Source of the DNA: a phage
Length of the DNA stretch: 64,000 bases
Reading direction: 5' to 3' (one strand)
Sequence record: PZ445442.1
Below, piece by piece: positions 1 through 64,000 of the stretch (positions within the stretch are counted from its first letter, which is position 1; each line of letters starts with the position of its first letter). The notes below the pieces were generated by a model, which searched no databases, was not told the DNA's origin, and saw nothing but the letters and a program-made list of their open reading frames with translations. The translations under genes and the position numbers were made by a program.

Positions 1-204
1 GTTGAAGTAGGTTTTGGTGGCAAAGGGTGTCAAAACTTGACTCAAGGTAAGGAATACGCTGTTATCTCTGGGGGTGGAGACGAAAGTATTGTGTTCGAGG
101 GCCACATCCTGGGTGCTGAAAACTTTGAAATCTTTGACGACGATGGGGACCCGATCACCTGCCTGCTGGACGGGAATTGGGGAACTTTCGAAGTGATTGG
201 CTAA
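1..204 (+). CDS. hypothetical protein, C-terminal fragment (gene begins upstream of window)
   Basis: Open frame 1 from window start to TAA at 202-204; same orientation as downstream block. Confidence 0.35.
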   Translation, partial: VEVGFGGKGCQNLTQGKEYAVISGGGDESIVFEGHILGAENFEIFDDDGDPITCLLDGNWGTFEVIG

Positions 205-287
205 CAAATACCTATTGTAATTTACAGAAGGGGATGCTAAAATAGTGTCTCCTTCTATGTTGTTCAAATAAAATCGGAGATTCCATA

Positions 288-653
288 ATGGAACAAATGA
301 ACGATCAAGCGTCGGTTGCGATGAACGAGCAAGAACAACCTCAAGAATTTTTCTTAGGGTTAAGTAAAGATCAAGTGTCTCTTCTGCTAGTGCTTTCTTC
401 TTTCATGGGAAGACTTCAGGAGCTTACACAACAGCCAGAGGCTGAACAATTATTCCAGGCTCTGCGTGAAGAAGAAAAATATCGTCGTTTGGACTATGCC
501 TTAGGTTGGGTAGCTCAACAACGAGATATGCTGATGGCCCTCTCTGGGACCACAAGTTTTGCAATGGGCCTGTTGGCTCAAGTTCAGGACAAATTAATTC
601 AAGCAGGGTTTGCACACACGGCAAACACTAACGAAGAACAAGGAGATAAATAA
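288..653 (+). CDS. hypothetical protein
   Basis: 121-aa ORF, GGAG-type RBS upstream, stop overlaps next start (TAATG). Confidence 0.5.
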   Translation: MEQMNDQASVAMNEQEQPQEFFLGLSKDQVSLLLVLSSFMGRLQELTQQPEAEQLFQALREEEKYRRLDYALGWVAQQRDMLMALSGTTSFAMGLLAQVQDKLIQAGFAHTANTNEEQGDK

Positions 654-1924
654 TGAGCGTTATTCAACAATTCGCTAACCCGATGAATCCGCGTGAAACT
701 GTTTTACTAGCTCACGGCATGATTAAACGTGTCAGCATCAAGCCTATCAAAGGTGCTGATCCTACAACAGGTATTAAAACCACTGTGTGGCAAGGTAAGA
801 AAATTGAATCCAGCCACACCATCTCTTTACTGATTTCTGAACTGGATTCCTCTGATAACCTACTTCAAGGTGGTGAAGAAGTTTGGATCAGTATGGGCGA
901 TAAGCTGCTTAAACCAGGTCATCAAGACTCTGTCTCTGTTAAAATTGATGACAAGTGGGAAACCGTAACGCCAGGATGGATCGTAAATATCCCTTTGAAG
1001 GCAAACGAGCATAACGGTAAGACCTACTACAAAGGCTCACTGGCTAAGATGGTTAAGCTGGGTGCAGGAGAGGCTCCAGCAGCGACTCAGCAGCAAAAAC
1101 AGCAACAAGGTGCACAATCACAAGGCCAGAAGCAGAAACCTCAGCAGAATGCCAATCAGGGCGTTTTACGCATCTATGGTGATGTGACTCAGATTGTTGG
1201 CAACGTGGTTACTGTTAATGACCACAAGATTGGCGAAGGTGCTATGGTTGTAACTGATGAGCAGCTTAAAGACCTAGTGGTAGGTGGTCGTGTTGCAGCC
1301 ATTGTTGACAAAGACACCGGAAACATTATCAGTGGTTTCAAGGCCTATCCTCCTAAGGCAGAGAACGGTACTCAAGGCTCCGGTGGCAAGCGTAAATCCT
1401 CTTACGACCCTATTGGTGTGGAGACGGGGCATAGCATCAATGCGTTGCAGATCATCCTGGATCGCGGGTTTAAGGTGGACGACCCACTAGGTGTGGCTAA
1501 AACACTGCACGTAGTCACCATTGAGCTTAAGAAAGAGTATGCTCAAGCCACCAACCGAACTGAAGATGAAGTAGGTGCCAGTGTCGGTAATGCGGTGTTG
1601 AACGCTTGTCGCCGTATTGACAAGAAAACGAAAGTTGATGATTTTGCAGCGGCAATTACTGCAGAAGCAAAAGATGTCTTGACTAATCTGGCTGAGCCGT
1701 TGTACGATTGGATCAAGAACGGTGCTGAGTCCACTGACCATCAAGAACCTCAAGCTGCCAAACAGGAAGCCGCTCCACAGCAAAACACTGTAGACGCACC
1801 TCCTGTAAATGATGAGGAAGATGACCCGATGGGTCAGAATCCGGCGCAGTATGACTTCTGTGATGACATACCTTTCGCTCCGGTAGGTTTGCAATATGGC
1901 AAAAGTAGAATCCACGCATTGTAA
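653..1924 (+). CDS. hypothetical protein, possibly SSB-like (Q-rich linker, acidic tail with DDIPF motif)
   Basis: 423-aa ORF; Gln-rich low-complexity linkers and acidic C-terminal region containing DDIPF, reminiscent of bacterial SSB tail; OB fold not verifiable by eye. Confidence 0.35.
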
Positions 1925-2519
1925 GAGGTGCATCAAGTGCGGAGAGGTGAAAGACATCTCCGAGTTCTACAAACACCCAAAGATGTCTGACGGTCATCTT
2001 AATAAGTGCAAAGAGTGTTGCAAGAAGGCCAGCAGGGAGGCTGACCAATTTTCCCACGACTCTTCAGAAAAAGGTGTAATACGCGTGCTGTACAAGGCTC
2101 AAAAGTGCAACAGCAAGCAAAGAGGTCACCCGCCTCCGACTTACACCAAAAAAGAGTTTAAGGAGTGGCTATACCTAAACGGTTACAAAGAGTTGTATGA
2201 TCAGTGGGTAGCCAGCGGATACGACAAAAGGAAAAAGCCTTCTTGTGACAGGATAGATGATTTCAAAGGGTACTCTTTTGATAATATCCGTTTAACGACT
2301 TGGGGAGAAAATAAAGACAAGCAGACAGAGGATATTCTGTTGCATAGAAGCACCAGCGGTAGACGGTGTAAAAATGTAAGGAGGCTGGACATGAATGGCA
2401 ACGTTCTTAAAGAATGGGTATCCCACAATTCTTGTAGAAGAGAAACCGGAATATGTGTTGATTACTACATTCATGAAAAAATTCCAGCCCCAGATGGATA
2501 CCTCTACGAATACTTTTAG
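1896..2519 (+). CDS. Zn-ribbon protein with degenerate HNH_3-like motif (putative homing-endonuclease-like)
   Basis: N-terminal CxxC...CxxC pairs; C-terminal [23 protein letters not shown] resembles HNH_3 motif (HHIDGNxxNNxxxNLxLxTxxEN) with the His pair replaced. Confidence 0.4.
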
Positions 2520-2581
2520 CACCTAACTAACATAGCCCTGCCCGAAAGGGTGGGGCATTTTTGTATAAGGAGATCTGAAAA

Positions 2582-2998
2582 ATGACATTAGAAGATATCA
2601 TTGTTAAACCTGAGAACTATGACCAATACAACCTGTCAACTCAATCTGTAGACCTTGGATGCGCCACAGTTAGTGCGTGGCTGGTTAACGGAAAAGAGCT
2701 GGACAAGTGCTTAGAAGCTCACATGTCTGTTAACAAGTTTCTGGATGAAAATACTCACTGGCTGGAAGGTGCAGGCGTATATGCTTCATGGTTGGAGAGC
2801 ATGGGCTTTGACTATCAATCTGATGAAGGGTGGTGGAGCTATCTAGCTATCTGTCCAGAAACACTGCAATGCTTCATGAAATACTCTGAAGATCTTGAGT
2901 ACCGAGCGGTGGTTGATAGTGCTATTGCCCGTTATAGCCGTAAACCTTTTTCCCACGACATTAAAACTGTGGAAGAGTTTGTTGAAGTTTTCTGTTGA
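2582..2998 (+). CDS. hypothetical protein
   Basis: 138-aa ORF with AGGAG RBS. Confidence 0.5.
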   Translation: MTLEDIIVKPENYDQYNLSTQSVDLGCATVSAWLVNGKELDKCLEAHMSVNKFLDENTHWLEGAGVYASWLESMGFDYQSDEGWWSYLAICPETLQCFMKYSEDLEYRAVVDSAIARYSRKPFSHDIKTVEEFVEVFC

Positions 2999-3093
2999 CA
3001 CAGGTTGAAAGGTGTGCAATTATAACTTCATAGACGGGAGGACGTGATGAACGAAGAAAACTGGGATGTATAACTAACAGGAGGCCACTGCCC

Positions 3094-3291
3094 ATGATTT
3101 ATCGAATCCGTGTAAGAGAAGATGCACCAGGCTGTTACTTTGACTGGCGTGGGTGGTGGTTTCTCCACCCAATGGATGGACTCACAGATAGAATGCTGGA
3201 TGCTGCCCTTTATACAGATACCGATATAGAATATAATCTCTATCTGAAGGACGGTATAGATAACGGCCTGTTTGAAGCAATTCCTGTGTAA
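3094..3291 (+). CDS. hypothetical protein
   Basis: 65-aa ORF with AGGAGG RBS. Confidence 0.45.
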   Translation: MIYRIRVREDAPGCYFDWRGWWFLHPMDGLTDRMLDAALYTDTDIEYNLYLKDGIDNGLFEAIPV

Positions 3292-3359
3292 GAGGCTGTG
3301 ATAGCTATGTTTTATGATCTTCCTGTAGCACCACCACCTGTTGAACCCGGAGAACTAAG

Positions 3360-3785
3360 ATGATCTATGAAATGCCAAAACTGATTCGCGACGATGCCCA
3401 AAACGCTCACACCATTATTATGGGCAAACGCATGGATATTATTTGTCATAGAGATTTCTGGGAAGGAAGTTACTTCACAGAGTATTTTGGTAAACTGGAC
3501 AATGGTCTGCTGATCCAGTTCTACACCGATGCGGAAAACAACATTCCCTGGGAGTTCGAAACTGAAGATGTCCATAAACTTTTCACCTTCCTCGGTATTA
3601 AGGTTAAGGCCAAGTTTGAAGAAGGTGAGTGCGACGATTGTGGATTTTATGAGGTAACAGATTTCTACCTTCCTAGCGGTAAGAACCTTTACTATGAAAG
3701 CCACTTCGGTAACTCCAATATGCCACAGTGCTGGACTGAGTTTTTTGAAATTGCGGAAGAGGAGCTGGCTTACCGTGATTATTGA
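3360..3785 (+). CDS. hypothetical protein
   Basis: 141-aa ORF, coding-strand consistent. Confidence 0.5.
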   Translation: MIYEMPKLIRDDAQNAHTIIMGKRMDIICHRDFWEGSYFTEYFGKLDNGLLIQFYTDAENNIPWEFETEDVHKLFTFLGIKVKAKFEEGECDDCGFYEVTDFYLPSGKNLYYESHFGNSNMPQCWTEFFEIAEEELAYRDY

Positions 3786-4233
3786 TACTGTAGAGGGAGA
3801 TTTAATCTCCCTTTTTAAGGGCGGTGCTGGTCACCTGATCCACGGTTGTAACTGCTTCCACACAATGGGCAAGGGTATAGCAAAACAGATTGCCCGTGAG
3901 TTTCCTCAAGCACTGTCAGCCGACAAAGAGACTAGATACGGTTGCCTAAGTAAACTGGGTGCGTTCTCCCGATGGGAGCACTTATCTCCGATAGGTATTG
4001 TCTACGGAATCAATCTATATACCCAGTTCTACCCAGGACCTAATGCTGAGTATTTCTCAATCCTGAAAGGCTTTGAGCTAGTCAATGAAGTATTCAGCGG
4101 ATCGACTTTACCATTCTACATCCCTAAGATCGGGTGCGGCATAGGCGGTTTGAAGTGGGAACACGTAGAGGACGTTATTAACCTTGCCACTTTCGACATA
4201 GATATTGTCGTGGTGGAGTACAAAAAGTGTTGA
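3775..4233 (+). CDS. hypothetical protein, possible macro-domain-like fold (low confidence)
   Basis: Probable GTG start at 3775 overlapping upstream stop; motifs GGAGHLIHGCNCFHTMGKGIA and IPKIGCGIGG loosely resemble macro/ADP-ribose-binding signatures. Confidence 0.3.
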   Translation: MIIDTVEGDLISLFKGGAGHLIHGCNCFHTMGKGIAKQIAREFPQALSADKETRYGCLSKLGAFSRWEHLSPIGIVYGINLYTQFYPGPNAEYFSILKGFELVNEVFSGSTLPFYIPKIGCGIGGLKWEHVEDVINLATFDIDIVVVEYKKC

Positions 4234-4484
4234 CGACCATCTTCTGAGGTGATATAGTTTCCACGACAACTAAGAGAGGAGAGCACTGTGGAGACTAAAA
4301 TCTTAATTCTTGCTGTGGTAGATACAACCGAAGGAGCTATATTCGAATCTGCAGGAGGGTATTTCTACCTACCATACGGAAAAAGAACTTCCGAGCCAAG
4401 TAAAGATTCAATCCTCAAAGTGTTCCCGTGTGCTTTCTGGCTGGAGATTTTGGTATAAGATTGCAGAGGATTTGGGAGAGAATT

Positions 4485-4679
4485 ATGAGAAACAAGAAAG
4501 AACTTTACTCCGGTGAGTGGATCAACGATCAACAGGTGGGAGAGGTAACCTGCTTCCGATGTTTTACCAGGTACAATCTTAAAACTGCACCAAAAAGTGT
4601 TCCAAAGACTGACGGTTACTACATAAAAGAACCTCATTGCCCAAAATGTAAATGCCGATTGTACTGGAGCAATCTGTAA
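4485..4679 (+). CDS. small Zn-ribbon protein
   Basis: ATG at 4485 preceded by GGGAGAG; CFRC ... CPKCKC cysteine pairs. Confidence 0.45.
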   Translation: MRNKKELYSGEWINDQQVGEVTCFRCFTRYNLKTAPKSVPKTDGYYIKEPHCPKCKCRLYWSNL

Positions 4680-4742
4680 GAGGTTGACATCTGAAAACTG
4701 CAGTGTATAATATACGCATAAACTAACAGAGGGTGATGTATT

Positions 4743-4934
4743 ATGGTAATTTTTAACCGGGATGGTATCATAGTTAGACAGCACCCGTTCCTTGAATACT
4801 ATCAAATTGAGCAATGGTGCTACGGGGATTGCAGTCACTCCTATGGGCAAAGTTGGGGATATCGTACAGTTTTTGAATCCACAGACCTTGACAAAGTAAA
4901 ACAGAAAGTTTTAGAACTTCTTAACAACAAGTGA
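4743..4934 (+). CDS. hypothetical protein
   Basis: 63-aa ORF, RBS GAGGG upstream. Confidence 0.4.
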   Translation: MVIFNRDGIIVRQHPFLEYYQIEQWCYGDCSHSYGQSWGYRTVFESTDLDKVKQKVLELLNNK

Positions 4935-4944
4935 GTATCGTGCC

Positions 4945-5277
4945 ATGGTAACATTGGAAAGACGTAAAGCTATTGCCGCCACACTGGCAGACATCTTTTG
5001 GGATTGTAATTTAAAATCTACCCGAAATTGTGGTGCATCTGTAGATGTATTATTCCCACGGCCTACTATTGTTGCAATGGGCAACCTGCTCGATGTGGTA
5101 TATGGAGCATGGGACAAGGAAGGTGGATTCTATATCTGGCAACCTGACTACGGGACTTGGAAAGAGGTTAGTGGTTCTTCGGACTTCACTCCTGCAGTGG
5201 CTAAAATGGATGGCTGGAAAATCTATGTCGGTAACGACATGGAACTGAAAGGCGAAATTGTTTACTGGTTACCTTAA
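4945..5277 (+). CDS. hypothetical protein
   Basis: 110-aa ORF. Confidence 0.45.
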   Translation: MVTLERRKAIAATLADIFWDCNLKSTRNCGASVDVLFPRPTIVAMGNLLDVVYGAWDKEGGFYIWQPDYGTWKEVSGSSDFTPAVAKMDGWKIYVGNDMELKGEIVYWLP

Positions 5278-5298
5278 GAAAGTCCAGGAGATAAAGTT

Positions 5299-5544
5299 AT
5301 GAACAAAGGGTGGACATTTGTAGACGGCGTTAAAAACATGCCTCTAGGAAAGTATATTGTAGCCATGGCAGATGAGAATGGCAAGGTTGATTTCGGAGTT
5401 TGCGAGGTTGTTCTTGCAGGATCTGGTGACTATGCTCACAAAACTGGGATAATTAACGGTCATTTCTACTTTGATTACAACCCTGTTGTGGCGTATATGG
5501 CTATGCCAGAGTTCGAGCTCCCAAAGGAAGGTGCAGATGTTTAA
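5299..5544 (+). CDS. hypothetical protein
   Basis: 81-aa ORF with AGGAG RBS. Confidence 0.5.
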   Translation: MNKGWTFVDGVKNMPLGKYIVAMADENGKVDFGVCEVVLAGSGDYAHKTGIINGHFYFDYNPVVAYMAMPEFELPKEGADV

Positions 5545-5734
5545 GCTTAAATCTGCATGGAACATCGCTGTGGGGGACGAGATCCGTATCCCAGGTGGAA
5601 AGACCATTATGAAAATATCTCGTATCGAGTACGAAGGTGATCGTGTATTTCATATCTTTGCAGAAGATGGTCGAGAAATTTATATACAGGCAGGCTCTCA
5701 CATCTATATTCGTAAGAAAGGGGAGGACAAATGA
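5537..5734 (+). CDS. hypothetical protein
   Basis: ATG at 5537 after AGGAAGGTG; overlaps upstream stop. Confidence 0.45.
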   Translation: MFKLKSAWNIAVGDEIRIPGGKTIMKISRIEYEGDRVFHIFAEDGREIYIQAGSHIYIRKKGEDK

Positions 5735-6060
5735 CAGAGATCATCATTTCAACTGCAGGGTATGTATTCCTGACAATCATTGCGCTGACTATTCTGGTGG
5801 CGGTGTATGGATTTGTTATCCTTCCTATTCTTGAGACATTTAGTTTGTGTCGGTGTTGGAGAAAAGCTTACGGTCCACAACCATGGAAGGACTGGCCCCA
5901 CCTGGTGCGCTTAGCGTTCTCTTATGCTTACGATCACTCCAGTAGTGCATGCATAACCGGATACCACGCCCACAACTGGAGCTGGGAAGGGTTGAGGAAA
6001 TGGAATGTTACAAAGACCATACCTCTGCGCATGTACAAACCTAAAAACAAAGACAACTGA
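5731..6060 (+). CDS. putative membrane protein
   Basis: 109-aa ORF, N-terminal hydrophobic stretch, ATGA overlap with upstream gene. Confidence 0.45.
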   Translation: MTEIIISTAGYVFLTIIALTILVAVYGFVILPILETFSLCRCWRKAYGPQPWKDWPHLVRLAFSYAYDHSSSACITGYHAHNWSWEGLRKWNVTKTIPLRMYKPKNKDN

Positions 6061-6095
6061 TACTTGAAAATTCCTGGCATATCAAGTATAAGGGG

Positions 6096-6560
6096 GATTT
6101 CTAAAATGGATTTCCTCCTTTTGATATTTCACCGGGCTGGATATTTTAAAATTCTTAGAAAATCAGAAAATGGATCGAAAACTAAAATGGATTTTTCAGA
6201 GTAGGCGCGACAAGCTGAATAGCTCATCCTATCGTTTGCACCATATTCCAGACCACCATTATAGATTTCCCACACATGCTAACCTCCCTCTACTAGAACT
6301 TCCTCCACTTACCCTTGACCTTCTATGGTAACAATCTAACCACTATCTTGAAGTTGCGGTGCAGCTTTCCAGGTACTCGATCTACTTTTCATTTCAGGGC
6401 TTGGATTTTCTGAAAATTTTTCTCGATAAATTTCTCAGTACTCGATCTGTTTTTCGTTTTCTGAATCGGATTTTCTGGAAATCGTTCCGGATCTCGACCT
6501 GAAATTTTTGGGGACGAAATCTATTTTTCGTTTTCAGAAATGGATTTTTAAAATTTCTAT
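6096..6560. repeat. non-coding island with dispersed AAATGGATTT motifs and three degenerate ~60-bp tandem units (starting about 6373, 6438, 6492)
   Basis: Direct reading; no ORF with RBS. Confidence 0.6.
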
Positions 6561-6689
6561 ATGGGAATATTTTATGGGGCACTGTTTTATAGGAAATTGT
6601 TACGGAGGGTAATTAGCATGCTAATTAAATTTATTAAATGCGAGGGATTCTTATTTAGAATTTTGAATGATAATTATTCTCGTTTGCAG

Positions 6690-7175
6690 AATAACGGGCA
6701 GGCCCGGTGATTGTCTCCCGGCCCCTGCTGCCCCGGCTTGTTATTATAGTATCACACAGGACAAAGAAGGCAAGGATTTTTTGCATAAATTTTTAAATGA
6801 TAATGATAACCGTTCTCATTTTATGAAGCGCCCATCCCCGGTGGTTGTCTCCCCCGTCACCGGTGCCTGCCGTCCTTTCGATAGGTATATTATGCCGCCT
6901 GGCGGGGCCGCTGTCAACACTTTTCAAAAAATTTTTCTAACCTGATGCGCTAACCGTTGCAACCTGGCGGGGCCAGCCTGGCAGGTCCGCACTATAAAGT
7001 AAACAGCTACAGAAGAGGTACAAAAATGAAAGGTAATGCTACTCGCCTGGGAAATGTAGTGATTAATGATACGGAAGCTATCGCCCTGGTTGAAAAGGTT
7101 ATGGCGGGAGCGTTGGAACATAAAGAAGAGTACGAAAAAAATGGTGGTTAACCTGGCGGGGGGCGGCAGGTGGAT
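6690..7175. repeat. GC-rich short repeats (CCGGTG(A/G)TTGTCTCC at 6703 and 6839; CCTGGCGGGG at 6898, 6963, 7152) in AT-rich background
   Basis: Direct reading; inverted copy of the 22-nt GGCAGGCCCGGTGATTGTCTCC occurs at about 16285-16306. Confidence 0.55.
7026..7151 (+). CDS. hypothetical small protein (41 aa)
   Basis: ATG at 7026 after AGAAGAGG RBS; flanked by CCTGGCGGGG repeats. Confidence 0.3.
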   Translation: MKGNATRLGNVVINDTEAIALVEKVMAGALEHKEEYEKNGG

Positions 7176-7282
7176 TCTATCATAAAAATAATTTAAAATA
7201 GTCGTTGACAACAAGGTTAATCATGGTATTATTACCCTACAAGGTGAACAACACCGCACTAACCAGTAAAGAGGATAAATTT

Positions 7283-7480
7283 ATGAACGCATACGGGATC
7301 AAAGTACGTCGCAACACTCGCCAGGTGGTCACCAATCAAGTGATTTGCCGGGTGGATGTAACCATCAACAACGGGCAAGGCCTTTATAAATTTCGTCGCG
7401 GCCATAGCTATACCCTGCAACAGCTTAATCGTTGCGCCCTGACAAAAGGTCAGATCAACCACTGGTTTAATAAAAAATAA
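7283..7480 (+). CDS. hypothetical protein
   Basis: ATG at 7283 after AAAGAGGA; promoter-like TTGACA-N16-TATTAT at about 7205-7232. Confidence 0.5.
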   Translation: MNAYGIKVRRNTRQVVTNQVICRVDVTINNGQGLYKFRRGHSYTLQQLNRCALTKGQINHWFNKK

Positions 7481-7544
7481 GTATTGACATACAGTCCGAC
7501 ACCAAATACACTAAAAGCACAAAAGACACTAAGAGGATAAAATC

Positions 7545-7943
7545 ATGAAAACCACTACCTTTAATTTTGATAATGCAGACTTTTCTTTTTCTGATGTCAA
7601 GAACTGCCGCCGTGATCGTGGATTTTACAAGGCTTATAATCTGGTGGGCCTGGACGATGACAATAATTTGCACGAAGTAGCTGAGATCCGGTATTATGCC
7701 GCCGCCAGCGGGAACACTCACTACTGCGTGTTTTGGATTCACGACAACAAGAACAATAAGTACGGTTATACTGGCGGCAAGGCGAGCGGTCACGGTTACG
7801 ATAAAGCTAACGCAGCACTTGAGAGCGCATTAAATGCTATGGGGATCACTGCCGACGGCTGGATCTACGAAGAAGAGTTTTTGTCGGCACTTGCTGACCA
7901 CCTGGGCTATAAAAAACACATTGTAACATGCGCCCACGAATAA
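7545..7943 (+). CDS. hypothetical protein
   Basis: 132-aa ORF, AAGAGGA RBS, upstream TTGACA-N17-TACACT. Confidence 0.55.
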   Translation: MKTTTFNFDNADFSFSDVKNCRRDRGFYKAYNLVGLDDDNNLHEVAEIRYYAAASGNTHYCVFWIHDNKNNKYGYTGGKASGHGYDKANAALESALNAMGITADGWIYEEEFLSALADHLGYKKHIVTCAHE

Positions 7944-7949
7944 AAATCA

Positions 7950-7977
7950 TTGACACGCTGCAAAATTTAAGTAAACT
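7950..7977 (+). promoter_or_regulatory. sigma70-like promoter (TTGACA-N16-TAAACT) followed by leader hairpin GGCGGGAATGTTTCCCGCC (7988-8006)
   Basis: Hexamers and spacing read directly. Confidence 0.55.
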
Positions 7978-8025
7978 AGACACAAAAGGCGGGAATGTTT
8001 CCCGCCAGCACAAAGGAAAAAGATC

Positions 8026-8421
8026 ATGAATAAGAACGTACGCCGCATCATGAACGAACTGGCAAACGATGAAAAAATTATTGATATGCATTTGGTCAAC
8101 ATTTGCCGCCGTTGTGTAACATATAACAACCGCGCCGCAAAAGCGCGTGAGATGAACGCAAAAGGCACCTTAAAGCCCTTTCAGGTGGTTGTAAAATCTA
8201 TAACTAGCGCAGCAGGCCAGGCGCAGGACCACAACAACGAGAGCGCTAATATTGATCCGTCTTACGTAATGAAACGGATCCGGACTTGCAAGAATAAAGA
8301 GCAGGTATATAACGTCATAGATTGGCTGGACTCCCTGGGCGATGTGGTTTACAATAGGTTTTCTGCAGCTATCGAGATCCAGCTTGACAGATTGGACGGG
8401 AAAGTACTAAAAACTTATTGA
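8026..8421 (+). CDS. hypothetical protein
   Basis: 131-aa ORF with promoter, leader hairpin and AAGGA RBS. Confidence 0.55.
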   Translation: MNKNVRRIMNELANDEKIIDMHLVNICRRCVTYNNRAAKAREMNAKGTLKPFQVVVKSITSAAGQAQDHNNESANIDPSYVMKRIRTCKNKEQVYNVIDWLDSLGDVVYNRFSAAIEIQLDRLDGKVLKTY

Positions 8422-8422
8422 G

Positions 8423-8467
8423 TTTATTTTTAGATGGCCTTGACACCAGGGCCATCAATAAAGTAAA
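8423..8467 (+). repeat. conserved 45-bp intergenic element copy 1 (TTATTTTTAGATGGCCTTGACACCAGGGCCATCAATAAAGTAAAC)
   Basis: Near-identical copies at 9043 and 12775; contains inverted repeat GATGGCC/GGCCATC around TTGACA. Confidence 0.7.
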
Positions 8468-8500
8468 CTAACCACAGTTGAGCGGAAAGGGGGCTTAAAG

Positions 8501-8620
8501 ATGAGCACTACACGCCAGCACACAAAGGTAACCATCATCGTTTGCATCATTGGGTACATCCTGGCGCAAATGTTGATGGGTAGCGCCAACGGTGTCGCAA
8601 AATTTTTCTTAAACTTTTAA
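8501..8620 (+). CDS. small hydrophobic peptide (39 aa)
   Basis: ATG at 8501 after AAGGGGG RBS; below track cutoff; hydrophobic core IIVCIIGYILAQMLMG. Confidence 0.35.
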   Translation: MSTTRQHTKVTIIVCIIGYILAQMLMGSANGVAKFFLNF

Positions 8621-8648
8621 TTGACAAGCTAACTTAAATCGATATAAT
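8621..8648 (+). promoter_or_regulatory. sigma70-like promoter TTGACA-N16-TATAAT
   Basis: Perfect consensus hexamers with 16-nt spacer, upstream of gene 8700. Confidence 0.65.
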
Positions 8649-8699
8649 AAGCACATAAACGGGAAAACTTCCCAGAACACACAAAAGGAGAAAAACACC

Positions 8700-9041
8700 A
8701 TGACTACTATGACCGCCTCAGAAAAAGCTATGCAGATCGCTGAACTGAAAAAACAGATCGCAGACCTTGAGAATAAGATCGATAACTTTGAAATCGACGA
8801 GGACAAGTACGACGAAAACTATGATGAATGGTTAGACGAGATCTACGGCGAAATTATGATCGGAAACATTTCTTTTCTTCCGTCGCGTATCCTCAAGGAG
8901 CTAGATCCTATCGCTTACCGCTGCGGATTTAGCGACTACATCGACAGCCTGGATATTGAGGACGATGAAGAATACCAGGAATTACAGACAGAGTTAGAAG
9001 AAGCAAAAGAAGAGCTTGCGGAGCTGGAAGAAAACGAGTAA
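8700..9041 (+). CDS. hypothetical highly acidic protein
   Basis: 113-aa ORF, AAGGAG RBS, D/E-rich. Confidence 0.55.
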   Translation: MTTMTASEKAMQIAELKKQIADLENKIDNFEIDEDKYDENYDEWLDEIYGEIMIGNISFLPSRILKELDPIAYRCGFSDYIDSLDIEDDEEYQELQTELEEAKEELAELEENE

Positions 9042-9042
9042 G

Positions 9043-9087
9043 CTTATTTTTAGATGGCCTTGACACCAGGGCCATCAATAAAGTAAA
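9043..9087 (+). repeat. conserved 45-bp intergenic element copy 2
   Basis: Identical to 8423-8467. Confidence 0.7.
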
Positions 9088-9130
9088 CTTTATACTGTTA
9101 ACACTGAACTAATGCATAGGAGTTAAAACC

Positions 9131-9376
9131 ATGGCAGCACTAATCACCAAATATTATGCCCCTACCAACACCAAAAGCGCCCGTATCATGGTAAAAGGCT
9201 TCGGACGTAAAAAGGTGTACACCTGGGATTATGCCTTAGACACGGAAGACAACTACACCAACGCAATGACCGATTTTATTAATGAACTAAATAAGCAGAT
9301 CTTGACAAGTTATAAAGTGACCGATATTGCTTATATAGGTGAAGGCGGGATCTGTTTTGTAGGCATTGTGAAATAG
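9131..9376 (+). CDS. hypothetical protein
   Basis: 81-aa ORF, RBS TAGGAGTTAAAACCATGG (same leader as gene at 13745). Confidence 0.5.
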   Translation: MAALITKYYAPTNTKSARIMVKGFGRKKVYTWDYALDTEDNYTNAMTDFINELNKQILTSYKVTDIAYIGEGGICFVGIVK

Positions 9377-9450
9377 TTATTTTTTCGGTGGTCCTGGTTG
9401 CAGGGCCATCTATAAAGATAATTTATTAACACCATGAAAGGAGAAAGTAC

Positions 9451-9990
9451 ATGATCAGCGGGGCAAGTTTTATTATTGGCGCTATTGCTACGGCTTTAAT
9501 TGTAAATAAGATCCAGGATAAAAAGGAAAGAGGAAGTACCGCCCTTGCAGAATATCCATTTTGGGCATTCAACGATAACGAAGATTATATTATAAAGTAT
9601 AAAAATAAAGAAGGTGACCAAGTAACACCGCGACCGATCCCGGCTTACAAAATGCAGGAAACACTATACCGCCTGGAGGCGGGAGGCGCAAAAATTGTAG
9701 ACTTTTGGGGATACGACCACACAGATCAGGAAGTTATAAAGCGCCGTATCCGGGCTATTCAGGCCAATATTGAAGTTAGCAAGGGGGAATATATGAAAAT
9801 TAATTTCGAGAAAATTGTAAAGCGCCCTCATGATTCCGAAGAGCTGCCAGAACGCCGCCAGCGTAACAATAAACTGAATAAGCCAAAAAGGTTTGGGAAG
9901 ATCTGGCGTAATCATTATGATCGTAAATTGCCCGGCCTACTTTTGGAACGTGAACGACAGGCAGAACGATACCGCCATAAAGACAAATAA
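9451..9990 (+). CDS. hypothetical protein with N-terminal transmembrane segment
   Basis: 179-aa ORF, AAAGGAGA RBS, N-terminal hydrophobic helix, basic C-terminus. Confidence 0.55.
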   Translation: MISGASFIIGAIATALIVNKIQDKKERGSTALAEYPFWAFNDNEDYIIKYKNKEGDQVTPRPIPAYKMQETLYRLEAGGAKIVDFWGYDHTDQEVIKRRIRAIQANIEVSKGEYMKINFEKIVKRPHDSEELPERRQRNNKLNKPKRFGKIWRNHYDRKLPGLLLERERQAERYRHKDK

Positions 9991-9998
9991 CAACCAAC

Positions 9999-10029
9999 GC
10001 CCCGCCATTGTGCGGGGCTTTTTATTTCT
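9999..10029 (+). terminator. intrinsic terminator (GCCCCGC-cattgt-GCGGGGC + T-run)
   Basis: Perfect 7-bp GC stem followed by TTTTTATTT directly after stop of gene 9451-9990. Confidence 0.8.
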
Positions 10030-10231
10030 ATCCTACGAATAGCGCCCCTGGTTGGCCCCACAAACGCCACAAAAGCCCCTACCTATGCAATCCCCTTTCT
10101 TGACCTGAAAACAACGTCTAGGGCCGTTTTATGGCGTTAAAAATATTATTGACAGTGATTTTATTCAAAGCTTGACACCTTGGAATAGTCCGGATATACT
10201 AACCACATCAAAGCAAGAAGGAGTAAACGCC

Positions 10232-10492
10232 ATGCGTAAATTAAAAAATTTTGATAAAGTAGATGTTGTCCTGAATAATTTTTACTACTGCAATAATAAA
10301 GCCGTTTGGTGGCGTGATAGCTCCACCGATAAAGTTAAAGCGCGCTTTCTCCAGGGGCACTGGCAAGGCCGCCCAGTGATTAAAATCTTAGGGCAATTGG
10401 TAGCGTTTAAAAATTGCCACCGTGTTGACGACGTTGAAGATATTTTGAACATTTTACGCCACAATAATTTAAAAAATAGTGTTGACAAGTAA
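10232..10492 (+). CDS. hypothetical protein
   Basis: ATG at 10232 after AAGGAG; promoter TTGACA-N17-TATACT at about 10170-10198. Confidence 0.5.
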   Translation: MRKLKNFDKVDVVLNNFYYCNNKAVWWRDSSTDKVKARFLQGHWQGRPVIKILGQLVAFKNCHRVDDVEDILNILRHNNLKNSVDK

Positions 10493-10566
10493 GCCTCAAT
10501 AAGTATACTTAAACACACAGGCGGGAAAACTTCCCGCCACTAACAAAGAAAATAGGAGAAAATATC

Positions 10567-11190
10567 ATGACCACCGTTAACATTACTACAGGTTACAATT
10601 TATCTTTCGACGTGCTGACCGACGAACAAAAAGAAAAAGCCGTTGAAATGGTCCGCGAAAGAGAAGAACACAGCGGGGATAATTTTTTTGCAGAAAGTGT
10701 AATTGAATACTATAAAGAATATGTTTTTCCAGAGTATGGCCTTGAAGATACCGAAGTACATTGGTCAGGCTTTTGGTGCCAGGGTGACGGCGCGTCAATC
10801 AGTGCGGAAAACGTGGATTTAGAAAAATTCTTGCGTAAAGTAAAGGCCCTGACCAAGTTCCGATCAATTCGTCACTTGTTCGGCACAATGCACGATGGCG
10901 AGCTATCCGCAAGTGTTGAGCGTGATCCATATAGCCGCTATAGTCACGAAAACACTGTAAGCGGGTACATCGATACTACATGGCTAGACCTGACCGCCAA
11001 ACAAGAAAATAAAGTGGAAGATCTGGAAGAGCTGATCACCGAGACGGTACGGGAGCTATCCCGCAAGGTTTACGTAGACCTGGAGGAGGCCTATCTTGAG
11101 CAATTTACCGCCGAAAACTTGATCGGCCTTATCGAGGCAAATGATTGGCGGTTTGATGTGGATGAGCATGGCGAGATGAGTTTTTCATAA
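10567..11190 (+). CDS. hypothetical acidic protein
   Basis: 207-aa ORF; promoter TTGACA-N16-TATACT (10482-10509), leader hairpin GGCGGGAAAACTTCCCGCC, RBS AGGAGA. Confidence 0.55.
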   Translation: MTTVNITTGYNLSFDVLTDEQKEKAVEMVREREEHSGDNFFAESVIEYYKEYVFPEYGLEDTEVHWSGFWCQGDGASISAENVDLEKFLRKVKALTKFRSIRHLFGTMHDGELSASVERDPYSRYSHENTVSGYIDTTWLDLTAKQENKVEDLEELITETVRELSRKVYVDLEEAYLEQFTAENLIGLIEANDWRFDVDEHGEMSFS

Positions 11191-11279
11191 ATAAAGTGTT
11201 GCAATAATCTAAAAACCTGCTATATTAAAACTCAAGGGGCAAGACGTTTGCCCCCACACAAAACAAAGAGGAAAACATC

Positions 11280-11660
11280 ATGAAAAACACTACTAAAGCT
11301 ATTGACACCGTCATGTTTAACCTGGTTACATTCCGTGAAGATATGAAAGATCTTCCTCGTGAAACAGTGTGCGACCATATCGAAAACTATCGCAAACTAA
11401 TCAAAGAGTTGCCTTTAAAACGTGATCAATATGCGGCTAACGCCATGCTTAATGCCATGATCAAAAAGATGATCCAGTGTGATTTAACCCTGGCCTATGA
11501 TTATGCAGGCGGTCGTTTTGCAGTATACAATCAGCCCGTGCCCGGTATGAGCACCACCGAAGAATTGCACGCGCTCAATCTAAAACAAGACGTGTGGGAT
11601 AGTATGCCTCGCGTGGTGGTATGGGTAGAAAGCGGAAAGATTTACGGCGATAATTTTTAA
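11280..11660 (+). CDS. hypothetical protein
   Basis: 126-aa ORF; promoter TTGCAA-N16-TATATT, leader hairpin GGGGCAAGACGTTTGCCCC, RBS AGAGGA. Confidence 0.55.
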   Translation: MKNTTKAIDTVMFNLVTFREDMKDLPRETVCDHIENYRKLIKELPLKRDQYAANAMLNAMIKKMIQCDLTLAYDYAGGRFAVYNQPVPGMSTTEELHALNLKQDVWDSMPRVVVWVESGKIYGDNF

Positions 11661-11724
11661 TCAGGTAGCAGGCGGCATATTTGCCGCCTTATTGTTAATC
11701 AGAACTGTAAAAGAGGTACATAGA

Positions 11725-12096
11725 ATGGAATTTATTATTTTGGCTGTATTTGTTGCCTTGTTCAACGCCTGGATCGCTGGCAAGATGGGTAGATCCGCCT
11801 TTTTATGGTTTATTATATCTATTTTCCTGGGGGTGGTTGCAACTATTGTACTTGTTATCCTTGCAATTGTTGACAAGGGGAATAATAGAAAGGGTAAAGT
11901 ATTTTCAGACCTGTACGACGCTCAAACGTTTGTCAACGCCTATTATAGTGATCTTCCAGTCTCCCTACGCTGCAGCCTGGCACAACAAGTTTTCGATGAG
12001 GCTAAAACCAGAGATCAAGCCCATGAGATATGTTTAACTGAGGCGGATCGCCTATTTGAGAGGAATAGAAAATATGTGGGCCAACCGTTTAAATAA
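11725..12096 (+). CDS. putative membrane protein (two predicted TM helices)
   Basis: ATG at 11725 after AAAGAGG; hydrophobic segments. Confidence 0.5.
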   Translation: MEFIILAVFVALFNAWIAGKMGRSAFLWFIISIFLGVVATIVLVILAIVDKGNNRKGKVFSDLYDAQTFVNAYYSDLPVSLRCSLAQQVFDEAKTRDQAHEICLTEADRLFERNRKYVGQPFK

Positions 12097-12295
12097 TGCC
12101 ACATTAATTAATCCCTTTAGTGAAGATTTGAAGCCAGCCGCCTGGCGTGATGGATTCAATAACGAACGCTTTATTTTCAAGCCTGATCTTGAGGAATTTT
12201 ATAACAATGGATCGAACAACGACAGAGATAATTTTTCTTGTGGTGTGCGTAGTGATGGTACTCCTGGGGGCCATTGTAAACCACGTCACTACTAA
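12074..12295 (+). CDS. hypothetical protein (uncertain; overlaps alternative small membrane-peptide ORFs)
   Basis: ATG at 12074 after GAGAGG; competing small ORFs at 12207-12332 and 12316-12432 each with RBS. Confidence 0.3.
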   Translation: MWANRLNNATLINPFSEDLKPAAWRDGFNNERFIFKPDLEEFYNNGSNNDRDNFSCGVRSDGTPGGHCKPRHY

Positions 12296-12438
12296 CAGGG
12301 GGAAAGGGGGAGACGATGACACCCAAGGATAAGCCCCGCACCGATAAGGCGCGCCGTGTTATGGTATGGCTTGAGATCATCGCCCTTGAAATATTGTTAG
12401 GGGTAGGGATGTACTTTATCGCTGTAAGTAACTAAGAA

Positions 12439-12467
12439 CGGCCCCCCGATCATGGGGGCCTATCTTT
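12439..12467 (+). terminator. intrinsic terminator (GGCCCCC-gatcat-GGGGGCC + T-run)
   Basis: GC stem-loop followed by TATCTTTT. Confidence 0.7.
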
Positions 12468-12572
12468 TAAAAAAATTCTTCCGGGGTGTTGCAATCCGGT
12501 CCGGAATGTGGATAATAACAATCAACGGGGAGCTAATCCCCACCACCACAAAAACCAGAAAGGAGAAACAAA

Positions 12573-12773
12573 ATGAGCAACAATATCCGCGTTATTAACT
12601 TCAAAAAAGAAGAAAAAATTGCCGTGCTGATTGACGGTCAAGAAATCTTCAAGGGCGACTATGAAGATCATCAAACGGCGATTAGTATCACTCGCGTGAT
12701 TGGTTACCATAATTTTTACCCCCAAGGCGCTGAGGCAGCGGTTAAACGAATCAAAGAGATTGTAGGCCTGTAA
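12573..12773 (+). CDS. hypothetical protein
   Basis: 66-aa ORF; promoter TTGCAA-N18-TAATAA, leader hairpin GGGGAGCTAATCCCC, RBS AAGGAGA. Confidence 0.5.
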   Translation: MSNNIRVINFKKEEKIAVLIDGQEIFKGDYEDHQTAISITRVIGYHNFYPQGAEAAVKRIKEIVGL

Positions 12774-12774
12774 A

Positions 12775-12820
12775 ATTTATTTTTAGATGGCCTTGACTCC
12801 AGGGCCATCAATAAAGTAAA
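12775..12820 (+). repeat. conserved 45-bp intergenic element copy 3 (one mismatch: TTGACT)
   Basis: Aligns to 8423-8467 and 9043-9087. Confidence 0.7.
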
Positions 12821-12867
12821 TTTAAACCCTGTTAAAAATACCACGCAGTTAACAAGGAGTGATAGAC

Positions 12868-13167
12868 ATGTTTATCCAGGCTAATAATCTTTATTTCTTT
12901 GATGGTCAGATCGTAGACGGCGTGGAGGTGGAAATCACCGGGTGCCCTAGCGGTCAGGTTATGACTTTTCGGAATAATGCCTTTGATGATTCTCATATCG
13001 TTATGAGAATGGAAGTTAGTAAGCTGGATGACAAGAAAACACTTATCGACTATTCCGTCAAAGATCATCCAGACTACCACATGATCTATGGTGATTTGTG
13101 CATTGTTGACCGTGACAAGGTTGGCGGCATTGTGATCGCTATTGTGAACGATGTTTTCTCAAACTAA
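12868..13167 (+). CDS. hypothetical protein
   Basis: ATG at 12868 after AAGGAG. Confidence 0.5.
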   Translation: MFIQANNLYFFDGQIVDGVEVEITGCPSGQVMTFRNNAFDDSHIVMRMEVSKLDDKKTLIDYSVKDHPDYHMIYGDLCIVDRDKVGGIVIAIVNDVFSN

Positions 13168-13184
13168 TTTCAGCAGGTAATTTT

Positions 13185-13535
13185 ATGAAAGTAAAACTAT
13201 ATTACCTTAATGAGCTTAACCCCCTTGCCCAGGTCCGCGCCCTGGCTAATACCTTGATTTGTGAGAAATCTGTATATTGTGTTGAGCTTAACGCCATGCG
13301 TGAACGTCTCAAAGGTGGTTACTTTGACATCCATGCTGCAATCAACGGCCTGAATATAGAATTTATCCGCTTACGTAACAGCCGCCAGAATCTGGCAAGA
13401 ATGGAACAAGATCCGGCCCACCTTCGTAAGCTGGTTATTGAAAATCATCTGATGTTTAATGCCGATGGTGATTATTACCATTTTCACCGTAAACGCTGGT
13501 ACCGTAGCGGCAATATAGGAAAGAATGCAAAATAA
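13185..13535 (+). CDS. hypothetical protein
   Basis: 116-aa ORF. Confidence 0.5.
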   Translation: MKVKLYYLNELNPLAQVRALANTLICEKSVYCVELNAMRERLKGGYFDIHAAINGLNIEFIRLRNSRQNLARMEQDPAHLRKLVIENHLMFNADGDYYHFHRKRWYRSGNIGKNAK

Positions 13536-13572
13536 GGCCCCTGGCAGGGCCTGCAGCGATATAATCACATAA

Positions 13573-13604
13573 AGGCTATGCGGTTGCATAGCCTTTATTA
13601 TTTT
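13573..13604 (+). terminator. intrinsic terminator (AGGCTATGC-ggtt-GCATAGCCT + T-run)
   Basis: 9-bp perfect stem followed by TTATTATTTT. Confidence 0.8.
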
Positions 13605-13744
13605 GGCGTTACAGCGGCCCCCAAGGCGCTTAAAAAATTTTTAAAGAAGTACTTGCATCAAGTCCTACAATATGGATAATAAAGGGTGTCGGGGGGGGGC
13701 GGTGAGGCCTCCAATCATTAACCGGATAGATAGGAGTTAAAACC

Positions 13745-14029
13745 ATGGCTATTGTTACCGTTGGCGATGTAGTGGAAATGGAAGCAAAATACTTAAAAGC
13801 GGGTATGCATATCCTACGCAACGATCTTGAACTAGTCCTGACAATGGTTGACTATAACCCAGGGCAAGATTATCCAAGCATCGACTACTTTTTTGAGTAT
13901 GTTGATGAAGAGTTGAAAGAGGATGAGGCCTATTGCGGTGAGTTCTGCAATTTCTTTTGTCCTGATGAGGTTGTAAAGGTTATCTATCAACCTGGCGTAC
14001 CTTTCCCGCTGCACGCTATCAATAAATAA
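13745..14029 (+). CDS. hypothetical acidic protein
   Basis: 94-aa ORF, RBS TAGGAGTTAAAACC. Confidence 0.5.
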   Translation: MAIVTVGDVVEMEAKYLKAGMHILRNDLELVLTMVDYNPGQDYPSIDYFFEYVDEELKEDEAYCGEFCNFFCPDEVVKVIYQPGVPFPLHAINK

Positions 14030-14092
14030 ACCTGGTGGGGCCGAAAAGGCCCCCTCCTGAAACTATGAAAAAATAAAGAGAGGTAAATCATC

Positions 14093-14326
14093 ATGATGGA
14101 ACAAATTAAACGCGCTGAGTCTATTAATGGCAATGTGATCTATTTTGTCAGCAAAAACGAAAAAGGCGTACCATATGCGGCGGTAATAGTACAACCTGAC
14201 GGCGATTATTGGTTTACTGTATACGGATCTTATTCTTTCGGGCGTCCGGTTCATGATAGAATTTTGAAAGTAGCAAATCCGACCGGGAAAAATATCACAG
14301 CAGAAAAATTTTTTGAAAATAGTTGA
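14093..14326 (+). CDS. hypothetical protein
   Basis: 77-aa ORF, RBS AGAGAGG. Confidence 0.5.
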   Translation: MMEQIKRAESINGNVIYFVSKNEKGVPYAAVIVQPDGDYWFTVYGSYSFGRPVHDRILKVANPTGKNITAEKFFENS

Positions 14327-14402
14327 CATGACCATATAAGACTGTAATATATAAATCAAAGGGGGGCAACAAGCCCCACCAACCACAAAGAGGATAAAAA
14401 TC

Positions 14403-14582
14403 ATGGCTATTATTGCAAAGACTGAGATCGTAGGCTTAGATTCTATTCTCCTCGCATATGAGGAAGCTATAGAAATGTATGTGGTTTCCTATGGTGAGTA
14501 TATTCGTGAATATAAATCTATTGATCTGGCTTTTGAATGTTATATTCGCCAGGTAAATAAAGCATATGATGATTATCGTTAA
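14403..14582 (+). CDS. hypothetical protein (59 aa, below track cutoff)
   Basis: Promoter TTGACA-N16-TAATAT (14321-14348), leader hairpin GGGGGGCAACAAGCCCC, RBS AAGAGGA, ATG 14403. Confidence 0.45.
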   Translation: MAIIAKTEIVGLDSILLAYEEAIEMYVVSYGEYIREYKSIDLAFECYIRQVNKAYDDYR

Positions 14583-14667
14583 AATAGTTTGACAACAATT
14601 ACAAATCGGGTAGAATGTATTTCGTAGGGCGGCAATGATGCCGCTCACAACTAAAAGAGAGATCATC

Positions 14668-14862
14668 ATGGCGCTTAAAAAACTAACAAGCAATACTCGT
14701 TGGGATGAAATCGACGGGGAAGTTTACATTTTTGCCCGTAAACCAGGGGATCAAAAATGGTCAAAGGCTTTTACTTGCCATCCTGCAACAATAGATCTGA
14801 TAAAAAGTCAAGGACTACGTGAAGCAGTAGCAAGAAGTTTACTGATCCCTTGTAAAAATTAG
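14668..14862 (+). CDS. hypothetical protein
   Basis: ATG at 14668 after AAAGAGAG; promoter TTGACA-N16-TAGAAT upstream. Confidence 0.5.
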   Translation: MALKKLTSNTRWDEIDGEVYIFARKPGDQKWSKAFTCHPATIDLIKSQGLREAVARSLLIPCKN

Positions 14863-14939
14863 TTTGACAACAGTCAACAATCTGGTAAAGTGTACTACAT
14901 AGCGCGGGAATACTTCCCGCCATTAATGAGGGTAATTTA

Positions 14940-15077
14940 ATGAAAACTTTCAACGCAACAGCCTCGACAATTGGTTATATTATTACAGTACAAGCCGTGG
15001 ATCTGGTAGCAGCAGCAAACAAGATTAAAAAGATGATTCCGCCAGGTAGTGAATTTTCCGTTTGGGAAGTAAAATAA
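14940..15077 (+). CDS. hypothetical small protein (45 aa)
   Basis: Promoter TTGACA at about 14866, leader hairpin GCGGGAATACTTCCCGC, RBS TGAGGGTA, ATG 14940. Confidence 0.4.
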   Translation: MKTFNATASTIGYIITVQAVDLVAAANKIKKMIPPGSEFSVWEVK

Positions 15078-15160
15078 ATCTTGACAATAGTTTATTACTT
15101 GATAGACTGTATTTCGTAGGGCGGGGCAATAAGGCAACGCCCATTAATGAGGGTAGAATC

Positions 15161-15265
15161 ATGTTAGAGAAAATTTTCACGGTTGTAGTAGTTGGCCTGG
15201 CATTATCGGTTGGAGTGGTTGCAACTATGGCTAACATGATCCTATCTTCCCACGGTATCGGTTAA
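15161..15265 (+). CDS. small hydrophobic peptide (34 aa)
   Basis: Promoter TTGACA at about 15071, conserved leader, RBS TGAGGGTAG, ATG 15161; single TM-like helix. Confidence 0.35.
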   Translation: MLEKIFTVVVVGLALSVGVVATMANMILSSHGIG

Positions 15266-15275
15266 GGTGAATCAA

Positions 15276-15491
15276 ATGATCACGAATAAGACAGGTAAAA
15301 CAGAATTTTTACGCGGCTTGCAAATAGGTAAGCCTGAGATCTGGCATTGCACTAAAACACCACGTGACGAAATGAAAGACTTCACCGCCACGCTGCAACG
15401 GGTAAAGATATCCATCACGCAGAAAAAGGCCTTGATAGTGGTGGAAGGTGAGATCCCTCAAACCGTTGTTATAGTTGAGCGTACAGCATAG
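15276..15491 (+). CDS. hypothetical protein
   Basis: ATG 15276 (track uses GTG 15267). Confidence 0.45.
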   Translation: MITNKTGKTEFLRGLQIGKPEIWHCTKTPRDEMKDFTATLQRVKISITQKKALIVVEGEIPQTVVIVERTA

Positions 15492-15582
15492 TTTAATTTA
15501 TAGCGATACCTGAAAATTAACCAATAAATCATAAACAGGCGGTTACCGCCGCCTTAAACGTAGCAGAAAGAGGCTAGACACA

Positions 15583-15867
15583 ATGAAAAAGATGATCGCA
15601 GTAGTTGCCCTGGTTGTTGGACTTAATGCGCCTGTAATGGCTAAAGAGCTGGCAAAAGAGGTTAATCTAACGGATATCCATGCCGTCAATCAAATCGGGG
15701 TTACTTATCGCTTATGCCTTGCCGCTAAAACTTTTAATGACGGCACAACAGAGTACTACGGATTCGAGGGTATCCGGTGCGGTAAGCTTGCTCGCGACCT
15801 TAAGGAAGATCCAGACCTGGAAGATCTGCCCATCACCGTAAACGGTAAAGCTTACGTAAACCGTTAA
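15583..15867 (+). CDS. putative secreted/periplasmic protein
   Basis: N-terminal signal-peptide-like MKKMIAVVALVVGLNAPVMA; RBS AAAGAGG. Confidence 0.5.
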   Translation: MKKMIAVVALVVGLNAPVMAKELAKEVNLTDIHAVNQIGVTYRLCLAAKTFNDGTTEYYGFEGIRCGKLARDLKEDPDLEDLPITVNGKAYVNR

Positions 15868-15870
15868 CCA

Positions 15871-16005
15871 TGAGAAAGATAATCATCACCTTGGGGATTG
15901 TGGCTGGATCGCTGGCGCTCTTTCCCCTTATGGTTAGGTATGTGCTGATCAGTATTGTCCTGGTAGTCAGTGATCTATTGGGAACGGTTGGCACCTTGTT
16001 TTAAA
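15871..16005 (+). CDS. small membrane peptide (44 aa)
   Basis: ATG immediately after upstream stop; two hydrophobic stretches. Confidence 0.35.
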
Positions 16006-16016
16006 GAGCGATAAAA

Positions 16017-16208
16017 ATGAATATCGAACAAGTTAGAAAGGTATTGGCGGTACTGCGTTATCATAATCATAGAAAGGTTATAGACGATCCTGATTATGTT
16101 GATTCAAGTCTGGAAGGGGATACACTGCAAGCCATAAGCAACATGCAAGAATTGCTCAAGCGCATGACAGAGAAAAACCGACCGGACTACATAGGCGAAA
16201 AAATATAA
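16017..16208 (+). CDS. hypothetical protein
   Basis: 63-aa ORF. Confidence 0.45.
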   Translation: MNIEQVRKVLAVLRYHNHRKVIDDPDYVDSSLEGDTLQAISNMQELLKRMTEKNRPDYIGEKI

Positions 16209-16224
16209 TCCTTATAAACTACAA

Positions 16225-16255
16225 AACAGGGCTTGCAATGGTCCTGTTTTTTGTT
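16225..16255 (+). terminator. intrinsic terminator (stem AACAGGG/CCTGTT + T-run)
   Basis: Hairpin followed by TTTTTTGTT after gene 16017-16208. Confidence 0.65.
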
Positions 16256-16419
16256 ATACTTGTTTCACGGCAGGCACCTGGCGACGGGTGGAGACAATCA
16301 CCGGGCCTGCCTGTCATATAAGAACTATAAAAACCGTTGACATCTGCCAGGTGGTGGGGTAACATTTATCTTGAAGGGGCAAAAGTGCCCACACAACAAC
16401 CAGAAGAGAGGAAAACATT

Positions 16420-16692
16420 ATGTCAAGCTGGATTAATCAAGAAGTCGAATCACGTTTTAATGCTATTTGGGATCTCATCGAAAAAGAGGACGGAACATCA
16501 AGCCCTTATCTCAATAATCTTGAATTCCATTTCGTGGAAGCGATGAACGCAGAACATGATCACGAAGGTGGTGCGGATGAGTTCGCTAAAGGGTATGGCT
16601 TCAACAATGCCAACGAAATGATCGAGGCGGTTGTACTCCAGGCTGAGGAAGATTATCAATTAAAAACGCTTGAATTCTGCCGCCGTAAGTAA
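16420..16692 (+). CDS. hypothetical acidic protein
   Basis: Promoter TTGACA-N17-TAACAT, leader hairpin GGGGCAAAAGTGCCC, RBS AGAGAGGA. Confidence 0.5.
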   Translation: MSSWINQEVESRFNAIWDLIEKEDGTSSPYLNNLEFHFVEAMNAEHDHEGGADEFAKGYGFNNANEMIEAVVLQAEEDYQLKTLEFCRRK

Positions 16693-16752
16693 TAAGATAA
16701 TGACACGGGCCAAAAGGCCCACTAATCAGAACCACACAAAGAGAGAAAGAAA

Positions 16753-16971
16753 ATGACAACCCGTAAAATTAAAGTTGTTTGCATTGAATCGACTGGGGGC
16801 GCTTTTGTAGTTGGTCAGGAATATAATGCGGTTTTAATGGGTACGGATTGGAAGGTTAAAGGCCTTAATGGTTACGAGTACGGCACTACTTGCGGCTTGC
16901 GTGGTCGAATCGGATACGTGAGTTTAGACAACAAAGAAAAATTTGTTTTCGACACCGTTGTGAGTAAATAG
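16753..16971 (+). CDS. hypothetical protein
   Basis: Leader hairpin GGGCCAAAAGGCCC, RBS AAAGAGAGA. Confidence 0.5.
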   Translation: MTTRKIKVVCIESTGGAFVVGQEYNAVLMGTDWKVKGLNGYEYGTTCGLRGRIGYVSLDNKEKFVFDTVVSK

Positions 16972-17049
16972 CATGAATTGCTAAAGACTGATCTGCGAAC
17001 TGCTGTATTATCAACTAATCAAAACGAACCGCATAAAGAGGAAAACATC

Positions 17050-17313
17050 ATGAAACGTCTGGATCAGCTTAAATTAGTTCAGTACATGGCCTACAGAATT
17101 CTTGAAGTCCAAAAAGGTAGCAAAAAAGAGGTTTGCGAGAAAGCTTATAAGATCTTTACTCGCAAAAAAGATGACTGGATGCTACGCCAGACCAAAAAAT
17201 CCGATATCCTGGGGTACCTGGAAGAAGAGATCCGGCTTGAAGAACAAGAAGAGATCCGCCGCAGTGAGGCAGATTATCAGGCAGCTTGGGAAAACTGGAT
17301 GAGCAACAAATAA
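17050..17313 (+). CDS. hypothetical protein
   Basis: ATG at 17050 after AAAGAGGAAAAC. Confidence 0.5.
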   Translation: MKRLDQLKLVQYMAYRILEVQKGSKKEVCEKAYKIFTRKKDDWMLRQTKKSDILGYLEEEIRLEEQEEIRRSEADYQAAWENWMSNK

Positions 17314-17457
17314 TACAACAAGTTACGGTCAGGGGGGTAATAAAGCCCCTTGATCACATAAAAATTATGCTATCCCTGGTTGACAGGGATCGGCAGTTTT
17401 GCTATATTCTTTTTTGAAGGGGAGTTGTAAGAAAATTAACTAAGAGGTAAAAACACC

Positions 17458-17877
17458 ATGAACATTAAATCTAATAATCCGGCATATAGCTTTGATAACG
17501 CTTTTTGTCACGGTCCGGCGGCGAAAGGATTCGAAATCGATGGTAAACTAATTATTGTCAATGTTGACGGGGAAGAGGTTGCAGTATATCCGGTGGCAGA
17601 CGTTAAAAGCCGTCTACAATGCCGCATGGATGTTACCGCCTATCAGCTTGATCCGGTCCGCATAGTTGCCCTGGTCCTGGAAGAAGAAATTAAAGCCATG
17701 CACCATAGCAACAGATTTATTGGTGACGCGCAGGATAATATGAAAGTATGCCGCCATAAAGTTAATGAAGTGCTTAAAGAGTACGGCTATAAAGATCTTA
17801 TGATCAAACGCGAGGAAAAATTCCGCTACCGTAACGACCTGGCAAATCGGATTTTTGAAATATACGAATCATTATAA
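17458..17877 (+). CDS. hypothetical protein
   Basis: 139-aa ORF, RBS TAAGAGG; last gene of + block. Confidence 0.5.
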   Translation: MNIKSNNPAYSFDNAFCHGPAAKGFEIDGKLIIVNVDGEEVAVYPVADVKSRLQCRMDVTAYQLDPVRIVALVLEEEIKAMHHSNRFIGDAQDNMKVCRHKVNEVLKEYGYKDLMIKREEKFRYRNDLANRIFEIYESL

Positions 17878-17895
17878 TTTTTTAACTGAATTATC

Positions 17896-17922
17896 AAGGG
17901 GCTTAGGCCCCTTTCTTTTTGT
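17896..17922 (+). terminator. intrinsic terminator closing the + strand block (AAGGGGC-ttag-GCCCCTT + TCTTTTTGT)
   Basis: 7-bp perfect stem plus U-run 20 nt after stop. Confidence 0.85.
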
Positions 17923-18409
17923 CTGCTCTTCCCCCTACCATAAACGGCCCTACCTGGCAAGTGGAATAATTGACGAGCCATCAATCCCACACACTGTACA
18001 AACATACATATAAAATAACTATTGCATAATTTTTCATTGTGTGGTAGCAGGGCCATTTTTACACATTTTTCCTTCCAAAATTGCACGTAATGCAGCATTT
18101 GCACAAAATTTAACCTGATGCATATATTCAATAGCTTGTCAACAACTAAAAATCTTTATAAGTCATACACTTACATAACTACAAAAGCGTTTTCTACGTG
18201 AAAAATCGAGTATAACTATAGCCGCCAGATCTCAGAATTTACGTACGCTCGCCATTCTATAGCCTGCTAAGCATTTATTCCAACCATAGAATAACGGAAT
18301 AGTCAATACCTGCATAAAATAATTATTCGTGTAAACTGCATAACATAAATCGGCCCAGGTGTCAACATTTTTCGTAAACAGTCTGGAATTGTCACGTTAG
18401 GTTACCATA

Positions 18410-18760
18410 AGCAGAGAAATCTTTAGTCGTCTAATGTTTACTGTACGTTACTATATTAACTGAAATCATTAGATGACTAATAGAAAGATAAGAAATAATT
18501 AACAATACAATTATTTTATCTGTAACAATAAGGCAACTATGCAAACGAATGGCATGGCGCGACGGAGTCGCGACATAATATAAAAGCAGTAACCATCACC
18601 CCCGTGATAGTTTGTCTGCAAACTATTAATCAGATCATAGTTGCCTTGTATTTAGTTAATCATGACATAACAAGCAAGGCAACTATAGATCTTCTAATAG
18701 TTGCCCTGCTTTTATATTATGTCATAAATTATTAACATGCAAACGAATGGCATGGCTTAT
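18410..18760. repeat. non-coding repeat cluster (direct repeat ATGCAAACGAATGGCATGGC at 18538 and 18728; inverted GACATAATATAAAAGCAG/CTGCTTTTATATTATGTC; AAGGCAACTAT motifs in both orientations; palindrome ATAGTTTG-TCTG-CAAACTAT)
   Basis: Direct reading; no credible ORF. Confidence 0.55.
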
Positions 18761-19329
18761 AATTTTTGAGAAAATAGTCTATACGTGAACAGTAAGGCAT
18801 GCAATAGTAACAATTGTTATTGTATCCAGTGTGTTGAGTATGCCCAGTATGTCACCATTGTGTCCAGTATGTCAGACAAGTTTTCCTCCTCTTTGTCAAG
18901 TGCTGCATGAAAAATTTACAAACTGGTATGGTAGCATTTTTGCGGCCCTGTTTACATTCAGTAATGTATGTATAATCCTTGTTGTGTGGGCGTTTAGACG
19001 TCTAGACGGTTGGAAGTCTACAGGTCAATATCTAATCTATTGGCTGCTAACTATATCCCACACAAATAGTAAGAAATATGATTGTTATATGCGTAAACTG
19101 TAACTCATGTTATCAATCCCTGTATGTATCACCAGTGGTGCGCATAATGGGTATTATGTTAAATTGCCCGTAATGATAACTATTCTCACAATGATAGGTA
19201 TTCTCATTCACCCCAACAAAATAGGTTGCAAATGTTGTGCCACTGTGTGAACGGCCTCACCTATTAATTTGCCTCACTGCCTCGATATTTGAGAATTATT
19301 ATAAAAATGAGAAGTATTCCCATTCCGTC

Positions 19330-19630
19330 CGCCTGGCAGCACTCCAGTCGCTACGGCTCCTGACAGGGCAGCACTCCTGTAGGTCAGGTCAAAATCGGGG
19401 TAGAACTGGACCTGTTCAGATATTTCTGGCTGACTCTTCAGGTCTGTGTGGGAAAAGCCAACCTCTCCGGCGGGGCAGGGGAGGTAAATTAAAAAATTTA
19501 CGTGGTGTATGAAGAGCCCTTCAGGTAAGGCATGTATTATAGGATGAAACCCTCTTCAGGCATGATATTTGTGGGTGTGATATTTGCTGGAAAGCCAGAT
19601 ATGACGGGACTCCCGGCGGGGCAGGGGTAG
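19330..19630. repeat. short GC-rich direct repeats (GGCAGCACTCC x2; C(T)CCGGCGGGGCAGGGG at 19457 and 19609)
   Basis: Direct reading. Confidence 0.45.
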
Positions 19631-20323
19631 TACAGACGGGGAAATATGGGGATGTAGTTGGGGAAATTGATCAGGCAGGTGGGGTATAGGATATGTTACA
19701 AGTATGTTAAATATGGAGGTTGAATATCTGTAGGATTTGTGTGTAAAATCAAAGACTTAAGTGGTGTTGTGGTATTTTCTATAAATAATTCAAGTTTAAT
19801 AGGTAATATTTGCCTCTATCCACTTTGTGTGGTAAACAGATTCAGATGAGATTAGTTTACAAGTGTATACATAATATACAAATTAAAGATACAGGAAACC
19901 CCCCTCCCCCTTCGGCTACCATTCACCTTTTCCTCTGACTGGTACTTAAACACTTATTCAGACTCTTCAGGTTATCACCCATATATCATATGGCAGTGAC
20001 TGGTGTCCTCCGGCCCCTCTTTCGTCACCCGTCCGCTTCGCCATGCTAATGCCATAGCCAAAGGTTCGGTTGTTCACCCTGTTCACTCAGGTGTATCTCC
20101 ATACCCCTTCAAACCGAAGAGAACAGAAAACCCGAATTACTCGGTAAAAGAAAAGAGAAGAACTTAATTTTATCAGGATAGGCAAGAATGTCAAGGCATG
20201 ACTGCTCACTAAACAAGCAAACAGTCATGTGTGGGAGGTAAGTGATTGTGGTGGTGGGAAATTTAGTTGAAAGATGTGTTATAGGTGCGCTTCCAGCACT
20301 TTAGCCGGGCAGCTAATTGTGTG

Positions 20324-20539
20324 TCAGTCCAGCGGTTCATCCTCTACTTCACTGAAATCAATGTTCATGGTCTCTTCCCAACCATCGATCTCAGCACAAG
20401 AGTGGAGTTCTTTAGGGTTTACTCCCAAAGCCTCAGCAACAGAGTCTATATTTAACACCTCTGGCAGGTATGATTCATCGAATTCAAGGTAAATCAGGCC
20501 ACGAGTGTTGTCAGCTCCACCAAATATTTCTATCTTCAT
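20324..20539 (-). CDS. hypothetical small acidic protein
   Basis: 71-aa ORF, last gene of - strand block. Confidence 0.45.
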   Translation of the reverse strand: MKIEIFGGADNTRGLIYLEFDESYLPEVLNIDSVAEALGVNPKELHSCAEIDGWEETMNIDFSEVEDEPLD

Positions 20540-20660
20540 GAAATCTCCTCTGGAAATGAGAGTGTGAACAGGGTTTTATACGTTCCAATACGCTGGAATT
20601 ATGCTCGTTTTCCTCTTCAGGCCATGCTTTAGCATGAGGAACCTGTGTGGGCTCGGTGCT

Positions 20661-21074
20661 TCATAGTCTACCACCTCTGAACTCTTCGTGCTCAGGCATA
20701 ATAGAGAACCAGATATCTACGATGTCCTCCCACGTCAGGTCATTAGCCTCAGGATCTGTCTGGGGCGAAGATGAAGAATCTTCAGAATCGAAGTTTTCCT
20801 CTTTCACTGGCTCAGTCAATGGACATATGGTCACTCCTTCAGATGTTTCTTCAGATGCATGTGTGTTGATCATGTTCCACCCGTGAGTATTCCGGCAACA
20901 GCCGCTATGGACGTAATGATCATCAGGATCACCACTAAAACTTCGGACAATGTTCTCATTGTGTATCCCATATTCTCCAAACGATGTGTGGATACTATCA
21001 CGAGAGCGGTAATGTGTCAACAGAAACGCCGCGAGGGTTTGGTTAAAATCCGAGCGTATGGTGATTTGGGTCAA
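20661..21074 (-). CDS. hypothetical protein
   Basis: 137-aa ORF. Confidence 0.45.
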   Translation of the reverse strand: MTQITIRSDFNQTLAAFLLTHYRSRDSIHTSFGEYGIHNENIVRSFSGDPDDHYVHSGCCRNTHGWNMINTHASEETSEGVTICPLTEPVKEENFDSEDSSSSPQTDPEANDLTWEDIVDIWFSIMPEHEEFRGGRL

Positions 21075-21233
21075 AACGGACGTGCGTTCTCGCTACGCTC
21101 GAAAGAGAGATTTGTTTGTAGGAAGCTCTTAAACGCTCTGTAATTAGATTATCTGTCTAAGGTAGGCAATCGTGCACCAGATAAAGAAAAGGACGCCACA
21201 GAGCGTCCTAGGTGTCTTAAATTTGATATTTTG

Positions 21234-21545
21234 CTATACCCATGAGGGCTTATCAAGGTTGGAGTAGCTGAAAGGTGTCAAAAGGTGACTGTCAAAATCT
21301 CTCAAACTATCCAAATCTTTTTCCTCGTCCTGACACCATCTGTGCCTACACTTATTGTTGTAGTGCATAGAATGCATAGCGTTCTGCAACTTAACAGGCA
21401 CAAGTGATTCAGGAGTAGATAGTATTGTCGGGTATGCCAGAACCACCTCAAACAGTGGAAACACATCGAAACTAAAGTCTACCTCTGCAGAGGTTGATGG
21501 CATGTAAGAGTATTTAGCCGCCTTTGTAGACATAATCCACCTCAC
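21234..21545 (-). CDS. hypothetical protein
   Basis: 103-aa ORF, overlaps neighbor by 4 nt. Confidence 0.45.
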   Translation of the reverse strand: MRWIMSTKAAKYSYMPSTSAEVDFSFDVFPLFEVVLAYPTILSTPESLVPVKLQNAMHSMHYNNKCRHRWCQDEEKDLDSLRDFDSHLLTPFSYSNLDKPSWV

Positions 21546-21868
21546 ACAGGTTTGATAATACCTTTACCGAATAACTCTTCGTATCTAATCTTATCCGGAT
21601 CCCACTCCTGGATAATTTCGAAGACAATATCCAACCCAGGGATAATCACTTCTCCAGTGTCAAGTTTGGCAAGAACAAAACCAGAAGGCTGAATGGTTTC
21701 CCAGTTGCGACGATTGGAATAGAAGACCTCGAAAATATCACCGACCTTGATCTGTTGATCAAGATGTTCAAGATTCTCTTTCATATAGACGCAGCGTATT
21801 TTTCGTGCAGGCCATAGACCGCCTGCATCACGTTCATTCAATTCTTTTACAGTAATCGGTATACCCAT
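21542..21868 (-). CDS. hypothetical protein
   Basis: 108-aa ORF. Confidence 0.5.
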   Translation of the reverse strand: MGIPITVKELNERDAGGLWPARKIRCVYMKENLEHLDQQIKVGDIFEVFYSNRRNWETIQPSGFVLAKLDTGEVIIPGLDIVFEIIQEWDPDKIRYEELFGKGIIKPV

Positions 21869-21923
21869 CTCAAATCTCCTTCATAGATAGTAAAAAGAGG
21901 GGCCCAAGCCCCTCTCTTTGTCA

Positions 21924-22229
21924 TTATTCTACAGAGCGTTTGAACAGAATGTCTGCCTCAGACATGTGCTCAACCTCTTCTTCGATTTTAGCTCGACGTT
22001 TTTCAGCCTCATAGCGAATATCGAACTCGGTAGCCACCAGGGATTTGATGAATTTAGGAGAATACAGGTGATCCTGCTTCTCTACGAGAATGATATCCTT
22101 AATGGCATCTTTCAGATCTTTAATCTGAAGTTGGAGTTCTACCAGTTCTTCGATTGTTTTGCGAAGGCGATCACGCTCTGCAGTGTCAGAAGGAAGAGAG
22201 GTGAACAGTTCAACTTTAGATTTAGCCAT
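21924..22229 (-). CDS. hypothetical coiled-coil protein
   Basis: 101-aa ORF. Confidence 0.5.
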   Translation of the reverse strand: MAKSKVELFTSLPSDTAERDRLRKTIEELVELQLQIKDLKDAIKDIILVEKQDHLYSPKFIKSLVATEFDIRYEAEKRRAKIEEEVEHMSEADILFKRSVE

Positions 22230-22257
22230 AGTAAGAGTCTCCTTATGTTGTTTTAAA

Positions 22258-22575
22258 TTAACGTTCTACAAAAATACCGTTCAGTTCAATAACCAGGAAT
22301 TTCTGGTCTTCGCTATCGTCTCGTGCCAGCACCTCACAGACGTATCGGTCATCCCCATCATCATCGCAGTCAAATACAAGACTGAGGACTTTATCATGAT
22401 AAACCTTCGCCACTACCGCCTCGTAAGTATTGCCGATTGTGAATCCAAGATAATCTCCAATGCATTTGACAACAACATGATCGCCAGCATTTAAGTCAAT
22501 CTTCGTCATTACTGCGCTCCTTGGGTAATAATACTGTATGTAAAACTTTAACCAGAGATGTGAATAACGCCCCAA
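22258..22575 (-). CDS. hypothetical protein
   Basis: 105-aa ORF. Confidence 0.5.
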   Translation of the reverse strand: MGRYSHLWLKFYIQYYYPRSAVMTKIDLNAGDHVVVKCIGDYLGFTIGNTYEAVVAKVYHDKVLSLVFDCDDDGDDRYVCEVLARDDSEDQKFLVIELNGIFVER

Positions 22576-22664
22576 AACACACCGATAGCGCTAAAACAGA
22601 CAAGGCCATCATTAAAGCTTCAGTAAAATCAGTCATTCCTCACCTCTTGTTAGTCACTATACTA

Positions 22665-22928
22665 TCATTTATCCTTGTCGTCAAGAACTTTTTTAAATCT
22701 TTCAGGGATATCTCCCGTTCTTAGATAGTTCATGACCTCGCAAGGTTCCCACTTGAATTTCTTACAGAGTAGGGCGGCTGAGATTGTTTCATTGCGAAAA
22801 GAAAGGATATTAATATCCCACTCTGAGAACCCCAACTTCCGAAGGGTAGCTACAGAAATCCTTACCGCAACCCAGCAGCAAAAACATGCAACAAACGCCA
22901 CTGCTACAACCCACATCAGGATGTTCAT
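22665..22928 (-). CDS. putative membrane protein
   Basis: N-terminal hydrophobic helix WVVAVAFVACFCCWVAV. Confidence 0.45.
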   Translation of the reverse strand: MNILMWVVAVAFVACFCCWVAVRISVATLRKLGFSEWDINILSFRNETISAALLCKKFKWEPCEVMNYLRTGDIPERFKKVLDDKDK

Positions 22929-23017
22929 ATAAGCACCTTACTGAAATACAAGACACAGTGTTAAGGTTACTGACCAGCAAATAATTAACAGTGCCGTTGC
23001 AACCTTGGCAAGATTTA

Positions 23018-23305
23018 TCATAGTGCCTCTAAGATTTCATATCCTTCGGGTCGGAATACAAGCCACTCCGTGGCTCCGTTTGGTCGATACGCTTTATACA
23101 GAACAACCTGGTCTCGGCACATGCACATGGCTACATAGTTTTCATCCACACCTGCAGCCTGCATTGCATCTTCTTCTCCGGCAACTGCTTTGCTTACAAC
23201 TTCCTTGGTAGGCAAGTGTGCGATCAGCTCGTCACCATCATTAATTCCAAAATGGCTGAGTTCGCCGTTGGTATCTTTAATCTTAATCTTAACCAGATCT
23301 TTCAT
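23018..23305 (-). CDS. hypothetical protein
   Basis: 95-aa ORF, abuts neighbor. Confidence 0.5.
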   Translation of the reverse strand: MKDLVKIKIKDTNGELSHFGINDGDELIAHLPTKEVVSKAVAGEEDAMQAAGVDENYVAMCMCRDQVVLYKAYRPNGATEWLVFRPEGYEILEAL

Positions 23306-23634
23306 TAGTCTTCCCCCAGGTTCAAAGGTCCTAAGATTTCATATGCCAGATTAGAAGTTACAAGAGGGTCTTCTGCGTCTTTAGTATTATACCACCCGTG
23401 AATAACCAGAGTCCCACTTTGTTTCATGTCCAACTGGAACTCTTCTGCCGTTTCCTCATCCAGCTCCAAGATTTCCATAAGGTATTTGATGTTAGGGAGG
23501 TATGCAGCTGTTACAGTCCCCTCTACCAGACCTTCAGGCCAACCTACATCTGGATGACAAGTAGGAACCAGGTTGGTCAGCTTAATGGTGTACGCTTTTT
23601 CTGCACGAGCCTTCAGTAACGGGTCAATCTTCAT
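23305..23634 (-). CDS. hypothetical protein
   Basis: 109-aa ORF, abuts neighbor. Confidence 0.5.
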   Translation of the reverse strand: MKIDPLLKARAEKAYTIKLTNLVPTCHPDVGWPEGLVEGTVTAAYLPNIKYLMEILELDEETAEEFQLDMKQSGTLVIHGWYNTKDAEDPLVTSNLAYEILGPLNLGED

Positions 23635-23984
23635 TATTCGTCCTCCTCTTCGGTACCTGCTTCCAGTAATAAGTTAAGAATATCTTCTGCACAAGGCTCA
23701 TAGAACTCTTGGCCTTCATTATCGATGATTTTATAGTCATCTCCACGAATAATCAGGGGATCACTCTCAAAATTATCGAGACCTTTAACAACGACAACAC
23801 GATCGATTGCCATCATTGTAAGAACTTTATCGACATCTTCCTCTGCTACACCATACTGCAGCAGAATGTCTTTGGTAGGAGGAACAGCATCCACCACAAC
23901 ACCGTTACCAAAACCTTCCGGGAGTTTAGCTAAAATATCTTCCGGAACCACATTCACATCAAAACCAGTAATTTCTACTTTCAT
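23634..23984 (-). CDS. small acidic protein, paralog family B
   Basis: Starts MKVEITGF, acidic C-terminus; similar to 23985-24245 and 25409-25678. Confidence 0.5.
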   Translation of the reverse strand: MKVEITGFDVNVVPEDILAKLPEGFGNGVVVDAVPPTKDILLQYGVAEEDVDKVLTMMAIDRVVVVKGLDNFESDPLIIRGDDYKIIDNEGQEFYEPCAEDILNLLLEAGTEEEDE

Positions 23985-24245
23985 TTACAGCACCTCTTCG
24001 TCAACTACTTCATAAAAATGGCTTGGGATTGCAATAGCGTTCTCACCTTCACCCAAGAACACTGTCCCACTAACGATTAACATTAGAAGAACGTCTGCGA
24101 TACCTTCCTCGGGGACGTTGCCAAAACCTTTGATCAGCTCGTAGGTTGGAATATTTACCTCTAAGATGTCACCATCTTTAGAACGGAAATCAACACCGTC
24201 CTGAATCTCTGCCGTTTCAAGGTTTTTCAATTTAATCTTCATCAA
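23985..24245 (-). CDS. small acidic protein, paralog family B
   Basis: MKIKL N-terminus, C-terminal YEVVDEEVL; paralog of 25409-25678. Confidence 0.5.
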   Translation of the reverse strand: MMKIKLKNLETAEIQDGVDFRSKDGDILEVNIPTYELIKGFGNVPEEGIADVLLMLIVSGTVFLGEGENAIAIPSHFYEVVDEEVL

Positions 24246-24321
24246 TCGGTCTCCTGTCTTGTTAAGATGAAGGTATTATTTCACACAGGGTTGGCGTTGT
24301 CAACACCTGTGTGCAAGAAAA

Positions 24322-24717
24322 TTACTGAAACAGTGCAGATAAATTACCTTCTGGTGGGAACTTATCTGCCAAAAACGGTGTTAGCACAGTAGCCTTCTGA
24401 AGATCTGGGGTCCACTCGTTGTTCAGAACATCCCAGTAGTACGCAATATTGCTGTGTGGGTGCCGCATTACGAACTTTTTCCCTTCGTAGTCATCTGAAA
24501 CCTCTACAGAAGAAATAACAACAGAATCTTCAAGGGTTTCTTCATAGAAAGATCCACCTTCAAATTTCCAACGAGATGCAAGAGCCCCTGCCTTGAACGC
24601 TGCAGATAACGGACTGTCGGCAAGAACATACATTTCTTGCACTCTGTCGCTGCGATCTTTGCTTCTTACGTTGTATACAGTATCTGAACTATACTCAACA
24701 CGGTATAGGCTTACCAT
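24322..24717 (-). CDS. hypothetical protein, paralog family C
   Basis: Shares FVMRHPHSNIAYYWDVLNNEWTP with FVIVHPDSRVKHYWNARTKTWTP of 26524-26922. Confidence 0.5.
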   Translation of the reverse strand: MVSLYRVEYSSDTVYNVRSKDRSDRVQEMYVLADSPLSAAFKAGALASRWKFEGGSFYEETLEDSVVISSVEVSDDYEGKKFVMRHPHSNIAYYWDVLNNEWTPDLQKATVLTPFLADKFPPEGNLSALFQ

Positions 24718-25076
24718 TACCGCACCTCCTCAATAACTTCCACATCTGAACCTACCACAAATGCAAAAGGGCAGGTTTCATGAAAGACATCCGGATCGCC
24801 GCCAAGCTTGCTAACAATCTCTCCACCACTAATAAACACAAGCTCACCGATATTCATCAAATTGCTGAAATAGTACCCATAATGATTAAAGAATGCAGCA
24901 GGGTCAGGTAGACTGGTAGCCTCAAGCACTACATCGGTTAAGGTTACTTTCTTATCATAACCTCTCGCCTTTTGAGATGCAAGATCTGCAGAATCCTCAG
25001 GCGACCGGAGATGCACAGGGATTGTTTCACCAATAAAGCGTACTTTCATATTATCACCCAACAACCATAGCTTCAA
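24717..25076 (-). CDS. small acidic protein, paralog family A-like
   Basis: Internal MKVRFIG start likely; C-terminal VEVIEEV. Confidence 0.45.
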   Translation of the reverse strand: MKLWLLGDNMKVRFIGETIPVHLRSPEDSADLASQKARGYDKKVTLTDVVLEATSLPDPAAFFNHYGYYFSNLMNIGELVFISGGEIVSKLGGDPDVFHETCPFAFVVGSDVEVIEEVR

Positions 25077-25317
25077 AAGGAGTCATGAACGAATAAACGG
25101 CATCATCATCAGCTTCAGGGAATGCTCCCAAAGACTTCATGTCTGAGCCCTTGACAAATACAAGGTTTTGATCAAAAGCTTCTTGGGGATCAATCCGATA
25201 CATATTACGTAGAATATCGCTTACCTCCTCATCAAGAGGTGAGTATGCTGTGCACGTTTTTCCGATCAAGCTTTGAGAATCAGGGTATCCACCTGAAGTT
25301 TTAAAATAAACAATCAT
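25054..25317 (-). CDS. hypothetical small protein
   Basis: 87-aa ORF. Confidence 0.45.
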   Translation of the reverse strand: MIVYFKTSGGYPDSQSLIGKTCTAYSPLDEEVSDILRNMYRIDPQEAFDQNLVFVKGSDMKSLGAFPEADDDAVYSFMTPFEAMVVG

Positions 25318-25408
25318 ATAGTATCACCTCTGGCAAGAGATTGGGATTCCTTTCCCACAAATAATTACAAACCTTCCTTATCGAGGAAGTATGCTAATCT
25401 AAGCAGGA

Positions 25409-25678
25409 TTATTCCTCTACAATCTCATACACATCAGGAGTTACAATCAACTCTTCTCCGTTACCAGGTGCAACAAACACCACCAAACCTTCAGGTGTGT
25501 GCTTTTTAGCCATCTCGATAACATCTTCCCGCAGAGCTGGCTCCATCAGATCAAAACCTTCACCCAGGGCATCACGAACCACCTTCATATAGTCCACTGG
25601 TTGTGCTTCAACAATCATGCCTTCAACCAGACCACAATTTTTGTCTGCCAGCTCAGTTTTGAATAATTTAATTTTCAT
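25409..25678 (-). CDS. small acidic protein, paralog family B
   Basis: MKIKLFKTELA... YEIVEE. Confidence 0.5.
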   Translation of the reverse strand: MKIKLFKTELADKNCGLVEGMIVEAQPVDYMKVVRDALGEGFDLMEPALREDVIEMAKKHTPEGLVVFVAPGNGEELIVTPDVYEIVEE

Positions 25679-25815
25679 TTGGAGGTCTCCTCAATTATTT
25701 GATATTAATAGCCGTAACCTAACACATTAACTACAACTGCGATTGCAAACATAATTTCAAAGCATGCAATCTCTACATTTGGGACTAATTTCTTAATCAC
25801 ACCCATTGTAGCACC

Positions 25816-26133
25816 TCATTCTCCAAAGTCAATCTTTACTTTGCCTTTCCCCTTACCTTTCTTTCCACCGCATTTAGCCAGCTGACGTGCTGCAACATCT
25901 ACCATACGGTCAGTTGCCTCGTAAGCATCACTGCCTTTAGCCTTGGCAATAACTTCTTTTCCAGAATTGTCAAAAATGAACGCCATAACTTCCTGGTGAT
26001 CATTTTCAACTTTTACACTCACACGTGCATAGTTGGCAGAGGGGTGCAAACGCTCCAGCTTAGACATTTTGTGGGAAATGAAAGACACCATACCTTCAGT
26101 GATTTCTACGTTGCCAGTGATTTCAATTTGCAT
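25816..26133 (-). CDS. hpf: ribosome hibernation promoting factor / RaiA-family homolog
   Basis: Aligns by eye along its length to E. coli HPF (I.G.NVEIT...KLE...AxI...G...DxYxA...RQLxK); K/G-rich C-terminal tail. Confidence 0.7.
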   Translation of the reverse strand: MQIEITGNVEITEGMVSFISHKMSKLERLHPSANYARVSVKVENDHQEVMAFIFDNSGKEVIAKAKGSDAYEATDRMVDVAARQLAKCGGKKGKGKGKVKIDFGE

Positions 26134-26215
26134 AACGTGTTCCTTTTAAAGAAGAGGGAACCAAACCCTCTTTGAAAACAATGATACTAAATCTGAAGCG
26201 TTGTGTCAACAGTTT

Positions 26216-26506
26216 TTACAGCTTGTTGTCGATAGTTCTTAAAATATCTACAGCAAGATCTGCCATTTTTCGAACATACTCTGCAAACTCAACAGGATCC
26301 TTGATCGAAGAATTCACAGGGTCGTACCCTAGAGCGTTCAAAATGGCTGCAGCATCTACAACCTTCTCATCATTTGCGAAGATCTCTCCGTCAAACTTGT
26401 AGGTCCATTTTGAGTCAACCTTAGCAGAGCAGGGTTTGTCCATGCTTGTTACACCATCGTCTTTAAACTCTCCTGCGTTATCAATATTTAGAATTAAATC
26501 CATCAT
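26216..26506 (-). CDS. hypothetical protein
   Basis: 96-aa ORF. Confidence 0.45.
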   Translation of the reverse strand: MMDLILNIDNAGEFKDDGVTSMDKPCSAKVDSKWTYKFDGEIFANDEKVVDAAAILNALGYDPVNSSIKDPVEFAEYVRKMADLAVDILRTIDNKL

Positions 26507-26523
26507 AGTGACACCTCACTGTT

Positions 26524-26922
26524 TCAGTTTAGCTTTTCTTCAACAACCCCATAGCTCGGGGCAGAGTCAAGAGCTTTTTGGTTTAAAAGTGGTGTAGCAG
26601 AATCTGCAAACGGTGTCCAAGTTTTTGTTCTGGCATTCCAGTAATGCTTCACTCTGGAATCTGGATGCACTATAACAAAAACTTTTTCACTTGTCAACAC
26701 ATTAATTTCTTCTACACCCTTGCTGATAATTTCTCCGTCATAGCCTCCAGTCTGGTATCCTTCGTACCAGGTTCTTGCATAGGCATAGCCAGCCTGCCAG
26801 CATGCAGCCTCCTCCGAGGTGGAGACTACGTAGAAGTCTTTCTCAAATTCCGGAATACGCCCTTGCTTTACGCTCCAAGCTCCGCGAATTTTCATTGTAA
26901 CTTTGAATAGTTTATTTTTCAC
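26524..26922 (-). CDS. hypothetical protein, paralog family C
   Basis: Paralog of 24322-24717. Confidence 0.5.
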   Translation of the reverse strand: MKNKLFKVTMKIRGAWSVKQGRIPEFEKDFYVVSTSEEAACWQAGYAYARTWYEGYQTGGYDGEIISKGVEEINVLTSEKVFVIVHPDSRVKHYWNARTKTWTPFADSATPLLNQKALDSAPSYGVVEEKLN

Positions 26923-26934
26923 AACGGTTACCCA

Positions 26935-27219
26935 TCACAGCTCTACAATATCTGCATCTGACCCTGCCCCAAAGGCATAATAGGACTCTTCCCCGAAATA
27001 ATATTCCGGTGCACCAGCAGCGATCAGGTCTGATCCCAAAATAAACACCACGTTGTGGCCTACATAGCTGTGATGTTGCCGCACAGGATCATCCCACGGC
27101 AACCCTTCAAAGTATACCGCAGGAACGACCTTTCCTTTCAGGAAGGATTGCCCCAAGTAGACGTTAGAATCAAGAATTTTAACCTTCATGATCGTCCTCC
27201 ACGATCTCCACATCCTCAC
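26935..27219 (-). CDS. small protein, paralog family A (likely starts at internal MKVKILD, about 27189)
   Basis: MKVKILDSN...DLIAAGA...DADIVEL. Confidence 0.5.
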   Translation of the reverse strand: MRMWRSWRTIMKVKILDSNVYLGQSFLKGKVVPAVYFEGLPWDDPVRQHHSYVGHNVVFILGSDLIAAGAPEYYFGEESYYAFGAGSDADIVEL

Positions 27220-27406
27220 CTAGGGCAAAGTTGTAGGTCCACTGACTGTCAAAGCAGTCCTGAGATGCACCAGCGGCAATAAGATCTGCCCCTTTTATTT
27301 TTAAAAGGTCAGGGTAATCTTCGTTAGGTACAGCAGTAAACACTTTCCCTACTAAAGGCTCCTGACCAATATAGAAGCTTGAATCTAAAACTTTAACTTT
27401 CATCAA
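27179..27406 (-). CDS. small protein, paralog family A
   Basis: MMKVKVLDSS...GADLIAAGASQD...EDVEIVEDD. Confidence 0.5.
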   Translation of the reverse strand: MMKVKVLDSSFYIGQEPLVGKVFTAVPNEDYPDLLKIKGADLIAAGASQDCFDSQWTYNFALGEDVEIVEDDHEG

Positions 27407-27690
27407 CGGTCTCCATCAGGTGGTTGTGGGACGTAAACACTGTTACGAATATCGTCCGCAGTATAGTAATAAGTGTCTCCAACCCTATCTCTGGCTGCAA
27501 TGTACTCTGCTATACCAATAAGTGCCATTGATTTGGTGGCGTATCTTCCCAACTCGTTAGCTCCCCAGTAGAATTTAGACCAGTAGGGAATAAGACCGAA
27601 CAAATATACCTTTTGACGAACTTCCCAGTAAGTGCCTTTTCCGACAAGTTTAAACTCGACTTCACTACTGTTAATCTTTTTCATTATCAA
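27403..27690 (-). CDS. hypothetical protein
   Basis: 95-aa ORF. Confidence 0.45.
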   Translation of the reverse strand: MIMKKINSSEVEFKLVGKGTYWEVRQKVYLFGLIPYWSKFYWGANELGRYATKSMALIGIAEYIAARDRVGDTYYYTADDIRNSVYVPQPPDGDR

Positions 27691-27983
27691 TCTCCCTCTA
27701 CCGTGGTCGGATTGTCAGTAAGAAATTGAGCATTGGCTGGAGGCACGCCTGACATTTTCCACACAACCATAAGTTTGTAACCCGGCACCCTGTTAAGTGC
27801 AGATCGAGTAGAGTTTGTGCACGTATACTTTCGCTTTCCAAACCCGTTCTCCATCATAATCCAGTACCCAGTATCTTTGTCACCAGGTATCGGTAGACCA
27901 CCTTCATCAACCCACTGAATGGACCACGGCACGATGGCTACAGCTTTATATTTAAACTTTTTAAACCACTCAAAAAGTTTCAT
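27687..27983 (-). CDS. hypothetical protein
   Basis: 98-aa ORF. Confidence 0.45.
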   Translation of the reverse strand: MKLFEWFKKFKYKAVAIVPWSIQWVDEGGLPIPGDKDTGYWIMMENGFGKRKYTCTNSTRSALNRVPGYKLMVVWKMSGVPPANAQFLTDNPTTVEGD

Positions 27984-27986
27984 AAT

Positions 27987-28076
27987 TCAGCCTCGCATAG
28001 ACATAATCACTATAAACAGGCAAACAATGAATCCGAATGCCACGCCACCCATAAACGTTAATATTGATGCAATCAT
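27987..28076 (-). CDS. 29-aa hydrophobic peptide (MIASILTFMGGVAFGFIVCLFIVIMSMRG), copy 1 of tandem duplication
   Basis: Encoded on - strand within 96-bp tandem unit; fits exactly between flanking ORFs; GAGG 10 nt upstream. Confidence 0.4.
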   Translation of the reverse strand: MIASILTFMGGVAFGFIVCLFIVIMSMRG

Positions 28077-28188
28077 AGTCAATCAGCCTCGCATAGACAT
28101 AATCACTATAAACAGGCAAACAATGAATCCGAATGCCACGCCACCCATAAACGTTAATATTGATGCAATCATAGTCAATCAGCCTCGC
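27988..28188. repeat. perfect tandem direct repeat, 96-bp unit, about 2.1 copies
   Basis: Unit CAGCCTCGCATAGACATAATCACTATAAACAGGCAAACAATGAATCCGAATGCCACGCCACCCATAAACGTTAATATTGATGCAATCATAGTCAAT repeats at 27988 and 28084. Confidence 0.9.
28083..28172 (-). CDS. 29-aa hydrophobic peptide, copy 2 (identical)
   Basis: Second 96-bp unit. Confidence 0.4.
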   Translation of the reverse strand: MIASILTFMGGVAFGFIVCLFIVIMSMRG

Positions 28189-28360
28189 TTGGCAACTCTT
28201 CTACCTTAACATGCCGAAAAGTGTTACCGTAATGGTTGATCCATGACATCAGCTCGCTTTCTTGCTCTTCCTCTGGGATGAACTCTCGAATGCTGACAAG
28301 TTTTAAGAAAACCCAATCACAATCTGCACCCATTCTACCAGACAGGCAATAGTGCTTCAT
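28175..28360 (-). CDS. hypothetical protein
   Basis: 61-aa ORF. Confidence 0.4.
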   Translation of the reverse strand: MKHYCLSGRMGADCDWVFLKLVSIREFIPEEEQESELMSWINHYGNTFRHVKVEELPSEAD

Positions 28361-28378
28361 AAAACCCTCCCGCCTGGT

Positions 28379-28573
28379 TTAGAATATTGCTTCTTCCATT
28401 GCGCCTGAGAGCAACAAAGAGGTGATCTGGCTAACATTCATCTCAGACTCTACTTCCTCCCCTTTGAAAGGTTCGCGGCAGAATAGGACTGTTTCAGGAC
28501 TTTTACTTCGAACAATATAATACAAATCATTCAATGTGTTGTAGTAATAAGTGTTAAAATGTAAGTTTTTCAT
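28379..28573 (-). CDS. hypothetical protein
   Basis: 64-aa ORF. Confidence 0.4.
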   Translation of the reverse strand: MKNLHFNTYYYNTLNDLYYIVRSKSPETVLFCREPFKGEEVESEMNVSQITSLLLSGAMEEAIF

Positions 28574-28857
28574 TTTCTAGTCCTCTTCTTAGATTTTTGT
28601 GCAGAAACGCTTTCTGCAATACGAGACAGGCGTTCTTCTGAAGCTTTACCTATCCCAGGTTTCTTGAGCGGGTTATCTTTATGACCGCAATCCAATTGGA
28701 TATTGGATACCTCCCCAACCTTGTAAGTCAATTCTAGCAAAAGGTTGTCGTCCTTGTCAAATGTTCTTACGATAAATTTTTTATCGTTCTCCTGAACTTC
28801 ATATCTGGTACCTGCAGTATACAACATGGTACCATCAGCATAGGATATCCAGATCAT
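28570..28857 (-). CDS. hypothetical protein
   Basis: 95-aa ORF. Confidence 0.45.
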   Translation of the reverse strand: MIWISYADGTMLYTAGTRYEVQENDKKFIVRTFDKDDNLLLELTYKVGEVSNIQLDCGHKDNPLKKPGIGKASEERLSRIAESVSAQKSKKRTRK

Positions 28858-29201
28858 TGAGCCTCCTTCTGCTGCAACAGCATTAACTCTTTGTTAGAGA
28901 TCTTTACTGCTGTTTTTATTGTTCCATCTTTACGGAACCACGACCAGAACTCTACAGTGTCCCCACTATCAAGCAAAGCATACCCGTGGTAGAAGTCTTT
29001 GTCCTTAGACAGTTTCTCATCTATGTCTGCATCGACACATTCATGATCCATAGCATTTTGCCTGAATGCATCGGTTATGCCAATGCACGCCTTGCTCTCA
29101 AGACTGGTATATCCGATATCTTTTAATTCAGTTTCCCAAGTCCAGTACCCTATAAAAGCTAAAACAGCTACCCACAGTAATAACGTTTTAATCTTTGGCA
29201 T
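28854..29201 (-). CDS. putative membrane-anchored/exported protein
   Basis: N-terminal signal-anchor LLLWVAVLAFIGYWTW. Confidence 0.45.
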   Translation of the reverse strand: MPKIKTLLLWVAVLAFIGYWTWETELKDIGYTSLESKACIGITDAFRQNAMDHECVDADIDEKLSKDKDFYHGYALLDSGDTVEFWSWFRKDGTIKTAVKISNKELMLLQQKEAQ

Positions 29202-29263
29202 TCTCTCTACCTCTTTCTTAGTTTATTTCACTATGGCACATCCTTTGTGCCATATCTCAACTA

Positions 29264-29734
29264 CTACTTAAATAGTAGTTCAAAATAGTGCAAAATTAAC
29301 AGAAGTTGAACTACACCTAGTGCAACGGCAAGTATGTTAATCTTAGAATCGAAAAACTTCTTAACTTTTACTCTAAAAGGTTCCTTAATGTCCTTTACGA
29401 TCCTATCTATAGATGACCTCATATCTCTGATTACCATCCTGAACATTAAAGACGGATGCTCCCCCATCTCTGTAACGGAATCGAAAACATACTCTCTTCG
29501 GTCATAAGGGCCGCCAGCTCTGCGTATTAACCTCTCCACAGAGACCTCGAACGTCACACCTGTAACGTAATCATCTATAACAAGTCGTGACGGGTCTTTA
29601 CCTTTACTATCAAGAGGTATCAAAGTTATCTTTCCAGATTTTGTTAAAATTTCCCCTTTTTCAAGCAAGGTGTACCAATGCTCTCTGCCAAGACTGTTGA
29701 GGCACGTTTTTACATATTTAACAAACATCGTCAC
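29264..29734 (-). CDS. hypothetical protein with C-terminal TM helix
   Basis: 156-aa ORF, C-terminal ILAVALGVVQLLLILHYF. Confidence 0.45.
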   Translation of the reverse strand: MTMFVKYVKTCLNSLGREHWYTLLEKGEILTKSGKITLIPLDSKGKDPSRLVIDDYVTGVTFEVSVERLIRRAGGPYDRREYVFDSVTEMGEHPSLMFRMVIRDMRSSIDRIVKDIKEPFRVKVKKFFDSKINILAVALGVVQLLLILHYFELLFK

Positions 29735-29934
29735 CCCTCATCGCACGTCTGATATAACCACTCTATAAAATCTTGATACCATTCTCCCTCTGAGCGCTCC
29801 GTAGGCCAATAATCTTCACCCTCTCGTGCATTAAAATCTGAGTATTCAACTTTCCACTCCTTTACCAGCTCGTGGAGAAGGTTTTCAGCCTGCTCTAAAG
29901 ATTTATTTTTTACCATTGCTGTCTCCTTTTTCAA
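29731..29934 (-). CDS. hypothetical protein
   Basis: 67-aa ORF. Confidence 0.4.
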   Translation of the reverse strand: MKKETAMVKNKSLEQAENLLHELVKEWKVEYSDFNAREGEDYWPTERSEGEWYQDFIEWLYQTCDEG

Positions 29935-30135
29935 GATAGTTATACATCAGAACTGCACCACCTAAGATGGCTACCAGTAACAATACCCCAGATAGCATCT
30001 CAATAAACATGGCTTGAAACACTGGAAGGCCTCCCTAAATTAACGCACCATTTTAAATACATGCTCTTTTCCCATAAAGGTGCCTGGCTAAGATCTGCGT
30101 AGAACGCAATCTCTTTAAGAACAGTATAAACAGTT

Positions 30136-30372
30136 TTAGGTGCGGTCTCCATCCCTACCCTCCTTTTTCTCCTTACGGATATTCTTGTAGTAATCAACCA
30201 GGCACATTATCACGATGAAGATAACAACAGGCCAAAAAGGTGCAGCAGTGATGATGGTGATAAAATCATCAAACTTCACCCTTCGTCTGGACACGATGCA
30301 TACACCTGTCAAGAATACCGCTGTTATAACGGACATTACCAGGTAACCTATTAGCACAACATTTATACTCAT
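30136..30372 (-). CDS. putative membrane protein (two TM helices)
   Basis: 78-aa ORF, two hydrophobic segments. Confidence 0.45.
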   Translation of the reverse strand: MSINVVLIGYLVMSVITAVFLTGVCIVSRRRVKFDDFITIITAAPFWPVVIFIVIMCLVDYYKNIRKEKKEGRDGDRT

Positions 30373-30402
30373 TGGTCCTCCCTTTGTAGGTTAAATTGTA
30401 TA

Positions 30403-30936
30403 CTACGGATGGTTGCTGATGGTGTTAAGAAAATTATCCCGTTCTTTCTCAGAGTTTTCACGAGTGTAGCTGAAAAACATGTCTAGAATAACCTTATTGA
30501 TATATTCCAGCTCCTCTGTGTTCAGGTACTTAGCAGGATCTGCAATGACATCCCAAGTCTCATACAGACCGCACTCATGATACCCCCAACGCTGCTCAAT
30601 TGTCAAGCTGAGTGGCAAATCTTTACCGTCACAAACAACCTTCCATCTACAAATGCTGGTATCTGGGCGTATCTGTGCACGGTATATCTGTACAAAATCC
30701 AATTTGAATTTGAGGTACTCGTCATACAATTTAAGCACAAAGCTCTCGATTTGTGGAGACACTTTTGCAGCAAACTGTGCGTATTTGTACTTGCACTGGA
30801 TGATCTTTCTGCGTTTTGCAGTTAAATTTTTTGCCGCCAGTTGTTCTTCAGTGTATCTCCACCTACGATCAACAAACGCAACAGGGTCTTTGTCCCCATA
30901 GAGGTCTTCCCAGTTAATCAGAAGCATACCTGTCAC
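30403..30936 (-). CDS. hypothetical protein
   Basis: 177-aa ORF. Confidence 0.5.
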   Translation of the reverse strand: MTGMLLINWEDLYGDKDPVAFVDRRWRYTEEQLAAKNLTAKRRKIIQCKYKYAQFAAKVSPQIESFVLKLYDEYLKFKLDFVQIYRAQIRPDTSICRWKVVCDGKDLPLSLTIEQRWGYHECGLYETWDVIADPAKYLNTEELEYINKVILDMFFSYTRENSEKERDNFLNTISNHP

Positions 30937-31166
30937 TCCTCCACAACTTCAAGGCCTTTACCGCCTCGCTCTGGCAGATTACTTAAAGATAGGTAATACA
31001 TATAATCAGGAGAGATCCTGCCAGACTCTGCACCTGCAGCTAGTAAATCCTTCCCTTTAACCAGGACAACATTCTCGTTTGCAGATAGCCGTTTTGCTTC
31101 CACAATTTTACCAACACAGTCAACCAAGGAAGGGTACCCTAAATCTGTAAGAAATTTAACTTTCAT
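30933..31166 (-). CDS. small protein, paralog family A
   Basis: MKVKFLTDLG...GKDLLAAGAESG...LEVVEE. Confidence 0.5.
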   Translation of the reverse strand: MKVKFLTDLGYPSLVDCVGKIVEAKRLSANENVVLVKGKDLLAAGAESGRISPDYMYYLSLSNLPERGGKGLEVVEE

Positions 31167-31205
31167 GCTACCTCCTGCTTCTACCGTCCCTGGTAAGATA
31201 AATTA

Positions 31206-31604
31206 TTACTGAACAGAGCGCGGGGCTGGGAAGGATAACTCTTCTAAAGAGAAGATTTCATTTCCTACCACCCAAGTTGCTGGATCATCTGGGTTGACGG
31301 GATAGATAATCATCACCTCGTCAGTGTTACATACCCGCTTTTTACCTGTGGAGTCATCAGCAACCAGCATGCGCGGTTCTTCAGAAATGCACAGGTAGCC
31401 TCCTCGGCCCACTGTTCCTTCCACAGGGTCTTGCCCTTTGATCACGATGATTATCTTCTCTCCTGAGGCGATATTACCTTGCACACTCACCGTTTGACCA
31501 ACCTTGGATGTGCCAATCTTAGTGACTTCGAACATTACATCCCGAATTACTGTTGCATAATCGCCAGACACTTTCTTACCTTCTTTAGTGATCTCAATCT
31601 TCAT
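31206..31604 (-). CDS. hypothetical protein
   Basis: 132-aa ORF. Confidence 0.5.
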   Translation of the reverse strand: MKIEITKEGKKVSGDYATVIRDVMFEVTKIGTSKVGQTVSVQGNIASGEKIIIVIKGQDPVEGTVGRGGYLCISEEPRMLVADDSTGKKRVCNTDEVMIIYPVNPDDPATWVVGNEIFSLEELSFPAPRSVQ

Positions 31605-31867
31605 ACACTGGGCTCCTTAAATGAATCTATGTAATCAATTAAATCCCAAGCATCGCGATGGGCTGTCAGAGGGTATACTTCCCCAAGAGGGATCATGGCA
31701 ATAAGTCTATCAAAAACCCAATCTGGACGCAACATTTTATGGTGATATTCCCACTCACCTTCTACAGATTTTTTCTGAGTAATCAGGATCTCTGTGTAGT
31801 GTTTCGCCTGTCTTGAGTAAATTGAGAATGACTTGTACATAAATGACCCCCTTGTTGAGAACAACAA
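31601..31867 (-). CDS. hypothetical protein
   Basis: 88-aa ORF. Confidence 0.45.
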   Translation of the reverse strand: MLFSTRGSFMYKSFSIYSRQAKHYTEILITQKKSVEGEWEYHHKMLRPDWVFDRLIAMIPLGEVYPLTAHRDAWDLIDYIDSFKEPSV

Positions 31868-31874
31868 TACACAA

Positions 31875-32189
31875 CTACCAGGTTACTGTCAAGTAGGCAA
31901 CCGTGTTATTTTTCTCTGGAGAGATGCCGACAACATCTACCTGCAAACCTCCTGCCCTTAAATCTCCAACAATGTGCGGGAAGTAATCTGAGAGATGCGA
32001 CGGTAGATTTATCGAAAATCCGCATCCCAGAAAGCCTGCTAACGCTTTATTTTGTATCTCCCCTACAATCGCATCATAAATGGAGTTAAGCTCGTCAGGG
32101 AGCGTTACAGGACGTTTTAGCGCTAACTGGTGTAATTTGTCCTTAGCACTCATTTTCATTTCAGGTCTACCTCTGGGGGTGCCAACCAC
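31875..32189 (-). CDS. hypothetical protein
   Basis: 104-aa ORF. Confidence 0.45.
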   Translation of the reverse strand: MVGTPRGRPEMKMSAKDKLHQLALKRPVTLPDELNSIYDAIVGEIQNKALAGFLGCGFSINLPSHLSDYFPHIVGDLRAGGLQVDVVGISPEKNNTVAYLTVTW

Positions 32190-32689
32190 ATAAATGGCGG
32201 CAAGTCTAAACGGTTTTTCTTATCCCACACAAAATATGCATATGCTTGCCCGTCAGTTCTACCATTTGATTGAAATGATGGACGCTTAGATATTGTGATC
32301 ACAGTAGTAGGTGCATTATCAAGCCACCATTCAAATCTGGCTTTGCTTTCCAGAAAATTAAGACGCAAAAGCATAATAACTACGTCAGCATCTTTCAACG
32401 CCTTGTCTACGAACTCACGGGCCAGACTGTATGGTGGGTTGGTGATAATACAGTCAACATGGTTGTATTCTGTATTCAGATAGTCAACACCTTCTTGGAT
32501 TTCTCCCCATGCAGATCCTAACGGCATACGGGAGTAGAACACACCTGAGGCACTATTCCTGCAAGGCTCTAAGTAGGTCCAGTCTTCTGGGAACGGAATA
32601 AGGTCATACAGCCCTTCTGCACACCACTCCGGTGTCACATACTCATCGTAGGCGTTACGTTGTTCATCAGGTTTTCTAGCACAAGTCAT
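32156..32689 (-). CDS. putative DNA N6-adenine methyltransferase (small phage Dam-like)
   Basis: Catalytic motif IV DCIITNPPY; 177 aa, no obvious separate target-recognition domain. Confidence 0.5.
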   Translation of the reverse strand: MTCARKPDEQRNAYDEYVTPEWCAEGLYDLIPFPEDWTYLEPCRNSASGVFYSRMPLGSAWGEIQEGVDYLNTEYNHVDCIITNPPYSLAREFVDKALKDADVVIMLLRLNFLESKARFEWWLDNAPTTVITISKRPSFQSNGRTDGQAYAYFVWDKKNRLDLPPFMWLAPPEVDLK

Positions 32690-32740
32690 GCAAATCTCCA
32701 GATCATAAAAGCCCTCCGAAGAGGGCTTTAGAATTAATGT

Positions 32741-33790
32741 TTAAGCTTCTTCGACAATTCCTGCACCCAGGATTTTTTCATTGAGCTCTTTTGCTGTTTT
32801 AATAATATTGTCCACCAGGCGCTTGCGAGTCTTATCTTTCACCTTAACCTCTTCACCGCCGTTCAGAGTAGTCTTCAATTGAGACAGAATATCCTGAAGT
32901 TCAACGACAGAGAATCTCTGCAGATCTTCTGAAGTAATCTCACCCAGGGCAATTCTGATGGTCTCGCCACTTTCCATCTGCAGATTCAGGAACACAGTGT
33001 GAACATCACCTTTCGAACCACCCGCTTTTGCAGATTCAACAGCATGAACTAACTCATCTAAAGATGTGCACTGGTGAATCTCCGGGAGACCTGCTTCACC
33101 TAACACGCCTTCTTCATCACCTTTTGCCAGAAGCTTTTTCGGTTTTTGTCCGTTCTGGATGCGTTGTATGTTGCCTTCATCCAGAATAATAGCTCCAGTG
33201 CGTGCTGCCAGCTCTTCTCCGTCCAACCACACTTCGCCACCAGCTGTGATGGATGCGATCTCATCTTCTGTCAGCACCCCACCGTAGTATTTTTCAATCA
33301 GGCGTTCAAAACGTTTTTTCCAGTAGCTGACCTGAGTATTCATGTTCACACCGTTACCATAAGTGCCACCTTGATAGTAGTGGAACATAAACTCTGTGTC
33401 CGGAGCCACAGTGCGTTCTTTGCAACCCAGCCATAAGATTGTTCCCGCAGAGCAGCACATTCCTTCAGCATGTGCAACAACGCTTGCCTGAGACTCGCGG
33501 AATGCCTGCAGATAAGCCATCGCAATGTGCACGCAACCACCAGGGCTGTTAATGATCACTCGAATGCTTTCTTCAGGCTGAGCCATACGGATCGTCTGCA
33601 GGCGAGACATATGATCCTGCAGGTCTTCCAAATCGTCGATATAAAGAACGTGGTCAACAACAGGTGTTGGGTAGCTGTATGTTTCCATGATACCGCCCGG
33701 CATACCAAACATTTTATTACTCATAGGTTCGAAACCGTTCTGTTTCTCTTTCATGCCGTGTACCATGGTGCTGCGAGGTGTTAAATTCAT
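32741..33790 (-). CDS. ClpP-like serine peptidase (S14/S49 fold) with C-terminal extension
   Basis: VINSPGG, AEGMCCSAGTILWLG (Ser region) and FMFHYYQGG (His region) resemble the ClpP catalytic core. Confidence 0.55.
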   Translation of the reverse strand: MNLTPRSTMVHGMKEKQNGFEPMSNKMFGMPGGIMETYSYPTPVVDHVLYIDDLEDLQDHMSRLQTIRMAQPEESIRVIINSPGGCVHIAMAYLQAFRESQASVVAHAEGMCCSAGTILWLGCKERTVAPDTEFMFHYYQGGTYGNGVNMNTQVSYWKKRFERLIEKYYGGVLTEDEIASITAGGEVWLDGEELAARTGAIILDEGNIQRIQNGQKPKKLLAKGDEEGVLGEAGLPEIHQCTSLDELVHAVESAKAGGSKGDVHTVFLNLQMESGETIRIALGEITSEDLQRFSVVELQDILSQLKTTLNGGEEVKVKDKTRKRLVDNIIKTAKELNEKILGAGIVEEA

Positions 33791-33850
33791 GAGAAATCCT
33801 TAATATTGGAAGTTGAAAGCTATTTATTTAAACCTGATTCACATTTACCT

Positions 33851-34162
33851 TTATTTAGCAATCACTATGGAATACTTACGATTGTCAGAAGCATCACAAC
33901 TCAATGATTGCCAGTCTACCACATACCACGTATCATTGTCAACAATTACTTTATCGCCTGTTCTGTAGCAAGTGCTGCTTTCAATAATTCGAGACTCGAT
34001 AAAGAATCTGTGTCGGCGCTCACGTAGCAACGCTAAGTTAATTATATTACCACCGCTGTCCTTGGTCCACACATTCTTGGATCCTTTATTTGCCAAAATT
34101 GTCTCGCCGTTATAGACAAACAGGCAGTATATTTTATTCAGTTTCTCTTGTATTGTAGCCAT
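33851..34162 (-). CDS. hypothetical protein
   Basis: 103-aa ORF. Confidence 0.45.
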   Translation of the reverse strand: MATIQEKLNKIYCLFVYNGETILANKGSKNVWTKDSGGNIINLALLRERRHRFFIESRIIESSTCYRTGDKVIVDNDTWYVVDWQSLSCDASDNRKYSIVIAK

Positions 34163-34263
34163 ACTGTCCTTCTCTCTGTTTTGTCCGATAATAATATCTA
34201 AAGCTTACCTATTTGTCAACAACTGTTTTAGATATTTAAGGGTGGAATAACCACCCTTCTGTA

Positions 34264-35052
34264 TTACTCGGAAACAGGGGTCCAAATATGATTTGCACGA
34301 TCCTCAATAAGATTGAGTGCGATCTGACGGCCCAACCCGGAACGAACGACATCGTCTGGACTATCAAAGCTGATCATTCCAACCTCAGGATCTGGATGAC
34401 GAGTAAAGAAATCCGTCACCCACGCAAGGCCAGATTTACCAGGGATGTCACGTTGGCTATTATCACCCATAATTACAAGGGTGGCTTGATCAGAGATCCT
34501 TGTGATAATTGACAACATTTCTTCAGGGTTAGTTTGCTGTGCCTCGTCAATCAGGACAAAGCATCGCTCATCGAAACTACGACCACGAATGCTTTCAACC
34601 TCACAAATCTCGATACGACTGTTCTGACCGTCTCCCAGCATTGCGGCAAAAGCACCTTTGCCAACACGACGACAAATCGTGTCCATCATGCTTCGAAGAT
34701 AGGGCCACAGTTTCTGCATTGCATTTCCGGGTTTAAATCCTGAAGTCTTTCCTGTCTGGACGTAAGGACGTGCAACAATGATCTTATCAATCTCGTTCTT
34801 ACGCAGAAGATCACCTGCATATGCAGATGCCATAAATGTCTTACCGGATCCAAACACACCGTTTACAATAATAATCTTACGTGACCCTAGATAATCAAGA
34901 TACTTTTGCTGCTTCTTATTCATTGGTCGGAGAGCTGGAGCGGTGTGCTCTCTTTCGTCAGCAAATTTCTCAGCAGCCTTACGCAAGCGATCAGATTTGC
35001 GAGCCTCTCTAGCTTCATCACGCATGCGTTTTGTTTCTTTAGCTCGACCCAT
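34264..35052 (-). CDS. phoH: PhoH-like ATPase
   Basis: Walker A VFGSGKTF, RPYVQTGKTSGFKPG, IRGRSF, Walker B/DEAQQ, MGDNSQRD - PhoH family pattern. Confidence 0.8.
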   Translation of the reverse strand: MGRAKETKRMRDEAREARKSDRLRKAAEKFADEREHTAPALRPMNKKQQKYLDYLGSRKIIIVNGVFGSGKTFMASAYAGDLLRKNEIDKIIVARPYVQTGKTSGFKPGNAMQKLWPYLRSMMDTICRRVGKGAFAAMLGDGQNSRIEICEVESIRGRSFDERCFVLIDEAQQTNPEEMLSIITRISDQATLVIMGDNSQRDIPGKSGLAWVTDFFTRHPDPEVGMISFDSPDDVVRSGLGRQIALNLIEDRANHIWTPVSE

Positions 35053-35090
35053 GTTGGGACTCCTTTCAGATTGAGATGTGCCAAGTACTT

Positions 35091-35441
35091 TTACTGCAAC
35101 AGTTTTTCAATAGCCGCTTCCATGCTGCTTGCAACAGCCTGAACTCGGATATTCATCTCTTCTTGGTGGATCAGCTCCTTAAGCTCTTTAATGGTAAATT
35201 CTTTAGAGAAACCTTCCACCATAATCTTGTGCAAGGCTTCTTGCGTGTCTACTTGCAAGAACTTTTCCAGTTTGTTGGCAGAGGCTTCTAAATCAGCCCG
35301 AATACGAGGGTCATCTGTGCGATTCAGCATTAGGCGTAAGCCATCAAGATTAGTAGAAATAGCATCTGCATGTTGAGTAACTAACCGTGGCAAAATGAGA
35401 TCTACAAACTTATTAGCCAAATCGATACGTTCTTGTGTCAC
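35091..35441 (-). CDS. hypothetical protein
   Basis: 116-aa ORF, GTG start. Confidence 0.45.
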   Translation of the reverse strand: MTQERIDLANKFVDLILPRLVTQHADAISTNLDGLRLMLNRTDDPRIRADLEASANKLEKFLQVDTQEALHKIMVEGFSKEFTIKELKELIHQEEMNIRVQAVASSMEAAIEKLLQ

Positions 35442-35551
35442 TGTTGCACCCCCTCTTCATCTCCATGATGTTTCTTTTCACGCTTGTGTTTTTTCTTAAG
35501 CTCAAGCGCAATCTCTTTCTTGTACGCCTTCTTCAAGGCTTTTTTAGCCAT
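35438..35551 (-). CDS. small lysine-rich basic protein (37 aa)
   Basis: ATG 35551 with GGAGGTG RBS; below track cutoff. Confidence 0.35.
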   Translation of the reverse strand: MAKKALKKAYKKEIALELKKKHKREKKHHGDEEGVQQ

Positions 35552-35615
35552 TTGGCACCTCCTCTGCTTTCATTTTACGATAATTATACCTATCTAAACA
35601 AAGCTTTGTCAACAA

Positions 35616-36089
35616 CTAGTCTACCTGAACCCAACCGCCTGATACTTTTTTAAACATTCTTTGGTTATCACTGCCTCGGAACGGTTTCTTGGTTGGTAAA
35701 TCTTTTACATACTTACCGTCAATGATGATATCAGCCAGTTTAAGAACATCACTAGAGATATGGTCAAATGTGAACCCAGTATATACAAGAATAGTTTTCT
35801 TGTCACCAAATTTTTCCTTAATTTTCTCCATCAGGCTAATAATATCTGGCTCATTATAGTATGCTAAGGGTTCTCCACCCAGCAGAGAGATACCGCACAC
35901 AGACGGGTTATCTAAATCTGACAAGATTTTTTGCAAGTCTTCTTCAGTGAACTCCCTCCCCTTATCTTTTGACCAAAATGCCTGATTAAAGCAACCAGGG
36001 CAAGCGTGTGGGCACCCAGATACCCACAAGGCAGTTCTAATACCTGGCCCTTCGGTGTAAGATATTTCTGTGTATCCGACAATGTTCAT
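35616..36089 (-). CDS. nrdG: anaerobic ribonucleotide reductase activating protein (radical SAM)
   Basis: GPGIRTALWVSGCPHACPGCFN with CxxxCxxC cluster. Confidence 0.85.
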   Translation of the reverse strand: MNIVGYTEISYTEGPGIRTALWVSGCPHACPGCFNQAFWSKDKGREFTEEDLQKILSDLDNPSVCGISLLGGEPLAYYNEPDIISLMEKIKEKFGDKKTILVYTGFTFDHISSDVLKLADIIIDGKYVKDLPTKKPFRGSDNQRMFKKVSGGWVQVD

Positions 36090-36202
36090 AGATACTCCGC
36101 ATCACATTTAGGGCAATGCCAAATAAAATCGTCTAGTGCCTTGCACCAACGAAGATTGCAACTACAGCCGCACTTGCAAATTTTATAAATACCTGATGAC
36201 AT
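36086..36202 (-). CDS. small Cys-rich Zn-ribbon-like protein (38 aa)
   Basis: MSSGIYKICKCGCSCNLRWCKALDDFIWHCPKCDAEYL; AGGAGG RBS; ATGA overlap with nrdG; below track cutoff. Confidence 0.4.
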   Translation of the reverse strand: MSSGIYKICKCGCSCNLRWCKALDDFIWHCPKCDAEYL

Positions 36203-36265
36203 ACTGCACCTCCTAGCTCACTGTGTGTCAATAATATGCCACATCCTTGTGGCTTTTGTCAAGAA

Positions 36266-37534
36266 TCAGCAACCACAACTTCCGTAGTGCTTAACTCGCT
36301 CGATAACTTCCGCTTGCTTACCTTTATTGTAAGGACGGGAGTTAGGACTGGAAAGATATCCAGACACTCTTCGGATCACTGAGATATATTGTTCATCGTG
36401 GCATCCGCACGCAGGGCAGCAGAACCCTTTAGCTGTTGCACTGAACTCACCAGAGAAACCACACTTGAGACATTTATCCACAGGTTGGTTAATACCAAAA
36501 TACATAATGTGTTTATACCCGAAGTCAACAAGAGCCTCTAAAGCATCCAGGTTGTTTTTCAGGTTAGGTGTCTCTACGTATCCGATGTTGCCACCAGAGG
36601 AGATCATAGCAAAACCTTCCTCATACTCCCACTTATCAAAAGGAGAGCTATTTATCCATACTGGCTGATGGAAACTGTTGGTGAGATATTCATGCTCGTG
36701 CTTCAACACTTCCGGATATTCACGATCCAGACAGGTTGCAGCTTTATAGCATAGACTCTCAGAAGGAGTGCCGTACAAGCTAAATGCTAGTCTACTTTCC
36801 TTCTTGTATCGCTCACAAGCATCTCTCATGTGCTGAAGGATTCTAAGAGCTAAAGCCTTGTCACCCTCTCTACCCAAAATCTGACAGGTTTCATACACAC
36901 CAATATACCCAATACTGATGGAAGCGTACCCGTCATAGAAGAGTTTATCAATACTCTCTTCAGGACCCAGGCGAGCAAGAGCGCCTTCACACCACATGAT
37001 AGGGTTCTGCCCTGCCTTGGTGCCTTTCAGACGGTTAACCCTTACAAGGTGAGCTTCATATGCCAAATCCAGATACTCGTCAAGAACGGCAAAGAAATCA
37101 ACACCTTCCGTCTTAGCTTTTGCCGCAATCATTGGTAGGTTAAGGCTAACAACACCCAAGTTGAATCTGCCGAGGTATTTCTCCTCACCTGTTTCCAAGT
37201 CATTGTATTTGCTAAGAAAACTCCGGCAACCCATGCTCGTTACTTTGCCATCTGTCGATCCTGTTACTTTACGATTTAGTGGAACAGAAACAAAGTCAGG
37301 ATAAATCCGCTCTGCAGAGCATTCCAGAGCTAATCGTTTCAAATCATAGTTAGGATCTCCAGGGTTCATGTTGACACCCTCTTCTAGGAAGAACAACACT
37401 TTAGGGAACACAGGTGTGATACGTTCTTCACCAAGACCCATTTTGTGGACTTTCAAGTAGTTTTTGGTAATCATTCTACCAAAGACTGAGGTGTCCAGAC
37501 CTAAACTTAATGTGATGAATGGAGTCTGCTGTCT
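36266..37534 (-). CDS. nrdD: anaerobic ribonucleotide reductase NrdD, exon 2 (C-terminal part; 5' boundary approximate)
   Basis: C-terminal Zn-binding cysteines and glycyl-radical motif RVSGY; frame stays open 93 nt upstream of annotated ATG to the HEG stop. Confidence 0.8.
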   Translation of the reverse strand, partial: RQQTPFITLSLGLDTSVFGRMITKNYLKVHKMGLGEERITPVFPKVLFFLEEGVNMNPGDPNYDLKRLALECSAERIYPDFVSVPLNRKVTGSTDGKVTSMGCRSFLSKYNDLETGEEKYLGRFNLGVVSLNLPMIAAKAKTEGVDFFAVLDEYLDLAYEAHLVRVNRLKGTKAGQNPIMWCEGALARLGPEESIDKLFYDGYASISIGYIGVYETCQILGREGDKALALRILQHMRDACERYKKESRLAFSLYGTPSESLCYKAATCLDREYPEVLKHEHEYLTNSFHQPVWINSSPFDKWEYEEGFAMISSGGNIGYVETPNLKNNLDALEALVDFGYKHIMYFGINQPVDKCLKCGFSGEFSATAKGFCCPACGCHDEQYISVIRRVSGYLSSPNSRPYNKGKQAEVIERVKHYGSCGC

Positions 37535-38325
37535 CCTCCCTGTGTTTCCACAGGGCCAGACTATCTCTTACTCTACTTCAATAAGATAATAACCCTTTAT
37601 TGTGAGATGCTTACCTTCGGCATTTCCTTCGATAGCCCTATGAACGTTACCTACGTTCAAGTTTAAGGCTTTTGCACAGGCATAGAGTGAAGGATATTCA
37701 CCCACCAAGGTTTTCCCTTTGTATGCCTGCACTTTCCTATAGCACTTACCTGGACAAAGTCCTGTTCGGAAAGCATGTCTCTTATTATCTTCCGGCAAAA
37801 CCCACTCTAGGTTAGACGGATGATCATTCAATGTATTGCCATCTTTATGATTCACTTCCCAGTTTTCAGGGTCTTCTGGGACATCCGGCAAACAATACAA
37901 GGCAACAACCCTTGAGGTTTGGATTCGAATCTTTTTACCTTTGTGGTTGAAAGAGTACATATAACGGCGTTTAACATGCTTGTTACCTTTTCCATAACCT
38001 CCCCACAATATTGGGTGTAGCATTCCACGTTTCCCGTATACGTTTCCAACCTCATCAATCACATAGTTTGATTCTTCACCATTAAGAATGATCTTTTTCA
38101 TAGAGCCTCTCCATTTCGAAGTTAGTATTTCAACTAACCCCTACACTACTTGGTTCAGAAATGTTTGTCAAGCATCTCTGCCTTTCGTTAGTCGTTACAA
38201 CCGTTCCAACTCCTGTAAGAACTAGTCACGGGATTGGCATAGCTTTCGCCTTAGCGTTCCCCGTTAGCCGGATTTACCGACCCCTCTTATGAGGTTAGGA
38301 GAGTTTTACAACGGCCAGTTTGTTA
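37535..38325 (-). mobile_element. putative group I intron in nrdD carrying an HNH homing endonuclease (boundaries approximate)
   Basis: Splits NrdD into two ORFs in the same orientation; GACUA (R-like, around 38223-38227), AAGAGAUAGUCU (S-like) right after HEG stop, CCCUGUG-GAAA-CACAGGG hairpin (P9-like), G before exon 2. Confidence 0.65.
37568..38101 (-). CDS. HNH homing endonuclease (HNH_3 type with NUMOD-like N-terminus and C-terminal HTH)
   Basis: WEVNHKDGNTLNDHPSNLEWVLPEDNKRH matches HNH_3 consensus; own RBS GGAGAGG. Confidence 0.85.
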   Translation of the reverse strand: MKKIILNGEESNYVIDEVGNVYGKRGMLHPILWGGYGKGNKHVKRRYMYSFNHKGKKIRIQTSRVVALYCLPDVPEDPENWEVNHKDGNTLNDHPSNLEWVLPEDNKRHAFRTGLCPGKCYRKVQAYKGKTLVGEYPSLYACAKALNLNVGNVHRAIEGNAEGKHLTIKGYYLIEVE

Positions 38326-39186
38326 ACCGTTGACAGAGGTTAACGTATTGATTTGATAGAGCAAAGTCTGCATGCTGTCAAATACATCTTTATCTGTCAT
38401 TTGCATTGCAACAGTTTCAGCATCCGGCAACCAATGTTCCTGGCAAAATTTAAGGTTCTTCTCATAGGTCGCTCCAGCATACTGTGCCAGATAATGATCA
38501 ATATGGCTCATAGTCTGACCTCCATATTGAGCACTAGCTACAGCACTAGAGATTTGGCTAAGGATTGTTGTTGCAACCCCTATTGACTTCGGCTTACTGA
38601 CATGGGCGTTACCAATGTTGAATCCGTTTTCCAACATATCTGGATAATTTACCAAACAACAGTTTGTTAACGGACTGATCAAGTAGTCAAGATCATGCAC
38701 ATGGATGAAGCCTTTATTGTGCTCTTCTGAAACACGGTCTGGCAGGATCTGTGTTGATGCAAGGTGTTTGCTAAGGATGCCTGCAAGCAGGTCACGATGA
38801 GTGTGTACATGATTAGTAGGCTTATTTGCGTTTTCTTTTGTAAATTCATCACAAGTTCGATCCAAGAAGCCACTAATATCTGCAAGCAGTTTTCCACCTG
38901 CCTCTCTGTTATTATCTCTTGTCTGTCTATACTGGATGTATTCTCTGGCTGCACATTTTAAACCCATATCCATAAGAGCATCTTCAACAAGGATATGGAT
39001 ATTTTTTACAGAGATCGTGCACTGGTCGGTTGGTAGATTGTTAGCCACAACTTCATTAACCGCGCAGGCGATCCGGTAAGCTTCTTCTTCAGTATGTCCA
39101 GACTCAAGTAAGGCGGACTCTGCCGCCTTGATCACCTTAATTCCGTTATAGAACTCTTCTCTACCGTCCCGTTTTACAACTTTCAC
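38323..39186 (-). CDS. nrdD: anaerobic ribonucleotide reductase NrdD, exon 1 (N-terminal ATP-cone part)
   Basis: MKVVKRDGREE ATP-cone start, HVHDLDY motif; stop lies just inside intron. Confidence 0.8.
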   Translation of the reverse strand: MKVVKRDGREEFYNGIKVIKAAESALLESGHTEEEAYRIACAVNEVVANNLPTDQCTISVKNIHILVEDALMDMGLKCAAREYIQYRQTRDNNREAGGKLLADISGFLDRTCDEFTKENANKPTNHVHTHRDLLAGILSKHLASTQILPDRVSEEHNKGFIHVHDLDYLISPLTNCCLVNYPDMLENGFNIGNAHVSKPKSIGVATTILSQISSAVASAQYGGQTMSHIDHYLAQYAGATYEKNLKFCQEHWLPDAETVAMQMTDKDVFDSMQTLLYQINTLTSVNG

Positions 39187-39461
39187 TTTTTCTCTCCAAA
39201 ACCATTCTTAACAAAAGAGATGAAATCGTCGGCACCGCCTATATGGACACTGTCAAGATCGCTTTCTAAGAAGATCTGCGGCAACGTTCTGGGGACAATT
39301 GGACTGCACTTCTCAATAAGCTCTTCTTTTGTGTAGCCCTCGCCAAGTGTCTTATATACAAAAGGCAGACCTTTGCTGATTGCAAATTCTTTTGCTCTGA
39401 CACAATGTGGGCAGTTATCCTTACCGTAAATGATGATGAAAAAAGATTTTTCGCAGCTCAT
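39183..39461 (-). CDS. glutaredoxin/NrdH-like redoxin
   Basis: Active site YGKDNCPHC (CPxC); 92 aa; between nrdB and nrdD. Confidence 0.7.
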   Translation of the reverse strand: MSCEKSFFIIIYGKDNCPHCVRAKEFAISKGLPFVYKTLGEGYTKEELIEKCSPIVPRTLPQIFLESDLDSVHIGGADDFISFVKNGFGEKK

Positions 39462-39464
39462 ATA

Positions 39465-40553
39465 TTAAAACTCCCAAATTTCTTCTTCAGCGTCGTTAAC
39501 AGTTGTGTTGACGCGGTAGTCAGTGTTCGACATTTCTTGGTTCGCCGTCTGTTGTAATGAAGGTTTCATCCACACCTGCATAAACGGTAGCGGGTCCTTT
39601 GTTGGCGGCACAAAGTCTTTGTCGATGTCGTAGTAATCATAAATCGGTGAGCAGTTATAGTCAACCCACTCTTTAAGCAACGGTGAGTTAAGACCTATAA
39701 TCGCTCTTCCTTCGCTGAAAATATAGTCACTCCAACCGTACTCTTTGGTTCGTACTTCATCAAGAATCTCTTTTAACTCCCCCTTTATCTCAAGGAAGCT
39801 TTTCTCCCATGCGGGATCATTAAGCAAGATATCAATGATGGCAAAATCACCTTTCGAATGTAGCATTTCGTCAAGCATGATTTTTTGAACAAGCTGCGCC
39901 ACCTGAACAAAGATACCCTGTTCAGCTACTGCGAAAGTGCATGCAAAACTTGCAATAAACTCAATACTTTCCAGAGCTAAAAGTGCAAAAAGCGCTCTAA
40001 GAATGCATTTCCGCACAACATCTTCTTCAACACTAGAAGGATCCAGGCGGTATTTTGCACCAATAACCTCAAGCTCTTGCATGTATTTGACAATAACGCC
40101 GGATCTGCTCAGAACGTTTTGGTTTTCCTGAATCTCTTCTATAATCTCACGGGCATTGGGGAGGCATTGTCTAACAATCTCTGAGTAAGTTAGTGCGTGA
40201 AGAACTTCAATCTCTGACTGTTTCATCAATAGAGTGAAAAGCTCACTATTAGTGATGAATGGTGAAAAGAGGCAGATGATCGATCTTGCCGCAACGCTAT
40301 CAGCCTCCCATTGCCACATCAAGGTCTGCACCATCACGTCATAAGTTGACTTTGAGCATGTTACAAAATCTGAAATAGATTGCGACAAATCCACTTCATC
40401 CTCTGCCCAATCTTGCTCTTTTTGTTTTTTGTATAGTTCAAACAGTTGTGGATATTTTTTGTTGATAGAGTCGTACATACCCATTTGCTGTCCCAGAAAC
40501 AGCGGATAGTCACCAGTTTTATGAGCGGTGTTCTCAGCATTAAATACAGCCAT
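39465..40553 (-). CDS. nrdB: ribonucleotide reductase class Ia small subunit
   Basis: Di-iron ligand motifs (EVLHA, ESIEFIASF, DEMLHS), C-terminal acidic tail; start moved to MAVFNAENT with GAGGTAG RBS. Confidence 0.85.
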   Translation of the reverse strand: MAVFNAENTAHKTGDYPLFLGQQMGMYDSINKKYPQLFELYKKQKEQDWAEDEVDLSQSISDFVTCSKSTYDVMVQTLMWQWEADSVAARSIICLFSPFITNSELFTLLMKQSEIEVLHALTYSEIVRQCLPNAREIIEEIQENQNVLSRSGVIVKYMQELEVIGAKYRLDPSSVEEDVVRKCILRALFALLALESIEFIASFACTFAVAEQGIFVQVAQLVQKIMLDEMLHSKGDFAIIDILLNDPAWEKSFLEIKGELKEILDEVRTKEYGWSDYIFSEGRAIIGLNSPLLKEWVDYNCSPIYDYYDIDKDFVPPTKDPLPFMQVWMKPSLQQTANQEMSNTDYRVNTTVNDAEEEIWEF

Positions 40554-40591
40554 TATTCTACCTCTAAAATGGGGCCGAAGCCCCTTTAAAA

Positions 40592-42907
40592 TTATAGTGC
40601 ACAGCTTTCGCAATACGGATCTTCAACTGAACTATCTGCAATCAAAGGATAGTTCTTTCTGGTTTCATCTTCAGCCTGTTTCTTGGCATGAAGTTCCTCT
40701 GCCAAGGAGTCACCAGCACCAACCCTAGAGTTTAAATAATACCATGTCTTCATCCCGAATTTAGTGGCACGGATAAGGTACCCTAACTGCTCCTTCATTG
40801 AAATTTTACCATCTTTCAACTTGGTGTAGTCTATGTATAAATCCGCGCTGATTGCCTGACCTGTGAATTTTTGAATCACGGCATACATATCGATCATGTC
40901 GTTAGTATCAACGTCCCAAGCCGAGGTGTAATACTCTTTCAACTCATCATAGTCAGGAACGATAAACAGCACCTGCCCTTGTGGCGACTTTTTAAAGATA
41001 ATGTGCTCACGGACAGGATAAACCCCGTTAGTGGTGTTTGTTGCCAGCGAAGAGCTTTCATTAGGCATATATGCTTCAAGAACGCTATTACGTAGCCCAC
41101 CATTCTCAATGATTTCTTTACGTAACCCTTCCCAATCCTGTTTAAGAGAAGGATCTTTCACCACGCTATCGACCTCTTTGTTATAGGTGTCGATTGGTAA
41201 CCAACCTTCTGGATATTTTGTTTTATGCATCCACTCGCAGACACCACGCTCTTTTGCCAACCGTAAACTTGCCTTATGCAAGCTGTAGCTGTGAAGTTCT
41301 GCAAGATCGTGAACGAGCTGTTTACTTTCAGGAGACCCGTAAGTAACCTTGTGGCTGGCAATAAAATGTGCAACATTGGTAAGGCCAACCCCGATGGATC
41401 TGCGTTTTTTAACTGTGCTTTCCATATTTTCATACGGATATGTCATGATTTCCATAACATTGTCAATCATAAGCACCGTATAGTATGCAACATCCTCATA
41501 CTCCTCTGGAGTAACCCTCCCAGCTACAAGAGATGACAGGAAGCACAATGCAACCTCTCCATCATCAGCATCGTACTTGAAGATATTACGCATATCTGAA
41601 TAGCCTTTTGTCGGGAGGGCTATTTCTGCACACAGGTTGCTTGAATAGATCACATCTTTAAAAGGTGTATGTCTATTCATCTCATCTGTCCAGTATACGT
41701 ACAGCCTTCCCACCTCAGTGCGCTGCGTGATCAGTTCAACAGCAAGATCTCTGGCTCGGATCCATGTTTTAGGAATACTGTCATCTTTAGCAATACGATC
41801 AACCTCTGCATCAAACTCCTCCATAGACATGGTGAAGATACCCTCATGCAGTTGAGGCGCGTGCTTATAAGAAACAAGCATCCAATCTAAATTCTTAGCC
41901 ACACGGTTGATAAACGACCTATTAATACCGATGGAGTAGTCCATGGTGTTGATTCTTTTTGAAGCAACAGTCATAGGGTTTCTCAAACGGATTAGCTCAT
42001 CAATCTGCGGGTCCAGTGCAAGGAATGATACTGTTGCAGAACCACCACGTGATTGTTGTCTGTTCTCCTTAACCCCAGCATCAATACCTCGATAATATGG
42101 AATCTTACCCATATGTTTAATAGTGTTACCACGAACACCATCGCCTGCAGATCTTGAGGATAAGTAGTAGCCGATACCTGCTTGATTAACCGTCATTGTG
42201 TACGCAACTTCACGTGCCACACCAATAGATTTTGCTGTATCGTCAGCTTTTATTACACAACAAGATGCATATCCTGTCTTACCTGTGCGCAGCCCGTTTA
42301 AGTACGGTGTCGGGGCATTGATCTTTAAGTCGGACAGATAAGTGTATAATTTTACAACATCGTTGATACGACGTTCTTTCGGCATATTCTTCATGACAGC
42401 CATTGCTATCCCCATAAACATCATCTGGGGAGATTCAAACAAGGTGTCTTTAAGAGTATCCTTGATCCCATATTTGTCGCGAAACTGTTTAAGGACTGCA
42501 TAGCCATAACCGAGATCTTTACTGTGGTCAATAACAGCGTCTAAAGTGTTTAGCTCGGTAAAGCTATAACCCATATCCTCCCAATAACCTTTCTCAACCA
42601 TGTCATTGTAAAATGATGGTAAGGAAGGGATCTTTGTAAACCCTCCAAAAGCCTCTTTATAGATCTGACCAATAAGAACACGACCAGCCATACAGGAATG
42701 TGCTTCGTCTTTACGGCTAACACAAGAGTCTATAATAGCTTGGTTAACTTCTTTGGTTGTACATCCATCATACAACCGCTTGTAGGCATCCAGTGCAATA
42801 TGTGACCAATTGCCGTTACCATCGTCACCGAAAATAGCTGCCTTATTTAAACGTTCTGGATCGAATGCCACTTCACATCCGTTGCTTTTAATTACCTTGG
42901 TGATCAA
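40592..42907 (-). CDS. nrdA: ribonucleotide reductase class Ia large subunit
   Basis: ATP-cone N-terminus, NLCAEIALPT active-site motif, C-terminal CESCAL. Confidence 0.9.
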   Translation of the reverse strand: MITKVIKSNGCEVAFDPERLNKAAIFGDDGNGNWSHIALDAYKRLYDGCTTKEVNQAIIDSCVSRKDEAHSCMAGRVLIGQIYKEAFGGFTKIPSLPSFYNDMVEKGYWEDMGYSFTELNTLDAVIDHSKDLGYGYAVLKQFRDKYGIKDTLKDTLFESPQMMFMGIAMAVMKNMPKERRINDVVKLYTYLSDLKINAPTPYLNGLRTGKTGYASCCVIKADDTAKSIGVAREVAYTMTVNQAGIGYYLSSRSAGDGVRGNTIKHMGKIPYYRGIDAGVKENRQQSRGGSATVSFLALDPQIDELIRLRNPMTVASKRINTMDYSIGINRSFINRVAKNLDWMLVSYKHAPQLHEGIFTMSMEEFDAEVDRIAKDDSIPKTWIRARDLAVELITQRTEVGRLYVYWTDEMNRHTPFKDVIYSSNLCAEIALPTKGYSDMRNIFKYDADDGEVALCFLSSLVAGRVTPEEYEDVAYYTVLMIDNVMEIMTYPYENMESTVKKRRSIGVGLTNVAHFIASHKVTYGSPESKQLVHDLAELHSYSLHKASLRLAKERGVCEWMHKTKYPEGWLPIDTYNKEVDSVVKDPSLKQDWEGLRKEIIENGGLRNSVLEAYMPNESSSLATNTTNGVYPVREHIIFKKSPQGQVLFIVPDYDELKEYYTSAWDVDTNDMIDMYAVIQKFTGQAISADLYIDYTKLKDGKISMKEQLGYLIRATKFGMKTWYYLNSRVGAGDSLAEELHAKKQAEDETRKNYPLIADSSVEDPYCESCAL

Positions 42908-43212
42908 TTTGCTTCCTCCACTTCACTAACGTATTTATCAAGGCAGGTATCAGTATCTTGCTGGATAAAAGTATCCTCTTCTACAGAGATATTTATAATT
43001 TTACCTGTATACTCGTCATAATAGACATCATCATACATTTTAATATCGTTTGTCAGGCCATTGAACCAAAGCCAACCAACATACTCTGCCCGACTTGCAA
43101 AACCAAGATCCTTCCACTTGGAGTTATGACTCATCTTCACCACCTTAGCTTTCAATACCGAATAATTTTTCCAGGCGATGCAGATCTTCAAAATTGAAAG
43201 GTTCATCAACAA
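42904..43212 (-). CDS. hypothetical protein
   Basis: 102-aa ORF overlapping nrdA start. Confidence 0.45.
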   Translation of the reverse strand: MLMNLSILKICIAWKNYSVLKAKVVKMSHNSKWKDLGFASRAEYVGWLWFNGLTNDIKMYDDVYYDEYTGKIINISVEEDTFIQQDTDTCLDKYVSEVEEAN

Positions 43213-43645
43213 TATGAATATCTTCAGCCTTTTCAGATTGTTTTGTATACTTTCTTACATTAACACGATCCTCTACAGGGATATCATACGGGAGATCTTG
43301 AACAAGCATTGCCTCACCAGGTGCTTTATCTACATCTAAAATATCTACACCGTTATACATTTGTGGGTATCTAAAGTCTGCACGCATGACACCAGCAAAT
43401 ACATCTGCCTTTCGATAATGTGTTGGCTTATTTTTGCATCGAACGTTTTTTCCACGAAGAACATCAATACTTTTTAAATCAAACCCTACGGCAAAGAGTG
43501 CAGCTCGGAGACCGTTTCGTGTGCGAACGTTAAACCCGGGGACGGTAGATAGAAAATCTAAAGTAACTGAAATAAATGTCTTTTTAGGAATCATAACATT
43601 ACTCATATCTGTCTCCATTTCTGGCTCACCAACAAAGTGAGCCAT
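43145..43645 (-). CDS. hypothetical protein
   Basis: 166-aa ORF. Confidence 0.45.
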   Translation of the reverse strand: MAHFVGEPEMETDMSNVMIPKKTFISVTLDFLSTVPGFNVRTRNGLRAALFAVGFDLKSIDVLRGKNVRCKNKPTHYRKADVFAGVMRADFRYPQMYNGVDILDVDKAPGEAMLVQDLPYDIPVEDRVNVRKYTKQSEKAEDIHIVDEPFNFEDLHRLEKLFGIES

Positions 43646-43704
43646 TATTATAGATTATCTAATACTATTAGTCAACACAAAAGTTACCTATCGCTGTGAT
43701 AGGA

Positions 43705-44688
43705 TTAACCTTTCACGAAGTGGTTATTAAGCAGTTGTCTGTGCTGAACCCACCCACAAAAGTTGGCAGACCAGAATTTACCATCACGGTCTTGATGGGT
43801 TACACCTTCCTGCCAAGTACTGATGTCTTGTGTGATTTCACATGAAGACAGGTAGTAGTTTAAACGTTCCATTGCGTTATCGTGATCCATAGGTGTTGCC
43901 TGGTGCTCGTAAGGGCTTGCATGAATACGATCCCCACCAATCAATTTTTTAGCCACACTATCTGCCTTTTCAAACGTGCTGTCAATATTTCGATAAGATA
44001 CTTGTGCACAGCAACTAGCACTGATAGACAGAGCTTCTTTAGTATCGAGAATGCAGAGCTTTCCTTCTGTGTCACGTACAGCGTAGTTAAACTCTCCGTC
44101 CAAATAAACGTGCTCTACATATGGGGTGTGCCATTGACCCGGTTTAAGGATTTCAGGAGTGCTATTCTCAAGAGCCTCCCACATACAATTAGCTAACATC
44201 TGAATCGTAGGATCCGCATCGTGCCAGCAACGGAGGTGGAAAAAATTATTCCACTCGGTGCTTGTTACAACTGTTTTCATGCGCTGGAACGGCTCCACTA
44301 AGCGGTTACATACTTGCTTATGGTAACCAGCAAGGGCGAACTTCTCTGCATGCCAAGCGGCGTTTTTTGCAGCTTCTTTCCAAAACTCTTCAGGAGTTAG
44401 CTCCATGTCAGTGTACTCTACACGGATCTTTTGATCGTGTTCCCCACCATCTTCCATTCCTCGCTTATTTACACCGAAGCGAACTGGCATTGCCGGATTC
44501 TCCACAATCTGTTGCAGCATCTTGCCGACAGGTACTGCACGGGAAGACATGGCGTTTCGGCTGAACACTCGGTGCGTCATAAGCTCTGAGTGAATAATTC
44601 GAGGATACTCTAGTTCAAAAGTGGTGATACGCTTACCTTTCTCGGAAATGCTGTCAGCAATAATCTTTGCAGTGCACAGTTTTAGCAT
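43705..44688 (-). CDS. thyX: ThyX-like (flavin-dependent thymidylate synthase family) protein
   Basis: SELMTHRVFSRNAMSSRAV aligns with ThyX signature HELVRHRHASYSQQSQRYV (first Arg replaced by Thr). Confidence 0.55.
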   Translation of the reverse strand: MLKLCTAKIIADSISEKGKRITTFELEYPRIIHSELMTHRVFSRNAMSSRAVPVGKMLQQIVENPAMPVRFGVNKRGMEDGGEHDQKIRVEYTDMELTPEEFWKEAAKNAAWHAEKFALAGYHKQVCNRLVEPFQRMKTVVTSTEWNNFFHLRCWHDADPTIQMLANCMWEALENSTPEILKPGQWHTPYVEHVYLDGEFNYAVRDTEGKLCILDTKEALSISASCCAQVSYRNIDSTFEKADSVAKKLIGGDRIHASPYEHQATPMDHDNAMERLNYYLSSCEITQDISTWQEGVTHQDRDGKFWSANFCGWVQHRQLLNNHFVKG

Positions 44689-44888
44689 TATTTAGCTCTC
44701 CTTGTTTTAATTTTGGAAATTTCGTCTGGGTTTATGTTGGCCTTAAATGCAAGGTATCTGTTGAACATGTCAGAGCACATATCTTGGGTGATCCTAGAGG
44801 CATACACTAGCTTACCTCCTAGATCATACACCTCTAGCCAGTCACCGTATCTGACTACAGGATCGCCACCTTTAGAACATCTGCCCAT
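44688..44888 (-). CDS. hypothetical small protein
   Basis: 66-aa ORF. Confidence 0.4.
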   Translation of the reverse strand: MGRCSKGGDPVVRYGDWLEVYDLGGKLVYASRITQDMCSDMFNRYLAFKANINPDEISKIKTRRAK

Positions 44889-44889
44889 T

Positions 44890-45483
44890 TCAAATACCTT
44901 CTAAAAATTTTCCTATTTTATACCAGCTATTAGCGGTATAGTCAACACTGACCTTTAACTCCTCGAATTGCTCATAAGGCGTATCTTTTAGGATTTTAAT
45001 AACTTCAGGTCGTGAAGCGAATTGGTTCAGGTATTCATGCCTGTCGTCAATTATAACATCTACAGCCACATTCCCTTTGAAATGTGTGGCGTAGAAGCCG
45101 TGGCCCTGGGTGTGATCGTCCAGATCCATAAAATCACTGGTCCAACGCTTTAAGAACCTTGATTTAGATGCAAGGTGACCTTTCTTGCATACCGAGATAA
45201 ATGCAAGCTTGTGACCACGAGCCACCAAATCTTTCATAACCTCAATAGCCCCCTCTTCAGGCTTAAGGAAGTCGTAGAGGAACGGATCACTCCAGAAATC
45301 AAAAGGTCCTATGATGTTTTCTTTGGGACGATCAGGCCAATACTTTGACAGATCGTAATACATTAGCCCATTAGATGGTTTAGCCACTGTCTTACTGGCT
45401 GGACCATACAAACGCTCCAACCACTCCCACCATGCTGTTCCTGAATCTACCAGTGTCAGATCTACATCAATTCCGATTAACAT
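44890..45483 (-). CDS. HAD-family 5'(3')-deoxyribonucleotidase-like phosphatase
   Basis: N-terminal HAD motif I IGIDVDLTL (DxDxT), later IIDDR. Confidence 0.5.
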   Translation of the reverse strand: MLIGIDVDLTLVDSGTAWWEWLERLYGPASKTVAKPSNGLMYYDLSKYWPDRPKENIIGPFDFWSDPFLYDFLKPEEGAIEVMKDLVARGHKLAFISVCKKGHLASKSRFLKRWTSDFMDLDDHTQGHGFYATHFKGNVAVDVIIDDRHEYLNQFASRPEVIKILKDTPYEQFEELKVSVDYTANSWYKIGKFLEGI

Positions 45484-46091
45484 TCTTCTTGGGCCTCTTT
45501 AGCATCAATATACTTGCACACAATCTCCGATGCACACTCCCAAGGTGCACCTTCAGGGTTTACAACATCAAACTCAACCCCTTTTATTCCGTTCTTTTCC
45601 AGACTTAGATAGGTTCTGGAATCATTTCCCCAGTCATATCCTACACGGTGAATACGGAACAACAACAGATCTCCACCTGTGCTGTATGCGTACTCGCTAA
45701 GGCATGCCAGCTCCTCTTTGAATCCCCCATCGGAGTAAACAATAACCCCTTTACCTTCAGGGAAATCTTTCTTCAAAGATGCGACTGCGGCTTTACCGAA
45801 AGCATCTTCACCAAAGATAGGTTTAATCAGATTTTCACTACAATGGATCATCCATTCTCGCGGAGAAACATGCTTGCCGTCTATCATTAAGAAAGGGCAA
45901 GGCTCTTCTTTGTAGTGGCGGTCATAAAGTGCATTCCAGAGTTGAGGAGTTACACCAGCTGCCTTAATTGCCACACTGAAGAGCATTTCCTTAACCTCAC
46001 GGTGGTGTGAGTTAGGAATAGCTTCCAACAAGAGATCTGCAATGTGATCCTTACCACTGCTGGGTGGGGCGTTAAGAACAATAATATCCAT
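45477..46091 (-). CDS. deoxynucleoside monophosphate kinase-like P-loop protein
   Basis: MDIIVLNAPPSSGKD resembles T4 gp1 dNMP kinase N-terminus (LSGVKRSGKD). Confidence 0.5.
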   Translation of the reverse strand: MDIIVLNAPPSSGKDHIADLLLEAIPNSHHREVKEMLFSVAIKAAGVTPQLWNALYDRHYKEEPCPFLMIDGKHVSPREWMIHCSENLIKPIFGEDAFGKAAVASLKKDFPEGKGVIVYSDGGFKEELACLSEYAYSTGGDLLLFRIHRVGYDWGNDSRTYLSLEKNGIKGVEFDVVNPEGAPWECASEIVCKYIDAKEAQEEC

Positions 46092-46294
46092 TAAAAACCT
46101 CCGTGGTATTCTTCAACTGCATCAATAATACTTTTACACTTATCTACCAGCTCGTTAGCCACTACAGCATCGTCTTCCCAAACAGCTTCCTCGATCTGAT
46201 CAAGCAATGATCGCATCTTACCCATCATTTCTGGGATAAAGTCTTCTGAAAAGCTGTCTGGAATTGTTAACTTTAGTGTCATTGCGTTCTCCAA
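46091..46294 (-). CDS. hypothetical small protein
   Basis: 67-aa ORF. Confidence 0.4.
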   Translation of the reverse strand: MENAMTLKLTIPDSFSEDFIPEMMGKMRSLLDQIEEAVWEDDAVVANELVDKCKSIIDAVEEYHGGF

Positions 46295-46309
46295 TCATAC
46301 TATGCGTTA

Positions 46310-46768
46310 TTAGAAGTTTGTTTTTACACGTCCCTTTTCATCAACCTCGTTGTTGGCTAGAAGCGTTACAAAGTCTGTGAAACGGACATGAAGAACTCTT
46401 TTCTTATCAAGGTATCCTAAAGCCACCCCTGAGAAATTTAGCATCAAAGGGGCTAAAGAAGCTCTGGCACTGAAATGCTGTTGTTCTACCCTTCCAACAC
46501 CCTTAGTGTAGGATGGGTTAAGATTGTAAGTTCTGAATCCCAGTTTTGTTGGAGCTTTAGAATTAAAAACAACTTTATAGCGTTTCTTACTCAACTTATG
46601 CTCCAGGATAAGCATTCCCTTATCACCCTTGATAAGTTGAAAATCTGTAAAGTGCTCTTTTAATACGAAAGGTAGTGCCAGTCCCATCGCCTGCCCCCTT
46701 TGTACCGCTGTCTCACCAAAAGCTTTTGCATCAGTAAGTTCTTTGGTCAAGTCTATGCTTTTGATCAT
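46310..46768 (-). CDS. hypothetical protein
   Basis: 152-aa ORF. Confidence 0.45.
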   Translation of the reverse strand: MIKSIDLTKELTDAKAFGETAVQRGQAMGLALPFVLKEHFTDFQLIKGDKGMLILEHKLSKKRYKVVFNSKAPTKLGFRTYNLNPSYTKGVGRVEQQHFSARASLAPLMLNFSGVALGYLDKKRVLHVRFTDFVTLLANNEVDEKGRVKTNF

Positions 46769-56795: not shown

Positions 56796-57146
56796 TCAGT
56801 AGATGTTTTGTTTAATCTCTATTCCAAACTTCTTGAATGAGTCAGCAGCAAGCATAAATTTACGAGCTGCCGATGGATTAGAAGTATGCACGAAAATAAT
56901 CACGTTGTCAATAAGTGGTGGCTTTCCGAATACAAGTTTCTCCTCTAGCGCAGAGAAGCAGTCGTACCCTTCAAGCACTTCACCTAGATCATTGTCAAAA
57001 TACCACTCAGATACGCGTCTGTAGAGCTTTCTCTTATCATTAAGAAAATCCATAAACTCAGAAGAATTCTTTAGCCACAGAGCGTCTGGGAGTCCATAAT
57101 CTGACGGATCTCTAAAATCATCAAGCCACACAATCCACTTCTTCAT
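56796..57146 (-). CDS. hypothetical protein
   Basis: 116-aa ORF between RNA ligase and Sir2, 4-nt overlap with ligase. Confidence 0.45.
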   Translation of the reverse strand: MKKWIVWLDDFRDPSDYGLPDALWLKNSSEFMDFLNDKRKLYRRVSEWYFDNDLGEVLEGYDCFSALEEKLVFGKPPLIDNVIIFVHTSNPSAARKFMLAADSFKKFGIEIKQNIY

Positions 57147-58078
57147 TGCATATAGTCCTCGTTGTGGAAATAGTAGTCCAGTATCTCACGACGCTCCTGC
57201 TCTAATAAGCAATTCCACACATCTTCTGTATAGTTGCTACGAATAAATTTTACCATACCGTAAAACTCTTCGTCAACACGTTTAAAGATATCATCATCCC
57301 AAATCTTCCAAGCTTTACCCCTCATTACTGCCTTCCGTGCCAGATAGTATGGAGACTTGATCTTCAGCTGCAGATCATAAGGGTAGTAAGGCTTACGAAT
57401 CATATACCCTTCACCTCTTGTTTCTGCAGCTAATTCTTTTGCATAGCTGAACGGAATTTCACGCACAGTGTTAGGACGTTTTGCACCAAGGTATTTGGCA
57501 ATCCCATCTAAAGCTGCTTCTGGTAGCATTATTCCAGAATCATTATATCTGCAACCTATCAAATATGCGCCATGATCTTCCTGAACAATATGCGGATCTG
57601 AAGGGTGGCAAATTTCAAACATGAATGTCATGTTTTCATTGCCCATAACCTTCTTGATAAGATCTAAATTACCACATTGCTCCCTGATGGTTTCTTTTGC
57701 GAGGTTACAATATGGGGAATCAAGAGACCCGGTTGTTGAGAACAATAGTTCACCTTTATGAGATGATACCACACCGAGGAATCCGTTCTTTTTCTCTACC
57801 GCAGTAACAAGTTTACTGTCCGGTAGGTTGGTGGAGTTTTCTCCTAAGTTGAATACTTTTGTGAAAGGCCATGCCACAACATTCCCCTCATTGCCAACAA
57901 CAATACCTCGGCACTCCAGTAAACGCGGAGACAAATGCCACAGATTGTTGTAGAATACTTTTCTGGCATATTTATAGATCTTTAATCCAAGATCTGGATA
58001 ATACCGACTGGTTACAAGACCTTTGTCAACCAGGTCGTCTGCATTAAAATACTTCATTATACGTTCCTCATTTGTCAT
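57143..58078 (-). CDS. polynucleotide (RNA) ligase, Rnl1/Trl1-like
   Basis: Nucleotidyltransferase motifs I EKKNGF (KxNG), IV GEGYMIRK, V LQLKIKSP. Confidence 0.6.
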   Translation of the reverse strand: MTNEERIMKYFNADDLVDKGLVTSRYYPDLGLKIYKYARKVFYNNLWHLSPRLLECRGIVVGNEGNVVAWPFTKVFNLGENSTNLPDSKLVTAVEKKNGFLGVVSSHKGELLFSTTGSLDSPYCNLAKETIREQCGNLDLIKKVMGNENMTFMFEICHPSDPHIVQEDHGAYLIGCRYNDSGIMLPEAALDGIAKYLGAKRPNTVREIPFSYAKELAAETRGEGYMIRKPYYPYDLQLKIKSPYYLARKAVMRGKAWKIWDDDIFKRVDEEFYGMVKFIRSNYTEDVWNCLLEQERREILDYYFHNEDYMQ

Positions 58079-58121
58079 TTTGTCAGTCTATCCTGCCACA
58101 CAAATAACCTAGTGTCAACAC

Positions 58122-58150
58122 TTGAAATTAACAAAACAGTTAGGTATACT
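58122..58150 (+). promoter_or_regulatory. sigma70-like promoter TTGAAA-N17-TATACT for kinase/phosphatase operon
   Basis: Hexamers and spacing read directly. Confidence 0.5.
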
Positions 58151-58178
58151 ACCGTTGAAATTAAAACGGAGGGTCACT

Positions 58179-58589
58179 ATGTTTAAAATGCTATATATCG
58201 TGCGTGGTCTACCAGGGTCTGGCAAATCAACACTGGCAAATGCGCTATCTTTAGAGGGTCTGTATCCACATTTTGAGAACGACATGTTCTGGTATGACGA
58301 TGACGGCAATTACAACTGGGATGCAAGTAAAGTAACACTCGCAGCAAAATGGTGCAAAGATAACGTAGAAGATATGATGCGTATGGGATACGACCGTATC
58401 GTGGTAAGTAATACGTTTACAAAAGAAAAACATGTGCAGGAATATGTTGACATGGCAATCAGTCATGGGTATAGTTATACCGTGATCGTGGTTGAAAACC
58501 GCCACGGTAATAAAAGCATTCATGATGTTCCAGACAAGGTTGTGGATCGTATGGAACGCCAGCTTAAAAACTGCATTAAACTTAAATGA
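58179..58589 (+). CDS. P-loop polynucleotide kinase-like protein
   Basis: Walker A GLPGSGKST; ATG 58179 with ACGGAGGG RBS; about 136 aa. Confidence 0.55.
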   Translation: MFKMLYIVRGLPGSGKSTLANALSLEGLYPHFENDMFWYDDDGNYNWDASKVTLAAKWCKDNVEDMMRMGYDRIVVSNTFTKEKHVQEYVDMAISHGYSYTVIVVENRHGNKSIHDVPDKVVDRMERQLKNCIKLK

Positions 58590-58596
58590 GGAATGT

Positions 58597-59151
58597 ATGA
58601 AATACTTTGTAACAAGCGACACACACTTTCTCCACCAGCAGGTCATGGAGTTTGATTCATGTCAAAAACACAGATCTCAGTATGATCACAATCTTGACAG
58701 TATGAATGCGGGAATCATCGCCGAGTGGAACTCTGTTGTGTCACCTGCAGACACTGTGTTCCACTTGGGAGATATTGCGTGCACTAATGATAAGAATATC
58801 AACAACTTACTTCCAGATATTCTAAATATGTTGAACGGACATATTATTCTTGTTCGTGGCAACCATGACACAAGGACGACTGTCAGAATTATGAAAGAGT
58901 TCGGTCATGAGGTTGTAGATTATTACGAGCTTCGCCACAACAAGAATTTGATCTGTATGAGCCATTACCAGTTTGCAAAGTGGAACAGAAAGCCTCACGG
59001 ATCAGTCCAACTGTTCGGTCATGCTCACGGAACCACACAACAGTTGTTTGGCAGGCAGCTTGATGTCGGTTGGGATGTGTGGGGGAGACTCTTACCATTA
59101 GAAGAGGCATACCGTATTGCAATGAGTTTTGATATTGACAGCAGGGAGTAA
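58597..59151 (+). CDS. calcineurin-like metallophosphoesterase
   Basis: Motifs DTHF, GDIA, GNHD, GHAHG; ATG 58597. Confidence 0.7.
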   Translation: MKYFVTSDTHFLHQQVMEFDSCQKHRSQYDHNLDSMNAGIIAEWNSVVSPADTVFHLGDIACTNDKNINNLLPDILNMLNGHIILVRGNHDTRTTVRIMKEFGHEVVDYYELRHNKNLICMSHYQFAKWNRKPHGSVQLFGHAHGTTQQLFGRQLDVGWDVWGRLLPLEEAYRIAMSFDIDSRE

Positions 59152-59198
59152 TCCCTGCTATTTTAAAGAAAATTGCCACACAAGGAGAATCAGGAGAT

Positions 59199-59549
59199 AT
59201 GAAAGATGGGGATAAGCTGCTATATCTTAAAGTCCCCCTTGAAATACTATCTATGTCAAAAGTTTTGAATGACACAACTGGGGAGGTTGTTGTTCTTGAC
59301 TTGTATGACAAGATCGTATACTGCTACCTGCACAACTGGTATAAGCTTGGAGGAAATTCACGCTTCACACCAAGCACAAGGAAAATTGCAGCAGATGTTG
59401 GGATAAAGAAAACAAAAGCAGCAGCGTGCGTTAAAACTTTAGAATGTGCAGGAGTGGTTGAAACATCCACACAAGGGAGAGGTAAAAGATGCACATTTTC
59501 CAAAGTTTTGCCACCAGAAGAAGTTATTCGGATGTCAACAACTGGTTAG
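59199..59549 (+). CDS. putative DNA-binding protein (winged-helix/HTH-like)
   Basis: 116-aa ORF, AAGGAGAATCAGGAG RBS; followed by iteron array. Confidence 0.4.
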   Translation: MKDGDKLLYLKVPLEILSMSKVLNDTTGEVVVLDLYDKIVYCYLHNWYKLGGNSRFTPSTRKIAADVGIKKTKAAACVKTLECAGVVETSTQGRGKRCTFSKVLPPEEVIRMSTTG

Positions 59550-59624
59550 ACCAGTAAAAACTTAAATATCTGTACTATAAGGATTCGTATGTTTTATGTT
59601 CGCCATGGAACGGATACTATTAAC

Positions 59625-59705
59625 TGTCCGTGATACGGACACTACTGTCCGTCACGCGGACACATCTGCCCGTAATACGGACACTAACTGTCCGTGATAC
59701 GGACA
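59625..59705. repeat. four direct copies (about 22-bp phasing) of palindromic site GTCCGTGATACGGACAC (GTCCGT-N3-ACGGAC), then AT-rich tract
   Basis: Copies at 59625, 59645, 59667, 59689. Confidence 0.8.
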
Positions 59706-60209
59706 CATAAAGAATATAACTAAAATAACTAAATAATAAAAAATAAAAGATCTAGTACTTATGGTACTAAGTACATATACTTAACTTATGTAGAATATAC
59801 TAGATCCCAAGTACCATGTTTTAAATTTATTACTTACTATGGGCAGTGTCGGCCCTTCATTGGCACTCGCCTACGAGGGGCGAGATGCCGGGCCTCCTTG
59901 GTGCACACAATAACAGAAGTGCATACATGCAGGTCTGTTAACATGTGTGGGAGCGAAGCTATAGCGCAGGCCAAAGGCCGAGCAATGATGTGGACCACCG
60001 ACGAAAGCTTGCCAGCGCCGTAAGGAGTCGGTTGAGAGTCTCCCGCGCGAGCTTGGATGAAGTTTATGTGTGGAAACTGACAAGAAGGCCCCTAAATCGC
60101 TCCACAGCTATATAAACTATACCAGGTAATGCAATCGCACCAGTTTGATAGAAAAGCTCGTTACAAAGCGATACAGTGAGTTTTTCTATAACTTGAAGAG
60201 GAGGCAGCT

Positions 60210-60788
60210 ATGGGTTCACGCAAAGATGACCGTGAAAAGATTGCAAAACGTTATCAGAATGAAGAACAGATGGAGAAAACTTTCAAGTGGAAGCCCGGTT
60301 TCCAGCGTAATCATTCTAACGCCCGTGATCGTAAGCATCCGGATAAGTGGCTAACACCGCCAAATGATGTCATGCAGGTTGGGGATGAGAAGGAGATGTC
60401 GCCTGGAAAAGATGGCAACTACATTCGCACTAAGGACGCTGGTCCAAAGGATGACAGCTATCTTGTAGATAAGGTTCTTGATGGTATCAATGTAGATGTT
60501 GACACTGCACGAAACCTTTTTCTTGGGTGGTATCGCACAGGTTTTTTCGACATCAAGGCTATTCGTCGTGTTTGTGATATTAAAAAGTCTGCATATGATG
60601 ACGACTCGTTACATCGCACCCTGAGACAATATTCAGAAAGATATGGTCATCCGGTTATCACTCTTGACGATGTTAACGAAGTGATGTATCATGCAGAGGT
60701 TGTTGCAGGAAGATTTGGTGATGCATATCTTGATATCCTTTCTGCAAAGGATGAGGTAATGTTAAATAAGATTTACTATGAACGCTGA
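60210..60788 (+). CDS. hypothetical protein
   Basis: 192-aa ORF with GAGGAGG RBS. Confidence 0.55.
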   Translation: MGSRKDDREKIAKRYQNEEQMEKTFKWKPGFQRNHSNARDRKHPDKWLTPPNDVMQVGDEKEMSPGKDGNYIRTKDAGPKDDSYLVDKVLDGINVDVDTARNLFLGWYRTGFFDIKAIRRVCDIKKSAYDDDSLHRTLRQYSERYGHPVITLDDVNEVMYHAEVVAGRFGDAYLDILSAKDEVMLNKIYYER

Positions 60789-60987
60789 GGAGCGCTTAAT
60801 GAACAACCCGGTAGCAAAGAACTGTAATAAGTTCAACAAGTCTGCAATTCACACTGACAGGAAAAAGAGCTGGTCTCCTGACATTGACGAGGAGCTTGAG
60901 AGTTACTTTGAAGACCTGGTCACTAATGCAGATGAGGTTGCGATTAAAGAATACGCAGACAGGAAGGATAAGGCCGGAATCTGTTGA
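60778..60987 (+). CDS. hypothetical protein
   Basis: 69-aa ORF overlapping upstream stop. Confidence 0.45.
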   Translation: MNAEERLMNNPVAKNCNKFNKSAIHTDRKKSWSPDIDEELESYFEDLVTNADEVAIKEYADRKDKAGIC

Positions 60988-61063
60988 CAAAAATAGTGTT
61001 ACCTGATAAGATCTGCAATATGATGTGATGCAATTTTAACTTACGAGGTCTACAGGTAATGCT

Positions 61064-61306
61064 ATGTTTAAGGTTAAGCTCGTTTTTCGTTCCATGAATG
61101 AGGATTATTTAGAAGATGAAGGTGAATTTCGTGCACTGGATGATGCAATAGATTTTGCCAACGACTTAGCTTGTATGAATACGGGTTATGGGCTATGCTG
61201 TTGGGATGGTGGTGTTCAGATCGGTGATAGCAAGATCTTCTACTTCTACCCTGAGCCTGATAACAAACAAATTAAGTATGTTTTATTTATTTGTGCTTTA
61301 CAATGA
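61064..61306 (+). CDS. hypothetical acidic protein
   Basis: 80-aa ORF. Confidence 0.45.
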   Translation: MFKVKLVFRSMNEDYLEDEGEFRALDDAIDFANDLACMNTGYGLCCWDGGVQIGDSKIFYFYPEPDNKQIKYVLFICALQ

Positions 61307-61593
61307 GGTTGTTTTCGTGTATCATGATGAATATCCAATTTAAAGATGAATTTGATGGCTTTATCTCCGGATGCTTTGAAACAGGGTTCGGAGAAGGCTG
61401 AGTTCCCCTTAGAGGGCTTGATAGTGCACCACACTTAAAATGGTAGGGGCAGCCAGCACATGACGATGTGACCCCAGCCAACCTGTAATAAGGTCGAGCC
61501 AAAGTGCGGTAATGGGCTCTGGTAACCCACTTGTTGGGTCTTGCTGGTCCAGGACGCTGGACAAGTCGCAGGGAATACCACCCTGCGGCGAAC

Positions 61594-61622
61594 TTGACAA
61601 TCAGTATTTGCTATGATAAAAT
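61594..61622 (+). promoter_or_regulatory. sigma70-like promoter TTGACA-N17-TAAAAT with downstream palindrome TATCACGTGATA
   Basis: Read directly; palindrome 61627-61638 could be an operator. Confidence 0.55.
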
Positions 61623-61650
61623 CCACCTATCACGTGATAATGGAGGAAAC

Positions 61651-61989
61651 ATGGCGGATACAACTAAAAAGCGTCGCCGTAGAGGCAGACCTCTGAAAGA
61701 GGAGTCCAACGCCATTCAGCTAGAGAAGAACATCCTTGATATGAAGGAATCTTTTATAGCGATGGTTCCAGAAGCTCACAAAGTTTTAAGAGAGCTGATG
61801 TTGGACCCGAAAACCAAACAAAATATTCGTCAAAGCATTGCAGAGTATGTTCTTGATAAGGCAGACCGAATGCAGGAAGAATATGATGAGATGTTTGGTG
61901 AAGAGGAAGAGGTGGTAGTAGAAGAGGCTGAAAAACCAGCACCTTTTATGCCATTTACCACAGAAATACAACCTGTTAGCAATAGCTAA
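61651..61989 (+). CDS. hypothetical basic/acidic protein with AT-hook-like KKRRRRGRP N-terminus
   Basis: ATG 61651 after GGAGGAA. Confidence 0.5.
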   Translation: MADTTKKRRRRGRPLKEESNAIQLEKNILDMKESFIAMVPEAHKVLRELMLDPKTKQNIRQSIAEYVLDKADRMQEEYDEMFGEEEEVVVEEAEKPAPFMPFTTEIQPVSNS

Positions 61990-61998
61990 AATATTTTC

Positions 61999-62027
61999 TT
62001 GACAAACTTTGCTTAACAGTGTAATAT
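61999..62027 (+). promoter_or_regulatory. sigma70-like promoter TTGACA-N17-TAATAT upstream of tRNA cluster
   Basis: Consensus hexamers about 60 nt upstream of first tRNA. Confidence 0.6.
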
Positions 62028-62086
62028 TGTAAACATGGTCTCCCACCTTTTCTGGCGGCTAAGGTGTAAAAGAAAGCCACCCAGTG

Positions 62087-62161
62087 CCCTGTTAGCTTAG
62101 TGGATAAAGCAGCGGCCTTCTAAGCCGTTGACACTGGTTCGAGTCCAGTACGGGGTGCCAA
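62087..62161 (+). tRNA. tRNA-Arg (anticodon UCU)
   Basis: Manual cloverleaf: acceptor GCCCTGT/ACGGGGT, D-arm GCTT/AAGC, anticodon loop CTTCTAA, T-arm ACTGG-TTCGAGT-CCAGT, CCA encoded. Confidence 0.8.
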
Positions 62162-62165
62162 ATTG

Positions 62166-62252
62166 GGGAGTTATCCCGTAGGGGTAGCGGTGTAGACTGT
62201 AAATCTATTGTCATTGCGACTCGGGTGGTTCGACTCCACCACTCCCCACCAA
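62166..62252 (+). tRNA. tRNA-Tyr (anticodon GUA), type II with long variable arm
   Basis: Acceptor GGGGAGT/ACTCCCC, anticodon stem GTAGA/TCTAT, loop CTGTAAA, variable arm hairpin, T-arm GGTGG-TTCGACT-CCACC, CCA encoded. Confidence 0.75.
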
Positions 62253-62366
62253 ATTTATATTTTTAAATGCATAAATCATACAGATAATGACATTGATATT
62301 TATCGTCGTTTATACTAGTCACTAACTGCTCGAAAATCAGTGTCATTATCAGTGTAATTTATAAAG

Positions 62367-62457
62367 GAGGGTAGGGAGCAATGGTGCTCAAGCGGTCTTG
62401 AAAACCGTCCCGTTGAGGATGACTCGATGATGGTTCGATTCCATTACTCTCCGCCAC
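62367..62457 (+). tRNA. tRNA-Ser (anticodon UGA), type II
   Basis: Acceptor GGAGGGT/ACTCTCC, anticodon stem GCGGT/ACCGT, loop CTTGAAA, long variable arm, T-arm GATGG-TTCGATT-CCATT, CCA encoded. Confidence 0.7.
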
Positions 62458-62554
62458 ATTGTTGACCTTGTAATTAAGCGAAAGCCGGAAGCAGAACCGG
62501 ATTATCAAATGTTACAGTCGTCATCGCCGACTAGCCACATGGTCAACATATTGC

Positions 62555-62653
62555 GCTAGGTAAGCCCTTTGGCAAGGGCGAGGATTTTTAATCCTGAAAA
62601 TAGACGAGGTAGTCGTTGAATACATAGGTGGTTCGATTCCATCACCTAGCACC
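62555..62653 (+). tRNA. atypical tRNA-like element (possible tRNA-Lys UUU with about 30-nt insertion in variable region; may be non-functional)
   Basis: Acceptor GCTAGGT/ACCTAGC 7/7, D-arm GCCC-TTTGGCAA-GGGC, T-arm GGTGG-TTCGATT-CCATC, but the anticodon arm is irregular and the element is about 97 nt. Confidence 0.4.
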
Positions 62654-62657
62654 TTTT

Positions 62658-62733
62658 GCTGATGTAGCACAATTGGCAGTGCAATTGATTTGTAATCAAT
62701 AGGTTGCAGGTTCAAGTCCTGCCATCAGCACCA
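62658..62733 (+). tRNA. tRNA-Thr (anticodon UGU)
   Basis: Acceptor GCTGATG/CATCAGC, D-arm GCAC/GTGC, anticodon stem ATTGA/TCAAT, loop TTTGTAA, T-arm GCAGG-TTCAAGT-CCTGC, CCA. Confidence 0.8.
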
Positions 62734-62734
62734 T

Positions 62735-62809
62735 GGCCCTGTAGCTGGAAGGTTCAAGCAAGCGACTCATAATCGCCAGACGGTGGTTCAATTCCACCCA
62801 GGGCCACCA
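62735..62809 (+). tRNA. tRNA-Met or tRNA-Ile2 (anticodon CAU)
   Basis: Acceptor GGCCCTG/CAGGGCC, anticodon loop CTCATAA, T-arm GGTGG-TTCAATT-CCACC, CCA. Confidence 0.75.
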
Positions 62810-62820
62810 AATAATAAATA

Positions 62821-62897
62821 CTCCGCGTAGCTCAGCTTGGTAGAGCGCCTGATTTGGGATCAGGAGGTCGAGTGTTCGAATCACTCCGTGGAGACCA
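62821..62897 (+). tRNA. tRNA-Pro (anticodon UGG)
   Basis: Acceptor CTCCGCG/CGTGGAG (C1-G72), D-arm GCTC/GAGC, anticodon stem CCTGA/TCAGG, loop TTTGGGA, T-arm GAGTG-TTCGAAT-CACTC, CCA. Confidence 0.8.
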
Positions 62898-62943
62898 CCT
62901 TTAGTTATACTTTAAATATATATACACAAAAGGAACCTTTAAA

Positions 62944-63213
62944 ATGTATACACTTAAAATTGTAGAACGTGTAAATCCAACCCATACTGTAGATTTTCGT
63001 GACGATTTCAACCCTCTTGCTGTAAATCTTCGAGAGTCGTATCATGAACTAAGCTGCGATGCAGTTGTGGTCTTCTTTGAAGACAACTCTGAAGGGGCAG
63101 TAGCTTGTGTTGTTGATAGCGAGCAGAAGTTTTATATTTACAGAGATGTGGATGCTTACTTGATGAATGAGAATGCGGTTACTGTCAGAATCATCCACCG
63201 AGTGCCTCGATAA
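62944..63213 (+). CDS. hypothetical protein
   Basis: 89-aa ORF with AAGGAA RBS. Confidence 0.5.
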   Translation: MYTLKIVERVNPTHTVDFRDDFNPLAVNLRESYHELSCDAVVVFFEDNSEGAVACVVDSEQKFYIYRDVDAYLMNENAVTVRIIHRVPR

Positions 63214-63269
63214 GTATTAGTCTCCTTTTAGTTAGTTTCGATCTATTTAGGTTACTCAATTTTAACCCG

Positions 63270-63303
63270 CCCCGTTAGCTGTATAGCTGCGGGGTTTTTT
63301 CGT
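63270..63303 (+). terminator. intrinsic terminator (CCCCG...CGGGG hairpin + TTTTTTCGTTT)
   Basis: GC-rich nested hairpin followed by T-run after gene 62944-63213. Confidence 0.75.
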
Positions 63304-63318
63304 TTCTGGAGCCTTAAA

Positions 63319-63717
63319 ATGATTTCAGTTTTAACATTGATGAGTAAATACAGAGGGATCATAAAAGGTTTAGTTTTTGCAGCGGCTATAGGTATGGCTT
63401 ATCTTGGGGCCGTGTATTGGTTTAACTCTAAGCTCAATGATGCTTATCAGGAAGGTGTGTCAGCAACAGAGTTAAAGTGGGAACGGATCCTTGATCAGCA
63501 ACAAAAGCAGGCTGACAAAATTAAAATGGGCCACGCAGAGGAGGTTAAAAACCTTGAAAAATCTCTTTCTGACCTACAGGATAAATTAAATATGGCTGAG
63601 AAGGCAGGTAAAGAAAAGCAGATTATCTACCTCCAATCACCTGAAGGTAAGAAGTCAACACTCCCTGATCAGCTTATAGATATTTATAATGAGAGTATCA
63701 ATCAGGAGGGTCGATGA
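63319..63717 (+). CDS. putative i-spanin (Rz-like)
   Basis: N-terminal TM helix then coiled-coil periplasmic domain; directly followed by overlapping lipoprotein gene. Confidence 0.55.
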   Translation: MISVLTLMSKYRGIIKGLVFAAAIGMAYLGAVYWFNSKLNDAYQEGVSATELKWERILDQQQKQADKIKMGHAEEVKNLEKSLSDLQDKLNMAEKAGKEKQIIYLQSPEGKKSTLPDQLIDIYNESINQEGR

Positions 63718-64000
63718 GAGTTGCTACACTGTTTATTGTGTGCTTGTTATTATGTGGGTGTGCAACAAGCGTTGAGAGAGAATACAAGATTGACCCTCCG
63801 GATGTAGGAAGGTTGATTGTTAAACCCCCGGAAGGTGCCATGAAACCACCTGCTAAAGCTATGCCTTTGAAGAAAGGTGCGCCAGATGCAGTGAATTCTG
63901 GCATTATGAGGGATAATAATCTGTCTTGTAGCAATGATAGAGCTAAATTGATCATTTTGCAAGACTATATTAGAACACTGTTTCCAAAGGAGAGAGGTTA
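63714..64000 (+). CDS. putative o-spanin (Rz1-like lipoprotein), 3' end beyond window
   Basis: MRVATLFIVCLLLCGCATS lipobox, Pro-rich mature region; ATGA overlap with i-spanin stop; AGGAGGG RBS. Confidence 0.55.
   Translation, partial: MRVATLFIVCLLLCGCATSVEREYKIDPPDVGRLIVKPPEGAMKPPAKAMPLKKGAPDAVNSGIMRDNNLSCSNDRAKLIILQDYIRTLFPKERG

Follow-up and report, generated by a model that had tools for sequence, protein, structure and literature searches.

The window, a 64,000-nt stretch of the genome of Escherichia phage EmilHeitz (Bas49; genus Vequintavirus; PZ445442.1), carries two overlapping genes on its plus strand. The upstream gene (653..1924; bas49_0089, phrog_4477) encodes a 423-aa SSB-like protein, the ortholog of Bas52_0087, with a predicted N-terminal OB-fold-like β domain (residues 1−140; 653..1072). 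Its acidic tip, DFCDDIPF (1853..1876), is a non-canonical variant of FDDDIPF, the E. coli SSB tip, and is internal here: DDIPF occupies residues 404−408 (nt 1862−1876) and is followed by a 15-codon extension (1877..1921) before the stop codon at 1922−1924. The downstream gene (1896..2519; bas49_0090, phrog_1035), a candidate free-standing homing endonuclease gene (HEG), starts 29 nt ahead of that stop and encodes a 207-aa protein related to the His-Me finger nuclease PacI. An N-terminal zinc ribbon (C12, C15 … C38, C41; 1929..2018) precedes a ββα-metal core (residues 114−149; 2235..2342) with D118 (2247−2249), Y126 (2271−2273) and N139 (2310−2312), and a putative NUMOD-like helix-turn-helix DNA-binding domain (residues about 155−207; 2358..2516) lies at the C-terminus. 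The transcription unit that holds the endonuclease insert is closed by an intrinsic terminator (2535..2563), a 9-bp stem with seven GC pairs followed by a T run. The first-pass annotation had described the 15 residues beyond DDIPF, the overlap with the start of a Zn-ribbon/HNH-like gene and the replacement of the catalytic His (CDRID), and each of these descriptions holds.

In a profile search, phrog_4477 matched the 423-aa protein with an E-value of 6e-173 over residues 1−408. That the profile ends exactly at residue 408 implies that many relatives do stop at DDIPF, and the SSB-like ortholog indeed ends at IPF in 83 of 116 related records; in relatives lacking the HEG, the tip reads [S/T/A]FDDDIPF and is followed directly by the stop codon. 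Set against the features of a bacterial-type SSB, the protein is predicted to have the OB fold, while its tip motif DFCDDIPF stands 15 residues short of the extreme C-terminus. A Pfam scan of the 423-aa protein at E ≤ 1 gave no match, the SSB profile PF00436 included. The C-terminal tail is predicted to be disordered, with pLDDT below 50. The same neighbours flank the gene in rV5, FV3, RudolfGeigy and PVP-SE1. In its predicted structure, the vequintavirus SSB-like protein combines OB-fold domains with a helical domain and ends in a disordered acidic tail, which would mimic the host SSB tip.

The extension itself appears to be more than a chance addition. Aligned homologues suggest a long-form tail module consisting of D-[FW]-x-D-D-I-P-F, AP[VI]GL and a further 9−10 residues with a hydrophobic end, to which the 15 codons in the window belong. 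The DDIPF-AP[VI]GL tail has a fixed length of 14−15 residues in at least 147 tails from viral and bacterial contigs, and P8, H10, I12 and the hydrophobic end are the conserved positions of the extension. The peptide is kept despite many synonymous changes in relatives at 26−82% identity, and an identical tail peptide is encoded by as many as seven different DNA sequences. The homolog in PVP-SE1 has the tail …DFDDDIPFAPIGLQYANHTIYVL and no endonuclease, and is followed by a terminator and a tail gene in convergent orientation; Kashira-like and phapecoctavirus-like homologs are long-tailed as well, and the canonical SSBs of HK75 and epsilon34 carry the long tail without an endonuclease. At least 120 IMG/VR contigs and the genomes of 28 bacterial species possess it. 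Among the 120 long-tail IMG/VR matches listed, 94 are canonical OB SSBs, one is rV5-like and 25 are other scaffolds, and no relative of the endonuclease is present at any of these loci. A related-locus search with the SSB-like alignment returned eight loci, three of which led to long-tailed canonical SSBs. Short-tail forms were also found in distant clades. This distribution points to purifying selection on a tail module that, across gammaproteobacterial phages and prophages, is joined to ssDNA-binding scaffolds of at least five kinds. Comparison of the extension by eye with the β-clamp-binding motif (QL[SD]LF) and C-terminal degrons gave nothing convincing, and literature searches yielded no paper containing the string DIPFAP and nothing on the long tail.

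Within Vequintavirus, a 640-nt segment comprising the extension and the endonuclease gene (1877..2516) is missing from genomes without the HEG. In these empty alleles the Phe codon is joined directly to the stop codon, and the insert lies exactly between them; the junction in Bas52 and FV3 reads …GATGATGACATCCCTTTTTAACAATTAGTTAACATAGCC…. Phe codon and terminator motif lie 664 nt apart in the window and 24 nt apart in RudolfGeigy, FV3, A51.2, ECP26 and A112b, and the terminator is kept in every aligned genome and every allelic state. Among 116 vequintavirus records, 32 have the overlapping form seen here, 18 have a second form (b-type) and 65 are empty; the extension is present in all 32 of the first group and in none of the 65 empty or 18 b-type records. 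State can differ within a species (FV3 versus SYGMH1; A112b versus D1). Decayed endonuclease copies are found in V18 and in L016, which retains the long tail and, of the endonuclease gene, only ~25 nt at the start and ~30 nt at the end. A search of IMG/VR with the terminator sequence for further vequintavirus loci yielded two contigs. By these comparisons, the 207-aa gene behaves like a free-standing homing endonuclease gene, occupying one precise site and polymorphic among close relatives. Flanking polymorphisms are not strictly linked to the endonuclease state, so the recognition site is not certain from the sequence: bov10K2 has the endonuclease and a downstream flank of the empty type, while A112b has an empty site and an a-type downstream flank, yet carries the DFC (c-type) upstream allele DFCDDIPF. 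A change from GTTAAC to ACTAAC downstream was considered as an immunity mark and dropped, as both bov10K2 and IMGVR_0279 combine the endonuclease with the empty-type flank.

The association with SSB genes extends beyond this genus. In IMG/VR, all 11 endonuclease relatives with at least 47% identity and available upstream DNA follow a gene that ends in an SSB tip. For the 52 other relatives (one at 45% identity, the rest lower) no genuine upstream gene with an SSB tip was found, the one regular-expression hit being a false positive; across the ORFs of those loci the expression matched 12 of 329, namely the upstream genes and that false positive. SSB gene and endonuclease are arranged in the same way in two metagenomic relatives from outside IMG/VR. 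The loci L162−L165 share a block of 94−100% identity that starts about 70 nt before the stop codon of otherwise divergent ssb genes and stops at the endonuclease stop codon, and in the vequintaviruses divergence is limited to about 30 nt on either side of the insert. These mosaic boundaries indicate that SSB tail codons are transferred together with the endonuclease. They point to an endonuclease lineage that has specialized on SSB genes, at whose 3′ ends it sits, and that carries tail-coding sequence from one such gene to another. Beside related endonucleases, IPF can be followed by a few residues that are not conserved (EDEIPFNEVQ* and DEIPFS*).

The conserved part of the endonuclease begins only at the stop codon of the long tail, and what overlaps the SSB-like gene is a non-conserved 8-residue leader. 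In an alignment of 60 relatives, with identities down to 32%, C12, C15, C38, C41, D118, R119, Y126 and N139 are invariant within the pattern D-R-x-D…G-Y…N…N; a single CxxC…CxxC is conserved throughout the family, C117 varying between C, V and I. The catalytic His expected at the end of strand 1 is absent in 60 of 60 relatives, R119 of CDRID taking its place. The predicted model has the ββα-metal fold, with strands at 115−119 and 131−135 and a helix at 136−149. Single-sequence searches of the PDB gave weak matches only, and the lead to PacI that emerged was then upheld by profile and fold searches: the family profile matches PacI over the catalytic stretch (E 0.01), sequence and profile comparison place D118, Y126 and N139 opposite the D, Y and N of PacI VDRSDSFEGYSPQNARLACFICN, and Foldseek with the endonuclease model gave probabilities of 0.98 for PacI and 0.91 for I-HmuI. 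Pfam matches to NUMOD domains occur in the family (PF22083, I-HmuI NUMOD-like, in 12 of 60; NUMOD1 in 9 of 60), the window protein falling below threshold; at E ≤ 1 the latter has no Pfam match, neither HNH nor Endonuclease_7, and none of the 60 relatives matches Endonuclease_7 (PF02945) at E ≤ 0.01. In PacI, a Tyr replaces the catalytic His, and the metal ligands are an Asp and an Asn (PMC5714182, PMC4081073). As the missing His is common to the whole family and to active PacI, the endonuclease is not obviously degenerate or domesticated and, by analogy, is probably active, although the mechanism that we infer for Tyr126 is carried over from PacI at 24% identity.

We favour a joint explanation, with a probability of roughly 0.75, in which a long tail maintained by selection and an active PacI-type endonuclease homing to the ends of SSB genes have become linked by recombination. 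The extension and the endonuclease would then probably be separate things lying side by side, with no common origin. In the long form the Phe is internal and its α-carboxylate is gone; since typical SSB-tip pockets hold the terminal Phe by its α-carboxyl (PMC10164576), this form would bind the canonical host SSB partners poorly or differently. The extension may add a second, hydrophobic docking element for another partner. The endonuclease gene, placed after the last sense codon and ahead of the terminator, would be co-transcribed with the SSB-like gene. Its product would combine the zinc ribbon, the PacI-type His-Me finger and the NUMOD-like DNA-binding domain, with Tyr126 standing in for the missing His and D118 and N139 as metal ligands, and would cut HEG-less alleles around the junction of Phe codon and stop codon. 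In a mixed infection, repair off HEG-bearing genome copies would bring in the endonuclease along with about 30−70 nt of the tail-coding sequence next to it. Because the block transferred in Vequintavirus includes the 15-codon extension, long tail and endonuclease type would be inherited as a unit. The earlier suggestion of a homing-endonuclease-like insertion that altered the upstream 3′ end thus stands in part: a mobile insert does appear to sit at the boundary of Phe and stop codon and to travel with tail codons, but the extension was not created by it. Likewise, the comparison with insert-free relatives that the annotation had called for shows the 640-nt block to be absent and FDDDIPF to be followed by a stop in vequintaviruses, but PVP-SE1 and others to be long-tailed without any endonuclease. 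Of the two observations it had set against its own reading, no OB fold and a C-terminus shared with homologs, only the second was made.

How the genus came by its long tail admits two histories: either the cassette brought the extension in, or the extension is ancestral and disappeared along with the endonuclease. In the second, to which we give somewhat less than even odds, the HEG inserted at the stop codon of an ancestral long tail, the short empty allele arose by deletion of both extension and endonuclease between the short repeats ATACCTTT and ATACTTT, and the b-type re-invaded the short allele. The long-tailed distant relatives without endonuclease (Seunavirus and others) and the start of the endonuclease body exactly at the long-tail stop codon agree with this history, as do the long tail with mere endonuclease remnants in L016, the c-type upstream allele at the empty site of A112b, and the fact that the SSB-like gene and the endonuclease both end in Phe and stop, which would provide microhomology. 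Against it, none of the 116 records is a long-tail vequintavirus free of the HEG, distant clades have short-tail forms too, and the downstream flank of A112b is a-type rather than c-type, which fits recombination better than a simple deletion. L016 was for a time a candidate for the ancestral HEG-free state and was dropped because the ends of the endonuclease gene remain.

A more specific function for the tail can be proposed only tentatively. It may be a selected docking module of mobile-element SSBs that, with the Phe carboxylate buried and a hydrophobic element added at the C-terminus, switches the SSB to a specific partner or hides it from tip-reading factors or defences (for example, the ExoI/DRT10 axis), with the PacI-type HEG as the vehicle that swaps tails between unrelated SSB genes. 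The opposite case, in which the extension is neutral baggage on a disordered tail and is carried by its linkage to a selfish endonuclease alone, would suit the predicted disorder and the viability of phages of one genus with either tail form; we consider it improbable, given that the fixed length, the conserved P8, H10, I12 and hydrophobic end, and the synonymous variants on unrelated scaffolds free of the endonuclease argue for selection on the peptide.

We also doubt, to much the same degree, that the endonuclease-like gene is degenerate or domesticated and catalytically dead through loss of the HNH His, the other proposal of the first-pass annotation. The canonical position indeed holds no His, no Pfam HNH domain is matched at E ≤ 1 and copies such as those in V18 and L016 have decayed. 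However, the loss is family-wide and shared with PacI, whose catalytic stretch aligns with Tyr in the place of His, and the flanking motif is invariant over all 60 relatives. Polymorphism, precise insertion, SSB-gene targeting and co-conversion blocks together imply recent mobility, and mobility needs cleavage; moreover, the gene is missing from 56% of genomes, which is unexpected of a domesticated gene. Least probable is that the extension is an accidental scar, formed when HEG insertion displaced the stop codon and translation ran into inserted DNA: within Vequintavirus the extension does accompany the overlapping endonuclease type alone (32/32 records) and lies inside the block that empty alleles lack, and EDEIPFNEVQ* and DEIPFS* may be true scars, but AP[VI]GLQY plus eight residues recurs in endonuclease-free homologs at 26−42% identity, the tail sits on unrelated SSB scaffolds in at least 120 viral contigs with no endonuclease relative among the matches listed, the peptide stays constant while its codons differ synonymously between lineages, and only the non-conserved leader of the endonuclease reaches into it.

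At least 17 host proteins of genome maintenance are recruited through the SSB C-terminal tip, a hub whose free terminal Phe is held to be essential, so a conserved extension of fixed length beyond that Phe is unexpected. Many phages and prophages, HK75 and epsilon34 included, have it on their SSBs, both canonical and non-canonical, and a tail acting as a docking module would, if real, shift the SSB away from the general host SSB interactome. The BASEL vequintaviruses form a natural allelic series (canonical tip in Bas52, DDSIPF in Bas51, FCDDIPF plus 15 residues in Bas49) and offer ready material on the roles of tip and extension, including the proposed triggering of DRT10 by the same protein. 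The neighbouring gene, for its part, would bring phage homing endonucleases into the PacI-type class of His-Me finger nucleases, in which Tyr replaces His.

Bas52_0087 of RudolfGeigy has been described as an SSB-like trigger of DRT10/UG17 defence, its ssDNA binding being a prediction (bioRxiv 10.64898/2026.04.29.721553). It occupies the same genomic position, is 98.5% identical to the window protein over residues 1−408, and shares with it two predicted OB folds, a disordered tail, the mimic of the SSB tip and the escape positions D252 and Y351, the former nearly invariant in the family. Unlike the window protein, with DFCDDIPF and 15 further residues, it ends at the canonical FDDDIPF and adjoins no endonuclease; the text of the preprint is silent on both the long tail and the polymorphism of the endonuclease. 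The E. coli SSB C-terminus (SSB-Ct; DDDIPF) is likewise an acidic run plus IPF that closes the disordered linker of an ssDNA-binding protein with an OB fold. There, Phe is the last residue, its α-carboxylate anchored by a basic lip of the partner pockets (PMC10164576), whereas 15 residues follow it here and one Asp is replaced by Cys.

For the 207-aa protein, the best match in both sequence and structure is PacI (PDB 3LDY/3M7K), which belongs to His-Me finger group 20 of Jablonska et al. 2017 (PMC5714182). The two have in common DR-D…GY…N…CN/EN, an omega-loop Tyr in place of the catalytic His and an N-terminal CxxC…CxxC. PacI, however, is a type II restriction enzyme of 142 aa that has two zinc sites and acts as a homodimer on an 8-bp palindrome, while the window protein has one conserved Cys4 site, adds a helical region and the NUMOD-like domain, and shows the genetics of a homing endonuclease. 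Many GenBank records and phrog_1035 use the name T4 endonuclease VII. That enzyme is alike in its ββα-metal fold class and zinc-binding Cys residues, but the window protein has neither a Pfam Endonuclease_7 match nor a motif containing His; as its architecture and genetics mark it as a homing endonuclease, it has probably been misnamed. I-HmuI and other phage HNH-NUMOD homing endonucleases share the modular joining of nuclease and NUMOD, and free-standing phage homing endonucleases also lie between genes, are polymorphic among relatives and co-convert flanking markers. The present family differs from the I-HmuI type in that the catalytic His is replaced, that it falls outside Pfam HNH_3, that it is inserted precisely at the final codon of the SSB gene, and that the lineage follows SSB genes of unrelated scaffolds sharing only the C-terminal tip. 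For the targeting of SSB genes there is a precedent in T4 SegG, a free-standing endonuclease encoded beside gene 32.

The first 4300 nt of the window are identical (100%) to Escherichia phage EmilHeitz (Bas49, MZ501062.1, genus Vequintavirus), window position 1 corresponding to position 76759 of that record. Translation of the ORFs bore out what the first-pass annotation had observed, namely a DDIPF motif followed by 15 further residues, in an ORF that overlaps an HNH-like gene without its His. The upstream ORF (653-1924, + strand; GenBank 'hypothetical protein') encodes 423 aa, with the DDIPF codons at 1862-1876 and the 15 extra codons at 1877-1921, both on the + strand. It overlaps by 29 nt the ORF of a 207-aa 'putative homing endonuclease' in GenBank (1896-2519, + strand), which has a CxxC...CxxC pattern and CDRID, lacking His, at the HNH position. 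Four genes 3' of the endonuclease lies an ORF (3694-4233) called a macro-domain protein or 'tk.4 phosphatase' in relatives.

The 423-aa protein is SSB-like. It matched no Pfam family and belongs to phrog_4477 (E 6e-173), whose profile stops exactly at the DDIPF Phe (residue 408). An AlphaFold2 model made from 51 homologues has two β domains with pLDDT above 80 (residues 1-140 and 171-235), a domain of four helices (253-355) and a tail (360-423) predicted to be disordered. The orthologue in phage RudolfGeigy, Bas52_0087, is 98.5% identical across residues 1-408; a 2026 preprint presents it as SSB-like, carrying two OB folds and the tip FDDDIPF, and names it as what triggers the DRT10 reverse-transcriptase defence on the phage side, possibly via ExoI (bioRxiv 10.64898/2026.04.29.721553). 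Neither the longer tail nor the adjoining endonuclease was found in the searched passages of that preprint.

Two tail forms, one ending ...IPF and one extended by a motif, are dispersed across the entire SSB-like family (72 homologues), and the extended motif is kept in homologues as distant as 26-42% identity. Long tails are present in PVP-SE1-like (DFDDDIPFAPIGLQYANHTIYVL), Kashira (same motif) and Phapecoctavirus-like (DFDDDIPFAPIGLQYGRNFLHCF) homologues; downstream of this tail PVP-SE1 has a terminator and then a tail gene in convergent orientation, with no endonuclease. The search for relatives also found long tails, one of them DWDDDIPFAPIGLPYPRHAIYVI, at the ends of ordinary, canonical OB-fold SSBs on temperate-phage-sized contigs (fetched loci, with locus-internal coordinates: L011:2629-3135, L012:2710-3153 and L013:2019-2558). 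Scanning IMG/VR for codons spelling DDIPFAP[VI]GL returned at least 120 contigs (L017-L136). All 120 listed matches are in frame at an ORF end, with the stop 13-16 residues past the Phe; canonical SSBs account for 94 and an rV5-like protein for one, and the remaining 25 represent at least four other scaffolds, including gp2.5-like proteins and a ~250-aa 'MNQPMTFMWNNETAEMAKKAG' family, while none of the 120 listed loci holds a relative of the endonuclease. The corresponding scan of bacteria, at one genome per species, gave 28 matches (L225-L252), nearly all in Gammaproteobacteria (Proteus, Providencia, Pantoea, Vibrio, Pseudoalteromonas and others). Across this class the carriers are temperate phages, prophages and a Vibrio plasmid, and the SSBs of HK75 (L253:701-1207) and epsilon34 (L254:701-1207) have the long tail. 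Hafnia phage Pocitis76 has an annotated HNH endonuclease (L255:684-1208) upstream of a long-tail ssb, with erf on its other side; it may be another endonuclease tied to the recombination/SSB module.

The 147 tails compared comprise 94 distinct sequences, of which 93 are 14 or 15 residues long; P8, H10, I12 and a hydrophobic last residue are conserved beyond the search pattern, and up to seven DNA sequences encode one and the same peptide. The extension is also preserved across synonymous changes in the rV5-like lineage. Given this spread over scaffolds without the endonuclease, fixed length and synonymous variation, the long tail is an old, selected, portable module. The initial proposal that endonuclease insertion made the extension is contradicted by the same tail occurring without the endonuclease in PVP-SE1 and the 120 listed IMG/VR loci. 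A literature search for the string DIPFAP gave no match, and the long tail was likewise in no paper found.

Among close relatives, the end of the SSB-like gene exists in three states. Empty alleles (RudolfGeigy, FV3, A51.2, ECP26) have the junction ...GACATCCCTTTT directly followed by TAACA..., and the protein ends [S/T/A]FDDDIPF. In b-type alleles (WalterGehring, bov10K2, A13b), ...CCTTTC is followed by the insert TGAGGTCAGTT ATG ... GAATACTTC and then TAACATC...; the protein ends EFDDSIPF, and the 192-aa endonuclease uses the original stop codon again. The c-type alleles (EmilHeitz, rV5, SYGMH1, D1, JEP1) carry, between ...CCTTTC and TAG..., a 640-nt block (GCTCCG ... GAATACTTT) made up of the extension and the 207-aa endonuclease. 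Junction-specific searches of 116 records identified 65 empty, 32 c-type and 18 b-type alleles, and states differ within species (FV3 empty versus SYGMH1 c-type; A112b empty versus D1 c-type). Some 16-20 MG0656xx 'Campylobacter phage' records (UNVERIFIED, host C. jejuni) share 95-99% identity with vequintaviruses of E. coli, and their host assignment looks doubtful. Decay is seen in V18 (L144, 948-1556), whose b-type copy is missing 42 nt including the start codon, and in metagenomic locus L016 (82% identity), where the long tail is kept and the endonuclease is reduced to its first ~25 and last ~30 nt (L016:3755-3882); L014 (75%) combines a long tail with an endonuclease that overlaps it. Taken together, the endonuclease gene behaves as a mobile element inserted at the SSB-like gene's last codon. 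On the homing endonuclease the first suggestion is partly correct, but it does not hold for where the extension came from. Since no terminator or convincing promoter was found between the two genes, and they share a terminator at 2535-2563, the endonuclease rides the SSB-like gene transcript. The DNA polymerase gene of EmilHeitz, which lies upstream of the window (L001:1-3474, record 70613-74232), is annotated as two joined pieces, and the gap between them holds the 'putative homing endonuclease' bas49_0078 (L001:2419-2925); this is a second mobile endonuclease near the locus, probably in an intron.

The ssb bodies of loci L162-L165 have diverged (26-80% nucleotide identity, one on a different scaffold), yet a block of 94-100% identity starts ~70 nt before the ssb stop and runs through the tail ...APQNEPPMDWDDQEIPF and the spacer, then across the endonuclease gene up to its stop. 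Vequintavirus alleles with and without the endonuclease differ mainly within 30 nt either side of the insert, where identity is 20-23/30 upstream and 23-26/30 downstream (bov10K2 being the downstream exception, at 28/30); most windows further away are 27-30/30 identical. Endonuclease-bearing alleles have non-canonical tips and empty alleles keep FDDDIPF, except the recombinant A112b. Cys403 (window 1859-1861, DFCDDIPF) takes the place of one acidic-tip Asp in all c-type alleles seen and in empty-site A112b; a Cys is unusual in an SSB tip and may be a target-site change that the protein tolerates. Such boundaries and tip changes are what co-conversion during homing, and target-site changes that protect the carrier, usually leave behind. 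We infer a putative recognition site spanning the tip codons and stop region, with flank markers not strictly linked to state. A near-palindrome, TTAAC-N5-GTTAAC, directly after the stop codon in the RudolfGeigy empty site (L003:2725-2750) could be part of the target, but endonuclease-bearing genomes do not consistently carry changes in its arms.

The upstream gene was examined in 70 IMG/VR loci with endonuclease relatives. All 11 relatives of at least 47% identity with upstream DNA follow a gene ending in an SSB tip, lying 12-80 nt downstream or overlapping; DWDDQEIPF, DDDETIPF and DDSDIPFAYIGLSEGKQYIHVI are among the tails of these upstream SSBs, which are of the rV5-like, canonical or short kind. 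Every relative below 45%, and one at 45%, has other neighbours. An SSB-tip regex matched 12 of 329 ORFs (at least 100 aa) in the same loci, comprising the 11 upstream genes and one false positive. Outside this set, two metagenomic relatives come after SSB genes whose ends read GWDDSEIPF and DEDFSDIPF. The endonuclease lineage follows SSB genes and takes tail codons along. Two SSB genes adjoining related endonucleases end in EDEIPFNEVQ and a stop (metagenomic L148:1913-2425, the same contig as IMG/VR locus L157 and so no separate case) and in DTDEIPFS and a stop (L161, upstream ORF end near 1921); these short, non-conserved post-IPF additions may represent real scars of insertion, as originally imagined.

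Long tail and endonuclease are independent in origin. Because all 32 Vequintavirus long-tail records have the c-type junction, the two form one heritable block in this genus. It is possible that homing brought the block into a short-tail genus, or that an ancestral long tail disappeared along with the endonuclease. SSB-tip binding pockets typically anchor the α-carboxylate of the terminal Phe (PMC10164576; see also PMC3152348), so the long tail should weaken or alter binding to host SSB partners; it may also add a putative second docking element. Both genes are of known kinds, already annotated or published as such. What is new is that the SSB tip has a conserved long form, together with a lineage of probable PacI-type homing endonucleases that targets SSB gene ends and moves tail codons.

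The 207-aa endonuclease matched no Pfam family, its PHROGs match being phrog_1035 (named 'endonuclease VII', E 7e-41). Residues C12, C15, C38, C41, R76, W104, P115, S116, D118, R119, Y126, N139 and R182 are invariant in 60 relatives (32-90% identity). With both the single sequence and the family profile, the best PDB match is the restriction enzyme PacI, which cuts TTAATTAA and whose stretch VDRSDSFEGYSPQNARLACFICN aligns with the catalytic stretch. The AlphaFold2 model (pLDDT 92.9) has a ββα unit at residues 115-149, and Foldseek ranked PacI first (probability 0.98) and I-HmuI second (0.91). C-terminal parts match the NUMOD-like domain of I-HmuI in 12 of the 60 relatives and NUMOD1 in 9. Given the invariant residues, the PacI fold match and the NUMOD matches in relatives, the architecture is a zinc ribbon, a PacI-type nuclease and a NUMOD-like DNA binder. 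CDRID in place of His is a family trait rather than decay; with this and the PacI-like Tyr-for-His pattern, the earlier idea of an inactive, domesticated endonuclease is probably wrong, and by analogy the enzyme would be of an active type. PacI itself has no catalytic His: an omega-loop Tyr fills that role, while Asp and Asn hold the metal (PMC5714182, PMC4081073, PMC3384342). In the alignment, these Asp, Tyr and Asn residues of PacI correspond to D118, Y126 and N139 of the window endonuclease.

What the first reader, a model, noticed from the sequence alone, without database searches (positions are those of the whole stretch)
6060..7260. 1.2 kb repeat-rich non-coding island inside the early gene block
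Contains AAATGGATTT motifs, three degenerate ~60-bp tandem units, and GC-rich repeats (CCGGTGATTGTCTCC, CCTGGCGGGG) in an otherwise AT-rich, gene-dense region. A 22-nt segment (GGCAGGCCCGGTGATTGTCTCC, 6696-6717) recurs inverted at about 16285-16306. This could be an ncRNA locus, origin-like region or recombination hotspot; only one weak 41-aa ORF has an RBS.
Basis: seen in the sequence. Interest (0 to 1): 0.5.

Follow-up and report, generated by a model that had tools for sequence, protein, structure and literature searches.

The report
Conserved non-coding iteron/Fur-box control island
This gene-free stretch of an rV5-like E. coli phage is a built-to-plan DNA control module (three repeated binding sites, iron-regulator-type boxes, backward-pointing promoters and a signature 20-base motif) that is shared by very distant phages. 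It is most likely a replication origin or control region that nobody has described.

Summary
The window is the Vequintavirus Escherichia phage EmilHeitz. Bases 6061-7025 are non-coding: the ORFs annotated there lose starts or gain stops in relatives and show no third-codon-position bias, whereas the flanking genes do.

The island is a conserved multipartite module:
- GATATTT and AAATGGWTTT repeats
- a hypervariable spacer
- three tandem units that each carry a ~20-bp iteron
- an 18-bp palindrome
- Fur-box-like palindromes
- a signature motif, X (GCAGGnnCGGTGwTTGTCTC), present twice
- a strong minus-strand sigma-70 promoter whose GC-rich spacer is the "CCTGGCGGGG" repeat

Parts or all of this layout recur in Certrevirus, Seunavirus, Mydovirus, Phapecoctavirus, Pseudomonas phage PAK_P3 and unclassified phage contigs. 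Promoter position and strand skews indicate leftward transcription, against the flanking genes.

There is no Rfam match and no conserved RNA fold. My best reading (about 0.4) is a transcription-activated, iteron-type replication origin or control region with a host Fur input. The rivals are a leftward non-coding RNA locus and a plain promoter/operator cluster. I found no published description.

The parts
6061..6200 (.). Left conserved block: GATATTT x2 (6123, 6140), AAATGGATTT x2 (6104, 6185) and AAATGGATCG (6169).
   Evidence: Nearly invariant in 11 Vequintavirus sequences. The same two motif classes (GATATTTG x2-4, then AAATGGTTTT repeats) form the left edge of the island in PVP-SE1, Mydo, L013 and L016/L018 and in KaOmega.
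6201..6365 (.). Hypervariable spacer, C-rich on the + strand (GC skew -0.37).
   Evidence: Mean pairwise identity is 0.81-0.84 against 0.93-0.98 in neighbouring blocks. Skew. The minus-strand 48-aa ORF here is not conserved and shows flat codon-position variation, 16/14/17.
6363..6548 (.). Three tandem units (65 and 74 nt apart). Each starts with an iteron core: GGTACTCGATCTACTTTTCAT (6372), AGTACTCGATCTGTTTTTCGT (6437), and the degenerate GGGACGAAATCTATTTTTCGT (6511).
   Evidence: the repeat finder family D1/D2. Homologous three-copy arrays: KaOmega GGTCTCGATCG.. (78/63 nt), PVP-SE1 GTACTCGATC.. (75/67), PAK_P3 GGTACTCGACAGATTTTCAC (32/31), contig L012 GGTCTCGACAGATTTTCAC (31/21).
6610..6627 (.). 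18-bp perfect palindrome TAATTAGCATGCTAATTA.
   Evidence: Read from the sequence. Conserved in the Vequintavirus alignment apart from one A/G site (6618; G in L034 and L035).
6636..6690 (.). Fur-box-like palindromes. The core TGATAATTATTCTCG at 6668-6682 matches 12/14 of the 7-1-7 consensus TGATAATnATTATCA. A weaker box lies at 6636-6656. The conserved CAGAAT follows.
   Evidence: hits with at least 12/14 number 8 strand-hits in 64 kb against 0.92 in shuffles. The position is conserved in 5 genera.
6697..6718 (-). Signature motif X, copy A. Read on the minus strand it is GGAGACAATCACCGGGCCTGCC.
   Evidence: This stretch is 75-86% identical in distant genera. The motif occurs in 17 IMG/VR stretches.
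6743..6773 (-). Possible second leftward promoter, TTGCCT-N19-TATAAT. It is weak here because of the 19-nt spacer.
   Evidence: Read from the sequence. The homologous position in other genera scores as a promoter: KaOmega TTGCCA-17-TATATT, PVP-SE1 TTGATC-16-TATTAT.
6795..6822 (.). Fur-box-like array B: AAATGATAATGATAACCGTTCTCATTT.
   Evidence: Matches 16/19 of GATAATGATAATCATTATC at 6799. Conserved in all Vequintavirus sequences with only three variable positions (6796, 6798, 6810).
6831..6885 (-). Signature motif X, copy B (core 6838-6852), with a local stem CCGGTG/CACCGG.
6889..6917 (-). Leftward sigma-70 promoter TTGACA-N17-CATAAT (11/12). Its spacer is 94% GC and contains CCTGGCGGGG copy 1 (6898-6907).
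   Evidence: Hexamers and spacing are kept while the spacer sequence diverges in KaOmega, ukendt, Mydo, PVP-SE1 and L013.
6957..7011 (+). Degenerate rightward promoter region, TTGCAA + CCTGGCGGGG copy 2. It is also the mosaic/indel junction.
   Evidence: Relatives have TTGCAA-N16-TATAGG or a duplicated version, with repeat-flanked deletions between copies. FFH2 identity drops from 97% to 82% here.
7026..7151 (+). Small gene (phrog_21957), 41 aa here and 57-58 aa in relatives. CCTGGCGGGG copy 3 (7152-7161) lies in the lost reading frame.
7205..7232 (+). Rightward promoter TTGACA-N16-TATTAT for the next early gene (ATG at 7283).
16233..16311 (+). Motif X copy C with its own promoter: TTGCAA-N16-TATACT (16233-16260) sits inside a terminator. 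X follows on the + strand (GGAGACAATCACCGGGCCTGCC, 16290-16311) inside a 7-bp GGCAGGC/GCCTGCC hairpin.

Best explanation
The island is a conserved cis-acting, non-coding control locus. It is not a set of genes and not a classical structured RNA gene.

It appears to be read leftward, against the surrounding early genes, from host-type sigma-70 promoters with unusual GC-rich CCWGG-containing spacers. The transcripts would pass through motif X about 20-45 nt after the start site, then through the Fur-box-like palindromes, and then into an AT-rich region that holds an array of three about 20-bp iterons.

The most likely role is the phage's replication origin or replication-control region. In that model a still unidentified phage protein binds the iterons, and leftward transcription opens or primes the AT-rich DNA. 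Precedents I name from my own knowledge are T4 oriE/oriF, the T7 primary origin and lambda ori. In the enterobacterial phages the host iron sensor Fur, or a protein with the same specificity, would gate this process.

**Shown:** non-coding status, the modular anatomy, its conservation across distant phages, and the position and orientation of the promoter-like elements.

**Inferred:** that transcription actually occurs, that Fur binds, and that replication starts here.
For: 1. **Non-coding.** Codon-position tests against flanking controls, broken ORFs and phase drift across genera.
2. **Same ordered parts in distant phages.**
   - Vequintavirus.
   - Certrevirus KaOmega, Seunavirus PVP-SE1, Mydovirus and L013 have the full enterobacterial layout.
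   - Phapecoctavirus members (ukendt, L016, L018) keep the layout, with a different tandem unit in place of the iteron units.
   - Nankokuvirus PAK_P3/Ab03 and contigs L012 and L022 share the core: three iterons, then 136-221 nt from the last iteron, then X.
3. **Three iterons with a shared core**, GGT(A/C)(C)TCGA..TTTTCA, but variable spacing of 21-78 nt. Variable spacing fits protein-binding DNA sites.
4. **Low-GC flank.** 30-34% GC at 6366-6695, with A/T tracts.
5. **Promoter orientation.** Across 18 contexts of motif X, the best sigma-70 match is better in the leftward orientation (mean 8.4 against 7.1 of 12; at least 9/12 in 7 contexts against 0). Among the candidates scoring at least 8.5/12, the -10 end lies 27-40 nt from X, mostly 27-31, apart from the two Phapecoctavirus contexts at 60 nt. 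The scan tool independently calls minus-strand promoters in the window, KaOmega and PVP-SE1.
6. **Skew inversion.** AT and GC skews invert inside the island, so the minus strand is the purine-rich one, as the sense strand is in the flanking genes.
7. **Fur-like boxes.** Matches of 12-13/14 to the 7-1-7 Fur consensus lie immediately next to X, up to five in about 110 bp (consensus cited from PMC4506495). The phage carries iron-dependent NrdA/NrdB.
8. **Conservation.** Nucleotide identity in the blocks is 0.93-0.98, equal to or above flanking genes. A core stretch is 75-86% identical across genera whose flanks do not align.
Against: - No initiator gene was identified. All flanking proteins have unknown function, with no Rep-like or DNA-binding Pfam domain.
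- No DnaA box with up to 1 mismatch lies in the island, and there is no GATC cluster.
- There is no global skew switch. The published rV5 skew analysis tied every switch to a change in transcription direction (PMC3606486).
- The only related phage with a mapped origin, ICP1 (theta origin near 60 kb, PMC7145576), lacks the module within 15 kb either side of it.
- PAK_P3 has no Fur-like box, so Fur cannot be part of the core mechanism.
- A second, larger non-coding region at 17.9-20.3 kb, with Fur-like boxes and GATATTTG repeats, is an equally open origin candidate.
- No transcript or replication data were available to me for any member.
Confidence: 0.4

Rival explanations
1. Leftward non-coding RNA locus. 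The conserved minus-strand promoters make one or more trans-acting RNAs. These could be short X-type RNAs (and, in other genera, the about 120-nt Y block downstream of the first promoter) or a long repeat-bearing RNA that regulates or sponges a host or phage factor. The Fur-like boxes would make expression depend on iron. The iterons would then be RNA-level repeats.
For: - Conserved promoters at a fixed distance from X.
- Sense-like purine skew on the minus strand.
- One compensatory pair (A-U to G-C, 7 against 5 sequences) in a hairpin of the Y block. By my own reading of the aligned sequences, there is also a CCCC/GGGG to CCAA/UUGG change in L013.
- Precedent for a functional non-coding RNA in this phage group: pseudo-ToxI of phiTE (PMC3475682).
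Against: - No Rfam family even at E up to 5.
- RNAalifold finds no consensus structure in 19 X contexts.
- Folding energies do not favour either strand.
- No terminator follows X or Y on the minus strand.
- Iteron spacing varies from 21 to 78 nt.
- X has no complementary target elsewhere in the 64-kb window.
Confidence: 0.25
2. Ordinary regulatory intergenic region. On this view the island is a cluster of divergent early promoters, operators and terminators that controls the neighbouring early genes. One version is a Fur-repressed rightward promoter (TTGAAT-N18-CAGAAT) that drives X and the downstream genes. The repeats would be operator sites for a phage transcription factor.
For: - The Fur-like boxes overlap -35/-10-like hexamers on the + strand, the classical repressor position.
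- Back-to-back promoters share the same GC-rich spacer (KaOmega 1761-1789 and 1814-1842).
- Copy C of X lies between a terminator and a gene promoter.
- Repeated, strictly conserved promoter elements are known in PAK_P1/KPP10-like phages (PMC4309531).
Against: - The rightward candidates score only up to 8.5/12 and are inconsistent: the key A at -11 is replaced in Mydo, L013 and L021.
- The island is about 1 kb, far more than promoters need.
- Every downstream gene has its own strong promoter.
- The three-iteron array lies 140-220 bp away from any promoter.
Confidence: 0.2
3. Recombination or packaging site. The repeats mark a recombination hotspot or mosaic boundary, or a pac-type packaging initiation site with repeated boxes and bent DNA.
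For: - A sharp drop in identity and repeat-flanked deletions at 6920-7040.
- Published reports that phiTE and PVP-SE1 are circularly permuted, implying headful packaging (PMC3475682).
Against: - The mosaic junction touches only the right edge; the core is among the best-conserved DNA in the region.
- In PAK_P3 the predicted genome terminus is at gp113, far from the module at gp80-81 (PMC4933390).
- The island is not near the terminase genes.
Confidence: 0.08
4. Conventional small protein-coding genes, as annotated in GenBank: bas49_0102, bas49_0103, bas49_0104 (phrog_14993) and the minus-strand phrog_35702.
For: Two of the ORFs match narrow PHROG families built from deposited annotations. The ORF at 6667-6945 stays open in most Vequintavirus genomes.
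Against: - Codon-position variation is flat, while flanking controls show strong third-position bias.
- Start codons are lost and stops gained in relatives.
- The frame is not kept across genera.
- By my reading of the sequence, 6667 has no ribosome-binding site.
- Annotations are inconsistent between records.
Confidence: 0.03

Closest known systems
Iteron-type, transcription-activated phage and plasmid origins (T4 oriE with RepEB, T4 oriF/oriG R-loop origins, the T7 primary origin, lambda ori, pSC101-type three-iteron origins). Named from my own knowledge, not tested here.
   Same: - A small array of about 20-bp direct repeats next to low-GC DNA.
- Host-type promoters that fire into the array.
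- Host-factor-type boxes between promoter and iterons.
- Non-coding, and a single copy in this 64-kb window.
   Different: - No initiator gene is recognisable next to it.
- No DnaA boxes.
- Iteron spacing is large and variable (21-78 nt).
- A signature motif X sits at +20 to +45 of the transcripts.
- Origin activity has never been measured.
Fur-regulated operators of Enterobacteria (Fur box GATAATGATAATCATTATC, or the 7-1-7 form TGATAATnATTATCA; PMC4506495).
   Same: Matches of 12-13/14 (and 16/19), palindromic, often in overlapping or tandem arrays.
   Different: - They lie in a strictly lytic phage and next to no iron gene.
- The systematic T-to-G variant (TGAGAAT/ATTCTCA) could equally mark a phage protein's site.
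- They are absent from the Pseudomonas member of the module.
- Binding is untested.
pseudo-ToxI non-coding RNA of Pectobacterium phage phiTE, a Certrevirus (PMC3475682).
   Same: A functional non-coding repeat locus in an rV5-like phage. Motif X shares a GGTGATT heptamer with ToxI/pseudo-ToxI.
   Different: - pseudo-ToxI lies at another locus, beside the tRNA genes.
- Its repeats are about 36-37 nt and ToxI-like.
- The island's repeat units are 65-74 nt and unrelated.
- The promoter-supported strand of X is the opposite one.
Repeated 41-nt promoter elements of PAK_P1/KPP10-like phages (PMC4309531).
   Same: Strictly conserved sigma-70 promoters, including conserved non-hexamer bases, in the early region of a related phage group.
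   Different: Those are rightward gene promoters (TTGACA-N17-TAgAAT). The module described here lies just upstream of one of them in PAK_P3 (promoter_06) and, as far as I could read, that paper does not describe it.

Membership tests
Iteron-type replication origin | Array of at least 3 direct repeats of about 17-22 bp | tested here: met
   Three copies in the window and in KaOmega, PVP-SE1, PAK_P3 and L012, all with a shared core.
Iteron-type replication origin | Adjacent AT-rich DNA-unwinding region | tested here: inconclusive
   GC is 0.30-0.34 at 6366-6695 against about 0.43 around it. No defined 13-mer-type element was found, and the PAK_P3 version is not clearly AT-rich.
Iteron-type replication origin | Cognate initiator, usually encoded nearby | tested here: not met
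   Flanking proteins match only PHROGs of unknown function and have no Rep or DNA-binding Pfam domain. No flanking gene is shared across all the phage groups.
Iteron-type replication origin | DnaA boxes or other host replication-factor sites | tested here: not met
   No TTATCCACA with up to 1 mismatch lies within 6060-7260, and there is no GATC cluster.
Iteron-type replication origin | Replication actually starts here | not testable with these tools
   Needs marker-frequency sequencing, 2D gels or an ori-trap plasmid.
Fur operator | Sequence match to the Fur box | tested here: met
   6668 scores 12/14 and 6799 scores 16/19. Relatives reach 13/14, with up to 5 boxes in about 110 bp.
Fur operator | Overlap with the promoter it represses | tested here: inconclusive
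   The boxes overlap only sub-threshold + strand hexamers (TTGAAT-N18-CAGAAT, 8/12). Relative to the better minus-strand promoters they lie downstream of the start site.
Fur operator | Fur binding and iron-dependent activity | not testable with these tools
   Needs EMSA or ChIP, and a fur mutant or an iron chelator.
Structured non-coding RNA gene | Match to a curated RNA family | tested here: not met
   Rfam finds only tRNAs at gathering score. Nothing credible appears at E up to 5 in the island or in four homologous loci.
Structured non-coding RNA gene | Conserved secondary structure with covariation | tested here: not met
   X: zero consensus pairs in 19 contexts. Y block (other genera only): 16 predicted pairs, of which one covaries.
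Type III antitoxin mimic (pseudo-ToxI) | Tandem repeats of about 34-37 nt resembling a ToxI-type antitoxin | tested here: not met
   The units here are 65-74 nt. The only resemblance is a 7-nt GGTGATT match. phiTE's pseudo-ToxI is at a different locus.
Protein-coding genes | Conserved frame and third-position substitution bias | tested here: not met

The most novel reading that the evidence does not exclude
Strictly lytic rV5-like, phAPEC8-like and related phages carry an ancient, undescribed origin or control module: three iterons plus motif X behind GC-spacer promoters. In the enterobacterial lineages this module has recruited arrays of up to five near-consensus Fur boxes. Phage replication, or a leftward regulatory transcript, would then be gated by the host's iron status. 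Alternatively, the amplified phage DNA would titrate Fur and de-repress iron uptake to feed the phage's iron-dependent ribonucleotide reductase.
Probability: 0.15. Interest if true: 0.8.

Novelty: new variant of a known kind. Interest (0 to 1): 0.62.

Why it matters
rV5-like (Vequintavirinae), phAPEC8-like and PAK_P3-like phages are widely used as therapy candidates, yet their origins of replication and early control circuits are unknown. The rV5 genome paper tried and failed to locate an origin by skew analysis.

This module gives a precise, testable candidate that is shared across hosts from E. coli to Pseudomonas. It has defined parts (iterons, motif X, GC-spacer promoters) that can be mutated one at a time.

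The Fur-type box arrays raise a further possibility. If real, they would be a direct link between host iron sensing and the programme of a lytic phage. My literature searches found no paper describing this.

There is also a practical point: three to four "hypothetical protein" genes annotated in this island in many GenBank records are probably not genes.

Tried and rejected
- **Rfam.** Gathering and E-value modes on the window and four homologous loci gave only tRNAs and chance hits.
- **RNA structure of X.** RNAalifold on X found no structure. Per-sequence folding of both strands gave no clear strand preference (-288 against -307 kcal/mol summed).
- **Tandem Repeats Finder.** It misses the three degenerate units.
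- **Replication-type sites.** No GATC cluster and no DnaA boxes in the island.
- **Bacterial origin of X.** The GTDB genome scan gave 59 hits. Almost all lie inside bacterial coding sequence that reads ..AGAVIVS.., and by my estimate about 35 are expected by chance. I conclude X is phage-specific.
- **phiTE pseudo-ToxI.** It is a different locus and a different repeat.
- **PAK_P3 RNAs.** sRNA1 and sRNA2 lie elsewhere, near the tRNAs. The ONT-cappable-seq TSS tables were not held as text.
- **ICP1.** Its mapped theta origin region has no iteron or X module.
- **Flanking proteins.** All are of unknown function. The blastp similarity between the ORFs that overlap X in different genera comes from nucleotide conservation, not from a conserved frame.
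- **Trans targets.** The window holds no site complementary to X other than the X copies themselves.
- **Literature.** Searches for Fur boxes in lytic phages, Vequintavirus transcriptomes, and origins in rV5 or PVP-SE1 found nothing describing this locus.
Full report
**Identity and setting.** The 2-kb stretch around the finding is 100% identical to Escherichia phage EmilHeitz (Bas49; Vequintavirus, rV5-like); window coordinate = record coordinate minus 76758. The megablast search found 117 related records. The island lies among small rightward genes, each with its own sigma-70 promoter. The window also encodes NrdA/NrdB, NrdD and a DNA ligase.

**Check of the observation.**
- The 22-mer is at 6697-6718 and, inverted, at 16290-16311; no shuffle gave a match.
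- The 15-mer has a third copy at 6838.
- CCTGGCGGGG is exact at 6898, 6963 and 7152, with 7 near-matches in the window against 1.4 expected.
- Three about 47-62-nt units lie at 6363, 6428 and 6502.
- AAATGGATTT is exact three times in the island, but the motif is not enriched window-wide.
- The 41-aa ORF at 7026-7151 is a real small gene truncated by one extra A. Relatives encode 57-58 aa, so the third CCTGGCGGGG falls in what is coding sequence elsewhere.

**The island does not code for protein.**
- GenBank records disagree on which ORFs to call here: anything from none to eight, on either strand.
- In an 11-genome Vequintavirus alignment, bas49_0102 and bas49_0103 lose their start codons or gain stops.
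- Variable columns are spread evenly over codon positions for all island ORFs (9/11/11, 7/6/10, 11/5/13, 16/14/17). The flanking genes give 13/9/37 (p = 9e-6), 4/4/14 and 0/1/11.
- The 92-aa ORF (phrog_14993) looks conserved by blastp across genera. That is an effect of nucleotide conservation. The ORF that starts at the ATG inside the Fur-like box is cut after 6-30 codons in most genera, and its phase drifts along the alignment.

**Anatomy.** Comparison with relatives splits the island into ordered parts:
1. 6061-6200: a conserved block with GATATTT and AAATGGATTT/AAATGGATCG repeats.
2. 6201-6365: a hypervariable, C-rich spacer (identity 0.81-0.84).
3. 6363-6548: three tandem units, each beginning with an iteron, (G/A)GTACTCGATCT..TTTTC(A/G)T.
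4. 6610-6627: an 18-bp perfect palindrome.
5. 6636-6690: Fur-box-like palindromes.
6. 6697-6718: motif X, copy A.
7. 6795-6822: a second Fur-like array.
8. 6838-6852: motif X, copy B.
9. 6917 to 6889: a near-consensus minus-strand promoter, TTGACA-N17-CATAAT. Its 94%-GC spacer is the first CCTGGCGGGG.
10. 6920-7040: a variable zone holding a degenerate rightward promoter with the second CCTGGCGGGG.

Blocks 3 and 5-9 are 0.93-0.98 identical among genomes. That equals or exceeds the flanking genes.

**The module is much older than the genus.**
- A sensitive BLAST of the island found 247 phage records. Outside Vequintavirus, only about 60-135 nt around the Fur-like box and X align (75-86% identity). 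The hits always fall in stretches with no feature, or only a hypothetical protein, annotated.
- In the four relatives I read (KaOmega of Certrevirus, ukendt of Phapecoctavirus, Mydo, PVP-SE1 of Seunavirus) the match sits inside a 0.7-1.3-kb largely unannotated gap. Mydo and PVP-SE1 have one small minus-strand CDS in it.
- The order of parts is the same in these and in further IMG/VR contigs: GATATTTG repeats and AAATGGTTTT repeats, a variable spacer, three tandem units of about 54-72 nt with the iteron (replaced by a different tandem unit in the Phapecoctavirus members), one to five Fur-like boxes, X, then GC-spacer promoters.
- These genera carry an extra conserved about 120-nt GC-rich block ("Y") between two leftward promoters. 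Vequintavirus lacks it and has a second X instead.
- An exact-pattern scan for X also pulled out unrelated-looking contigs. In three of them the core layout is again visible: three iterons, then 136-221 nt from the last iteron, then X.
  - PAK_P3/PAO1_Ab03 (Nankokuvirus, Pseudomonas): GGTACTCGACAGATTTTCAC x3, spaced 32 and 31 nt.
  - L012: GGTCTCGACAGATTTTCAC x3.
  - L022.

- L012 and L022 have no blastn relatives in the phage collection.
- X is not a bacterial element. The 59 matches in 596 Gb of bacterial genomes are nearly all coding sequence that reads ..AGAVIVS.., and by my estimate about 35 are expected by chance.

**Direction of transcription.** For 18 distinct X contexts I scored the best sigma-70-like match upstream of X in both orientations.
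- Reading X as GAGACAAWCACCG (leftward in the island) gives better promoters: mean 8.4 against 7.1 of 12, and at least 9/12 in 7 contexts against none.
- Among the candidates scoring at least 8.5/12, the -10 hexamer ends 27-40 nt from X, mostly 27-31, apart from the two Phapecoctavirus contexts at 60 nt.
- The scan tool independently calls minus-strand promoters at the homologous places: KaOmega 1789 to 1761 and 1627 to 1599; PVP-SE1 1773 to 1745, 1613 to 1586 and 1487 to 1458. It calls no plus-strand promoter at the X/Fur-box position or anywhere in the core of these islands. The only plus-strand calls are the rightward promoter at the right edge and one 9/12 match in KaOmega (1413-1441).
- The first leftward promoter keeps its hexamers and 17-18-nt spacing in five genera while the GC-rich, CCWGG-containing spacer changes. 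That is what selection on promoter function would produce.
- AT and GC skews invert inside the island, so the minus strand is purine-rich, as the sense strand is in the flanking genes.
- Copy C at 16.3 kb fits the pattern. There X is on the + strand, 30 nt after TTGCAA-N16-TATACT, and points the same way as the genes.

**What X is not.** X has no Rfam match. RNAalifold finds no consensus pair in 19 contexts. Single-sequence folds give varying hairpins with no clear strand preference. X is therefore conserved as a primary sequence placed just after a promoter. That fits a protein or polymerase recognition site, or an RNA seed, better than a structured RNA. Block Y shows one compensatory pair.

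**Fur-like boxes.**
- The palindromes (consensus AATGAGAATCATTCTCATT) match the 7-1-7 Fur consensus at 12-13 of 14 positions. The Fur box is cited from PMC4506495; the 7-1-7 form TGATAATnATTATCA is from my own knowledge.
- In the 64-kb window, hits with at least 12/14 number 8 strand-hits against 0.92 in shuffles. They fall in this island, in the second non-coding region near 19.2 kb, and at one other site.
- L016 has five boxes in about 110 bp directly beside X. L018 and KaOmega have several.
- PAK_P3 has none. It has two TGTAGCACGTCA.. repeats in the same position instead.
- The boxes therefore look like a lineage-specific input, not part of the core. Whether Fur or a phage protein binds them is untested.

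**Interpretation.** The anatomy fits best with a transcription-activated, iteron-type origin or replication-control region. The supporting features are:
- a fixed small number of protein-site-like direct repeats with variable spacing;
- low-GC flanks;
- inward-firing host promoters;
- accessory-factor boxes;
- a single copy of the full array within this 64-kb window, and deep conservation without coding capacity.

I put this at about 0.4, because key features are missing or untestable:
- no initiator gene;
- no DnaA boxes or GATC cluster;
- no global skew signal (PMC3606486);
- the one related phage with a mapped origin, ICP1, lacks the module.

The rivals are a leftward non-coding RNA locus (0.25), a plain promoter/operator hub (0.2), a recombination or packaging site (0.08) and real small genes (0.03). 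The right edge of the island is a genuine mosaic junction: FFH2 identity falls from 97% to 82% at about 6986-7011, with deletions between repeated CCTGGCGGGG-type spacers.

**Novelty.**
- The rV5 genome paper marks one region (which one is not stated) as a "non-coding" box with no ORFs and reports no origin.
- The PAK_P1/KPP10 paper describes only repeated rightward promoters.
- The PAK_P3 RNA-seq annotation leaves the homologous 450 bp blank.
- No paper in the library combines "Fur box" and "iron" with "lytic phage" and "phage genome".

I therefore rate this as an undescribed variant of a known kind of element, with a speculative but testable link to host iron sensing.

Noticed in passing
window 17880-20320: A second, larger (about 2.4 kb) ORF-poor region where the rightward and leftward gene blocks converge. 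It holds four Fur-box-like palindromes (19174, 19192, 19290, about 19306), three of the window's four GATATTTG copies (19284, 19564, 19579), a repeated CCGGCGGGGCAGGGG (about 19468 and 19612), and several other direct repeats. It may be related to the island, or may be the true origin.
   Followed up: partly
window 16205-16360: Compact arrangement: a terminator hairpin with a -35 hexamer in its loop (TTGCAA-N16-TATACT), then motif X in a perfect 7-bp hairpin, then a second promoter, TTGACA-N17-TAACAT, whose spacer (CTGCCAGGTGGTGGGG) resembles the CCTGGCGGGG spacers. A terminator followed by a TAT(A/T)CT -10 hexamer and then X also appears in L021 and L017; L021 also has a -35 hexamer (TTGACT) in the hairpin loop, L017 does not.
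   Followed up: partly
window 7130-7151: The small gene (phrog_21957) is truncated to 41 aa by an A7 run where relatives have A6. This is either a real frameshift shared by the EmilHeitz lineage or a homopolymer sequencing error.
   Followed up: partly
L005 1640-1760; L006 1690-1790; L007 1680-1775; L008 1645-1745: A conserved about 120-nt GC-rich block (..TACCGGCGATCCACCTTCC..GTTAGCCCCGCCTTTTCGCCGTGGGGTGGCG..) lies downstream of the first leftward promoter in Certrevirus, Phapecoctavirus, Mydovirus and Seunavirus. It is absent from the window. It has one covarying hairpin pair and no Rfam match.
   Followed up: partly
window 62555-62653: ARAGORN calls a 99-nt tRNA-like gene with a four-base anticodon (atcc) inside the tRNA cluster. 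Rfam's tRNA model scores it only 35.5 bits.
   Followed up: no
phage collection hits: Sixteen to seventeen records named 'Campylobacter phage' (host C. jejuni) carry this E. coli rV5-like sequence at 87-97% identity. They are probably mislabelled or contaminated entries.
   Followed up: no
L006 1840-2130 (minus strand); L007 1826-2011; L008 1794-1976: In other genera a small leftward gene (about 60-90 aa) sits at the right end of the island, upstream of the first leftward promoter. Vequintavirus has no counterpart.
   Followed up: no
window 36266-42907: The phage encodes both aerobic class I ribonucleotide reductase (NrdA and NrdB; iron-dependent from my own knowledge) and anaerobic NrdD. This gives a possible reason for a link to iron sensing.
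   Followed up: partly

What the first reader, a model, noticed from the sequence alone, without database searches (positions are those of the whole stretch)
7950..16760. Stereotyped early-gene leader: sigma70-like promoter, GC hairpin GGCGGGAA-N4-TTCCCGCC, then CACAAAGGA-type RBS
At least 11 genes (starts 8026, 8700, 10567, 11280, 12573, 14403, 14668, 14940, 15161, 16420, 16753) have a near-consensus TTGACA-N16-18-TATAAT-like promoter, followed about 10 nt later by a short perfect GC hairpin (e.g. GGCGGGAATGTTTCCCGCC, GGCGGGAAAACTTCCCGCC, GGGGCAAAAGTGCCC) and a conserved CACA(A)AAGGA/AGAGGA Shine-Dalgarno region. A hairpin at the extreme 5' end of each transcript suggests mRNA stabilisation or a common regulatory protein-binding site.
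Basis: seen in the sequence. Interest (0 to 1): 0.55.

Follow-up and report, generated by a model that had tools for sequence, protein, structure and literature searches.

The report
Promoter–hairpin–RBS cassettes of phage early genes
A cluster of small genes in an rV5-like E. coli phage each carries the same compact expression cassette (strong host-type promoter, a GC hairpin at the start of the mRNA, an A/C-rich leader and a strong ribosome-binding site); the pattern is real and conserved, but it belongs to an already described kind of mobile phage regulatory cassette ("PeSL").

Summary
The window is Escherichia phage EmilHeitz (Bas49, Vequintavirus, rV5-like). Nine complete promoter–hairpin–RBS units, plus three weaker ones, lie on the + strand between 7205 and 16755. 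The hairpin starts 8-12 nt (mode 10) after the -10 hexamer, far more often than chance (P about 1e-7). Across 13 relatives the -35 never varies and stems vary three times less than loops. Compensatory changes occur, and G·U is favoured over A·C, which points to a sense-strand RNA structure.

The units are best classed as PeSL-type cassettes, known from T4-like phages. They are repeated, and gene gain/loss breakpoints between relatives fall inside them. The same design, including the GCGGGAA-N3-TTCCCGC hairpin, occurs in another Vequintavirinae lineage and in jumbo phage 121Q. One gene module shared with 121Q is bounded by hairpin and next promoter.

The hairpins lack a U-tract, so they are not + strand intrinsic terminators. 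Loop variation and loop inversions argue against a loop-specific binding protein. The most likely role is a 5'-terminal stem-loop with a predicted 2-6 nt overhang, followed by an unstructured leader. This is inferred only: no 5'-end data exist, and hairpin+RBS units also occur without promoters. Interest is moderate to low: a new member of a known kind.

The parts
7205..7285 (+). Weak unit: TTGACA-16-TATTAT promoter, 4-bp hairpin 7243-7255 (GGTGaacaaCACC), leader, ATG 7283
7950..8028 (+). Unit: TTGACA-16-TAAACT, gap 10, hairpin 7988-8006 GGCGGGAAtgtTTCCCGCC (8 bp, -13 to -14.6 kcal/mol), AGCACAAAGGA leader, ATG 8026
   Evidence: The promoter equals rV5 P194. In relatives the loop changes TGT to ACA. 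EdH4 and Alma annotate this hairpin as 'terminator'
8621..8702 (+). Unit: TTGACA-16-TATAAT (12/12), gap 12, 5-bp hairpin 8661-8673 GGGAAaacTTCCC, A/C leader, AAGGAG, ATG 8700
   Evidence: the promoter equals rV5 P192
10482..10569 (+). Unit: TTGACA-16-TATACT, gap 10, hairpin 10520-10538 GGCGGGAAaacTTCCCGCC, leader, AGGAG, ATG 10567
   Evidence: the promoter equals rV5 P185. In relatives the loop changes AAC to GTT, and one C-to-T change gives a G·U pair
11199..11282 (+). Unit: TTGCAA-16-TATATT (TG-extended), gap 9, hairpin 11236-11254 GGGGCAAGacgTTTGCCCC, CACACAAAACAAAGAGGA, ATG 11280
   Evidence: Orthologues keep the hairpin through compensatory changes, paired insertions and a loop inversion
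12489..12575 (+). Unit: TTGCAA-16-GATAAT, gap 10, hairpin 12527-12541 GGGGAgctaaTCCCC, ACCACCACAAAAACCAGAAAGGAG, ATG 12573
   Evidence: It lies directly after a true terminator at 12440-12460 with a T-tract. In relatives the loop varies and the stem is extended
14323..14405 (+). Unit: TTGACA-16-TAATAT, gap 10-12, hairpin 14363-14377 GGGGCaacaaGCCCC, ACCAACCACAAAGAGGA, ATG 14403
   Evidence: the promoter equals rV5 P174; annotated as 'terminator' in EdH4
14589..14670 (+). Unit: TTGACA-16-TAGAAT, gap 10, hairpin 14627-14646 GGGCGGCAatgaTGCCGCTC (8 bp including one G·U), ACAACTAAAAGAGAG, ATG 14668 (64-aa ORF not annotated in the GenBank record)
   Evidence: It is a member of direct-repeat family D2 and an indel breakpoint
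14864..14942 (+). Unit: TTGACA-16-TAAAGT, gap 12, hairpin 14904-14920 GCGGGAAtacTTCCCGC, CATTAATGAGGGTA, ATG 14940
   Evidence: D2, D4; indel breakpoint
15081..15163 (+). Unit: TTGACA-16-TAGACT, gap 10, hairpin 15119-15142 GGGCG-(14 nt)-CGCCC, ATTAATGAGGGTA, ATG 15161
   Evidence: D2. Breakpoints for three relatives lie in TAGAMTGTATTTCGTAGGGCGG
16337..16422 (+). Unit: TTGACA-17-TAACAT, gap 11, hairpin 16377-16390 GGGCAaaagTGCCC, ACACAACAACCAGAAGAGAGGA, ATG 16420
   Evidence: the promoter equals rV5 P168; it follows the terminator-like hairpin 16223-16250
16670..16755 (+). Partial unit: marginal promoter TTGAAT-17-TAAGAT inside the end of the upstream ORF, gap 8, hairpin 16707-16720 GGGCCaaaaGGCCC, A/C leader, ATG 16753
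   Evidence: The gene with its leader is absent from EdH4, A51.2 and APCEc02. The hairpin is conserved in A7_1 with loop GAAA
14037..14095 (+). Hairpin+RBS without a detectable promoter: GGGGCCgaaaaGGCCCC 14037-14053, ATG 14093
   Evidence: Homologues of this gene in A7_1 and 121Q carry a different hairpin at the same place, with or without a promoter
15537..15585 (+). Hairpin+RBS without a detectable promoter: AGGCGGttaccgCCGCCT 15537-15554, ATG 15583
8421..8469 (+). Type-B cassette: 49-nt bipartite hairpin (10+10 bp) that starts at the upstream stop codon, with the -35 TTGACA in the apex and the -10 TAAACT in the 3' base
   Evidence: D1; -24 kcal/mol, z -8.1. Magaca lacks the segment between this copy and the next one
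9041..9089 (+). Type-B cassette, copy 2
9375..9423 (+). Type-B cassette, divergent copy 3 (71% identical, same fold through compensatory and G·U changes; promoter degenerate)
   Evidence: (-22 kcal/mol, z -5.8)
12774..12822 (+). Type-B cassette, copy 4

Best explanation
These are PeSL-type ('promoter-early stem-loop') expression cassettes of a Vequintavirus, in the arrangement promoter, then hairpin, then leader.

Proposed steps:
1. Host sigma70 RNA polymerase recognises an A-rich upstream tract, TTGACA, a 16-17 nt spacer and a -10 hexamer. This is read from the sequence and from conservation.
2. Transcription starts 7-8 nt after the -10 at a pyrimidine-purine step. This is inferred.
3. The GC hairpin, which begins 8-12 nt after the -10, then becomes a 5'-terminal stem-loop with only about 2-6 unpaired nucleotides in front of it.
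4. The stem-loop most likely shields the 5' end from 5'-end-dependent decay (RppH, then RNase E), as simple 5' hairpins do on ompA and papA mRNA. It also forms a closed module, so the following A/C-rich, G/U-poor leader and the strong SD (AAGGAG or AGAGGA, 5-9 nt before ATG) stay unpaired for fast translation. This is inferred.
5. In read-through RNA from the upstream promoters the same hairpin sits just 3' of the preceding ORF. There it may act as a decay barrier or weak attenuator.
6. Because the cassettes are repeated along the gene array, they are also the joints at which small genes are gained, lost and swapped. This is shown by comparison of relatives, and it holds even between phage families.
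For: Identity of the window: 100% match to Escherichia phage EmilHeitz, Vequintavirus.

Non-random co-occurrence and fixed spacing:
- 6 of 19 strict and 12 relaxed units, gap 8-12 nt, P about 1e-7.
- Hairpin-to-ATG distance is much looser, 18-32 nt.
- The order is always promoter then hairpin, 12 of 12.
- Units 12489 and 16337 keep their hairpins although they sit directly after true terminators. A role only in stopping upstream read-through would make those hairpins redundant.

Selection:
- Variable sites are -35 0/66, -10 6/66, stem 15/136, loop 18/53, promoter spacer 42/178 and codon position 3 72/330.
- Stem against loop P=4.6e-4; stem against codon 3 P=0.006.
- Variants keep the fold through compensatory changes, paired insertions and stem extension.

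Sense-strand RNA signature: among 47 distinct promoter-proximal hairpins the non-Watson-Crick positions are G·T 9, A·C 1, other 4.

Predicted transcripts fold as hairpin plus a fully open leader and RBS. The leader is 88% A+C.

PeSL features:
- The definition, including a subclass with the stem-loop downstream of the -10, comes from PMC2839356.
- Repeat families D2, D4, D5 and D7.
- Indel breakpoints inside cassettes in 5 relatives.
- The same design in A7_1 (10 units in 18 kb) and 121Q (6 in 8.6 kb).
- A module of 84.5% DNA identity shared by A7_1 and 121Q runs from the hairpin to the next -10.

Known biology: base pairing at the 5' end slows RNase E (PMC3997798). From my own knowledge of Emory, Bouvet and Belasco 1992, a stem-loop within 2-4 nt of the 5' end stabilises mRNA whatever its sequence.
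Against: - No start site or half-life has been measured for any Vequintavirus in the searched literature, so steps 2-4 are inference.
- The predicted overhang is 5-6 nt for 3-4 units. That may be too long, because RNase E readily bypasses ordinary stem-loops that do not sequester the 5' end (PMC9943677).
- At the level of intergenic junctions, hairpin presence is not associated with promoter presence (10/22 against 6/11, P=0.72).
- Hairpin+RBS units occur without promoters (14037, 15537).
- Five strong promoters at 3-7.5 kb have no hairpin.
- In RB49 PeSLs the stem-loop usually lies inside the promoter and is not in the local transcript. The PeSL authors report terminator-like activity of one such stem-loop.
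- Units are partly related by descent, so the 12 of 12 order and spacing counts are not independent.
Confidence: 0.55

Rival explanations
1. The hairpins act mainly on read-through RNA from upstream promoters. They would be attenuators or terminators, or 3'-exonuclease barriers and processing signals that punctuate a long polycistronic early transcript into stable single-gene mRNAs. Their position after the local promoter would be incidental.
For: - The PeSL authors interpret the stem-loops this way, and one RB49 stem-loop lowered downstream lacZ expression like rrnB T1.
- Annotators of EdH4 and Alma label these very hairpins 'terminator'.
- Hairpin+RBS units exist without promoters, and hairpin presence is not linked to promoter presence.
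- The co-resident type-B cassette is a conserved RNA-type hairpin (98.6% of cells paired, many G·U) that can exist only in read-through RNA.
- Nearly every junction between 7.9 and 16.8 kb has some hairpin.
Against: - 9 of 12 hairpins have 0-1 T in the 8 nt that follow, so they lack the U-tract of intrinsic terminators.
- A terminator placed after the local promoter would also stop that promoter's own transcripts. Yet the order is promoter then hairpin in 12 of 12 units, at a fixed 8-12 nt.
- Hairpins persist right after bona fide terminators (12440 before 12489; 16223 before 16337).
Confidence: 0.25
2. The inverted repeats matter at the DNA level. They would be recombination or template-switch hot spots, possibly targets of a recombination protein, that move ORFan modules. 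The RNA hairpin would be a by-product.
For: - Indel breakpoints map inside cassettes.
- An inter-family shared module starts exactly at the hairpin.
- Loop inversions occur between orthologues (TGT/ACA, AAC/GTT, GACGT/ACGTC), as palindromes undergo through strand switching.
- The PeSL papers localise crossovers in the loop and propose this role.
Against: - Homologous recombination needs only the repeated sequence, not a hairpin.
- Stems are under purifying selection while loops are free.
- Wobble pairs are G·T rather than A·C on the coding strand, 9 to 1. Type-B pairs are rich in G·U. This asymmetry is expected for RNA, not for a double-stranded DNA cruciform.
- Breakpoints also fall in promoter and RBS parts of the cassettes.
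Confidence: 0.12
3. The hairpin is the binding site of one common regulator. Candidates are a boxB/nut-like site for an antiterminator, a translational repressor site, or a DNA operator for early shut-off.
For: - Position just after the start site of many early transcripts.
- Small stem-loops of 5 bp with A-rich 4-5 nt loops (GGGCAaaagTGCCC, GGGCCaaaaGGCCC) look superficially like lambdoid boxB.
- The GCGGGAA-N3-TTCCCGC version recurs in several phage groups.
Against: - There are at least 6 unrelated stem sequences, and loops run from 3 to 14 nt.
- Loops change freely and invert between orthologues.
- No boxA-like element lies near any hairpin, and there is no Rfam match.
- Half-sites are not conserved as a DNA operator would require.
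Confidence: 0.05
4. Chance co-occurrence of promoter-like hexamers and GC palindromes in AT-rich intergenic DNA.
For: Short GC palindromes and promoter-like sites are individually common (65 such hairpins and 34 promoter-like sites on the + strand of 64 kb).
Against: About 0.25 co-occurrences are expected against 6 strict or 12 relaxed observed, P 1e-7 to 3e-9. All lie on the coding strand upstream of ORFs. The elements are conserved in relatives.
Confidence: 0.01

Closest known systems
PeSLs (promoter-early stem-loop cassettes) of T4-like phages RB49/phi1, PST and nt-1 (Arbiol et al. 2010, PMC2839356; Comeau et al. 2014, PMC4122927)
   Same: Both have a strong sigma70-type promoter with an A/T-rich upstream tract, an adjacent G...C stem-loop, and an A/C-rich leader, SD and start. 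Both are repeated before small ORFans in a variable region. Indels between close relatives are bounded by the cassettes. A subclass with the stem-loop downstream of the -10 is explicitly listed.
   Different: The host phage is a Vequintavirus, not a T4-like phage. Here the hairpin is almost always downstream of the -10 at a fixed 8-12 nt and so is transcribed. In RB49 it mostly lies between -35 and -10 or over the -10: only 2 downstream-type units were found in 50 kb with 49 promoters. No terminator or mini-circle test exists for this phage.
5'-terminal stem-loop mRNA stabilisers (ompA and papA 5' UTR; synthetic 5' hairpins; T7 gene 10 leader)
   Same: Each is a simple hairpin at the very start of the mRNA whose sequence is unimportant, followed by an efficient RBS. 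The predicted 2-6 nt overhang overlaps the 2-4 nt limit (my recollection of Emory et al. 1992; general principle in PMC3997798).
   Different: Here the 5' end is only predicted. Some units would have an overhang that is too long. Identical hairpin+RBS units occur with no promoter. RNase E bypasses stem-loops that do not hold the 5' end (PMC9943677).
Intrinsic (Rho-independent) terminators, the label given to these hairpins in the EdH4 and Alma GenBank records
   Same: GC-rich stem of 5-8 bp with a short loop, located in an intergenic region.
   Different: There is no U-tract on the coding strand (0-1 T in 8 nt for 9 of 12). They lie downstream of a promoter. All have a G-rich 5' arm (28 of 28 here, in A7_1 and in 121Q), whereas by my reading 8 of the 20 published rV5 terminators have a C-rich 5' arm.
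Morons of lambdoid phages (autonomous promoter-gene-terminator insertions) and the RNase III-punctuated early mRNAs of T7
   Same: Each small gene is a self-contained transcription and translation module that can be inserted or lost. Hairpins sit between cistrons. The 49-nt type-B hairpin (10+10 bp with an internal loop) resembles a T7-type RNase III site in size.
   Different: No terminator follows most genes. RNase III cleavage is untested. The type-A stems (5-8 bp) are too short for RNase III.

Membership tests
PeSL cassettes | Sigma70-consensus early promoter with an A/T-rich tract upstream of the -35 | tested here: met
   8 perfect TTGACA; spacer 16-17 nt; A-tracts upstream of all 12. The -35 is invariant in relatives.
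PeSL cassettes | Adjacent stable G...C stem-loop in one of five positions relative to the promoter (including downstream of the -10, or overlapping the -35) | tested here: met
   Type A lies downstream of the -10. Type B overlaps the -35 and -10.
PeSL cassettes | Intergenic position, ending in SD + start of a small ORFan within a variable ('hyperplastic') region | tested here: met
   All units precede hypothetical ORFs of 34-207 aa. One unit was found in the 37 kb of replication genes upstream, against 12 here.
PeSL cassettes | Many similar copies per genome that can recombine | tested here: met
   Repeat families D1, D2, D4, D5, D7, D14.
PeSL cassettes | Insertions, deletions and replacements between close relatives are bounded by the cassettes | tested here: met
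   Breakpoints 8469/9041, 14632/15103, 14636/14856, 14934/15141 and 16748/17014, with 15-56 nt of overlap inside cassettes. The inter-family module is bounded by hairpin and next -10.
PeSL cassettes | Stem-loop works as a transcription terminator or attenuator; cassette pairs form mini-circles | not testable with these tools
   This needs reporter assays and inverse PCR. From sequence alone the type-A hairpins lack a U-tract.
5'-terminal stem-loop mRNA stabiliser | Stem-loop within about 2-4 nt of the mRNA 5' end | tested here: inconclusive
   No start-site data exist. Assuming a start 7-8 nt after the -10 at a pyrimidine-purine step, the overhang is 2-4 nt in 8 units and 5-6 nt in 4 (my reading of the sequence).
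5'-terminal stem-loop mRNA stabiliser | Effect depends on structure, not sequence | tested here: met
   There are many stem sequences. Loops are free while stems are conserved, with compensatory changes and a G·U bias. This is consistent with the feature but does not prove stabilisation.
5'-terminal stem-loop mRNA stabiliser | Longer mRNA half-life that depends on RppH or the RNase E 5' sensor | not testable with these tools
   Needs a rifampicin chase with stem mutants.
Intrinsic terminator | GC-rich hairpin immediately followed by a U-rich tract on the transcribed strand | tested here: not met
   0-1 T in the next 8 nt for 9 of 12 units, and at most 3 T in the rest. The terminator scan reports them only on the - strand.
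Lambdoid nut site (boxA + boxB) | Conserved boxB loop recognised by an N-type protein, with a boxA element nearby | tested here: not met
   Loops run 3-14 nt, vary and invert between orthologues. No boxA-like sequence lies next to any hairpin. No Rfam match.

The most novel reading that the evidence does not exclude
The promoter–hairpin–RBS units, together with the type-B 'promoter inside a hairpin' units, may form a shared cassette system used by unrelated large virulent coliphages: Vequintavirinae, the jumbo Asteriusvirus 121Q and Krischvirus RB49. In this reading the cassettes serve as universal adaptors. Any ORFan flanked by them is expressed at once in a new phage. It can also be exchanged between phage families by short-homology recombination at the hairpin or promoter. 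The RNA hairpins would additionally punctuate early transcripts into individually stabilised mRNAs. The evidence in hand is one module of 84.5% DNA identity and 92% protein identity shared by A7_1 and 121Q, bounded exactly by a hairpin and the next promoter. The GCGGGAA-N3-TTCCCGC hairpin also occurs after promoters in several phage groups.
Probability: 0.3. Interest if true: 0.55.

Novelty: new member of a known kind. Interest (0 to 1): 0.3.

Why it matters
If the model holds, three things follow.

- It explains how rV5-like phages obtain very fast, strong and mutually independent expression of dozens of tiny host-takeover genes.
- It corrects a recurrent annotation error: these hairpins are labelled as terminators in GenBank records.
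- It extends the PeSL concept of mobile regulatory cassettes from T4-like phages to Vequintavirinae and jumbo coliphages, with a direct example of cassette-bounded gene exchange between phage families.

In practice the units are compact, naturally optimised expression parts for E. coli. They also mark the boundaries at which accessory genes can safely be swapped when engineering therapeutic rV5-like phages. None of this overturns current understanding.

Tried and rejected
- Rfam scan of 1-24000 at E up to 1: no match.
- Literature searches for start-site or transcriptome data on Vequintavirus or rV5-like phages: nothing usable. The rV5 genome paper lists the promoters and true terminators but not the leader hairpins.
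- IMG/VR search with the 207-aa early protein: only 8 loci, 2 of them close relatives. Comparative work therefore relied on GenBank phages.
- I considered that a 5'-UTR hairpin could block RNase E scanning wherever it sits. I rejected this because RNase E readily bypasses ordinary stem-loops (PMC9943677). Only a truly 5'-terminal hairpin would protect.
- I tested whether hairpins are tied to promoters at the level of intergenic junctions. They are not significantly tied (P=0.72). This weakens, but does not remove, the 5'-end model.
- Antisense-terminator idea: only 7988-8006 has a good T-run on the - strand (TTTTGTGT). The others are weak, and the G·T over A·C bias points to the sense strand.
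- nut/boxB idea: rejected.
- N4-type hairpin promoters (my recollection): not pursued, because the -35 and -10 hexamers are conserved and no virion RNA polymerase is known for this group.
- A covariance model of type-A hairpins was not built. Aligning paralogous stems chosen because they pair would be circular.

Full report
**What the window is**

The region 7950-16760 is 100% identical to Escherichia phage EmilHeitz (Bas49, MZ501062.1), a Vequintavirus (rV5-like myovirus). About 250 related phage records match it. In that record the region is a + strand array of small hypothetical genes. The array closes a long + strand cluster that starts with rIIA/B, helicase, primase and DNA polymerase genes. 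The rV5 genome paper already lists several of the promoters (P168, P174, P185, P192, P194) and the true terminators (t177, t181, t184) of this stretch. It says nothing about hairpins after the promoters.

**Check of the observation**

I read the sequence and tabulated every unit.

- Ten have a promoter scoring at least 9/12. Eight have a perfect TTGACA. The spacer is 16 nt in nine.
- The hairpin begins 8-12 nt (mode 10) after the -10 hexamer. The gap printed is one too large.
- Stems are 5-8 bp and loops 3-5 nt, with one 14-nt loop.
- The hairpin ends 18-32 nt before the ATG.
- An unbiased scan of the whole 64 kb finds nine complete units on the + strand, all between 7950 and 16420, and one on the - strand.
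- Under strict criteria, 6 of 19 strong + strand promoters in 1-18000 carry a perfect GC hairpin at gap 7-13. About 0.25 are expected (P 3e-9 to 1e-7).
- The stretch between hairpin and SD is 59% A, 29% C, 7% T and 5% G.

Small corrections:
- The GGCGGGAA loop is N3, not N4.
- The promoter of gene 16753 is marginal (8/12).
- The hairpin of 15161 has a long loop, and that of 8700 is weak.
- Two leaders read ATTAATGAGGGTA instead of CACAAA.
- A weak twelfth unit sits at 7205-7285.

**Conservation**

I fetched the region from 13 other Vequintavirinae genomes or contigs and aligned each leader with its orthologues.

| Site class | Variable sites |
|---|---|
| -35 hexamer | 0 of 66 |
| -10 hexamer | 6 of 66 |
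| Hairpin stem | 15 of 136 (11%) |
| Hairpin loop | 18 of 53 (34%) |
| Promoter spacer | 42 of 178 |
| Third codon positions | 72 of 330 |

- Stems are significantly more conserved than loops (P=4.6e-4) and than third codon positions (P=0.006).
- Variant hairpins nearly always still fold. Unit 11199 shows compensatory changes and paired insertions that lengthen the stem (L005, L018). Unit 12489 gains a sixth pair.
- Only four single disruptions were seen.
- Three loops are exactly inverted between orthologues (TGT/ACA, AAC/GTT, GACGT/ACGTC). This is what palindromes undergo by strand switching, and it shows that loop sequence is not read by anything specific.
- Among 47 distinct promoter-proximal hairpins from all loci, internal non-Watson-Crick positions are G·T nine times and A·C once. 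This asymmetry is expected for an RNA made from the coding strand.

**What kind of thing it is**

The units are repeated: families D2, D4 and D7, plus identical RBS modules D5 and D14. Gene-content differences between close relatives have their breakpoints inside the units:

- Magaca lacks 8470-9040, between two copies of a second cassette.
- Magaca, APCEc02 and typing phage 14 lack 14633-15102, with a 22-nt overlap running from the -10 to the 5' arm of the hairpin.
- EdH4 lacks 14637-14855.
- A51.2 switches at CCATTAATGAGGGTA.
- Gene 16753 with its leader is absent from three relatives.

This is the behaviour described for PeSLs of T4-like phages. PeSLs are strong sigma70 promoters with an adjacent G...C stem-loop and SD, repeated before ORFans, and they mediate modular shuffling. 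One of their five subclasses has the stem-loop downstream of the -10.

I looked at RB49 directly. Its stem-loops mostly lie between -35 and -10 or over the -10. Only two downstream-type units occur among 49 promoters in 50 kb. The Vequintavirus version is therefore a member of the kind with one dominant geometry.

The same geometry is found in other phages:
- A7_1, a different Vequintavirinae lineage, has 10 units in 18 kb.
- The jumbo phage 121Q has 6 units in 8.6 kb, including GCGGGAA-N3-TTCCCGC.
- Several 97-153 kb IMG/VR contigs also carry it.
- One ORFan is 92% identical in protein between A7_1 and 121Q. The DNA homology runs from the hairpin to the -10 of the next cassette and stops there.

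**A second cassette**

A 49-nt element occurs four times in the window (8421, 9041, 9375, 12774).

- It folds into a 10+10 bp hairpin of -22 to -24 kcal/mol, z -6 to -8.
- It begins at the upstream stop codon and carries the -35 in its apex and the -10 in its 3' base.
- Fifty copies (25 distinct) in 15 loci keep the fold. 98.6% of cells are paired, four pairs change on both sides, and G·U pairs are many. It beats both the shuffled and the slid controls.
- This hairpin lies upstream of its own start site, so it can exist only in read-through RNA.
- Its size resembles a T7-type RNase III site. That is untested.

**How the type-A hairpin most likely works**

E. coli promoters start 7-8 nt after the -10 at a pyrimidine-purine step. 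On that basis the stems begin at about +3 to +7, leaving 2-6 unpaired nucleotides (my reading). This is as close to the start as a GC-rich block can sit without entering the region that must melt.

Base pairing at the 5' end slows RNase E (PMC3997798). From my recollection of Emory et al. 1992, a hairpin within 2-4 nt of the 5' end stabilises mRNA whatever its sequence. The predicted transcripts fold as hairpin plus a completely open A/C-rich leader and SD.

Three further points favour a role in the local transcript:
- The order is promoter then hairpin in 12 of 12 units.
- The distance to the -10 is tight, while the distance to the ATG is loose.
- Hairpins persist directly after true terminators (12440 before 12489; 16223 before 16337).

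They are not + strand intrinsic terminators, because 9 of 12 have 0-1 T in the next 8 nt. Even so, two GenBank records label them as terminators.

**What speaks against this, and the rivals**

- No 5'-end or half-life data exist.
- RNase E bypasses ordinary stem-loops that do not hold the 5' end (PMC9943677). Units with a 5-6 nt overhang may therefore not be protected.
- Hairpin presence at intergenic junctions is not linked to promoter presence (P=0.72).
- Hairpin+RBS units at 14037 and 15537 have no promoter.
- Five strong promoters at 3-7.5 kb have no hairpin.
- The type-B hairpin and the RB49 arrangement show that hairpins acting on read-through RNA are part of this system.

A role as decay barrier or attenuator in read-through RNA is the main rival (0.25). 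It may well coexist with the 5' role. A purely DNA-level recombination role (0.12) fits the breakpoints and loop inversions, but not the stem-specific selection or the G·U bias. A common binding protein (0.05) is contradicted by stem diversity, free and inverting loops, the absence of boxA and the absence of any Rfam match. Chance is excluded.

**Verdict**

The 'common regulator' idea is unlikely. The element is a new member of a known kind: PeSL-type mobile regulatory cassettes combined with a 5' stem-loop leader. It has not, as far as the searched literature shows, been described for Vequintavirus. Interest is moderate to low (0.3). The most interesting open reading is cassette-mediated exchange of ORFans between unrelated coliphage families.

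Noticed in passing
window 8421-8469, 9041-9089, 9375-9423, 12774-12822: A second stereotyped cassette: a 49-nt bipartite hairpin (10+10 bp, -22 to -24 kcal/mol). It starts at the upstream stop codon and encloses a whole promoter, with the -35 in the apex and the -10 in the 3' base. Fifty copies in 15 related loci keep the fold, with covariation and many G·U pairs. It can exist only in read-through RNA, and it may be an RNase III-type processing site.
   Followed up: partly
window 7996-7998, 10528-10530, 11243-11247 compared with orthologues in L004, L005, L008, L017, L018: The loops of three leader hairpins are exactly inverted between orthologues (TGT/ACA, AAC/GTT, GACGT/ACGTC) while the stems stay the same. 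This is the signature of palindrome inversion by strand switching at the DNA level.
   Followed up: partly
window 14668-14865: A 64-aa ORF with its own consensus promoter, hairpin and RBS is not annotated in the EmilHeitz GenBank record. A51.2 annotates a 74-aa version. Conversely, the annotated CDSs bas49_0107 (7928-8029) and bas49_0131 (16251-16340) lie over a promoter/leader and over a terminator/promoter respectively, and look spurious.
   Followed up: partly
L021 3101-3429 and L016 4634-4974; window 14093-14326: A small early gene is 92% identical in protein (84.5% in DNA) between the Vequintavirinae phage A7_1 and the jumbo phage 121Q. By eye it resembles the window's gene 14093, though I did not run that comparison. 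The shared DNA runs from the leader hairpin to the next cassette's -10. The 207-aa protein of gene 10567 also has 43-60% identical homologues in the 121Q/RaK2 jumbo phages.
   Followed up: partly
window 6363-6548: Three imperfect direct repeats of about 65 nt (70-77% identical) lie in a stretch annotated with two tiny ORFs. Their function is unknown.
   Followed up: no
window about 17900-20300: An ORF-poor stretch of about 2.4 kb lies between the convergent + and - strand gene clusters. It appears to correspond to the 'non-coding' box of the rV5 map. It has internal repeats at 18539/18737 and 19467/19613, a short tandem repeat at 19172-19206, and no Rfam match.
   Followed up: no
window 62086-62897: A cluster of seven tRNA genes. 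One tRNA-like gene (62555-62653) is called by ARAGORN with a four-base anticodon (atcc).
   Followed up: no
window 11265-11285 and 17035-17055; 9116-9135 and 13730-13749: Identical 20-21-nt RBS-plus-start modules (AAAGAGGAAAACATCATGAAA; ATAGGAGTTAAAACCATGGC) sit before unrelated genes. The translation-initiation part of the cassettes is therefore also shuffled as a module.
   Followed up: no
whole window against MZ501062.1: Window position 1 corresponds to record position 76759. The window would therefore run 778 nt past the end of the 139,980-bp record, so its source may be a permuted or different assembly of the same phage. I did not check this.
   Followed up: no

What the first reader, a model, noticed from the sequence alone, without database searches (positions are those of the whole stretch)
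8423..12820. Second promoter-like class: near-identical 45-bp intergenic element with TTGACA inside a stem-loop
TTATTTTTAGATGGCCTTGACACCAGGGCCATCAATAAAGTAAAC occurs three times (8423, 9043, 12775), each immediately after a stop codon and 30-50 nt before the next start; degenerate relatives ending in ATAAAG(T/A)AA occur at 9377 and 6963. The inverted repeat GATGGCC/GGCCATC encloses TTGACA. The spacing to ATAAAG does not fit a standard sigma70 -10, so this may be a phage-specific promoter, a processing site, or a terminator-promoter junction.
Basis: seen in the sequence. Interest (0 to 1): 0.6.

Follow-up and report, generated by a model that had tools for sequence, protein, structure and literature searches.

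The report
Promoter-in-hairpin intergenic cassette, rV5-like phage
A roughly 50-base repeat between small early genes of an rV5-like coliphage most likely combines a host-type promoter with an RNA hairpin and acts as a recombination point for gaining and losing genes, a kind of element already described in T4-like phages.

Summary
The window matches a Vequintavirus (rV5-like coliphage, 100% identical to phage EmilHeitz over the region compared). Two identical 45-mers lie at 8424 and 9044, a 2-mismatch copy at 12777, and a diverged but structurally identical copy at about 9375-9423. The proposed relative near 6963 shares only a 12-mer and is not a member.

- TTGACA lies 18 bp upstream of a -10-like TAAACT/TAAATT, giving a sigma70-type promoter match.
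- The whole promoter sits inside a two-tier hairpin of 10 bp + 10 bp with a 2x3 internal loop and a tetraloop. It is stable only in plus-strand RNA. G.U pairs and compensatory changes support it in 35 variants from 16 phage sequences.

The element occupies the promoter slot in a one-promoter-per-gene early region. In other phages, hybrid copies mark exact deletions of the genes between two copies. In the phi92-like phage KKE7M, a copy forms the edge of an imported gene cassette, and its -35 and -10 line up with those of the resident promoter it displaced.

Best reading: a PeSL-type promoter/stem-loop cassette, previously described in T4-like phages. The hairpin geometry also resembles T7 RNase III sites. 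Promoter activity and RNA processing are inferred, not shown. Interest is modest.

The parts
8421..8469 (+). Copy c1, the full two-tier hairpin. Lower stem 8421-8430/8460-8469; internal loop 8431-8432 and 8457-8459; upper stem 8433-8442/8447-8456; loop ACAC 8443-8446. Embedded -35 TTGACA 8440-8445 and -10 TAAACT 8464-8469, with an 18-bp spacer. The stop codon of the upstream gene (8419-8421) touches the base of the stem. The downstream gene starts at 8501.
9041..9089 (+). Copy c2, with the same architecture. -35 TTGACA 9060-9065; -10 TAAACT 9084-9089. Upstream stop 9039-9041; downstream gene starts at 9131.
12773..12823 (+). Copy c3. Loop ACTC, -35 TTGACT 12793-12798, -10 TAAATT 12817-12822. 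The outer lower-stem pair is A-U where c1 has G-C, a compensatory change. Upstream stop 12771-12773; downstream start 12868.
9375..9423 (+). Diverged copy c4. Same two-tier hairpin (upper stem GGTGGTCCTG/CAGGGCCATC, loop GTTG; lower stem AGTTATTTTT/AAAGATAATT), with four G.U pairs and two swapped A-U/U-A pairs relative to c1. It has no recognisable -35; the only -10-like hexamer is GATAAT (9419-9424). The upstream stop TAG 9374-9376 overlaps the stem base. The downstream gene starts at 9451.
6993..7004 (+). TATAAAGTAAAC 12-mer upstream of the gene starting at about 7027. It shares only the -10-region motif and is not a member of the hairpin family.
8470..9040 (+). Gene cassette between c1 and c2: a 39-aa ORF (8501-8620), a consensus sigma70-type promoter match (8621-8648) and a 113-aa ORF (8700-9041). 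Together with one element copy it forms the 620-bp unit that is precisely absent in magaca, ECP32 and IMG/VR contig L009, and by span also in ECP26, each leaving a hybrid c1/c2 element (not read for ECP26).
9090..9374 (+). 81-aa gene (9131-9376) between c2 and c4. It is absent in phage 241Ecol014PP, where a hybrid c2/c4 element remains with the crossover inside GGGCCATC-ATAAAG.

Best explanation
The element is a composite intergenic cassette of the PeSL (promoter-early stem-loop) kind.

**At the DNA level** it most likely provides a host sigma70-type early promoter for the small gene downstream. The parts are an AT-rich upstream tract, -35 TTGAC(A/T), an 18-bp spacer and -10 TAAA(C/T)T. The predicted transcription start is about 7 nt past the hairpin.

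**At the RNA level** the same 49 nt, when transcribed by read-through from the upstream gene, fold into a 20-bp two-tier hairpin that begins at the upstream stop codon. This hairpin is inferred to mark or insulate the end of the upstream message. The most plausible routes are RNase III-type processing or 3'-end stabilisation. Intrinsic termination is not plausible.

**At the genome level** the three near-identical copies (the 45-mer plus the conserved bases flanking it), and even the diverged fourth copy, act as substrates for homologous recombination that deletes, inserts or swaps the flanked gene cassettes.

What is shown here: sequence, structure, covariation, strand specificity, position, and recombination junctions. 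What is inferred: promoter activity and the fate of the RNA.
For: **Promoter**
- TTGACA-18-TAAACT scores 10/12 in c1 and c2. TTGACT-18-TAAATT scores 9/12 in c3.
- In the run of early genes from 7027 to 13167, most genes are preceded by a consensus-type promoter. The four genes that lack one are preceded by this element.
- The same AAGTAAACT -10 context occurs in consensus-type promoters: window 7950, rV5 P194, and muut and UAB_1.
- In KKE7M the element's -35 and -10 align with those of the resident promoter seen in the insert-free relative muut. The element is now the only promoter-like sequence in front of the conserved 5' hairpin and gene.
- PhagePromoter predicted the same hexamers in the Gotham record.

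**RNA hairpin**
- Free energy is -22 to -25 kcal/mol, with z of -4.8 to -6.1.
- All 35 variants fold identically on the plus strand. The mean is -22.6 kcal/mol against -13.7 on the minus strand, and c4-type copies reach only -4 to -9 on the minus strand.
- 97% of cells are paired. Four lower-stem pairs show changes on both sides. The covariation score is 0.183 against 0.116 in shuffles (0 of 500 reached it) and at most 0.037 with slid partners.
- All four one-sided changes in the upper stem keep pairing through G.U.
- Most other substitutions fall in the loops: ACAC/ACTC/ACTT/ATTC/ACCC/ATAAC in the main copies and GTTG/GTAG/GTAA/GCTG in c4.

**Recombination**
- Hybrid c1/c2 elements with an exact 620-bp deletion occur in magaca, ECP32 and L009; ECP26 shows the same shortened span.
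- A hybrid c2/c4 element occurs in 241Ecol014PP.
- The element forms the 3' edge of a 474-bp cassette moved into a different subfamily, in KKE7M.

**Match to the published kind:** the PeSL description fits.
Against: - No transcript data exist for these phages in the library searched, so neither promoter firing nor RNA ends are shown.
- The 18-bp spacer and the 4/6 match in the -10 are suboptimal.
- Copy c4 keeps the hairpin but has no -35, so structure and promoter are separable and the TTGACA could be secondary.
- Within the main copies, TTG is also constrained by the stem, so -35 conservation is not independent evidence.
- Only 3-4 copies exist per genome, against about 50 PeSLs in RB49.
- The hairpin lacks a U-tract, so the terminator half of the PeSL concept is not supported here.
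- In Gotham, c1 has lost its 3' arm, so the element is dispensable at that site.
- Other deletions in this region (rV5_ev146) do not use the element.
- The covariation rests on few independent events among closely related phages (90-100% identity).
Confidence: 0.6

Rival explanations
1. A pure RNA element. The hairpin is an RNase III processing site of the T7 type, or a nuclease-blocking 3' stabiliser, in polycistronic early mRNA. The TTGACA/TAAACT match is incidental and no transcription starts here.
For: - The structure, not the -35, is the part retained in the diverged c4 copy.
- Strand-specific G.U pairs point to plus-strand RNA.
- The geometry is a 10-bp upper stem, a tetraloop, a 2x3 internal loop and a 10-bp lower stem, about 20 bp when stacked. 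T7 R1 and R0.3, folded here, give 9-bp upper stems and shorter lower stems (7 and 6 pairs) but the same 2x3 internal loop.
- c1-c3 carry U.G and U-A at upper-stem pairs 8-9, next to the closing pair and the tetraloop. This is the position and identity of the canonical UA/UG distal box in T7 R1.1.
- The pair that corresponds to proximal-box position 2 is A-U, so the strong GC/CG antideterminant is absent (the register is inferred).
Against: - In c1-c3 the element occupies the promoter slot.
- In KKE7M it replaces a resident promoter in register. Under this reading a conserved gene would be left without a promoter.
- Loop positions 1-2 (AC, completing TTGAC) are conserved in almost all main copies, while positions 3-4 vary.
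- c4 lacks the U.G of the distal box.
- Proximal-box positions 1 and 3 are non-canonical in the inferred register.
- There are no cleavage data.
Confidence: 0.2
2. A promoter plus operator. The 10-bp inverted repeat around the -35 is the DNA binding site of a dimeric phage or host regulator that shuts these particular early promoters off. RNA folding is irrelevant.
For: An inverted repeat centred on the -35 is a classic operator layout. Only a few promoters carry it, which could define a small regulon.
Against: - The two arms are not sequence-symmetric. They differ by transitions that give G.U in plus-strand RNA but A.C on the other strand. c4 has four such positions, and its minus-strand and DNA folds are not significant.
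- The second helix pairs the upstream T-tract with the -10 region and shows compensatory changes. An operator model does not predict this.
- c4 keeps the arms but has no promoter to regulate.
Confidence: 0.08
3. A phage-specific promoter, middle or late, recognised through the (T/A)ATAAAG(T/A)AA motif, by analogy with the T4 late promoter TATAAATA.
For: The ATAAAG motif is shared by all five sites, including 6993, which has no hairpin. PhagePromoter marked an 8-nt site (locus 3131-3138) on this motif in the c4 copy of Gotham.
Against: - c1-c3 have AATAAAG, lacking the first T of the T4 motif.
- rV5 has no gp55, gp33 or gp45 homologues, and its proposed late motif is different (TggTAaAAtA).
- The sites lie among small early-type genes driven by consensus sigma70-type promoters.
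- (T/A)ATAAAG is common throughout the window, mostly inside genes.
- In the lower stem the motif is explained by pairing with the T-tract.
Confidence: 0.04
4. A functionally neutral repeat: a duplicated intergenic segment, or a small palindromic selfish element with terminal inverted repeats, that persists only because it spreads by recombination.
For: Near-identity of the copies, palindromic ends (AGTTTATTTT...AAAGTAAACT), presence at indel junctions and in a horizontally transferred cassette, and loss of half the element in Gotham c1 without loss of the phage.
Against: - Copy number is fixed at about 3 and at the same loci in about 120 genomes, with no copies at new sites.
- There are no target-site duplications.
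- Compensatory and wobble-only changes indicate selection on pairing.
- Placement relative to the stop codon, the SD and the start codon is precise.
Confidence: 0.08

Closest known systems
PeSLs (promoter-early stem-loops) of T4-like phages RB49/phi1, PST/T4 and nt-1/KVP40 (Arbiol et al. 2010, PMC2839356; Comeau et al. 2014, PMC4122927)
   Same: - Intergenic, directly after the stop codon of a small ORF in an AT-rich tract.
- A sigma70-like -35/-10.
- A stable stem-loop that can overlap the -35 (one of the five published subclasses).
- The SD and start of the next small ORF follow.
- Repeated in the plastic early region.
- Found at deletion, insertion and replacement junctions between close relatives.
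   Different: - A different phage lineage (Vequintavirinae). BLAST of the element found it only in rV5-like records, so there is no sign of sequence homology to published PeSLs.
- Only 3-4 copies, not about 50.
- An 18-bp spacer.
- The hairpin is a two-tier 20-bp helix that swallows the whole promoter, pairing the upstream T-tract with the -10, rather than a short G(n)-loop-C(n) stem.
- No U-tract, so terminator activity is doubtful.
- No experimental test of promoter or attenuator function.
RNase III processing sites of the phage T7 early region (R0.3, R0.5, R1, R1.1, R1.3)
   Same: - Intercistronic position.
- An upper stem of 9-10 bp capped by a tetraloop, a small asymmetric internal loop (2x3 in the predicted folds of R1 and R0.3), and a lower stem.
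- U.G/U-A at the distal-box position, as in R1.1.
- In T7 these sites also lie within a few tens of bases of promoters (E. coli promoters B and C, phi1.1A/B, phi1.3, with site positions taken from my own knowledge of Dunn & Studier 1983).
   Different: - No sequence homology is established.
- In T7 the promoter and the processing site are adjacent, not superimposed.
- Proximal-box pairs 1 and 3 are non-canonical in the inferred register.
- c4 lacks the distal-box U.G.
- Cleavage is untested.
Bacterial intergenic palindromic repeats that affect mRNA: REP/BIME elements in E. coli, and Correia/nemis elements in Neisseria, which carry promoter hexamers and are cut by RNase III. This comparison rests on my own knowledge and was not checked here.
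   Same: Short repeated palindromes between genes, transcribed as part of mRNAs, forming hairpins that stabilise or process transcripts. Some also contribute promoter elements and act as recombination sites.
   Different: Those are chromosomal, high-copy and partly mobile. This element is phage-borne, has 3-4 copies at fixed loci, and shows no sign of transposition.

Membership tests
PeSL (promoter-early stem-loop) cassette | Intergenic, immediately downstream of the stop codon of the upstream ORF, in an AT-rich tract | tested here: met
   The stop codons end at 8421, 9041, 12773 and 9376. In c1, c2 and c4 the hairpin begins at or inside the last stop-codon bases.
PeSL (promoter-early stem-loop) cassette | Sigma70-like -35 and -10 boxes at functional spacing | tested here: met
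   TTGACA-18-TAAACT scores 10/12 in c1 and c2; TTGACT-18-TAAATT scores 9/12 in c3. This is not met for c4, which has no -35. It is a consensus match only.
PeSL (promoter-early stem-loop) cassette | Stable stem-loop within or overlapping the promoter | tested here: met
   Free energy -22 to -25 kcal/mol, z -4.8 to -6.1. The fold is conserved in 35 variants.
PeSL (promoter-early stem-loop) cassette | Followed by the Shine-Dalgarno sequence and start codon of a small ORF in a hyperplastic early region | tested here: met
   The starts lie 27-46 nt downstream, each preceded by a purine-rich Shine-Dalgarno-like stretch (GGGGG, GGAG, AAGGAG, AGGAG). The neighbours are 39- to 179-aa hypothetical proteins.
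PeSL (promoter-early stem-loop) cassette | Located at indel or replacement junctions between closely related phages | tested here: met
   Hybrid c1/c2 elements in magaca, ECP32 and L009 (ECP26 by span only), a hybrid c2/c4 element in 241Ecol014PP, and the cassette edge in KKE7M.
PeSL (promoter-early stem-loop) cassette | Demonstrated promoter activity and attenuator/terminator activity of the stem-loop | not testable with these tools
   This needs reporter fusions or transcript mapping. No transcriptome study of a Vequintavirus surfaced in three literature searches, none of which required that term.
E. coli RNase III substrate of the T7 type | About two helical turns (about 20 bp) of double-stranded or coaxially stacked RNA | tested here: met
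   10 + 10 bp separated by a 2x3 internal loop. The requirement is stated in PMC1540722.
E. coli RNase III substrate of the T7 type | An internal loop or bulge that restricts cleavage to one strand and leaves a 3' hairpin | tested here: met
   The 2x3 asymmetric loop is conserved. The same loop size is predicted for T7 R1 and R0.3. Its consequence for cleavage is inferred.
E. coli RNase III substrate of the T7 type | Distal box UA/UG, and a proximal box without GC/CG at position 2 | tested here: inconclusive
   c1-c3 have U.G and U-A at pairs 8 and 9 below the closing pair, as in R1.1. Proximal-box position 2 is A-U in the register inferred. Positions 1 and 3 are non-canonical, and c4 has C-G in place of U.G.
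E. coli RNase III substrate of the T7 type | Cleavage by RNase III in vitro, or rnc-dependent ends in vivo | not testable with these tools
   No such data are available.
Intrinsic (rho-independent) terminator | A GC-rich hairpin followed directly by a U-tract | tested here: not met
   The terminator scan does not call it. On both strands the T-rich tract lies 5' and the A-rich tract 3' of the stem.
T4-type late promoter | TATAAATA motif, with gp55/gp33-type factors encoded by the phage | tested here: not met
   The motif is AATAAAGT in c1-c3. rV5 has no homologues of gp55, gp33 or gp45.
Any curated RNA family (Rfam 15) | A covariance-model match | tested here: not met
   No hit on the element at E <= 1.

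The most novel reading that the evidence does not exclude
The same 49 nucleotides are truly bifunctional. As DNA they form a sigma70 promoter. As read-through RNA they form a T7-like RNase III processing site whose cleavage separates the upstream message and leaves it with a protective 3' hairpin. This would be a superimposed promoter/processing module, not merely an adjacent pair. It would also serve as a portable junction for exchanging gene cassettes between phage subfamilies.
Probability: 0.3. Interest if true: 0.5.

Novelty: new member of a known kind. Interest (0 to 1): 0.33.

Why it matters
If confirmed, PeSL-style promoter/stem-loop cassettes would extend beyond T4-like phages to the rV5-like group, which is widely used in phage therapy and biocontrol collections.

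It would explain part of the gene-content variation in their early regions. Exact cassette deletions occur between copies, and one cassette has moved into a phi92-like phage by promoter-to-promoter recombination.

It would also add four predicted promoters or transcript boundaries that are missing from the rV5 GenBank annotation and, for the sequences searched, from the published rV5 promoter table.

The T7-like hairpin geometry gives a cheap, specific hypothesis to test: rnc-dependent processing.

Tried and rejected
- **Rfam scan of 6000-14000:** no hit on the element.
- **Exact-pattern scan of IMG/VR with CAGGGCCATCWATAAAG:** only Vequintavirus contigs carry the element. The other 11 loci are chance matches inside unrelated sequence.
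- **Covariance model R1 over the whole window with filters off:** no further copies, and the 6963 relative is rejected.
- **Intrinsic terminator:** rejected, because there is no U-tract on either strand.
- **DNA cruciform or operator:** disfavoured, because the minus-strand and DNA folds are weak, especially for c4.
- **Tracing the element to more distant relatives through the downstream 81-aa protein:** homologues outside the genus lie in unrelated siphoviruses and Pseudomonas phages. No orthologous context was available, so this line was dropped.
- **Literature searches for Vequintavirus transcriptomics or a prior description of this repeat:** nothing relevant. The rV5 paper's promoter table contains neither the stem sequences searched nor entries P191 or P193.
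- **Whether other strong sigma70 matches in the first 22 kb are embedded in hairpins:** only c1 and c2 are, plus c3, which falls below that scan's cut-off. One unrelated upstream hairpin lies at about 17360-17400.
- **CRISPR-repeat mimicry (RNA anti-CRISPR) and ToxI-like decoys:** considered from memory and rejected, since I see no resemblance to E. coli repeats. Not formally tested.

Full report
**Identity of the window.** Window 6800-13000 is 100% identical to Escherichia phage EmilHeitz (MZ501062.1). It is 90-99.9% identical to more than 100 other Vequintavirus (rV5-like) coliphage genomes. The region is a run of small plus-strand ORFs of unknown function. Most are preceded by a near-consensus sigma70 promoter match, TTGACA-16/17-TAnnnT.

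**The observation.** The 45-mer occurs exactly at 8424-8468 and 9044-9088, and with two mismatches at 12777-12821. None occurred in 100 shuffles. Each copy begins 2-3 nt after a stop codon and ends 32-46 nt before the next start codon. The relative at about 9377 is a true member. The one at about 6963 shares only TATAAAGTAAAC, does not fold better than shuffled sequence, and is not found by a covariance model of the family.

- A -10-like hexamer, TAAACT (TAAATT in copy 3), lies 18 bp downstream of TTGACA. The consensus scan therefore lists all three copies as sigma70-type promoters, at 10/12, 10/12 and 9/12. ATAAAG is not the -10.
- The plus-strand RNA folds into a two-tier hairpin:
  - lower stem AGUUUAUUUU/AAAGUAAACU (10 bp)
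  - a 2x3 internal loop
  - upper stem GAUGGCCUUG/CAGGGCCAUC (10 bp)
  - tetraloop ACAC
- Free energy is -22 to -25 kcal/mol, with z of -4.8 to -6.1. The whole promoter, from the upstream T-tract to the -10, lies inside the hairpin, and the upstream stop codon touches its base.
- The diverged copy at 9375-9423 has the identical architecture, with a different loop (GUUG), four G.U pairs and two swapped A-U/U-A pairs. It has no -35.

**Is the structure selected?** I collected 35 distinct variants from 16 phage sequences: the window, 12 GenBank records and 3 loci from 2 IMG/VR contigs.
- 97% of cells pair.
- Four lower-stem pairs show changes on both sides: G-C/A-U, U-A/C-G, U-A/G.U or A-U, and A-U/U-A.
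- All four variable upper-stem pairs change on one side only and stay paired through G.U.
- The covariation score is 0.183, against 0.116 in shuffles (0 of 500 reached it) and at most 0.037 with slid partners.
- Most other substitutions fall in the loops.
- Every variant folds to the same shape on the plus strand. The mean is -22.6 kcal/mol against -13.7 on the minus strand, and the diverged type drops to -4 to -9. As DNA its minus strand is not significant.

The selected structure is therefore most likely plus-strand RNA, meaning read-through transcripts from the upstream gene. One caveat applies: the phages are closely related, so the independent events are few.

**Is it a promoter?**
- *Position.* Genes starting at 7283, 7545, 8026, 8700, 10233, 10567, 11280 and 12573 each have a consensus-type promoter match. 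The genes at 8501, 9131, 9451 and 12868 have this element instead. Of 20 strong sigma70 matches in the first 22 kb, only these are embedded in a hairpin.
- *The -10.* The same AAGTAAACT context is used by consensus-type promoters: window 7950, listed as P194 in the rV5 paper's table, and promoters in the phi92-like phages muut and UAB_1.
- *A natural promoter swap.* The Justusliebigvirus KKE7M carries a 474-bp segment that is 93.5% identical to window 8620-9093.
  - Its left junction lies inside a promoter spacer shared with the recipient.
  - Its right junction lies in the -10 of the element.
  - In the insert-free relative muut, a single promoter (TTGACA-16-TAAACT) sits at that place.
  - The element's -35 and -10 align with that promoter, with a spacer 2 nt longer, in front of the same conserved 5' hairpin and gene.
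  - If the element were not a promoter, that gene would have lost its own.

None of this is a measurement. The rV5 GenBank annotation does not mark the element, and the paper's promoter table lacks its stem sequences and any P191 or P193 entry. PhagePromoter marked it in the Gotham record.

**Recombination.** In magaca, ECP32 and IMG/VR contig L009, a single hybrid element joins the upstream flank of copy 1 to the downstream flank of copy 2. This removes exactly 620 bp, namely two genes and a promoter; ECP26 shows the same shortened span but its junction was not read. These phages are 90-99.9% identical to the window in the flanks. The event is therefore either recurrent or has been spread by recombination.

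In 241Ecol014PP a hybrid of copy 2 and the diverged copy removes the 81-aa gene, with the crossover inside GGGCCATC-ATAAAG. In Gotham, copy 1 has lost GGGCC from its 3' arm, which destroys both the stem and the spacing, so the element is dispensable at that site. Other deletions, in rV5_ev146, do not use the element.

**Distribution.** BLAST of a 55-nt query finds the element in 121 phage records, usually 3 places each, essentially all of them rV5-like. There is no Rfam match. Beyond the four copies, the model finds only three marginal matches in the 64-kb window (E 2.3-9.5, 12-15 bits).

**Comparison with known systems.** The description of PeSLs in RB49/phi1 reads as follows: stop codon, AT-rich tract, sigma70 promoter, a stem-loop that may overlap the -35, then SD and start; repeated in hyperplastic regions; found at indel junctions. 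It fits feature by feature. The differences here are:
- the phage lineage is different
- there are only 3-4 copies
- the helix is long and two-tiered
- there is no U-tract, so I do not accept the terminator half of the concept here.

The hairpin's geometry instead resembles T7 early RNase III sites. Folding T7 R1 and R0.3 gives a 9-bp upper stem with a tetraloop, a 2x3 internal loop and a lower stem. R1.1 has U.G/U-A at pairs 8-9 below the closing pair, as copies 1-3 do. That is the canonical distal box. Proximal-box position 2 is A-U in the inferred register, but positions 1 and 3 are non-canonical, and the diverged copy lacks the U.G. Membership is therefore inconclusive and cleavage is untested.

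**Verdict.**
- The element is real, conserved and structured.
- Most likely (about 0.6) it is a PeSL-type composite: a sigma70-type early promoter embedded in an RNA hairpin that acts on read-through transcripts, doubling as a recombination junction.
- The RNase III reading (about 0.3) is the most novel possibility not excluded.
- A phage-specific promoter and a classical terminator are both unlikely.
- Interest is modest: this is a new member of a known kind, with one clean natural promoter swap as supporting evidence.

Noticed in passing
window 7988-8006, 8660-8674, 10520-10538, 11235-11255, 12523-12545; also downstream of the promoters at 14323, 14589 and 15081: Many consensus-type sigma70 promoter matches in this early region are followed within about 45 nt by a short GC-rich hairpin (for example GGCGGGAAnnTTCCCGCC, -13 to -15.5 kcal/mol). 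It lies just after the -10, at or near the predicted 5' end of the transcript and before the SD. The same layout is seen in phi92-like phages (L020, L028, L029). These look like PeSLs with the stem-loop downstream of the -10, or like 5' mRNA stabilisers.
   Followed up: partly
window 6898-6909, 6963-6974, 13540-13551, 14031-14042 (52993-53004 is probably unrelated): A third intergenic repeat, CCTGGCGGGGCC, gives 5 matches with at most 1 mismatch, against 0.11 expected. At 14031 it forms GGGGCC-GAAAA-GGCCCC. A similar motif occurs in SYGMH1 (L022, about 9960). Its function is unknown.
   Followed up: partly
L020 3001-3474 (Escherichia phage KKE7M, PQ356295.1): A 113-aa coiled-coil gene (window 8700-9041), with its promoter and the downstream element, has moved between subfamilies, from Vequintavirinae to Stephanstirmvirinae, at 93.5% nucleotide identity. 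Both junctions lie inside promoter sequences.
   Followed up: yes
L024 (Escherichia phage rV5_ev146, LR699804.1), relative to window 8012-8513 and 9938-16296: This rV5_ev genome carries a 0.5-kb and a 6.3-kb deletion in the same early region. Their junctions are not at the element, so other recombination points exist.
   Followed up: partly
search results: 17 records named 'Campylobacter phage' with host C. jejuni (for example MG065635 C12, and A141) are 93-100% identical to E. coli vequintaviruses here. A further set matches phi92-like phages. The host labels of these records look doubtful.
   Followed up: no
window 9451-9990: The window has a single 179-aa ORF where rV5, Gotham, Alma and others annotate two overlapping ORFs of about 117 aa and about 65 aa. 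In 241Ecol014PP the second is annotated 'bacteriophage T7, Gp1.1'. This may be a fusion, a frameshift or an annotation difference.
   Followed up: no
window 17355-17410: The promoter match TTGACA-17-TATATT at 17380 is preceded by a different stable hairpin that overlaps its upstream region (-16.8 kcal/mol, z -3.2). It may be a terminator/promoter pair unrelated in sequence to the element.
   Followed up: no
whole window versus MZ501062.1: By offset, window position 1 corresponds to EmilHeitz coordinate 76759, so position 64000 would fall at 140758. That is beyond the 139980-bp record. The window may come from a differently permuted or different, near-identical genome.
   Followed up: no
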